From Spirochaetaceae bacterium (GTDB lineage: Bacteria > Spirochaetota > Spirochaetia > Treponematales > Breznakiellaceae), in NCBI GenBank assembly GCA_031258615.1, contig JAIRMP010000121.1, positions 1-33,533 of the forward strand: 33,533 bases of DNA, in the 5' to 3' direction. Made by a program: the position numbers and the translations under genes. Shown in pieces: positions 1 through 33,533 of this stretch (the stretch's first letter is position 1; the number at the start of each line of letters is the position of its first letter). A model generated the notes under the pieces. That model was given only the letters and a program-made list of their open reading frames with translations, was not told where the DNA came from and did no database searches.

Positions 1-380
1 CTCTAATATTATGAATCGGGATACAAAACAAAATGGGGTTTTGACAAATGTCCTGGCGGGCAGGCGGATGGGCGTTTTGTGCGGTGGACGGTTCTATTCA
101 AAGACGGCCTAACCCCCCCTCCCCCCTATGAAATAACTCTTTTTTACTGTTTTTTTTGAAAGGCGGTCGTCGCCGCCCTTTCCCTGTAATCCACTGGTAA
201 AAGGCGCCGTGTCAAGGGCAGATTTTTTGCCCATGCCGGGCTTTTTACTGTTACTTCCATACCTCCGGCCTCTTCGCGGCCTATTTTTCAAAAAACATCC
301 CTGTCTTCTTGAATGATAGAACGGCGTTGACGTCGGCGGACGGCGGTTTGTGGAAAAAATCTTCATAAGGAGTAAAAAAG

Positions 381-992
381 ATGAAGAAAGTAGTAACAAT
401 GCTTCGCATGGCGGTGGGCGGCGCAGCCGCTCTCCGCGCAAGATGGTGGAAGTAGTTTATTCAGCGTGGGCGGCGGTCTGGCGCTTATGCCGGGTTTTCA
501 AACAGTGAAGCCTAAAGGCGGCGGTGAGGAGCAAAAAACGTCCGAATTTGGCGGCGGTATAAACGTGTTTTTTGACGCCAAATACGCGGAGGTGAACATG
601 GGCCTGATTTTAGCCAATGCCAAAGAGAAAAATGCTGACAAAGGTATCGACACCACCAATTTACTGATAGGTATCGTAGGTAAATACCCGATATCCCTTG
701 CCGAAAGATTCGTGTTATTTCCATTTGTCGGTATTGATTACAGAATAGCCTTGGCGCGTCCTACGACGGGGAAAAAATGGACATGGACAAGGCGGAAGAC
801 CAGTTTAACGCTCTGTCCCTGCTTTTTGGGCTTGGAGTTGATTACGATATAACAAGCGTGCTGTATTTCCGCGGTGAAGTGGGTTTTGGAATTACTTTCA
901 ACACAAAGAACGAGAACGATACCAAAGATGACATCGATTCCAACTTCCATGGCAAAATACCTATAAAACTTGCGGTTGGCTATAGGCTCTAG
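381..992 (+). pseudogene. Outer-membrane beta-barrel protein (porin/OmpA-like barrel family), interrupted by two frameshifts
   Basis: AAGGAG at 367-372 and ATG at 381 give a signal-like start, MKKVVTMLRMAVGGAAAL, which stops at 453-455. The reading continues in the +1 frame (open from 397, ...LSAQDGGSSLFSVGGGLALMPG...) to 852. It then returns to the original frame (open from 738) and ends at TAG 990-992. The sequence has an alternating hydrophobic beta-strand pattern and a barrel-like C-terminus, IPIKLAVGYRL. The second shift coincides with the G4A6 run at 768-777. Confidence 0.45.
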
Positions 993-1024
993 TCAAAGGC
1001 TAGGACGTAAATTCTCTAATGAAC

Positions 1025-1058
1025 AAAAATAACATGGCCATTTGGCCATGTTATTTTT
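1025..1058 (+). terminator. Rho-independent (bidirectional-looking) terminator after the OMP gene
   Basis: Perfect hairpin AAAAATAACATGGCC-ATTT-GGCCATGTTATTTTT, with an A-tract in the left arm and a T-tract in the right arm. It starts 33 nt after the TAG at 990-992. Confidence 0.6.
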
Positions 1059-1222
1059 GTATCCGCAAAGTCCACCCGCAAAGCCGCCTCTCAGCCGTCT
1101 TGCCCGGCAGCCTTACTTAGCCGCGCCTCACCCAGCCCCATGCCCTTCACTGTTCACTCCACCGCTAAACCGCTTGCAAGGCTGACTCGCCAGCCCCCCA
1201 ACATTGTAAAATGCAAAAAAGC

Positions 1223-1258
1223 TTGACTTTATTCATAATAGGAATTATTATTGATAAT
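1223..1258 (+). promoter_or_regulatory. Sigma70-like promoter of rubrerythrin with an overlapping Fur/PerR-like operator
   Basis: TTGACT (1223-1228), a 17-nt spacer, then TATTAT (1246-1251). The inverted repeat ATAATA-ggaat-TATTAT (1235-1251) spans the spacer and -10, and is followed by a GATAAT hexamer (1253-1258). The region is AT-rich and resembles Fur-family boxes. Confidence 0.45.
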
Positions 1259-1316
1259 ATAAGACTAGAAAAGCAAATTGTCTTTTCAGTCAAAATCATT
1301 TTATCAGGAGGCTTAC

Positions 1317-1868
1317 ATGGCTGAATTAAAAGGCAGCAAGACGGAACAGAACTTGAGGACGGCTTTTGCCGGGGAATCGCAGGCGCGGGGAAAGTATTTC
1401 TACTTTGCGACTAAGGCGAAAGAAGAAGGACATGCGCAAATTGCCCGTGTTTTCGAGGAAACTGGAAACAATGAGTATGAGCACGCAAAGATCTGGTTCA
1501 AGTATCTGGATGGGATTGGCGGTACCGCGGACAATCTCAAGGCGGCGGCGGCAGGCGAGAATTACGAGGCTACGGATATGTACGTCAATTTTGCCAAAAC
1601 GGCAAAAGAAGAAGGTTTTTCCGAGATTGCCGAGCGCTTTGAGCAGATAGCGGCCATCGAGAAGCGGCATGAGGCGCGCTACAAAAAACTGCTTGAAAAC
1701 ATAGGCAAGGGCGCGCCGGTCGGAGGTGACTTTCAGGAGTGGGAGTGTGTCAACTGTGGAAACACGATCAGCGCAAAGGCCGCACCCAACAAGTGCCCAG
1801 TTTGCGCTTACGCGGATATCCCGTGGTCGGGCGCTACGGCATACGTATCCAAAAAAGAAGTATTCTAA
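1317..1868 (+). CDS. rbr: Rubrerythrin (ferritin-like diiron domain plus C-terminal rubredoxin-like CxxC...CxxC)
   Basis: AGGAGG at 1305-1310 lies 6 nt before ATG 1317, so the ORF-track start at 1278 is probably too early. Diiron motifs are present: [16 protein letters not shown] and EKRHE. The C-terminal CVNCG...CPVC is a rubredoxin knuckle pair. Product length is 183 aa. Confidence 0.9.
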
Positions 1869-1908
1869 ATCATGTTTCCATGTTAGTTTGATTTTTTGAG
1901 GGTAGGTT

Positions 1909-1955
1909 CGTCATCTAAACCCCGATGAGGGTTTAGATGACGGATCAGTTTTTTT
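1909..1955 (+). terminator. Rho-independent terminator of rbr
   Basis: A 14-bp perfect stem, CGTCATCTAAACCC (1909-1922) pairing with GGGTTTAGATGACG (1929-1942), with a 6-nt loop. A T7 run follows at 1949-1955. Confidence 0.8.
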
Positions 1956-2039
1956 CGGAGACACACTGCCCGCAAAGTCCGAGATCGTGCACGAAACTTT
2001 GAATGCCCTTTACTGAACCATCCTTAAACACCGCGCCAC

Positions 2040-2625
2040 TACCGCCCAACCCGCTCTCTTTCACGCTTAGTGGCTCGCAAGGACGAAGGGCTGGATTGCT
2101 TCGCACCTTGGCGGGCGCTCACAAGCCGCGATAGCGGCTTGCCGCCGGCAGGGGCGCCTGCGGCGCGGTCGAGGCGCATGGCAAAACGCCGTCATTGCGA
2201 GGCGCGTTGCGCCGTGGCAATCCAGAAGGGAAATCATTTGACTGGATTGCTTCGTACCCTATGGGTACTCGCAATGACGACGTGGGCTGGCCAACCGCTG
2301 TGCGGTTGTCTCCGGAGTTTGCGCCGCCAGCCTAGCGCTTGGCTTACCGCAAACTCCAGGCCCAACCCGTTATCTTTCACGCTCAGCGAATACCAAGGAC
2401 TACTCCTCAGCCATTGGCGTACGTTTGGTGCAGGCTGGACAACCGCTATGCGGTTGTCTCCGGAGTTTGCTACGCAAGCGCTGCGCGCTTTCTCCGCAAA
2501 CTCCTACCGTTGTTACATGGCTTAGCGAATGGGCGTAACCGTTCTCTTTCACGCTTAGCGACTCGCAAGGACGATTCCTCAGCTATTGGCGTATGTTTGG
2601 TGCAGGCTGGCCTGCCAATAGCGAG
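2040..2625. repeat. Non-coding block of nested direct repeats and hairpins (REP/MITE-like)
   Basis: Unit A occurs three times: 2048-2086 (truncated), 2364-2438 and 2537-2610, as AACC(C)GTTxTCTTTCACGCTxAGCGA..CAAGGAC..TCCTCAGCxATTGGCGTAxGTTTGGTGCAGGCTGG. Unit B occurs twice (2292-2322 and 2440-2470, 30/31 identical) and contains the CAACCGC/GCGGTTG hairpin. Hairpins GGAGTTTGC...GCAAACTCC lie at 2314-2357 and 2462-2504. A long composite palindrome spans 2190-2279 (CGTCATTGCGAG...GCAATCC / GGATTGC...CTCGCAATGACG). A 9-bp inverted repeat, GCTATTGGC/GCCAATAGC, lies at 2582-2590 and 2614-2622. Confidence 0.8.
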
Positions 2626-2628
2626 CAC

Positions 2629-2657
2629 TTGACAAACTTTTATAAATATTCATACTT
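2629..2657 (+). promoter_or_regulatory. Candidate sigma70 promoter of the T6SS operon
   Basis: Consensus -35 TTGACA (2629-2634), a 16-nt AT-rich spacer, then CATACT (2651-2656). It lies ~45 nt upstream of the tssA ATG and immediately after the last repeat hairpin. Confidence 0.4.
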
Positions 2658-2700
2658 AAAGCATAAATTTACATGGAATTGCGGGAATGTGGAATGATGT

Positions 2701-3756
2701 ATGATTAACGCGGCGGAGTTGGCGGTAAAACTTTCGGACGAAGACCCCGCCGGGCAGAACCTTGAATACGATCCTCTGTACGTGGGCATGGACGCTTTGG
2801 CGCAGGCGGCGCCGGACAGCTTCATGGGGGATTCAAAGATTGAAGGACGCGGGCCGGACTGGAAAAATCTCAGCAAAAACTGCCTGGAGTTGTGGAAGCG
2901 GACACGGGATCTCAGGGTCGCGGTCTATCTCACTATAGCGGAAGCGACAATGGGAGGGCTTGCGGGGCTTGCGGAAGGATTCAAGGTACTCGTATTTCTA
3001 GTGAAAGAACTCTGGGACGAATTTTACCCCCGCCTTGATCCTGACGACGACAACGATCCGGTTGAACGCATAAATATACTTTCCATGCTTTCCCCGCCCT
3101 CAGGCTCTGTAAACGACCCTGTCATGTTCATCCCCCAGTTCCGCAAGACGCGGCTTGTGCCGTCTCTGCGGTACACGCTCCGGGATATGCTCATCTCCGC
3201 CAACGAGATTGAAGCCGCCGACGGTATAAGCATAGACGCAAAACTGTTTCACGCCGAGTTTATAAGCGCGCCGGAAGCCGAGATGGAAGAGGCGGCGGCT
3301 TTGGCCAAAGAAGTAAAGTCGCTGTCTATAGAACTTTGTGATGAAATGAACGCGAAGATGGGCGGCGGTGGCATAGTGGATATGTCCGCGCTCTGTCGCG
3401 AGATAGATCATCTCGTCAGCTTTTACGAGCAGTACAAAACGCCCGCCGCCGGTAAAGATACGGAAGAACCTGAGGCGGAGGGGCCGCCGTCCGGTCCGTC
3501 CGCGGCAGCCGCCGCTACGGGGACCCCGCTTGCACTGCTTTCTTACCGGGCGGCGTCCCGGACGGAGGCCCTGCTCCTCTTAAAAAAAGGCGCGGAGTAT
3601 TTCCAGCGCGAGGAGCCTAACAGCCCCATTCCGCAGCTTGTTGACCGCGCCGTGCGGTTTTCGGAAATGAGTTTCATAGATTTGATTGAGGATATAATGC
3701 CCGACGCGTTGCCGCGCGGACGTGATATACTGGGAATAAAACCAGAATCTAAATAG
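2701..3756 (+). CDS. tssA: T6SS protein TssA (ImpA-family N-terminal domain)
   Basis: N-terminus has an ImpA_N-like pattern, ...GQNLEYDPLYVGMDAL.... A low-complexity linker is rich in P, A and E. The C-terminal block EEPNSPIPQLVDRAVRFSEMSFIDLIEDIMPD is typical of TssA proteins. It is the first gene of the cluster. Confidence 0.75.
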   Translation: MINAAELAVKLSDEDPAGQNLEYDPLYVGMDALAQAAPDSFMGDSKIEGRGPDWKNLSKNCLELWKRTRDLRVAVYLTIAEATMGGLAGLAEGFKVLVFLVKELWDEFYPRLDPDDDNDPVERINILSMLSPPSGSVNDPVMFIPQFRKTRLVPSLRYTLRDMLISANEIEAADGISIDAKLFHAEFISAPEAEMEEAAALAKEVKSLSIELCDEMNAKMGGGGIVDMSALCREIDHLVSFYEQYKTPAAGKDTEEPEAEGPPSGPSAAAAATGTPLALLSYRAASRTEALLLLKKGAEYFQREEPNSPIPQLVDRAVRFSEMSFIDLIEDIMPDALPRGRDILGIKPESK

Positions 3757-3774
3757 ATTAAGGAGGGTAAATTT

Positions 3775-4326
3775 ATGGCGACAGAGAGCAGTCAAAAATT
3801 TATCGCGAAAAACAGGGCGCCCCGCGTGCAGATAGAGTATGACGTTGAGCAGAACGGCGCGGAAAAAAAAGTCGAGCTTCCGTTTGTCATGGGGGTAGTG
3901 TCGGATCTTTCCGGCAAGCCGGTGGAACCGCTGCCCCGTGTGGACGACAGGCAGATGCTGGAGTTTACCAGCGAAAACTTTGACGACCGGCTCAAGGCAA
4001 TCAAGCCGCGTGTGGCATTTTCCGTGCCTAACGTACTGACAGGCGAGGGGAATATTCCTATAGACATGACGTTTGAGAGCATGTCGGACTTTTCACCCGG
4101 CGCCGTTACCGCCAAAGTGGACGGGCTGAAACAACTGATGGAGGCGCGTGAACAGCTTGCCAACCTGCTTTCGTACATGGACGGGAAGCAGGGGGCGGAA
4201 GATCTGTTAAACAAGATTCTTAAAGATCCGGCGCTGCTTGCGGCATTGTCGCAGAAGGCTAAGGAAACGGGCGGCGGAGCGGCGGCGGCGGAAGGTGAAG
4301 CCGCCGGGACAGACGAGGCTAAATAG
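3775..4326 (+). CDS. tssB: T6SS contractile sheath small subunit TssB (VipA/ImpB)
   Basis: Signature N-terminus NRAPRVQIEYDVE..GAEKKVELPFVMGVVSDLSGK. Product is 183 aa. GGAGGG RBS lies upstream, and the gene is directly followed by tssC. Confidence 0.92.
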   Translation: MATESSQKFIAKNRAPRVQIEYDVEQNGAEKKVELPFVMGVVSDLSGKPVEPLPRVDDRQMLEFTSENFDDRLKAIKPRVAFSVPNVLTGEGNIPIDMTFESMSDFSPGAVTAKVDGLKQLMEAREQLANLLSYMDGKQGAEDLLNKILKDPALLAALSQKAKETGGGAAAAEGEAAGTDEAK

Positions 4327-4340
4327 GAGGAGAGAACATT

Positions 4341-5840
4341 ATGTCGGATGCGGTGGAAAAACAGGCGGTAGAGAAGGATCCGCTCAACCCTGAAACCCTC
4401 GAAATGTCAGATTTCGAGGCGCTGTTGAATCAGGAATTTAAACCCAAATCGGATGAGGCGACAACGGCGGTACACGGCGCGGTAAAAACCCTGGTGAACC
4501 AGGCCTTGGAAAACGCATCGCTGATTTCAAACGATACGGTAAAAACGATAGAGGGAATAATCGCCGAGCTTGATAAAAAGCTCTCGGCCCAGGTGAATCT
4601 GATCATTCATCATCCGGATTTTTCCAAACTCGAAGGCGCGTGGCGGGGGCTGGACTATCTTGTGAGCAATACCGCCACGAGCGACCGCCTCAAGATCAGG
4701 GTGATGAACATCTCCAAGGCGGAGTTGGGCAAGACTATCAAACGTTTTAAGGGGACGGCCTGGGATCAGAGCCCGTTGTTCAAGAGGATATACGAGGAAG
4801 AGTACGGCACCGCCGGCGGCGAGCCTTACGGCGCGTTGATAGGGGATTACTACTTTAACCAGACGCCGCCGGATATGGAGGTTCTGAAAGGGCTGGGGCA
4901 GATAGCTTCCGCTTCGCATATGCCGTTCATATCCGCCGCCGATCCTACGGTTATGAACCTCGACTCGTGGCAGGATCTTGCAAACCCGCGTGATATTACC
5001 AAGATTTTCTCGACTCCTGAGTACGCGGCGTGGCGTTCTTTCAGGGACAGCGACGACAGCCGTTATGTCGCCCTCGTGATGCCGCGTGTGTTGAGCCGGG
5101 TTCCCTACGGGGCAAAGAGCAATCCGGTCGAGGAGTTCGACTTTGAGGAAGACACCGGGGCCGGAGACAGCGGCAAGTACAACTGGATGAACGCCGCGTA
5201 CGCCATGGGGGTGAACATCAACAGGGCCTTTGCCAACTGCGGCTGGTGCGCCAATATACGCGGCGTAGAGTCGGGCGGCATGGTCGAGGGGCTGCCTACG
5301 CATACCTTCCCGACCGATGACGGCGGAGTCGCCATGAAATGCCCGACTGAAATCGCCATCACGGACAGGCGCGAGGCGGAGTTGTCAAAGAACGGCTTCC
5401 TGCCGCTGATTCACTGGAAAAACACCGACTACGCCGTCTTCCTTGGAGGGCAGACGATGAACCGCCCGCAGGAATTCGACTCGGCCGACGCCACCGCCAA
5501 CGCCGCCCTTTCCTCAAGACTTCCGTACATTTTCGCGGTGAGCCGCTTCGCCCATTACCTGAAATGTATGGTTCGGGACAAGATAGGCTCGTTCAAAGAA
5601 AAAGAGGATATGCAGGTGTGGCTGTCGAACTGGATTGCAGGCTATGTTACAGGCGACCCCAACGCCTCTGATGAGATCAAGGCAAAGTACCCGCTTGCGG
5701 AAGCCAAGGTCGAGGTGGAGTCGGTTGAAGGCCAGCCGGGGTACTACTCGGCGCGGTTTTATCTGCGGCCTCATTACCAGCTTGAAGGGCTCACCGCTTC
5801 GCTGCGCCTCGTAACCAAAGTTCCCTCTGGGGGCAAGTAG
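4341..5840 (+). CDS. tssC: T6SS contractile sheath large subunit TssC (VipB/ImpC)
   Basis: 499 aa. Typical blocks are present: HHPDFSKLEGAWRGLDYLV, SASHMPFISAA and LRPHYQLEGLTASLRLV. AGGAGGAG RBS upstream. Confidence 0.93.
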   Translation: MSDAVEKQAVEKDPLNPETLEMSDFEALLNQEFKPKSDEATTAVHGAVKTLVNQALENASLISNDTVKTIEGIIAELDKKLSAQVNLIIHHPDFSKLEGAWRGLDYLVSNTATSDRLKIRVMNISKAELGKTIKRFKGTAWDQSPLFKRIYEEEYGTAGGEPYGALIGDYYFNQTPPDMEVLKGLGQIASASHMPFISAADPTVMNLDSWQDLANPRDITKIFSTPEYAAWRSFRDSDDSRYVALVMPRVLSRVPYGAKSNPVEEFDFEEDTGAGDSGKYNWMNAAYAMGVNINRAFANCGWCANIRGVESGGMVEGLPTHTFPTDDGGVAMKCPTEIAITDRREAELSKNGFLPLIHWKNTDYAVFLGGQTMNRPQEFDSADATANAALSSRLPYIFAVSRFAHYLKCMVRDKIGSFKEKEDMQVWLSNWIAGYVTGDPNASDEIKAKYPLAEAKVEVESVEGQPGYYSARFYLRPHYQLEGLTASLRLVTKVPSGGK

Positions 5841-5841
5841 A

Positions 5842-5865
5842 TTTTTTTAGGGGGGGGGGGGGGGG
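5842..5865 (+). repeat. Homopolymer pair T7-A-G16 in the tssC-hcp intergenic region
   Basis: Direct count gives t5842-5848, a5849 and g5850-5865. The tract begins 2 nt after the tssC stop and lies ~105 nt upstream of the hcp ATG. Confidence 0.9.
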
Positions 5866-5911
5866 TATTCTTGGAATTATTTCAAACGGAAGGCGCATGA
5901 TTTAAGTTGTG

Positions 5912-5941
5912 TTGCTTTTATACGTTTGAATGATTTATATC
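5912..5941 (+). promoter_or_regulatory. Possible internal promoter for hcp
   Basis: TTGCTT (5912-5917), an 18-nt spacer, then TATATC (5936-5941), in an AT-rich stretch ahead of the hcp RBS GGAGG (5958-5962). The match is weak. Confidence 0.3.
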
Positions 5942-5970
5942 ATAAATACACCATGATGGAGGTAAAAATT

Positions 5971-6468
5971 ATGGCAAGTGTTTACTTTTTACAGTTGGAT
6001 GGAATTGAGGGGCAGGCTGCCGACAAGGCGCATGACAAATGGCTCGAGCTCGTTTCATTCTCTCACGGCGCGGCGCAGAATGTATCTATTCAGCGCTCAG
6101 GCGACGTAGCGGGGCGGGGTCAGTTCCTGCCGTTCACATTTGTACACGCGGTAGACAAGGCTACCCCGAAGATTCAGCTTTACTGCATGAACGGCAACAA
6201 AATCGCGAAAGCGGTTTTTCAGTATTGCCGCATAATCGGAGGCGCGCAGACACCGGTATACGAGCTTACACTGGAAAATGTGCGCGTCGCTAAAACCGTT
6301 GTCAAGACCATAGACACGGGTTCCAACGACGATCCGCTTGCCCAGCAGCCGGTAGAAGAAGTGGAATTGGTCGCCGGCAAGATCACGTGGAAGGTGACTC
6401 CGATTAAGCCGGATGGTTCCAAAGACGGCGCGATTGAAGCCGCCTACGACCAAATCGCCAACGAGTAG
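5971..6468 (+). CDS. hcp: T6SS inner tube protein Hcp (TssD)
   Basis: ATG 5971 follows GGAGG by 8 nt, so the ORF-track start at 5926 is probably too early. The N-terminus is Hcp-like, MASVYFLQLDGIEGQAADKAHDKWLELVSFSHG, and ...DKATPKIQLYCMNG... is also present. Product is 165 aa. Confidence 0.9.
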   Translation: MASVYFLQLDGIEGQAADKAHDKWLELVSFSHGAAQNVSIQRSGDVAGRGQFLPFTFVHAVDKATPKIQLYCMNGNKIAKAVFQYCRIIGGAQTPVYELTLENVRVAKTVVKTIDTGSNDDPLAQQPVEEVELVAGKITWKVTPIKPDGSKDGAIEAAYDQIANE

Positions 6469-6483
6469 CAGGCTGAAGAGCCG

Positions 6484-6510
6484 CCGTTCCATGCTTAACG
6501 CATGGAACGG
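6484..6510 (+). terminator. Hairpin (attenuator or partial terminator) after hcp
   Basis: An 11-bp perfect stem, CCGTTCCATGC/GCATGGAACGG, with a 5-nt loop, starting 16 nt after the hcp stop. Only a weak T-run (AAATTTTA) follows. Confidence 0.4.
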
Positions 6511-6534
6511 CTAAATTTTACGGCGGATTAACCA

Positions 6535-7047
6535 ATGGATACAGGCGGACGCGGGAATATCAGAAAAGAAGACGCAAGGTATAAGCCTTATGTGCTTAGA
6601 CGTTTAACGGATATGGACCCTTACGAAAAAACCGAGCGTATTCAAAATGTGATAACCGAAAAACAGGTAAAGGACGATATTTTCAAAAACATAGAAATGC
6701 TTTTCTATTCCCGTTCCCGCCCCTCGCTCAAAGAATTCAAAGGTTATGAAGATGTCGCAAATTCCGTGCTGGGTTACGGCATATCAGATTACTGCGGGAA
6801 GGTCTGTAGTAGAACAGAGCGTGAAGAACTTCTGGAACACATAAAAAACCAGATACGGATTTTTGAACCGCGTTTGGCGCCGGATTCTATAAGGGTTGAA
6901 TTTGGGAGCATTGAGGCTTCTATGCGTTCCATGCTGGAGCTTCACATCAGCGGAATTGTAACTGTGAATCAGGTTAACGAGGAGGTGCTTTTTATCTCCC
7001 GCCTTGATCTAGAAACGGGAAACGCCGTCTTGACCAACGCGGGTTAA
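6535..7047 (+). CDS. tssE: T6SS baseplate protein TssE (gp25/GPW-like)
   Basis: 170 aa. The gp25-like motif region is ...SVLGYGISDY...IKNQIRIFEPRL...VEF...L.ISG. It sits between hcp and tssF. The start codon is uncertain because no strong RBS is visible. Confidence 0.75.
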   Translation: MDTGGRGNIRKEDARYKPYVLRRLTDMDPYEKTERIQNVITEKQVKDDIFKNIEMLFYSRSRPSLKEFKGYEDVANSVLGYGISDYCGKVCSRTEREELLEHIKNQIRIFEPRLAPDSIRVEFGSIEASMRSMLELHISGIVTVNQVNEEVLFISRLDLETGNAVLTNAG

Positions 7048-7065
7048 GGGCGCATAAGGACAGTC

Positions 7066-8874
7066 ATGGAACTTTTGGATTACTACCGCGACAACCTTGC
7101 TTATATACGGAATTTGGCGCTGGAGTTTGCCGCGGAGTTTCCAAAGATAGCCGGACGTTTGGGCTTAAGCGGTTTTGAATGTGAGGACCCGTACATTGAG
7201 CGCCTGCTTGAGGGGACGGCGTTTTTATCCGCCCGTGTAGAAAAAAAACTTGACGACAGTTACAAGAATTTTCTTGAGTCGGTGTTGAATTCTATATCGC
7301 CGTCTTCCCTGTATCCCATCCCGTCCGGCGCGGTGCTGGAACTCCACTTAAATTATAACAACGAAAATGTAAAAAAAGGGAGCATCCTTCCCTGCGGCGC
7401 TCTGTTGGATGCGGTCATACCGACTATCAACACCCCCTGCCGCTTTTCAACGCTGGAAGATGTACCGATTGTTCCGCTTACAGTTACCGGTGCGGGGTAC
7501 ATAACGCGCAGCCTTTCCGATTTAGGAATCAACGAGCGGCAAGGGCTTGCCGGACTACGCATACAGCTAAGCGCCGAAGGCGACCTTACGCCTGCGGCTA
7601 TAGAGAGGCTTTGCTTTTACATCAACCTTTCCGACGCGGACGCATCGCTGTTGCTCCGCCAGATACTCCATGAAACTGTAGGCGTGTACGTCCGTACAGG
7701 CGAAAACCCGTTTAAGAGGCTCTCCGGCGCGGACTTTGAAATGCCGCTCGCTTACGGCGGAAGCTTCTTGTTTGAAAATTTAAAAAGTAACGCTTACGGG
7801 CTTAAACTGCTGCAAAATTTTTTGGCGTACCCCGCGTTTTTTAAGTTTTTTACGGTAAAAAATATTGACGCGGCGTTTCATCCCCCCTCAAAAACGGCGG
7901 AGATGATTTTTGTTTTTAACCGCCGCGAATATTCGCTTTCCTCCGTGAACGAGGGGGCGCTGCGGCTGAACTGCGCCCCGGCGGTCAACCTCTTCGCAAA
8001 AAGATCGGACAGGGTTACGATGGAACGCGGTATTTACGAATTCCATGTCGTGCCGGACAAGACCGCGCCCCGCGATTATGAAGTGGTAAACATACACAGC
8101 ATTGAATTTTTTAACGAACAGAATGAGACGCTTTTTTTGGCGTATAATTTTTATGATGACAACCCTTTCATGGAAAAGGCGGCGCGGAATTTTTTCTCCC
8201 AGAGGCGGCGGAAAAGCCTCGTGAATCCTAAAGTTACGCGGCGCAGTTCGTATGACGGGGCGGAAATGTTTGTTTCGTTTTCCGCTCAGGATAAAAAAAT
8301 GGAGGACGCCTACCAGTTCGCGGCGGAAACCGTCTGCACAAACCGTGATTTGCCGCTCCTCGCGCAGGTCGAAGCGCCCCTAGGATCCCGCAGCCCCATG
8401 CTTACCGGGGCTTCCTTTATCACCCGCCCCACGAGGCCCTGCGATTCTCTCATGGAACAAAATGGAGTTTCCGCCTTTTCAAGGTTGAGCCATATAATTT
8501 TTAACCTTTCCGCTATGTTCTGGCAGAACGGGGATATACCGCTGGAGGCCCTGCGCGCGCTCATCGCCTCATACCAGATACAACAGATCCGCTCCGGCGA
8601 AGAGATGGAGCGTATGCTGGAAGGGATAAGCGCTCTGGAACGGGAGAGCGCGTCCTTTCGTTTCATAAAAAACGGGGCTGTCTTTTTCGAGAGGGGCTGG
8701 CGGGTAAAGTTTACCCTTGATGAAAGCGCGTTTGCCGGTGTAGGCTGCTATACATTTGGAAAAATTTTGGCGGAATTGTTAAAATCTTTCACGCCGGTCA
8801 ATTCTCTTCTGGAGATTCATTTCCTGACAAAACAATCGGGGCTCATAGCGGTATGGAAAACATTAGAAGACTGA
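7066..8874 (+). CDS. tssF: T6SS baseplate protein TssF (ImpG/VasA)
   Basis: 602 aa. The N-terminus LLDYYRDNLAYIRNLALEFAAEFPKIAGRLGL...DPYIERLLEGTAFLSARV is characteristic of TssF. Confidence 0.9.
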   Translation: MELLDYYRDNLAYIRNLALEFAAEFPKIAGRLGLSGFECEDPYIERLLEGTAFLSARVEKKLDDSYKNFLESVLNSISPSSLYPIPSGAVLELHLNYNNENVKKGSILPCGALLDAVIPTINTPCRFSTLEDVPIVPLTVTGAGYITRSLSDLGINERQGLAGLRIQLSAEGDLTPAAIERLCFYINLSDADASLLLRQILHETVGVYVRTGENPFKRLSGADFEMPLAYGGSFLFENLKSNAYGLKLLQNFLAYPAFFKFFTVKNIDAAFHPPSKTAEMIFVFNRREYSLSSVNEGALRLNCAPAVNLFAKRSDRVTMERGIYEFHVVPDKTAPRDYEVVNIHSIEFFNEQNETLFLAYNFYDDNPFMEKAARNFFSQRRRKSLVNPKVTRRSSYDGAEMFVSFSAQDKKMEDAYQFAAETVCTNRDLPLLAQVEAPLGSRSPMLTGASFITRPTRPCDSLMEQNGVSAFSRLSHIIFNLSAMFWQNGDIPLEALRALIASYQIQQIRSGEEMERMLEGISALERESASFRFIKNGAVFFERGWRVKFTLDESAFAGVGCYTFGKILAELLKSFTPVNSLLEIHFLTKQSGLIAVWKTLED

Positions 8875-9902
8875 TAAAAAACTTAAGCCGCGATCTCCGG
8901 CAGAAAATTTCTTCCCCTGATTTTTGGGGGCTGGTGCGGAAACTGGAAAATAACAACATGGAAAATCCCCGCCTGGGTTACGCCAAGAGCCCCGCGTCCG
9001 AAAATGTACGTTTCGGGCAGACCCCCCACCTCCACCTGCCGGCGGGCGGCATAGCGGAGATTCTTGAGGGGAGGGACTCAGGTGTTGAGGCAATAATTTT
9101 CACCTATTTTTTTGGGCTCCTGGGGATTAACGGCCCTATGCCGCTCGAATTTACCAATTATGTTTACCGGCGTTCATACAGCTTTTACGATCATACGTGG
9201 CGGCGCTTCCTCGACATCATACACCACCGTATGCACGTATTCTACTACAGGGCATTTGCCCAGAACGAGCAGAGCGTCAGCTTTGACCGGCCTAACGATG
9301 ATCCGCTGCGGAGCATCGTGAAAAGCCTTACAGGGCTGCCGCCTGAAATTAATTACGGCGCCGCCATTGAAAAAAGCGCGCTTTCTTACGCCTGGGCCTT
9401 TTCGTTTACCGCAAGAAACCGGAGCGGACTCGAAGAAATGCTGCGCCGGCTGCTCCGAACCCGCGTAGAGGTAAAAGATTTTGTTACGGCGGCGTACGAT
9501 ATTTCCCCCGATGACTACGCCGTCCTCGGCAATCCTAAAACGGCGGTTCTCGGCGTGAGCCTACAGATAGGACGCACCTATCTCAGCGCCGCCCATAAAT
9601 TTGAAATACGGATAGGGCCTGCCAGCTTTGATATGTTTCCGGGGTATAAGCGCCGTTCATGGAGGGCCACTCTAAGAGCGTTTTTGCTGATACGGGAGCT
9701 TGTGAAACTCTACCTCGATAGGCCCCTTGATTACAGCATAGTGGTGAAACTTGTAAAAGGCTCTATGCCCGCAGCCATGCTTGGGTCTGAAAAACAGGAA
9801 GGCTTCCAGCTTGGATACAACTGCTGGATAGGCAGCACAGACAGGGAACTGGAACTTAGAATAGACACGTCCAGGTTTAACCGTATGAAGTGGATGAAGT
9901 GA
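8853..9902 (+). CDS. tssG: T6SS baseplate protein TssG (ImpH/VasB)
   Basis: 349 aa and overlaps the tssF end by 22 nt. TssG-like blocks are present: FWGLVRKLE, VRFGQTPHLHLPAGGI and FFGLLGINGPMPLEFT. Confidence 0.85.
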   Translation: MENIRRLIKNLSRDLRQKISSPDFWGLVRKLENNNMENPRLGYAKSPASENVRFGQTPHLHLPAGGIAEILEGRDSGVEAIIFTYFFGLLGINGPMPLEFTNYVYRRSYSFYDHTWRRFLDIIHHRMHVFYYRAFAQNEQSVSFDRPNDDPLRSIVKSLTGLPPEINYGAAIEKSALSYAWAFSFTARNRSGLEEMLRRLLRTRVEVKDFVTAAYDISPDDYAVLGNPKTAVLGVSLQIGRTYLSAAHKFEIRIGPASFDMFPGYKRRSWRATLRAFLLIRELVKLYLDRPLDYSIVVKLVKGSMPAAMLGSEKQEGFQLGYNCWIGSTDRELELRIDTSRFNRMKWMK

Positions 9903-9927
9903 TAGAAATGATATACGGAGGATGTAT

Positions 9928-12567
9928 ATGGGAAAGATGAAGCGGATACAGCTTTTTTCAAAACTCAATGAAAAGGCGTACAAGTCTATAGAGAGCGCCA
10001 CGGTTCTGTGCAAGGCGCGGGGCAACCCCTACATTGAGCTTTCGCACTGGGTAAACCAGATACTGCTGTCGGAAAACACGGACTGGCACGAGATAACGCG
10101 CTTTTTCGCGTTGGACGAGGCTAAGCTCTCAAAAGACATGGTAGCGGCGATGGACGCCCTGCCCCGTGGGGCATCGTCGATTTCAGACTTTTCCAACACG
10201 ATAGAGTTGGTAATCAAAGAAGCGTGGATGATCGCCTCGCTCGTGTTTTCCGAGGGCGCGATACGGACGGGCCATATCATGACAGCGTTGAAGCAGACGC
10301 CGGAATTCGCCCGCCAACTGCACGAGATGAGCGGCGAGTTTATCAAGGTAAACGGGGATATACTCGCCGAGCAGTTCGGCGTCATCGTCAAGAATTCGGC
10401 TGAGGTTTCCGTGTCCGTATCCAAGGAAGCGGGCGGGGCTACAGGGCAGCCGGGGGCTCTGATGGGCAGCGCCCCCGCGGGAAGCGCGGAGGCGTTGCGG
10501 CTGTACACGGCGGACATGACCGCCGCCGCGGAATCGGGAAAAAGCGATCCTATCACCGGCAGGGACAGCGAGATCCGAAAAATCATAGACATACTGATGC
10601 GCCGCCGCCAGAACAACCCCATACTCACAGGCGACGCCGGCGTAGGCAAGACCGCGGTGGTGGAAGGCTTCGCCCAGAGGCTTGCATCCGGAGACGTTCC
10701 CGCCTGCCTCAAAGGGACGCGCCTCCTGTCGCTCGACATGGGCCTGTTGCAGGCGGGAGCGAGCATGAAGGGCGAATTTGAGAACCGCCTGAAGCAGGTC
10801 ATCGAAGCGGTGCAGAACTCTGAAGTTCCTATCATCCTGTTTATTGACGAGGCGCACACGATGATAGGGGCCGGCGGGCAGGCGGGACAGGGGGATGCCG
10901 CCAACTTGCTGAAGCCCGCTCTGGCGCGCGGGCGGCTGCGCTGTATCGCGGCCACCACGTATCAGGAGTACATCAAATACTTCGAGAAGGACCCGGCGCT
11001 CACGAGGCGCTTTCAGAACATCCTCATTGACGAGCCGGACGATGAAAAGGCAGCCGGCATGATGAGGGGGATAGTGGGCGTACTGGAAAAACATCACAAC
11101 GTGTACATTTTGGACGAGGCGCTGGAAGCGGCGGTAAAACTTTCGCGCCGCTACATCCCCGCCCGCCAGCTTCCCGACAAGGCGGTGAGCGTACTCGATA
11201 CAGCCTGCGCCAAGGTGTCTTTGAGCCAGAGCGCCGAGCCCGCGGAGCTTGAGTATTGCCGGAGGAGGATAGAAGCCCTCAGCCTTGAAATCGACATACT
11301 CAGGCGGGAAGAATCCCGCGGCTTCGTTCACGATGATAAGACAGCCTCGCTCGAAAACGAGCAAAAACTCGAACAGGAAAAGAAGGAGGCGCTGGAAAAA
11401 CGCCTCCAGACCGAAAAGTCGCTCGTCGCCGAAATCATCGGCTTACAGAAGGAAGCGGGGACGGGCAAGGATGCGCGGGAGGAACTGGAGGCAAAGCGGA
11501 AGGCGCTCTCGGAGGAGCAGGGAGAGGACCCGCTCGTGTTCCCGCAAGTTGACAGCCAGACTGTTTCCGCCGTCATATCCGAATGGACGGGCATCCCGCT
11601 CGGCCGCATGGTAAAGAACGAGATCAAGTCCATACTCACGCTGGACACGGAACTGCAAAAGCGCGTTGTGGGGCAGGATCACGGGCTTGCTATGATTTCC
11701 AAGCGCATAACCACGGCGCGGGCGTCGCTCGCCGACCCGAACAAGCCCATAGCGGTGATCATGCTCGCCGGGACTTCCGGCACGGGCAAGACGGAAACCG
11801 CCCTCGCCCTTGCCGAACAGATATATGGGAGCGAGGAGAGCATCATCACTATCAACATGAGCGAATTTCAGGAGGCGCACACGGTTTCCACGCTGAAGGG
11901 AGCGCCCCCCGGCTATGTGGGCTACGGCGAGGGCGGCGTTCTTACCGAGGCGGTCCGCCGTAAGCCGTACAGCGTGCTGCTCCTTGACGAAGTGGAAAAG
12001 GCGCACCCGGACGTACACGAAATATTTTTTCAGGTGTTCGACAAGGGGCAGATGGAGGACGGCTCGGGGCGGCTGGTGAATTTCAGAAACACGATCATCA
12101 TCCTGACGACTAACGTCGGGGATCAGGTGATAGAAAAACTCTGCAAGGACGAAAACAACCTACCAGGTCCTGAAACTCTGGAAGAGGCGATACGTCCGGC
12201 GATGTTGCGGGCATTCCCGGCGGCTCTGCTCGGGCGTTTGCAGATAGTCCCGTACTACCCGCTCGGCAAAACCGCGCTGTATTCGATAATAGACCTGAAA
12301 TTCGACAGGATTAGAAAGCGCATAGCGGACACGTACAAGGCGGAAATGGAGATTTCCGCCGCGGTAAAGGACGAGGTCATACGCCGCTGCGACAACGCCG
12401 CTTCGGGGGCGCGGCTCGTGGACGCCGTTATCAACAACAGCATACTGCCCGAAATCAGCGCCAAGTTCTTGAACAATATAATGAATAAAAGGATACTTAG
12501 AAGAGTTTCGATAGACGTGAAAGATGAAAAATTCACGTACGCTTTTGAGAGCGAGGAGGGTGAATGA
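9928..12567 (+). CDS. clpV: T6SS AAA+ ATPase ClpV (TssH)
   Basis: Two Walker A loops are present, GDAGVGKTAVVEG and LAGTSGTGKTETA. Walker B motifs are ILFIDEAH and VLLLDEVEKAH. There is a Clp N-domain and a coiled-coil middle region. GGAGG at 9917-9921 favours ATG 9928 over 9922 or 9937. Confidence 0.93.
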   Translation: MGKMKRIQLFSKLNEKAYKSIESATVLCKARGNPYIELSHWVNQILLSENTDWHEITRFFALDEAKLSKDMVAAMDALPRGASSISDFSNTIELVIKEAWMIASLVFSEGAIRTGHIMTALKQTPEFARQLHEMSGEFIKVNGDILAEQFGVIVKNSAEVSVSVSKEAGGATGQPGALMGSAPAGSAEALRLYTADMTAAAESGKSDPITGRDSEIRKIIDILMRRRQNNPILTGDAGVGKTAVVEGFAQRLASGDVPACLKGTRLLSLDMGLLQAGASMKGEFENRLKQVIEAVQNSEVPIILFIDEAHTMIGAGGQAGQGDAANLLKPALARGRLRCIAATTYQEYIKYFEKDPALTRRFQNILIDEPDDEKAAGMMRGIVGVLEKHHNVYILDEALEAAVKLSRRYIPARQLPDKAVSVLDTACAKVSLSQSAEPAELEYCRRRIEALSLEIDILRREESRGFVHDDKTASLENEQKLEQEKKEALEKRLQTEKSLVAEIIGLQKEAGTGKDAREELEAKRKALSEEQGEDPLVFPQVDSQTVSAVISEWTGIPLGRMVKNEIKSILTLDTELQKRVVGQDHGLAMISKRITTARASLADPNKPIAVIMLAGTSGTGKTETALALAEQIYGSEESIITINMSEFQEAHTVSTLKGAPPGYVGYGEGGVLTEAVRRKPYSVLLLDEVEKAHPDVHEIFFQVFDKGQMEDGSGRLVNFRNTIIILTTNVGDQVIEKLCKDENNLPGPETLEEAIRPAMLRAFPAALLGRLQIVPYYPLGKTALYSIIDLKFDRIRKRIADTYKAEMEISAAVKDEVIRRCDNAASGARLVDAVINNSILPEISAKFLNNIMNKRILRRVSIDVKDEKFTYAFESEEGE

Positions 12568-12857
12568 TGCCTACGCCTATAGCGACTATAGCAAATTTGA
12601 CAGCCACCGGAGACGTGATAATAGGTCCCGGGGCGCTGACTACGATGGTGAAGGGGCTGCCGGTCGCCTGCATGGGGGACGCGGTCGCCGGCGCCTTATG
12701 CGTTGCCGGCGTGATAACGATGACGACGGCGCTAAACAAACTGGCCAAGGGGCGTCCTATAGCAAATATAGGCAGCTTGGTAACGGGGATTTCCATGCTG
12801 GGTTTTCCGGTATCCACGGCGGTGCTGGTCTGCCCGAATGTAAACGAGATTGTGTAG
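12564..12857 (+). CDS. PAAR-domain spike-tip protein (no extension domain)
   Basis: 97 aa. Repeated PAAR-like motifs are GLPVACMGD and GRPIANIGS, with a Gly/Val-rich beta pattern. There is an ATGA overlap with the clpV stop, and GAGGAGGG RBS upstream. Confidence 0.75.
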   Translation: MMPTPIATIANLTATGDVIIGPGALTTMVKGLPVACMGDAVAGALCVAGVITMTTALNKLAKGRPIANIGSLVTGISMLGFPVSTAVLVCPNVNEIV

Positions 12858-12858
12858 T

Positions 12859-14079
12859 ATGAGTGAAGGACAAAAAGCGCTGGAAATGCGTCTGGCGGGC
12901 GGAAAGTTTACCGATCTCTACCCCTGGGAATTGACGCTGGAAGAGGGGCTTTCGCGGCTTTACACCGGAAGGCTGACCGCTCTTTCGAATACAAAGCATA
13001 CGGCGGAGGAGCTTTCGGCCTTTGTTGACAAGGGCATTTCCGTTACTATCAGGGAAAAGCTGCTTGACACGAAAACGGACAGAACCCGTTACTTTTGCGG
13101 GATAGTTACGGCGGTAAGCTGCGAGGGAGTGTTTTGCGGCGCTAATAAGGCGGATTGCTACACGTATACATTTGTCATTGAGCCGGAAATCGCCCGTCTA
13201 AAGTACACGCGGCTCTCCGAGCCGTACTACAAGATGAATCCGGCGGATATATTCGAAAAGATACTTGAGAAATACAAGATAACGGCGAAAATAACGGAAA
13301 ACTACTTTAAGCGCGGGCAGTATTCCAGGAATCTGATGTTCGATCAGAGTAGTACGCCGGACTATAGCTTCATAGACGCCATAGCGCGGCTCTACGGGAT
13401 ATCGCTGGTTTTAACGCATCCCGCGGTTTCGCCCGGGGCGCTCGGCGCGGCGGAAGTTTACTTTTCCACAGGTGAAAAGTTTCCCGTTTCCGCCCTCGCG
13501 TACTCGGATAAACGGAGCGAGCCGGACGCGCTGCAATTCGATTTTTTAAGGGCGGACGAAAGGAACAGTGTCTGGCGTATGGATAAATTCAGTGTTACCC
13601 CGGGAATCGGCGTTGACGGCTTCAAGGTGAACGCGATGTACCCCGACTCAAATTACGGTTCGGATAACTGGAAGCAGGGTAAAACAGTTCCCGGCAGCCG
13701 GTACATCGTTTACAGGGGGCTTTTCCACGGTTATGCCGCGTCCACGGAAACCGGCGAGGTTGACGCCGATATGGACCTCATACTTACGGCAAAGACCCGC
13801 GCCGCCGAACAGGGAAAAAAGCTCTTAAAAGGGTCCGCGTCGAACATCGCTATCCGTCCCGGCGTACTGCTGGAACTCCGTCATTTTTACGGGCAGAGCG
13901 ACAATACGGTGAATACCGTACTGGTTACGGGAATAACTCTGCGCCGCAGGGCGCTCTGGCCTTCGGATCTCGCGGTTTGGGCGGAAGATGCCGGTGGCGA
14001 AATAACGGAAGTCGAGTTTGAAGGCATAGACTGGGGCGGGGGCGCGGTAAAACGTTTCTGCCCGCCGGCTGTAGATTAA
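12859..14079 (+). CDS. vgrG: VgrG N-terminal half only (gp27-like hub / phage late control D-like)
   Basis: 406 aa from ATG 12859. VgrG N-terminal landmarks are present: LEEGLSRLYTGRLTALS...RYFCGIVTAV...YTYTFVIEPEIARLKY...NPADIFEKILEKY...DYSFIDAIARLYGISLV...GSASNIAIRPGVLLELRH. It ends at TAA 14077-14079 with no OB-fold or beta-helix region. Confidence 0.75.
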   Translation: MSEGQKALEMRLAGGKFTDLYPWELTLEEGLSRLYTGRLTALSNTKHTAEELSAFVDKGISVTIREKLLDTKTDRTRYFCGIVTAVSCEGVFCGANKADCYTYTFVIEPEIARLKYTRLSEPYYKMNPADIFEKILEKYKITAKITENYFKRGQYSRNLMFDQSSTPDYSFIDAIARLYGISLVLTHPAVSPGALGAAEVYFSTGEKFPVSALAYSDKRSEPDALQFDFLRADERNSVWRMDKFSVTPGIGVDGFKVNAMYPDSNYGSDNWKQGKTVPGSRYIVYRGLFHGYAASTETGEVDADMDLILTAKTRAAEQGKKLLKGSASNIAIRPGVLLELRHFYGQSDNTVNTVLVTGITLRRRALWPSDLAVWAEDAGGEITEVEFEGIDWGGGAVKRFCPPAVD

Positions 14080-14103
14080 GATAATGGGGATTGAGGAGAG
14101 GCT

Positions 14104-15693
14104 ATGAAGTTGTTAGAGATGATAGTTACCGGTGAATGTGTCAACGACAATCCTTACAGGTTCCACGCCCGCAACCCGAACGGTACCGCCGAGCATACGG
14201 TTCATATAGTGATGCCGCTGGGCGGCGCCGAATCGGGGTTGTACCGGTCCCCGAGGAAGGGTGAGTCTGTGCTTGTGGCTGAGAACGACGGCGGCGACAG
14301 CAATATGTATTACCTCATGGGATATTTGCCGGACAGCGAGCAGCCCTTTACCACCGGTGATAAAAACAAGGTCATTGATGACAGCGGCGAGATATTCCGG
14401 TATAAAAAAACCGGCAAAAACGGCCCGGACGGTGAAAAGTATTCGGAAATCGGGTTTTACAGCAAACCTACCTCATGGAGAATGACGGAAGGAGGGGATG
14501 ATACTCCCAAAATCGACAGGATCAGCATACATTCCACCGGTGATCTTCATGAAGACTCCATAAACCACCATAAAACAAGCGCTAAACGCTTTGAGCTCCT
14601 GGTGAATTGCGGGGACGGCGATGGCGAGGGTGAAGTTGCGGGCTCCGGCGGGCAGGAAAACAAACGCCCTTTTGGGGACGGCAAGGGTGACGATTCGGAA
14701 CTTTACGCCGGGGATGCCCATATCAGGGCCAGGAACCGGCTAATACTCAAGGCGGGAGAAGAGATACGCCTGCAAGTAGGCCGTTCCGCTATCATCATCA
14801 GCGATGACGGTATCACTATTACCTCGAAAAAGTCGCAAAAAAATAACGCGGCCATTCCCTGGGATACGGTGATAAACCTGACCCCCCGCGACGGCATAAC
14901 GATGTTCGGCCAGAACGTGAATGTGGGGGCGGCTTACAACTTTTCACTACGGGAGAGCGCCGGGGGCGCCGTTTCCAGCCTGGGCGGGGTGATGCGCCTT
15001 TCCGCCCGCGACCTTCTGGCGCAGTCCTACTGCAAGGCGGGCTACCAGTCCAACATGACGGAATTTATCAGGCAATACACCGCCACGGCAAAGGGTATGC
15101 GATCCGAGGAGGGGGATGTCCCCTCTTACACCGCCCTCCTGCCGTCCCTGGTGCAGTGCTTCTCCGGCATCAACTGGGGGTACGCATCCTCCACCTCCAA
15201 CTATTCCGATCCGGCGGGGGACTACGCCGCCTACTGCGGCATCCTGCTACAGATCCTCAGCCTCACCTATACCGGACTGGACTTGAGCATGAGCGCCGAG
15301 ATGAAGCGGAGCGGCGGGCGGGATGCCTTTAACGCGGCGGTCCTGGCGGATATGCAGGAGAAGGTGCAGGAGATGCTGGGTTATATTGACGATGCCGGGG
15401 ACCCGGCGCGGGCTGTTCACAACAGCTTCATGCACCTGACATCGTCAGCGGATGCTGTTTTGAGCGGCTACGACAATGAGCGGCTTTCGGTAAACGTTAT
15501 CGACGGCAACGCGCCGCTGGCGGGAACCAGCGGTTCCCTTATCGCCAAGGAGACCGCCCGCCTGCAAAAGGGAAATTCCGCCGAGTCGACCATGAGAACC
15601 TTTCTTCAAAACGAAAAGGACCTGATTGACAAGGGCGCCCTATGGGCGCTGGGAATGGACGACAGCGCTCTAAATAAACTCAAGGAGTTATAA
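14104..15693 (+). CDS. vgrG: Cassette 1 gene 1: gp5-like spike (VgrG C-terminal half: OB-fold plus beta-helix) with a unique C-terminal extension
   Basis: GAGGAG RBS lies 5 nt upstream. OB-fold-like region: VHIVMPLGGAESGLYRSPRKGESVLVAE...YYLMGYLP. Beta-helix-like rungs: IDRISIHSTGDLHE, LYAGDAHIRARNRLILKAGEEIRLQVGRSAIIISDDGITITSKK and GITMFGQNVNV. The last ~225 aa are unique. Confidence 0.7.
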   Translation: MKLLEMIVTGECVNDNPYRFHARNPNGTAEHTVHIVMPLGGAESGLYRSPRKGESVLVAENDGGDSNMYYLMGYLPDSEQPFTTGDKNKVIDDSGEIFRYKKTGKNGPDGEKYSEIGFYSKPTSWRMTEGGDDTPKIDRISIHSTGDLHEDSINHHKTSAKRFELLVNCGDGDGEGEVAGSGGQENKRPFGDGKGDDSELYAGDAHIRARNRLILKAGEEIRLQVGRSAIIISDDGITITSKKSQKNNAAIPWDTVINLTPRDGITMFGQNVNVGAAYNFSLRESAGGAVSSLGGVMRLSARDLLAQSYCKAGYQSNMTEFIRQYTATAKGMRSEEGDVPSYTALLPSLVQCFSGINWGYASSTSNYSDPAGDYAAYCGILLQILSLTYTGLDLSMSAEMKRSGGRDAFNAAVLADMQEKVQEMLGYIDDAGDPARAVHNSFMHLTSSADAVLSGYDNERLSVNVIDGNAPLAGTSGSLIAKETARLQKGNSAESTMRTFLQNEKDLIDKGALWALGMDDSALNKLKEL

Positions 15694-15694
15694 A

Positions 15695-16087
15695 ATGCCG
15701 GGATCAATAGATATAGCAGCCGTCGTTAACAGTTATAGCGGAGATAAAACTATAACCACATGGGATGGTTTTGTTGAGGCGATTATTGTTACCGCGATAG
15801 ACAAATGTTCACTTCAAAGCCGTGTAAGCGCGGGAGCAGAGGAAGAAGAAGACTGGGCTAACACAACAGAGCGTGTGAATTTTTCATTGGGATTTACAGG
15901 CGAGGAAGTAGCTCTTCTCGGTGTGGGTTTCTCCCTGTCAGGCGCTGAGACGGGACTTCATGTCATGGCGGGTGATTGGGCGCTTCTCAAACAAATTTCA
16001 CAAATGGCTGGATGGGAAGATAAGGCTTTGGAGAAAAAAAACGTTGCAGCCGGGATGGCCGTGTTTGGCATTGACCTTATAGCATAG
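15695..16087 (+). CDS. Cassette 1 gene 2: 130-aa hypothetical protein with Gly-rich hydrophobic segments
   Basis: AAGGAG lies 7 nt upstream, inside the end of the spike gene, with a 1-nt gap to the spike stop. The ORF is 130 aa, the same length as the other two cassette gene-2 products, but I see no obvious sequence similarity to them. Confidence 0.55.
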   Translation: MPGSIDIAAVVNSYSGDKTITTWDGFVEAIIVTAIDKCSLQSRVSAGAEEEEDWANTTERVNFSLGFTGEEVALLGVGFSLSGAETGLHVMAGDWALLKQISQMAGWEDKALEKKNVAAGMAVFGIDLIA

Positions 16088-16108
16088 GGTGATTTGTGGA
16101 ATAGTATT

Positions 16109-23179: not shown

Positions 23180-24340
23180 ATGGCGGATAAACTTGATTGG
23201 TTGAATAAACATCTGGCAATGTTGCGGTATATCACGCTCATGGATGTTGTTGAAAAGGAAGGGTATAAGATCAGACCGGACCTTGCGGACTTTTTCGTGG
23301 GGGTCAACACTGTGGAGGAGATGGTTTTTAAGTTTGCGGGTATGGGCCGTTTTAAGTGCGCCTGTGAACTCATGGCCTACATCGCCCACCGGCGGGCGGC
23401 TGTGTGGTGGCTCTACCGCTGTATTCATTCCTTACTCGAAGAGTTAGCGGAGAATCCCGCGGTTGAACGGGACATTGCCGACATCGGCATCAGTTTTGAA
23501 CCAACCGTGCCGGATTTTGCCAAGGTGGAAACGCCCAAAGCGGACCCTGAAATGATCGCGTCTATGAAGGCAAAACTCGCGGATATGGAAGCGGATTATC
23601 AAAAGGCCAGGGCAGTGGCGGATCCCCAGATGCTCGGCCTTGTGGAGGAAGCGATGGAAGTCGCCTACCAGGAGTTTAAGAAGGTCCACGGCATTCACCC
23701 TCTGGACCTGATTAAAAAATTGGGAGAAAGGATGGAGGAGGATCCCCATCCCATCGATCCTGATTCCCCCCTTTTCAAGGCCGCGGACGAACTCAAGGCT
23801 AAGCTCCAAACGGTGCGGAAGGAAACGGTGGACACGATTAAGTCGGTGATCCCGCCCAAGGTGCCGGCGCACGAAAAAAAGGTACGGGATGACGCGCTTT
23901 CCGCCGTGTACCGCTGGGTTGCCGCCCCGGACGAGGAGAACAGCAAGGCCTGCCTTGACATAGGCAACGAATGTCCGGACACACCGGCGGGACTGCTTTC
24001 GCTCTCCGCTTTCTGGGCGTTCGGCAACCTGATGCCGGGCGGCAAGCAGGTAATCCCGGCTCCGCCCGGCCTTGCCGCCAACGGGCTGGTACAGACGCTC
24101 CTGATGTGCGCCCTCCACAAGGGCGGGACGCGGAAGGTAAAGGAACGCTACGAGGTCTACTTCAACCTAGGGGTGGAGGTGATGAGCGGCACGGACAACT
24201 GGGAAGAAGGCATTGTTACAGGCAGAGCGCCCCACGAAAATTTGAGCGCTCCGGCAAACGTCCCTCCGGCTGGTGGCGGCGCCCCGCGAGGCGATGGAAC
24301 GGCGTACAAACGCTGGAAGCCGGAAAGCCCGGGACCGTAA
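23180..24340 (+). CDS. Cassette 3 gene 3: 'MADKLDWL' family protein
   Basis: AAGGAG lies 8 nt upstream. The product is 386 aa and is a paralog of 16109-17290 and 19807-20946. Confidence 0.7.
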   Translation: MADKLDWLNKHLAMLRYITLMDVVEKEGYKIRPDLADFFVGVNTVEEMVFKFAGMGRFKCACELMAYIAHRRAAVWWLYRCIHSLLEELAENPAVERDIADIGISFEPTVPDFAKVETPKADPEMIASMKAKLADMEADYQKARAVADPQMLGLVEEAMEVAYQEFKKVHGIHPLDLIKKLGERMEEDPHPIDPDSPLFKAADELKAKLQTVRKETVDTIKSVIPPKVPAHEKKVRDDALSAVYRWVAAPDEENSKACLDIGNECPDTPAGLLSLSAFWAFGNLMPGGKQVIPAPPGLAANGLVQTLLMCALHKGGTRKVKERYEVYFNLGVEVMSGTDNWEEGIVTGRAPHENLSAPANVPPAGGGAPRGDGTAYKRWKPESPGP

Positions 24341-24345
24341 AAACT

Positions 24346-24918
24346 ATGGAAGTTGTTATGGCAAAGATATGGCGGCTGGCGCTGACTGCCGTTATCGCGG
24401 CGCTGACCCTTGTTGCCTGCGTTTCCAGCCGCCGCGTCGCGGTCGGGCTTTCACCCGATATGGAAATTCATTACACGATATACCCATCGATAGAATTTGA
24501 TGCGGCGGCGGTAACGGATGACGAGGCGACTCAGATAAAAAAGGCGGGAGTGGACGGGTACTTTTCACCGGATAATCCGCTGCGAAAACGGCTTAACCCG
24601 TTCACCGCTTACTTTGGCGAAGAAGCGACCGCGCCGCGCACACTGTACGCCCGCAGCGCGCTTTGGAGAACATGGCAGAATAAAAAGCCCACAAAAATGG
24701 TTTTCATAGCCGATCTGCCGCATTCGCCCAATATGCCGGAGGATGATCCAAGGCTGTTTTTTTTGGACATAAAAAAAAGGTTTCTTACCCCCGGTGCCGT
24801 GTATATCGAAATTGAACCGGACAAAATTGTCAGGGTCTATACAAAGCCCAAAGACCCGCGTTCAAACAGCTCCAAAAAATCCAAAGCAGGCGCCGGTGAA
24901 CCGCCCGGCAGCGGATGA
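24346..24918 (+). CDS. tssJ: Lipoprotein, probable TssJ (by position and lipobox)
   Basis: The signal peptide with lipobox is MEVVMAKIWRLALTAVIAALTLVAC (L-V-A-C); an alternative start is ATG 24358. At ~190 aa it is in the TssJ size range, and it sits immediately upstream of tssK-tssL-tssM. I recognise no sequence motif, so the call is positional. Confidence 0.55.
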   Translation: MEVVMAKIWRLALTAVIAALTLVACVSSRRVAVGLSPDMEIHYTIYPSIEFDAAAVTDDEATQIKKAGVDGYFSPDNPLRKRLNPFTAYFGEEATAPRTLYARSALWRTWQNKKPTKMVFIADLPHSPNMPEDDPRLFFLDIKKRFLTPGAVYIEIEPDKIVRVYTKPKDPRSNSSKKSKAGAGEPPGSG

Positions 24919-24948
24919 AAAACCGCCGGTATGATAAGGATATGAAGT

Positions 24949-26349
24949 ATGCGTTTTGAAGAATTTCCACATTGGAATGACGGGCAATTTTTGCAGCCCC
25001 ATCATTTTCAGTACCAGCAGCGTATAACCGCGGATTTTTGGCGGCTCAACCGCCGTTTTTATATGCAGTACCCTTACGGGCTCCTGGATTTTGAGGTTGA
25101 TTATGAAGCGCTTGATGAGGCGTACGTGTCGCTTAAGCGCTTTTCCGCCGTCATGGGCAACGGGTTGGAAGTTTCCATGCCCGGAAACTGCATAGTAAAA
25201 CCGCTGGATTTGAGCGCCGCCCTTAAAAACAACCCCGCCAAATTAACCGTGTACGCCGCTGTACCCGCCTGGTCCGAGTTGGAATCGAATTTGGCGGATG
25301 ACGATCACGCCATGGAAAAGAAACTCTATCTTACTCAAAAAAAGAGGGTACGCGATGAAAATACCGGAGATAACGAGATAGCGCTGATCACCCGGAAGTT
25401 GAACGTCCGCATGGTGACCGATCTTGACGATAACAAGGATATGCAGCTTTTGCCGCTGCTTAAACTCAATGTCGCCTCCCGCGAAATGACGCGGCACATA
25501 GTAAAATTGGATGAAAGCTACATCCCTCCGTTCATGATGCTGACAACCGACGATCCGCTGTTCAACATGACGACGAGTCTGATAACGGACATACGCCGCT
25601 GCCGGGACAAACTACAGAGTAATGTAAACGCGCTTAGCTCGTCATTTACCCTGCCCGCCGAGTCCGGTGATGAAGCCGCCACCTATTCCGGCGTCTTGAA
25701 CGAGGTCAGGGCTACGTTTTTAATGCGCGCGGTAAGTGTTTACTATGTGCGGCTGTACGCGCTTGTGGTCGATGGTTTTATAACCCCCTTTGAACTCTAT
25801 CTGGAGCTTTCTTCATTTTTGGCGGAACTGATGAGCGTAAATCCGTACAACGGCGTGAGAAATATAACCCACTACAACCATGACGACCGTATGCCGGTGT
25901 TTACCGAACTTTTTAAGGACATACGTTCATTCATCCGTAGCGAGGGCGGGGCGGGTTATGTCAGGCTCAATTTTACGCGGACGGACGCCGGCGGACTGTT
26001 TACCAATATCAAATCTGAAGATATTTCCGAGGACAGCGAATTGTACCTCACAGTGAAGACAGACGCCGATCCCGCGGCGGCTATACGCGCGCTGGAACAG
26101 GGGGATACCTTCAGGCTGATTAACCCTCAGGCGAAACATTTACGGATACGCGGCGTAAAACTGTCGGAAATGCGCTATCCGCCACGGTTTTTACCGGTAA
26201 TGGACTGGACGCTGTGGTTCAAGCTGGATATTGTCGAATCCGCGAGAGTTTGGCGGGCTATGTGTGAAGAAAAGGGCATGGTTATAGACTACGCCGAGGA
26301 GCTTTTTCCCGGTCTTGAGGCATCCTTATTTATAACCATCATGAAGTAA
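24949..26349 (+). CDS. tssK: T6SS baseplate protein TssK (ImpJ/VasE)
   Basis: 466 aa. The characteristic N-terminus is PHWNDGQFLQPHHFQYQQR. AAGGA RBS upstream. Confidence 0.85.
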   Translation: MRFEEFPHWNDGQFLQPHHFQYQQRITADFWRLNRRFYMQYPYGLLDFEVDYEALDEAYVSLKRFSAVMGNGLEVSMPGNCIVKPLDLSAALKNNPAKLTVYAAVPAWSELESNLADDDHAMEKKLYLTQKKRVRDENTGDNEIALITRKLNVRMVTDLDDNKDMQLLPLLKLNVASREMTRHIVKLDESYIPPFMMLTTDDPLFNMTTSLITDIRRCRDKLQSNVNALSSSFTLPAESGDEAATYSGVLNEVRATFLMRAVSVYYVRLYALVVDGFITPFELYLELSSFLAELMSVNPYNGVRNITHYNHDDRMPVFTELFKDIRSFIRSEGGAGYVRLNFTRTDAGGLFTNIKSEDISEDSELYLTVKTDADPAAAIRALEQGDTFRLINPQAKHLRIRGVKLSEMRYPPRFLPVMDWTLWFKLDIVESARVWRAMCEEKGMVIDYAEELFPGLEASLFITIMK

Positions 26350-26361
26350 AAAGGAGCGTAA

Positions 26362-27090
26362 ATGAAAGCCGCTAACAGTATTGAGACCTTGTGCCGCCCC
26401 GTGTTTACCTGCCTGTGCAATTACTGGCGCTTAAACGAGACGGGGAATCCGCCCGCAATGGAAAAATTCAGGGAGGACATAGAAAACGCCCTTGAAGACG
26501 CAAAGTATGCCGCCGCTTCCAGCCCCGTGCTTTCCCGTGATTACGGACGGGTAGAACTGCCGCTCGTATTCTTTATTGACTACATGGTAAAAGAAGGCAA
26601 TTTTCCGTTCAAGAATGAGTGGCGGGAACTGGCGAGAAACTATAACGAGCTTTCAGGCGACGAGAAATTCTTTAACCTGCTTGGAGGCGCGCTTGCCGCT
26701 CCCGATGCGGGAAACACTATACCCGTTTTTTATACTATGCTTGGATTGGGTTTTGACGGCGTTTACGCGAATGACAGCAAGTCTGTCGAAAGAATGATGA
26801 AAGAGTGCATGACGAAGATCAGCGGGGAATTCGATATATGCCATGAACCCATAGTCAATGTTGAAACGGAAAAACGTTTGGCGGGATCAAAAAAAAACAA
26901 GATGCCGTCTTATATACGTTCTCTGCGTCTGGCGCTGATTGGTTCGCTGATATTTATGGTAATCGCGTTTATAGTCAACTTTTTTGTATTTCTCGGCGCG
27001 ACATCCGAATTCCGCAAGAGCCTGTCCGAAGCGGCGGTTGCGGCGCGGGAATTTGAAATTCTGGGCGGCAGGGCGGCAAATGGGCGGTAG
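26362..27090 (+). CDS. tssL: T6SS membrane-complex protein TssL (DotU family), no peptidoglycan-binding extension
   Basis: 242 aa. The cytoplasmic DotU-like domain includes ELPLVFFIDYMV and FYTMLGLGFDG. A single C-terminal TM helix is LALIGSLIFMVIAFIVNFFVFLGA. AAAGGAG RBS upstream. Confidence 0.8.
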   Translation: MKAANSIETLCRPVFTCLCNYWRLNETGNPPAMEKFREDIENALEDAKYAAASSPVLSRDYGRVELPLVFFIDYMVKEGNFPFKNEWRELARNYNELSGDEKFFNLLGGALAAPDAGNTIPVFYTMLGLGFDGVYANDSKSVERMMKECMTKISGEFDICHEPIVNVETEKRLAGSKKNKMPSYIRSLRLALIGSLIFMVIAFIVNFFVFLGATSEFRKSLSEAAVAAREFEILGGRAANGR

Positions 27091-30000
27091 TATGACATCT
27101 TTTATTTCACGGATTGTCAATCTTGTCAGTACCAATACCCTGGCAAAAGTTATTTTTGTAATCGTTTTGCTTTTGATCGCGTTGGTGGTGATTCTCCCGC
27201 TGATACTCAAATTAAGGCGAAAGCGGATAAAAACAAAAGAAACGCAAAACCTTGTCCGCGACCTCATGGTATGGCGGCACGTCGCGCAGCTTGCGCAGGG
27301 CGGCGAGTCCCAGATCAAGGCAAAAAAAGACCTTTCGGATAACATTGTAAAGATAGACGAACTTTTGGATCAGGGATTTGAACTGGCGGTCGCGCATAAC
27401 AAGGGAATGTACGGCATACCCTGGTTCATGCTGCTCGGTGAGCCGCAATCCGGAAAATCATCCCTGCTGAAAGAAAGCGAATTGGACATGATTCCGTCCG
27501 CTGTTGAGGAAAAAACGGGACCGGGTATTGAAACAAAGAGTCTGCCTGTCAGAATGTGGCTTGGCGGAAAAGCGGTGGTATGCGATGTGAGCGGAGCCGT
27601 TTTCTTCGACCGCTGGCTTGGTGGAAGCAGCGCGGACTGGTCCCATATCGTAAAAGAATTCTGCCGCAGGCATTACCGCCTTCCGCTGAACGGCGTGATA
27701 CTTACCATACCCGCCGACGCGCTTTTGGCGGACAGCGGGGATTTGACGCGCAAAAAAGCGGTTCTCATGGCGAATGAACTCGCCTACCTGTTGAATTCAA
27801 GCGGTATGCGTCTTCCGTGCTATGTGATTGTTACAAAACTTGATACTGTAGAAGGCTTCAGGGAGTACGTTTACGGCGTTTCAGGCGATATGAGGCATCA
27901 GATACTCGGTTTTGACAACGATTCCCAGTTTTACGAGCCGGCAAAGTTCAAGGAACGCTGGGAAGCGTTAATCGAAAGGCTTAGGGCGGGCTATAAAAAA
28001 AATATGCTCTCCAGGGACATGATGATGCGCCTTTACAGCACGGCGAACCGCATGGAAGTAACCGGCAAAACATTTTCTTTCCCTGAAAATTTTGCGGATA
28101 TGTATGACAACCTCCATATCTACCTTGATACGCTGTTTAACGAGGATAATTTTCACGGGACCAAAGAAACTGTTTTTGACGGATTGTTTTTCGCTTCGGC
28201 GACAGATGCGGGAGTTTCGATCAGCCCCGGTATAGCGGCGCTGGCGGGGAAGGCCGCCGATGATTTTTATATAACGGGAAAAAAACCGGCGAAACCGCAG
28301 TCTTACTTTATAAGAAATACGCTGCAAAACTTTGTATTTAATCCTTCTCCCAGCGCGGGTTTTACCAGGGGAAAAGCTATAAGCCGCAGTATCCCGGCTT
28401 TCGCGCTGTGCGGAATCATCATTGCATTTGGATGTATATTTTTTTTCCCGGCCGTCGTTAGGAGCGGCGATTTTAAACTATCGTTATCTCCGATAGCGAA
28501 GTACTACACGTCTCTGGCCGCCTCCATGCGTGAGGGAACCCCCGGAAAAAATCCTGTGATCATCGAAAACGAAGGCGGATCCGGTTATATCATGAATAAC
28601 GATCCCTCCGAATCCTTGAACGGTATTTCTCCCGTACAATTTTACAACAACGCCGTATCCTACAGGAATACCAAACTTACTCCCGGCATGGGTTTTTTCC
28701 TTTCAGGTATGCTGGTGTTTCTTGAGCCTAACATGGGTCTGCGCGGCAGGCGTTTTATCACTAGTACGCTCTACGGCCCGCTCATCAGAACGCCCATGCT
28801 CAAAAATGTGGGCGCAAAATTTATTGATCAGAAAGACTCGCCGCCGGTTCTTGATCAGAGGCTGCGTTCCGTGATTCAATCCTTTGTCATGCTTGACGCG
28901 GGGGATAATTACGACTTAGGGCGGCTGTTCAGATCTAAACAGTATTCCACGGAGGCGATGATAAACTATGTCCTGCCTGACATATCCAACGATTCCCGGC
29001 TTCTCCTTGACAGCGAATACCACAGGCTTTTGGACAAAAACCTCACGTTTGCTTCTGAACGGGAGTACATATATTCCAGCGATTTTTTCGAGGCCAAAAT
29101 AGCGGCGCTTGAAATAATGCTTGCCGACTGGGGGGGCTTTTCCGTTTACCCCTATTTGCTTTACGGTAAATTAAAACAACTGGTAAATATTTCTCAAAAT
29201 ATTGTTACAAATTATTCACAAATAGAATACCTTTTGAGTACGGCGGACGGGGCTTCCACCCTGCGGGAAGTGCAGAATATGGTCGGCAGTTGGAAGAATT
29301 TAACGCGGACACAGAATGATCTCGTCTTGCGGGGCATAGAAATTTTTAAAGAAATTACCGAGCAGATGGAAAAACTAAAAATTCCCGTCGGGGTTCTTTC
29401 GTCAGACGCAACCAACGATCCGTTCGGGAATAACCTTATAAACGATTATATTTTTAACGATTTACTGGTTAGGCACGCTGTGGAAGAATATACCGAATTT
29501 TTCCGGAAAGACATGGAATTTGTTCTGGAGAACGGCGGCAGGCTTGACCCTGTTACAATGGGGTACATAAGCTCGCTGCAAAATAATTTTTCCGCTAATC
29601 TGGAAAAAGAAATTACCAGTTTAAGATCAAGCGCCCAGGCTCTTAAGACGAATGAACTTTTATCAGGTAAGCTGACAAAAGATGTCGGCGCCCCCTCGCT
29701 TTTTACTACTGTTGAAAAAATTCTAACCCTTGCGGACGCCGTGGATATACCGGACGCGAAAACGCTAAAAAACACCGCCGACCTGAATTGGATGAACGGT
29801 CAGTATGACATAATCAACGATTTTAATAATTTTGAAAACTATGTTAAGCCCTTAGCCGGCAATGATAAAGTTTCAAACCTTATAAACAACGCCCGTATCA
29901 TGCTTGCGGCGGAGGCGTACCTTAACCGCTATGTTGTTTTGAACTCCCAGTATGATTTTCTGTCAACTTCGCCTGAGCTTATAACGGCGATGATCTCATC

Positions 30001-31453
30001 CAGAGCGGGAGACGAGACGAATGATATTTTCTCTCTGTCCGGCAGGGCGATTCAAAGCGCCCTCGGATCCATGCCGTTTAACAGCGGCTATGATCCGGTC
30101 ATCGTAAAAAACCTGATAGACGGCATCGCCGCCTATAACGATCTGTTTTCACAGGGCATAAACCTGAAACCCACGCCTAAATTCCTGCAAAACCAGGATA
30201 GAAGCATCTACCAAACGGACGCTTTCAGCGCCTATCTGGACAAGTATATCAGCTACTGGGGAAATTATACGGATAACGTTTACGTTCCTGTTTCCGACTG
30301 GCAGGAGTACAGGATGCGGGTGAGTCAGAACAGACCTTATCAGGTAAACTCCGTGCTGCAAACTCTGTACACGGAATGTATAGGAATATTAAACGATATA
30401 AACGATATTGTCCTGTCAAGCGTTTTAAAAGAGCAAAAGACTTCCAGCGTTACATCACTTAACGACAAGATAAAACTGCTTTCCGCTTTTATGAGCGCTG
30501 ACGCGGACAGGATGCTTTCCGCGTGGGACAAACTGCCGCGGGATTCCGAACAGGCGTTCAGGCAGCTTAGAACGCTTGCGCCGGATGAAATAAAAAACAC
30601 GTATATGACGGTTTATTCCGATACGAGAAATATCAGCATAGGCTGGTGGAACGACTTTATTTTGGACGGCATAAATGTTCTGTCGAAAACATTTTGCCGG
30701 CGGAAACTGGACGATTTTGCCGAAAAATACGGCGGTTTTAAGGCGTTCCCGTTAATCTACGATGGTTCAAAATACTCAGCCCTCTCAACGGGCGCATTGG
30801 CCGATATAACCTCGCTGCTGGACGACATGGGAGCGGGCAGGCTTCTTTCACCGCCGTCCGATACCCCCGATGCTGTTGATGCTTTGTTGCATCCGGCGCT
30901 GTGGGGGGACGCCGCCTCGCGGAATTGGGCGCGGAATGTTTACAAAATCGCGGCGGCGGCTTCCAACGCCGCTCCCCCATTGACATGGACGCTGACCCAG
31001 CCGCCTATAGACTTGCAGAGCAGCCTCTCGGTAAGCGGGCGGCTGCCCGCGGTGAGCCGTTTTAGATATTTGGAAGTTTCCACTACCGGCAGAGCGCCGC
31101 ATTCATTCAATACCTATGTCAACGAGGAGCTTACCCTCGCGGCCGGCATGGCGGCGGATAGGGGCATCAACTTAAAGTTTTACAGGTCGTCCGCAGACAA
31201 AATCCCGCAGGCAACGGTTAACGTTGATGACCCGTGGTCTGTATTTGATTTTTATTTTAATAGAGATGTGATAACTACGGACTCAGGTTCATATTTTCCG
31301 GTATTCATAACCGATGACAGGGGACAGTACGCATACTTCATGGCGATTAAATTTAACCTTGATATTCCCAAGCCCGGCGACTGGTACAGTTCGTCTACCT
31401 GGCCCGACTTAAGGGTTACGGACGGCATGGTTTCCGCGGATCATTCCAGGTAG
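27080..31453 (+). CDS. tssM: T6SS membrane-complex protein TssM (IcmF family), 1457 aa
   Basis: The N-terminal TM helix is AKVIFVIVLLLIALVVILPLIL. The Walker A motif is LLGEPQSGKSSLL. A second TM helix (IPAFALCGIIIAFGCIFFFPAVV) is followed by a ~1000-aa domain. The start is ATG 27080 (11-nt overlap with tssL) or ATG 27092; the ORF-track start at 26984 lies inside tssL. Confidence 0.85.
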   Translation: MGGSMTSFISRIVNLVSTNTLAKVIFVIVLLLIALVVILPLILKLRRKRIKTKETQNLVRDLMVWRHVAQLAQGGESQIKAKKDLSDNIVKIDELLDQGFELAVAHNKGMYGIPWFMLLGEPQSGKSSLLKESELDMIPSAVEEKTGPGIETKSLPVRMWLGGKAVVCDVSGAVFFDRWLGGSSADWSHIVKEFCRRHYRLPLNGVILTIPADALLADSGDLTRKKAVLMANELAYLLNSSGMRLPCYVIVTKLDTVEGFREYVYGVSGDMRHQILGFDNDSQFYEPAKFKERWEALIERLRAGYKKNMLSRDMMMRLYSTANRMEVTGKTFSFPENFADMYDNLHIYLDTLFNEDNFHGTKETVFDGLFFASATDAGVSISPGIAALAGKAADDFYITGKKPAKPQSYFIRNTLQNFVFNPSPSAGFTRGKAISRSIPAFALCGIIIAFGCIFFFPAVVRSGDFKLSLSPIAKYYTSLAASMREGTPGKNPVIIENEGGSGYIMNNDPSESLNGISPVQFYNNAVSYRNTKLTPGMGFFLSGMLVFLEPNMGLRGRRFITSTLYGPLIRTPMLKNVGAKFIDQKDSPPVLDQRLRSVIQSFVMLDAGDNYDLGRLFRSKQYSTEAMINYVLPDISNDSRLLLDSEYHRLLDKNLTFASEREYIYSSDFFEAKIAALEIMLADWGGFSVYPYLLYGKLKQLVNISQNIVTNYSQIEYLLSTADGASTLREVQNMVGSWKNLTRTQNDLVLRGIEIFKEITEQMEKLKIPVGVLSSDATNDPFGNNLINDYIFNDLLVRHAVEEYTEFFRKDMEFVLENGGRLDPVTMGYISSLQNNFSANLEKEITSLRSSAQALKTNELLSGKLTKDVGAPSLFTTVEKILTLADAVDIPDAKTLKNTADLNWMNGQYDIINDFNNFENYVKPLAGNDKVSNLINNARIMLAAEAYLNRYVVLNSQYDFLSTSPELITAMISSRAGDETNDIFSLSGRAIQSALGSMPFNSGYDPVIVKNLIDGIAAYNDLFSQGINLKPTPKFLQNQDRSIYQTDAFSAYLDKYISYWGNYTDNVYVPVSDWQEYRMRVSQNRPYQVNSVLQTLYTECIGILNDINDIVLSSVLKEQKTSSVTSLNDKIKLLSAFMSADADRMLSAWDKLPRDSEQAFRQLRTLAPDEIKNTYMTVYSDTRNISIGWWNDFILDGINVLSKTFCRRKLDDFAEKYGGFKAFPLIYDGSKYSALSTGALADITSLLDDMGAGRLLSPPSDTPDAVDALLHPALWGDAASRNWARNVYKIAAAASNAAPPLTWTLTQPPIDLQSSLSVSGRLPAVSRFRYLEVSTTGRAPHSFNTYVNEELTLAAGMAADRGINLKFYRSSADKIPQATVNVDDPWSVFDFYFNRDVITTDSGSYFPVFITDDRGQYAYFMAIKFNLDIPKPGDWYSSSTWPDLRVTDGMVSADHSR

Positions 31454-31742
31454 GGGCGGCGGCTTCCCGTAAACCCGCGGGTCGCGCTAAAACGCTGTTT
31501 TGCAGAGTTTTTTTAGTTTTGCCGGCGGGGTAATTGCGGGGGCGCGTTTTTGGGCGGCTTGGAAAACGGCGCTGGCGGTTTGAAAGAATCTCGTAAGCGT
31601 CAAGAAGTTTTTGCATATACTCCCGCATACCCTCTCCGGCTATATCGGGATGATGGAGTTTTGCCTTTTCTCGAAACGCGCGTTTTATCTCGGCAATGGA
31701 AGCGTCTTCACTCACGCCAGGTATCTTGTACTGGTTGTCCAA
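31416..31742 (-). CDS. Small J-domain (DnaJ-like) protein
   Basis: TTG start at 31742-31740, preceded by GAGGA. The J-domain core is ASIAEIKRAFREKAKLHHPDIAG...LLDAYEILSN, including the HPD motif. The basic low-complexity tail overlaps the tssM 3' end by 38 nt, so the true stop and tail are less certain. Confidence 0.55.
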   Translation of the reverse strand: MDNQYKIPGVSEDASIAEIKRAFREKAKLHHPDIAGEGMREYMQKLLDAYEILSNRQRRFPSRPKTRPRNYPAGKTKKTLQNSVLARPAGLREAAAPTWNDPRKPCRP

Positions 31743-31808
31743 TTTGTTTCCTCACCTTTAAGCATACCCTAATCAGGCGACAGTGGACAACGAAGCCTGA
31801 AGCCGCCG

Positions 31809-32438
31809 CTAATTGTTCGATGTTTTGCGGGCAAAGATTTCCAGACGTAACAGCGCGGCGTTTGCCGCCAGCGCCAGGAGCGCGCAGAGCAGAGCGCCCC
31901 AGATTATTTTTACAGCGTTGTTTGTACGCAATCCGTCAAATAAGACGGCGCCTATGCCGCCCGCATTTATCACGGCGGCTATTGCGCCTATGCCTATAGT
32001 CGAAACAACGGCAAGCCGTATTCCCGCTATTATCATGGGCAGCGACAGCGGTAGTTTTACAAAAATGATTATTTCAAACCACGTCATTCCCATGCCGCAG
32101 CCAGCTTCTATCAGGGACGGCGCTACCGCGTTAAAACCGGCAAGGATGTTTCGCAGCAGCAGGAATTGGTTGTACAACACGAGAACGCATATTGCGGTAC
32201 GCATACCCAGACCAAGCACGGGAATTAACAGCGCGAACAACGCGAGGCTTGGGATTGTGTAAACGATTCCCGCTATGCGGAGCGCCGTCCGTTCAGCGGC
32301 GGGTCCGGCTCTGTGCAATGCCAGCGCAAGAATGGCCGCGATTAAAATTGAAAAAAACATCGTAAGAAGCAGCAAAAGTATGTGCTGGCCAAAAGCGGTT
32401 AACAGCCTGTCGTGGTACCGCGCAAAGTATTGAATCAT
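31809..32438 (-). CDS. ABC transporter permease (osmoprotectant / OpuC-YehW-like family)
   Basis: 209 aa with multiple TM helices. An EAA-loop-like sequence is LIEAGCGMGMTWFEIIIFVKLPLSLP. There is an ATGA overlap with the upstream ATPase gene. Confidence 0.8.
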   Translation of the reverse strand: MIQYFARYHDRLLTAFGQHILLLLLTMFFSILIAAILALALHRAGPAAERTALRIAGIVYTIPSLALFALLIPVLGLGMRTAICVLVLYNQFLLLRNILAGFNAVAPSLIEAGCGMGMTWFEIIIFVKLPLSLPMIIAGIRLAVVSTIGIGAIAAVINAGGIGAVLFDGLRTNNAVKIIWGALLCALLALAANAALLRLEIFARKTSNN

Positions 32439-33214
32439 ATACCGTCTCCGTCGGCGGCATATACGCCTTCCTGAGCCAGCAGGGCGCGTACAAAATCGTT
32501 TGCCGGTGATTTTAAAAGATTATCGGGGCTGTCAAACTGCATGACGGCGCCCTGGTGCATTACCAGTGTACGTGTTCCAAGTTTGAGCGCCTCGTTTATA
32601 TCATGCGTAACAAAAAGATATGTGCGGCGGCGCTCACTTGAATCTTTTTCTACGCGGTGAATACGCAAAAGTTCATTCTGTAAGTTCACTCTGTTAATCG
32701 CGTCTATGGCGCCAAAAGGTTCATCCAACAGCATAATTGAAGGGTCTACGGCAAGGGCGCGGGCCAGCCCCACGCGCTGCTGCTGTCCGCCTGAAAGTTC
32801 CGCGGGATGACGTTTGTGAAATTCCGCATAGTCCAGATTGACCAGATTTAAAAGTTCTTCCACACGGTTTTTTATCCGATGTTTGTCCCACTTCAACAGT
32901 TTCGGCACGACGGCAATATTTTCAAAAACCGTCATGTGCGGAAAAAGCCCTGACTGCTGAATAACATAGCCTATGTTGTGGCGCAGTTTTACCGGGTCGG
33001 TATCTTTGATGTTGGTTCCGTTAATTTGAATTTCACCGGAATCATATTCAACGAGCCGGTTTACCATCTTGAGCAGAGTTGTTTTCCCGCAGCCTGAGGT
33101 TCCTATTATCGTGATAAACTCCCCCTCCTCAATGGACAAACTCAGGTCGTCAATTGTGTTGTACGCGGCGTTTTTAAATTTTTTTACTATGTGCTTAAAT
33201 GATACTACGGTCAA
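32435..33214 (-). CDS. ABC transporter ATP-binding protein (osmoprotectant/glycine betaine-type, no CBS tail)
   Basis: TTG start preceded by AGGGGGAA. Motifs present: Walker A GTSGCGKTT, Q-loop, signature LSGGQQQRV, Walker B IMLLDEPF and H-loop VTHD. Product is 259 aa. Confidence 0.88.
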   Translation of the reverse strand: MTVVSFKHIVKKFKNAAYNTIDDLSLSIEEGEFITIIGTSGCGKTTLLKMVNRLVEYDSGEIQINGTNIKDTDPVKLRHNIGYVIQQSGLFPHMTVFENIAVVPKLLKWDKHRIKNRVEELLNLVNLDYAEFHKRHPAELSGGQQQRVGLARALAVDPSIMLLDEPFGAIDAINRVNLQNELLRIHRVEKDSSERRRTYLFVTHDINEALKLGTRTLVMHQGAVMQFDSPDNLLKSPANDFVRALLAQEGVYAADGDGI

Positions 33215-33293
33215 AGTTATTCCCCCTAAATTTTTCCAAATACAAAACCCCTTTGGGACAGGTATTTACGCAGAGTGAACAGCCTATACATTG

Positions 33294-33398
33294 GACTTGT
33301 TCGAGAACCTTATGGTTCTCGAACAAGTCTTGCAAAATGCAAGGCATTTTGCTGTTTTTAAGCGGAAGTTGTTCAAAAACTGAAGTTTTTGAACAACT
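33294..33398. promoter_or_regulatory. Three consecutive perfect palindromes between the partial upstream CDS and the ABC operon
   Basis: H1 is a 16-bp stem, 33294-33309 with 33314-33329 (GACTTGTTCGAGAACC-TTAT-...). H2 is a 9-bp stem, 33332-33340 with 33344-33352 (GCAAAATGC-AAG-GCATTTTGC), followed by TGTTTTT on the + strand. H3 is a 14-bp stem, 33367-33380 with 33385-33398 (AGTTGTTCAAAAAC-TGAA-...). H1 and H3 share a TTGTTC.A.AAC core. Confidence 0.6.
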
Positions 33399-33533
33399 CT
33401 ATTTAACGCTGTCCACCCGTTTTTCCACCGTATTAAAGAGCCGAAACGGACGCCTTTTTTCGCAGAGGCCGCAAGCGGCGCATTTATCCCAATCCGCTTT
33501 TATCCGTTTTGAAATTACAGGCCAGTCATGATA
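33399..33533 (-). CDS. 3' end of a CDS running off the window; Cys-rich (CxxCxxC, ferredoxin-like?) C-terminus
   Basis: The minus-strand frame is open from the window edge and reads YHDWPVISKRIKADWDKCAACGLCEKRRPFRLFNTVEKRVDSVK, then stops at 33401-33399. Palindrome H3 lies directly after the stop. It is absent from the ORF track because no start codon lies inside the window. Confidence 0.35.
   Translation of the reverse strand, partial: YHDWPVISKRIKADWDKCAACGLCEKRRPFRLFNTVEKRVDSVK

What the first reader, a model, noticed from the sequence alone, without database searches (positions are those of the whole stretch)
12859..15693. VgrG is split phage-T4 style: one stand-alone gp27-like gene and separate gp5-like genes
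In canonical T6SS-i, VgrG is a single gp27-gp5 fusion. Here the gp27-like part ends at TAA 14077-14079. The gp5-like part starts at ATG 14104 with its own GAGGAG RBS. The two ORFs are in the same frame but are separated by two in-frame stops (TAA 14077-14079 and TGA 14092-14094), so a single sequencing error cannot fuse them. The other two gp5-like genes (17385 and 21076) have no gp27-like region upstream at all. The stoichiometry is therefore 1 gp27-like, 3 gp5-like and 1 PAAR. This suggests a common hub that can be capped by interchangeable needles, giving combinatorial spike loading. Separate gp27 and gp5 proteins are known from phage T4, and Francisella has a minimal VgrG lacking the gp27 part. 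The arrangement is atypical for a tssJLM-containing locus.
Basis: partly seen in the sequence, partly recalled or inferred. Interest (0 to 1): 0.8.

Follow-up and report, generated by a model that had tools for sequence, protein, structure and literature searches.

The report
Split T6SS spike: one hub, three needles
In this spirochaete-type (Treponema-like) type VI secretion locus, the spike protein VgrG, normally one chain, is encoded as a separate hub gene and three interchangeable needle genes, a conserved natural gene fission that shows the spike can work as a modular two-part device.

Summary
12859-14079 encodes a 406-aa stand-alone gp27-like hub: Pfam Phage_GPD, AF2 pLDDT 92, best fold matches T6SS VgrG spikes. 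After TAA, an in-frame TGA and a GAGGAG RBS, 14104-15693 encodes a gp5-like needle (OB-fold, beta-helix, helical C-terminal domain). Two more needles start at 17385 and 21076. The window holds one hub and one PAAR.

It is not an artefact. 44 hub homologues are 394-418 aa apart from two shorter ones. In 24 loci the hub ORF ends in a stop, and the needle follows in any reading frame. In one locus it is not adjacent. dN/dS is below 1 for both halves.

The nearest relatives outside this clade are fused 919-1113-aa VgrGs, two of them shown in fully syntenic T6SS loci. Their C-terminal part is homologous to the needles, and the break falls at the variable gp27/OB linker. Split hubs form one clade (131/150 bootstraps) nested among fused forms, so this is most simply a gene fission.

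Cassette number varies from 1 to 3. The closest relative lacks exactly cassette 1, with breakpoints in the conserved OB-coding region.

Sharing of one hub by alternative needles is inferred, not shown. This is a new variant of a known kind and of moderate to high interest.

The parts
2701..12567 (+). Upstream T6SS core genes: tssA (2701-3756), tssB (3775-4326), tssC (4341-5840), hcp (5926-6468), tssE (6535-7047), tssF (7066-8874), tssG (8853-9902), clpV/tssH (9922-12567).
   Evidence: Pfam hits all lie far above the gathering scores. TssC matches chain 5n8n_B at E 4e-223.
12564..12857 (+). The single PAAR tip protein (97 aa).
   Evidence: Pfam PAAR_motif E 3.5e-5, just below the cut-off. It sits at the same position in all related loci at 63-96% identity. 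dN/dS is 0.07 against L031.
12859..14079 (+). Stand-alone gp27-like hub (406 aa), corresponding to the N-terminal third of a VgrG.
   Evidence: PF05954 E 2.1e-15. AF2 pLDDT 91.9. Foldseek best match 4mtk VgrG1, E 5.8e-20, TM 0.63. 44 homologues, 394-418 aa apart from two shorter ones. dN/dS 0.30.
14080..14103 (+). 24-nt spacer between hub and needle 1, holding a second in-frame stop (TGA 14092-14094) and the GAGGAG ribosome-binding site (14093-14098).
   Evidence: Sequence read directly.
14104..15693 (+). Needle 1 (529 aa): gp5-like OB-fold (~1-80), beta-strand region and beta-helix (to ~300), then a helical C-terminal domain.
   Evidence: AF2 secondary structure. Foldseek matches to VgrS/VgrG1 at E 3e-7 and to the R2 pyocin spike. 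Homologous to residues 452-885 of fused VgrG P0148, E 4e-24. Family-wide Phage_base_V and DUF2345 hits.
15695..16087 (+). 130-aa accessory protein of cassette 1. It has no detectable sequence similarity to those of cassettes 2 and 3.
   Evidence: No Pfam, NCBIfam or PHROG hit.
16109..17290 (+). DUF6931 protein of cassette 1. ATG 16109 is the likely start; the ORF listing extends the ORF to TTG 16094.
   Evidence: PF22011 E 4e-18. The tblastn match starts at 16109.
17385..19394 (+). Needle 2 (669 aa), with no gp27-like region upstream.
   Evidence: Phage_base_V E 0.0022 and DUF2345 E 0.032. Paralogue alignment. Its orthologue in L031 is 65% identical by blastp.
19404..19796 (+). 130-aa accessory protein of cassette 2, with a hydrophobic N-terminal segment.
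19807..20946 (+). DUF6931 protein of cassette 2.
   Evidence: PF22011 E 3e-22.
21076..22767 (+). Needle 3 (563 aa from ATG 21076; the ORF is open from ATG 21067).
   Evidence: DUF2345 E 0.007 and Phage_base_V E 0.01. Paralogue alignment. Its orthologue in L031 is 72% identical.
22768..23160 (+). 130-aa accessory protein of cassette 3 (64% identical to that of cassette 2).
23180..24340 (+). DUF6931 protein of cassette 3.
   Evidence: PF22011 E 4e-24.
24346..24918 (+). Small lipoprotein (lipobox LVAC) and TssJ candidate. A gene of similar size sits at this position in related loci.
   Evidence: Sequence. A 175-229-aa gene occupies the same position in L001-L004, L028, L029 and L032. No Pfam hit.
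24949..31453 (+). Downstream T6SS core genes: tssK (24949-26349), tssL (26362-27090), tssM (probably from ~27080 to 31453).
   Evidence: Pfam VasE, DotU and IcmF-related_N. Alternative tssM start.

Best explanation
This is a canonical-type (T6SS-i) secretion locus of a Treponema/Spirochaetaceae-like bacterium in which the spike gene vgrG has undergone gene fission at the flexible linker between the gp27-like hub and the gp5-like OB-fold. Shown: the hub (406 aa) and the needle are separate genes, both under purifying selection. The arrangement is conserved in a whole lineage. The nearest relatives outside that lineage are single-chain ~950-1100-aa VgrGs, and the two examined sit at the same position in syntenic loci. 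Needle cassettes (needle, 130-aa protein, DUF6931 protein) vary from one to three per locus and are gained or lost by recombination in the conserved OB-coding 5' region. Inferred: a (hub)3 trimer docks non-covalently on the OB-fold ring of a (needle)3 trimer, as in phage T4 gp27-gp5 and P2 gpD-gpV, and the single PAAR caps the conserved beta-helix tip. The one hub gene therefore serves any of the three needles. These share the docking and tip regions (36-62% identity) but carry unrelated C-terminal domains of ~230-285 aa, which are presumably effector or effector-recruiting modules. Each firing would thus deliver one of several alternative warheads. After the split, only the small needle cassette has to be duplicated or exchanged to diversify the payload.
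For: Junction and ORFs. Hub identity: PF05954 E 2e-15; AF2 pLDDT 91.9; Foldseek best matches are VgrG1 structures at E ~1e-19 to 1e-20, followed by stand-alone hubs such as Mu gp44. Needle identity: 33/42 and 32/42 family members hit Phage_base_V and DUF2345; Foldseek matches VgrG spike parts and the R2 pyocin spike. Conservation: 44 hubs, 394-418 aa apart from two shorter ones; 82 needles of 298-804 aa, none with Phage_GPD; 23 genome loci, all Treponema/Spirochaetaceae; conserved order ClpV-PAAR-hub-needle-130aa-DUF6931-TssK. Every hub ORF ends in a stop, and needles follow in frames 0, +1 or +2 with gaps of 4-212 nt. In L032 the start overlaps the stop by 4 nt. In L012 the hub lies after the cassette. 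Fission: fused 919-1113-aa relatives carry a needle-homologous C-terminal part, and two of them (L028, L029) lie in fully syntenic loci. The split clade is monophyletic in 131/150 bootstraps and nested among fused forms. The break maps to the variable linker. There are no PHROG hits. Selection: dN/dS is 0.30 for the hub, 0.45-0.50 for the needles and 0.07 for PAAR. Modularity: 1, 2 or 3 cassettes per locus. The window equals L031 plus cassette 1, with breakpoints inside the shared OB-coding region.
Against: There is no direct evidence of hub-needle-PAAR complex formation. No multimer prediction could be run, and the monomer model of the needle is only moderately confident (pLDDT 64). Each window needle alone scores below Pfam thresholds for the OB and beta-helix models. 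Only 33.5 kb of the genome is visible, so a full-length vgrG elsewhere cannot be excluded. Whether all three needles are expressed and used is unknown. The direction of change (fission versus fusion) rests on an unrooted NJ tree with 87% support and on parsimony. The function of the C-terminal domains, the 130-aa proteins and DUF6931 is unknown.
Confidence: 0.8

Rival explanations
1. Sequencing or assembly error, or a recent pseudogenising mutation, in an ordinary fused vgrG.
For: In the window the two ORFs are in the same frame and only 24 nt apart. One separate case (L030) rests on a single 3.5-kb metagenomic contig where a simple frameshift could mimic a split.
Against: The window has two in-frame stops and a dedicated RBS. 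24 independent loci all have the stop, with needles in all three relative frames, gaps of 4-212 nt, one start/stop overlap and one non-adjacent arrangement. Hub length is conserved over 36-86% identity. The linker present in fused forms is missing. dN/dS is below 1 on both halves.
Confidence: 0.01
2. The gp5-like proteins are TvpC-like assembly templates. TvpC is a stand-alone OB plus beta-prism protein lacking gp27 that pre-assembles PAAR and accessory proteins and is then replaced by a real full-length VgrG encoded elsewhere. Under this reading the hub would be something else.
For: Such stand-alone gp27-less VgrG-like proteins exist in T6SS-i (TvpC, DUF3540/DUF6484; PMC13373197). 3 of 42 needle-family members weakly hit DUF3540. 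The rest of the genome is not visible.
Against: The window needles hit neither DUF3540 nor DUF6484, even at E up to 10. No DUF2169 (TvpA) or DUF4150-type PAAR is found in the locus. The needles align with the spike portion of single-chain VgrGs that occupy the same position in syntenic loci. A stand-alone hub with no needle of its own would make no sense. The needles are 529-669 aa with C-terminal domains, unlike short TvpC.
Confidence: 0.05
3. The VgrG was replaced by phage-derived hub and spike genes (P2 gpD/gpV-like or Mu gp44/gp45-like) captured from a prophage, rather than arising by fission of a T6SS VgrG.
For: Pfam names the hub domain after P2 gpD, and some database entries call these proteins 'phage late control D' or 'baseplate assembly protein V'. 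Stand-alone phage hubs are good fold matches (ranks 18-25).
Against: The best fold matches are T6SS VgrGs. Neither hub nor needles hit any PHROG family. The closest sequence relatives outside the clade are fused VgrGs, with syntenic T6SS loci shown for two of them, and both halves are homologous to them. The hub clade nests inside the fused VgrG radiation.
Confidence: 0.04
4. The split is real, but only one needle (probably the hub-adjacent one) is used. The other cassettes are silent, orphan or degenerating copies, so there is no combinatorial loading.
For: There are no expression data. Many relatives manage with a single cassette. Recombination scars exist, such as a chimeric ORF joining a needle N-terminus to a DUF6931 C-terminus in L002, L003 and L010.
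Against: All three needles have intact ORFs, their own Shine-Dalgarno-like sequences and conserved OB and beta-helix regions. Needles 2 and 3 have orthologues in L031 with dN/dS of 0.45-0.50. In L031 the needle-2 type is the hub-adjacent one, so position is not fixed.
Confidence: 0.1

Closest known systems
Canonical T6SS-i VgrG/TssI (e.g. P. aeruginosa VgrG1 PA0091, PDB 4mtk/4uhv), and especially the long ~950-1100-aa VgrGs of the same T6SS subtype (P0145, P0147, P0148, P0150; P0153 from a Victivallaceae MAG)
   Same: The hub fold is the same (Foldseek E ~1e-20). The OB-fold and beta-helix are the same. The locus position (ClpV-PAAR-VgrG-130aa-DUF6931-lipoprotein-TssKLM) and the rest of the machine are the same.
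   Different: Here the hub and needle are two genes and two polypeptides, and the inter-domain linker is absent. One hub gene serves up to three needle genes. In canonical systems each VgrG paralogue carries its own gp27 domain.
Phage two-protein spikes: T4 gp27 + gp5, P2 gpD + gpV (also R-type pyocins), Mu gp44 + gp45
   Same: The hub and needle are separate genes, and the break lies between the hub and the OB-fold. The stand-alone hubs Mu gp44 and 3d37 and the R2 pyocin spike are fold matches.
   Different: There is no phage context and no PHROG hit. No lysozyme domain like that of T4 gp5 was found. The closest sequence relatives are T6SS VgrGs, so the resemblance is most simply a secondary return to the ancestral layout. 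The needles carry large C-terminal domains.
Francisella T6SS-ii central spike, PdpA + VgrG (PDB 6u9e/6u9f/6u9g; review PMC5924787)
   Same: It is a T6SS whose spike is built from two different polypeptides, with the gp27-like head on a separate protein. PdpA is a fold match to the hub (rank 21, E 1.9e-11).
   Different: In Francisella the 164-aa VgrG is beta-helix only, and PdpA is proposed to supply both the gp27-like head and the OB-fold. Here the OB-fold belongs to the needle. The Francisella machine is the divergent T6SS-ii. This locus is a standard T6SS-i gene set with ClpV and TssA-M. The NF041249 score is 20.6 against a cut-off of 100.
TvpC accessory proteins (DUF3540/DUF6484) of Serratia and Pseudomonas T6SS-i (Monlezun, Earl and Coulthurst, EMBO J 2026, PMC13373197)
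   Same: They are stand-alone trimeric OB-fold plus beta-prism proteins without a gp27 domain, encoded in T6SS-i loci.
   Different: TvpC is a transient template that a full-length VgrG replaces, and it works with DUF2169 and DUF4150 proteins. Here no such partners are present, the window needles do not hit the TvpC Pfam families, and a dedicated stand-alone hub is encoded next to them.
'Split vgrG locus' noted in some Acinetobacter strains (PMC6838775)
   Same: [quoted passage not shown]
   Different: That was a one-sentence, strain-level observation without evidence of conservation, selection or function. Here the split is fixed across a lineage and coupled to multiplication of needle cassettes.

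Membership tests
T6SS VgrG/TssI (canonical single-chain spike) | gp27-like hub domain | tested here: met
   PF05954 E 2.1e-15. AF2 pLDDT 91.9. Foldseek 4mtk E 5.8e-20.
T6SS VgrG/TssI (canonical single-chain spike) | gp5-like OB-fold followed by a trimeric beta-helix | tested here: met
   Each window protein gives sub-threshold Pfam hits. 33/42 and 32/42 family members hit Phage_base_V and DUF2345. Foldseek matches VgrG spike parts and the R2 pyocin spike. Homology to fused VgrG at E 4e-24. The trimeric state was not tested.
T6SS VgrG/TssI (canonical single-chain spike) | Hub and needle on one polypeptide | tested here: not met
   Two in-frame stops. Separate ORFs in 24 loci and in all frames.
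T6SS VgrG/TssI (canonical single-chain spike) | Curated NCBIfam score for TssI/VgrG (TIGR03361 cut-off 186 bits) | tested here: not met
   The hub scores 50.9 bits over model positions 11-159 only.
T6SS-i locus | Core set TssA, B, C, Hcp, E, F, G, ClpV, K, L, M, plus PAAR | tested here: met
   Pfam hits. TssJ is only a candidate lipoprotein with no Pfam hit.
Phage T4 gp27/gp5 or P2 gpD/gpV two-gene spike | Separate hub and needle genes, with the break between hub and OB-fold | tested here: met
Phage T4 gp27/gp5 or P2 gpD/gpV two-gene spike | Phage or tailocin gene context and membership of phage protein families | tested here: not met
   No PHROG hit for hub or needles. The locus is a T6SS.
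Phage T4 gp27/gp5 or P2 gpD/gpV two-gene spike | Lysozyme domain within gp5 (T4-specific; from established knowledge) | tested here: not met
   No lysozyme or other enzymatic Pfam hit in any needle at E up to 10.
Francisella T6SS-ii PdpA/VgrG spike | Needle protein is beta-helix only, and the OB-fold resides on the hub protein | tested here: not met
   The OB-fold hit lies at needle residues ~28-65. The hub ends before the OB region. The Francisella layout is taken from PMC5924787.
Francisella T6SS-ii PdpA/VgrG spike | NCBIfam NF041249 (T6SS_TssI_Fran), cut-off 100 bits | tested here: not met
   20.6 and 16.3 bits.
TvpC pre-complex template (DUF3540/DUF6484) | Stand-alone OB plus beta-prism protein lacking gp27 | tested here: met
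TvpC pre-complex template (DUF3540/DUF6484) | Pfam DUF3540 or DUF6484 membership | tested here: not met
   No hit for the three window needles at E up to 10. Only 3 of 42 family members hit DUF3540 weakly.
TvpC pre-complex template (DUF3540/DUF6484) | Co-encoded DUF2169 (TvpA), DUF4150-type PAAR and a full-length VgrG | tested here: not met
   None is found in the window. The rest of the genome could not be searched.

The most novel reading that the evidence does not exclude
The non-covalent hub-needle joint is functional, not just tolerated. It would let a single hub trimer be capped by any of several needle homo- or heterotrimers, giving combinatorial warheads from minimal gene duplication. 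It might also let the needle, with its toxic C-terminal domain, detach from the hub and tube after penetration (a detachable warhead), with the conserved 130-aa and DUF6931 proteins acting as needle-specific chaperones or loaders. This would be a distinct, undescribed mode of T6SS-i spike assembly and payload diversification, and a natural blueprint for engineering modular T6SS spikes.
Probability: 0.3. Interest if true: 0.8.

Novelty: new variant of a known kind. Interest (0 to 1): 0.62.

Why it matters
VgrG is treated as the defining single-chain gp27-gp5 fusion of T6SS. The fusion is often cited as what distinguishes T6SS spikes from phage spikes. Here, a lineage-wide split under purifying selection lies in an otherwise ordinary T6SS-i, and the closest relatives outside the lineage are fused VgrGs, two of them shown in syntenic loci. 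Together these form a natural experiment suggesting that the covalent link is dispensable. They also show that payload diversification can proceed by multiplying only the needle cassette while keeping one hub.

This gives matched split and fused pairs for testing how the hub recognises the OB ring. It lets one ask whether heterotrimeric or alternative needles compete for one hub, and whether T6SS spikes can be engineered as plug-in modules.

It also documents a T6SS in termite-gut-type Treponema/Spirochaetaceae. I found no description of T6SS in this group in the searchable literature.

Tried and rejected
- Single-sequence phmmer of the hub and of needle 1 against PDB sequences found nothing. 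The profile of the hub family found VgrGs only over the first ~190 residues, and the profile of the needle family found nothing significant. Fold comparison was therefore needed.
- The AF2 monomer model of needle 1 is only moderately confident (pLDDT 64), so its fold matches have low TM-scores. I use them only together with the profile and homology evidence.
- PHROGs gave no hits for hub, needles or accessory proteins.
- Literature searches for a described split VgrG or a Treponema T6SS found only the one-line Acinetobacter remark, the Francisella case and TvpC.
- I tried to name the organisms carrying fused relatives. Only P0153 (Victivallaceae MAG) is named, and the last homology search on P0145 and two cluster look-ups returned unnamed metagenomic proteins.
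- The first bootstrap run produced NaN distances and was discarded. It was repeated with a safer cap.
- Programmed read-through or frameshifting that would make a fused product was considered and rejected, because the relative frame and the spacing are not conserved.
- L030 was considered as a second, independent fission, but a frameshift in a single short contig cannot be excluded.


Full report

Yes. The sequence shows TAA at 14077-14079, an in-frame TGA at 14092-14094, GAGGAG at 14093-14098 and ATG at 14104. Translating straight through gives ...KRFCPPAVD*DNGD*GEAMKLLEM....

The ORF list gives these genes:
- the hub at 12850/12859-14079 (ATG 12859 lies 1 nt after the PAAR stop);
- needle 1 at 14104-15693 (529 aa);
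- needle 2 at 17385-19394 (669 aa);
- needle 3 at 21067/21076-22767, where alignment with the paralogues favours ATG 21076.

A tblastn map of the window finds exactly one gp27-like region, three gp5-like N-terminal regions and one PAAR. DUF6931 genes, not hub sequence, lie upstream of needles 2 and 3.

**2. What are the two halves?**

*Hub.* The 406-aa protein hits Pfam Phage_GPD at E 2.1e-15. With a 41-sequence alignment, AF2 gives a confident model (pLDDT 91.9, pTM 0.90). Its best PDB fold matches are:
- T6SS VgrG spikes (4mtk E 5.8e-20, 7q5p, 4uhv; TM ~0.63-0.66 over ~420 columns);
- then eCIS spikes;
- then stand-alone phage hubs (Mu gp44, 3d37);
- and Francisella PdpA.

*Needles.* Each needle alone gives only sub-threshold hits to the gpV/gp5 OB domain (residues ~28-65) and to the VgrG beta-helix region DUF2345. 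The evidence becomes solid collectively:
- 33 of 42 family members hit Phage_base_V (best 3e-6), and 32 of 42 hit DUF2345 (best 7e-5).
- The AF2 model of needle 1 (pLDDT 64) shows an N-terminal beta-domain, beta-strand repeats to ~300 and a helical C-terminal domain.
- That model matches the spike portions of VgrS and VgrG1 (E 3e-7 to 2e-6) and the R2 pyocin and P1 spikes.

*Locus.* The rest of the window is a complete T6SS-i gene set: TssA, B, C, Hcp, E, F, G, ClpV, PAAR ... a lipoprotein, TssK, L, M. TssC matches chain 5n8n_B at 745 bits. From memory that entry is the P. aeruginosa TssB1C1 sheath.

**3. Artefact or biology?**

Biology.
- The hub has 44 homologues at 36-86% identity. All are 394-418 aa apart from two shorter ones (281 and 366 aa), and those named are Treponema or Spirochaetaceae.
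- The needle has 82 homologues of 298-804 aa, none with a Phage_GPD domain.
- A scan of one genome per species found 23 loci, all Treponema/Spirochaetaceae MAGs plus Treponema sp. TIM-1.
- The order ClpV-PAAR-hub-needle-130aa-DUF6931-(lipoprotein)-TssK-TssL-TssM recurs.
- In 24 loci the hub ORF ends in TAA, TAG or TGA, in most a few codons after a conserved KRFCP-type motif.
- Where a downstream needle could be assessed, it starts 4-212 nt later, in frame 0 (4 loci), +1 (10) or +2 (3).
- In L032 the needle start overlaps the hub stop by 4 nt.
- In L012 the hub lies after the cassette, so the two genes are not even adjacent.
- Against the closest relative (L031), dN/dS is 0.30 for the hub, 0.45-0.50 for the needles, 0.07 for PAAR and 0.14 for ClpV.

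Sequencing error, pseudogenisation and conserved recoding are therefore excluded.

**4. Where did the split come from?**

A profile of the hub family was searched against 1.84 billion representative proteins. It returned first the ~400-aa stand-alone hubs and fragments of them. Next came a large set of 919-1113-aa proteins whose first ~400 residues match the hub.

- These long proteins carry Phage_GPD plus weak Phage_base_V or DUF2345 hits.
- Their C-terminal parts are homologous to the window's needle. P0148 residues 452-885 align with needle 1 residues 5-448 (26% identity, E 4e-24) and share motifs such as VMPLxG..GL[YF]RxPRxGE..LVA, YYLMGYLP and YSE[IL]GFY.
- Two fused relatives, P0150 and P0147, lie in fully syntenic loci: TssA-G, ClpV, PAAR, VgrG (943 or 1035 aa), a 130-132-aa gene, DUF6931, a lipoprotein, TssK, L, M.
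- One fused relative is from a Victivallaceae MAG. The others are unnamed.

In an NJ tree of the gp27 domain, the 24 sampled stand-alone hubs form one clade. The clade has 131/150 bootstrap support and is nested in the radiation of long fused VgrGs, with ordinary ~600-650-aa VgrGs outside.

An alignment of hub plus needle against the fused proteins places the break in the variable, low-complexity linker (roughly 20-50 aa) between the last hub strand and the first OB strand. In the split clade that linker is absent. The hub ends a few residues after KRFCP, and the needle starts at the N-terminal conserved block of the OB region (M-x-L-L-E-M-x-V).

The hub and needles hit no phage family.

The simplest reading is a single fission of a long T6SS VgrG in the ancestor of this spirochaetal T6SS lineage. 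It recreates the T4 gp27|gp5, P2 gpD|gpV and Mu gp44|gp45 layout.

A second stand-alone pair, on the 3.5-kb contig L030, nests among the fused forms. It may be an independent fission or a frameshift.

**5. One hub, several needles**

Cassette number varies between loci:
- one in L001, L002 and L003;
- two in L004, L015, L031 and L032;
- three in the window.

The closest relative, L031 (hub 86% and PAAR 96% identical), is collinear with the window on both sides but lacks exactly cassette 1. L031 888-5301 aligns to window 9921-14330, and L031 5067-11406 aligns to window 17371-23752. The shared segment, L031 5067-5301, is the conserved OB-coding 5' part of the needle genes. This is the signature of cassette gain or loss by homologous recombination directly beside a constant hub. 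In L031 the hub-adjacent needle is the needle-2 type.

Further signs of recombination among these modules:
- a chimeric 276-aa ORF (needle N-terminus fused to a DUF6931 C-terminus) between PAAR and hub in L002, L003 and L010;
- rearranged gene orders in L012 and L016.

Within the window, the three needles compare as follows:
- OB region: 51-62% identical;
- beta-helix region: 36-56% identical;
- C-terminal domains of ~230-285 aa: no significant similarity.

Needles 2 and 3 also contain strongly hydrophobic segments.

The conserved OB ring is the presumed hub-docking surface, and the conserved beta-helix end is the presumed PAAR platform. Together with the single, very conserved PAAR, this is what one expects if all three needles use the same hub and tip. 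This step is inference. No complex prediction or experiment was possible.

**6. Mechanism proposed**

*Shown:*
- two-gene spike;
- lineage-wide conservation;
- purifying selection;
- homology of both halves to fused VgrGs that sit at the same position in syntenic loci;
- modular cassette turnover.

*Inferred:* (hub)3 binds (needle)3 non-covalently through the OB ring, as in T4 and P2, and nucleates the Hcp tube and the TssEFGK baseplate. PAAR caps the needle. The divergent C-terminal domains are effectors or effector docks. The 130-aa and DUF6931 proteins are cassette-linked accessory factors (chaperone, adaptor or immunity). Different firings would carry different needles.

**7. Comparison with what is known**

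- **Canonical VgrG:** this system works like one but fails the single-polypeptide criterion and the NCBIfam cut-off (50.9 against 186 bits).
- **Phage T4/P2/Mu:** it shares the two-gene layout but is not phage-derived by the evidence here.
- **Francisella PdpA/VgrG:** there the proposed division lies after the OB-fold, and the machine is the divergent T6SS-ii (NF041249 20.6 against 100 bits).
- **TvpC:** this recently described stand-alone protein lacks gp27 and templates spike assembly before being replaced by a full VgrG. The window needles do not belong to DUF3540 or DUF6484, the TvpA and DUF4150 partners are absent, and a dedicated hub is present.
- **Acinetobacter:** a single sentence in a survey mentions strains with a split vgrG locus.

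I found no description of this spirochaetal system, or of a conserved hub|needle fission in a T6SS-i.

**8. Verdict**

This is a new variant of a known kind: a T6SS-i whose VgrG is fissioned into a shared hub and multiplied, exchangeable needle cassettes. Interest is moderate to high for T6SS and contractile-injection-system specialists.

The main caveats are the absence of any complex-level evidence, the invisible remainder of the genome, and the unknown function of the C-terminal domains and accessory genes.

Noticed in passing
window 15695-17290, 19404-20946, 22768-24340; also L001-L004, L028, L029, L031, L032: Every needle, and every fused VgrG examined in the syntenic loci, is followed by a 130-132-aa protein and a ~380-415-aa DUF6931 protein. 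DUF6931 is better conserved than the hub (51-71% against 40-71% identity to the window across loci; dN/dS 0.17). That fits a core accessory or chaperone role better than a variable immunity protein, although one preprint calls a DUF6931 gene near a Pseudovibrio vgrG a putative immunity gene. The 130-aa protein of cassette 1 has no detectable similarity to those of cassettes 2 and 3.
   Followed up: partly
L002 9158-9988, L003 453-1283, L010 5158-5766: A 276-aa ORF between PAAR and hub is a chimera of a needle N-terminus (residues 1-79) and a DUF6931 C-terminus. It looks like the scar of a cassette deletion by recombination.
   Followed up: partly
L012 (PAAR 2-235, needle 471-1565, DUF6931 4338-5468, hub 6001-7188, TssK 7970-9346); L016 (hub 1054-2256, PAAR 2869-3156, needle 3185-4141): Gene order is rearranged in some relatives. 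In L012 the hub follows the needle cassette, and in L016 PAAR follows the hub. So hub, PAAR and needle behave as independent modules.
   Followed up: no
L030 849-2069 and 2074-3498: A stand-alone 406-aa hub is followed 4 nt later, in frame +1, by a gp5-like gene. In the tree this hub nests among fused VgrGs, far from the main split clade (0/150 bootstraps with it). It is either a second independent fission or a frameshift in a single short metagenomic contig.
   Followed up: partly
L032 8757-11836: The same split architecture with two cassettes, and the needle start overlaps the hub stop by 4 nt. A cluster-mate of this needle (P0126) is labelled as an Alphaproteobacteria MAG. Either the split system occurs outside spirochaetes or a 3.4-kb contig was mis-binned.
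   Followed up: no
window 24346-24918: A small protein with a lipoprotein signal (…LTLVAC…) sits between the last DUF6931 gene and tssK, a position conserved in the relatives. It is a TssJ candidate but hits no Pfam model. The ORF listing 23971-24918 over-extends it into the DUF6931 gene.
   Followed up: partly
window 26984-27092: The mechanical tssM ORF starts at TTG 26984 and overlaps tssL by 107 nt. An ATG near 27080-27092 (MGGSMTSF…) gives the tssL/tssM junction seen in relatives and a ~1455-aa TssM.
   Followed up: partly
window 4341-5840: TssC matches chain 5n8n_B at 745 bits over 455 residues, far closer than the hub is to any solved VgrG. This suggests the spirochaetal T6SS core is a proteobacterial-type T6SS-i, possibly acquired horizontally, while its spike module has diverged strongly.
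   Followed up: no
window 12524-12862 (+) and many minus-strand ORFs across 14000-24000: There are long overlapping ORFs in other frames, for example 112 aa over the PAAR gene and 251 aa and 294 aa antisense to needles 2 and 3. They have no family hits and look like by-products of the G+C-rich coding sequence.
   Followed up: no
window 1278-1868 (+), 31809-33214 (-): Flanking genes encode a rubrerythrin and an ABC transporter permease/ATPase pair. This fits a chromosomal location in an anaerobe. Window G+C is 52.8%.
   Followed up: no
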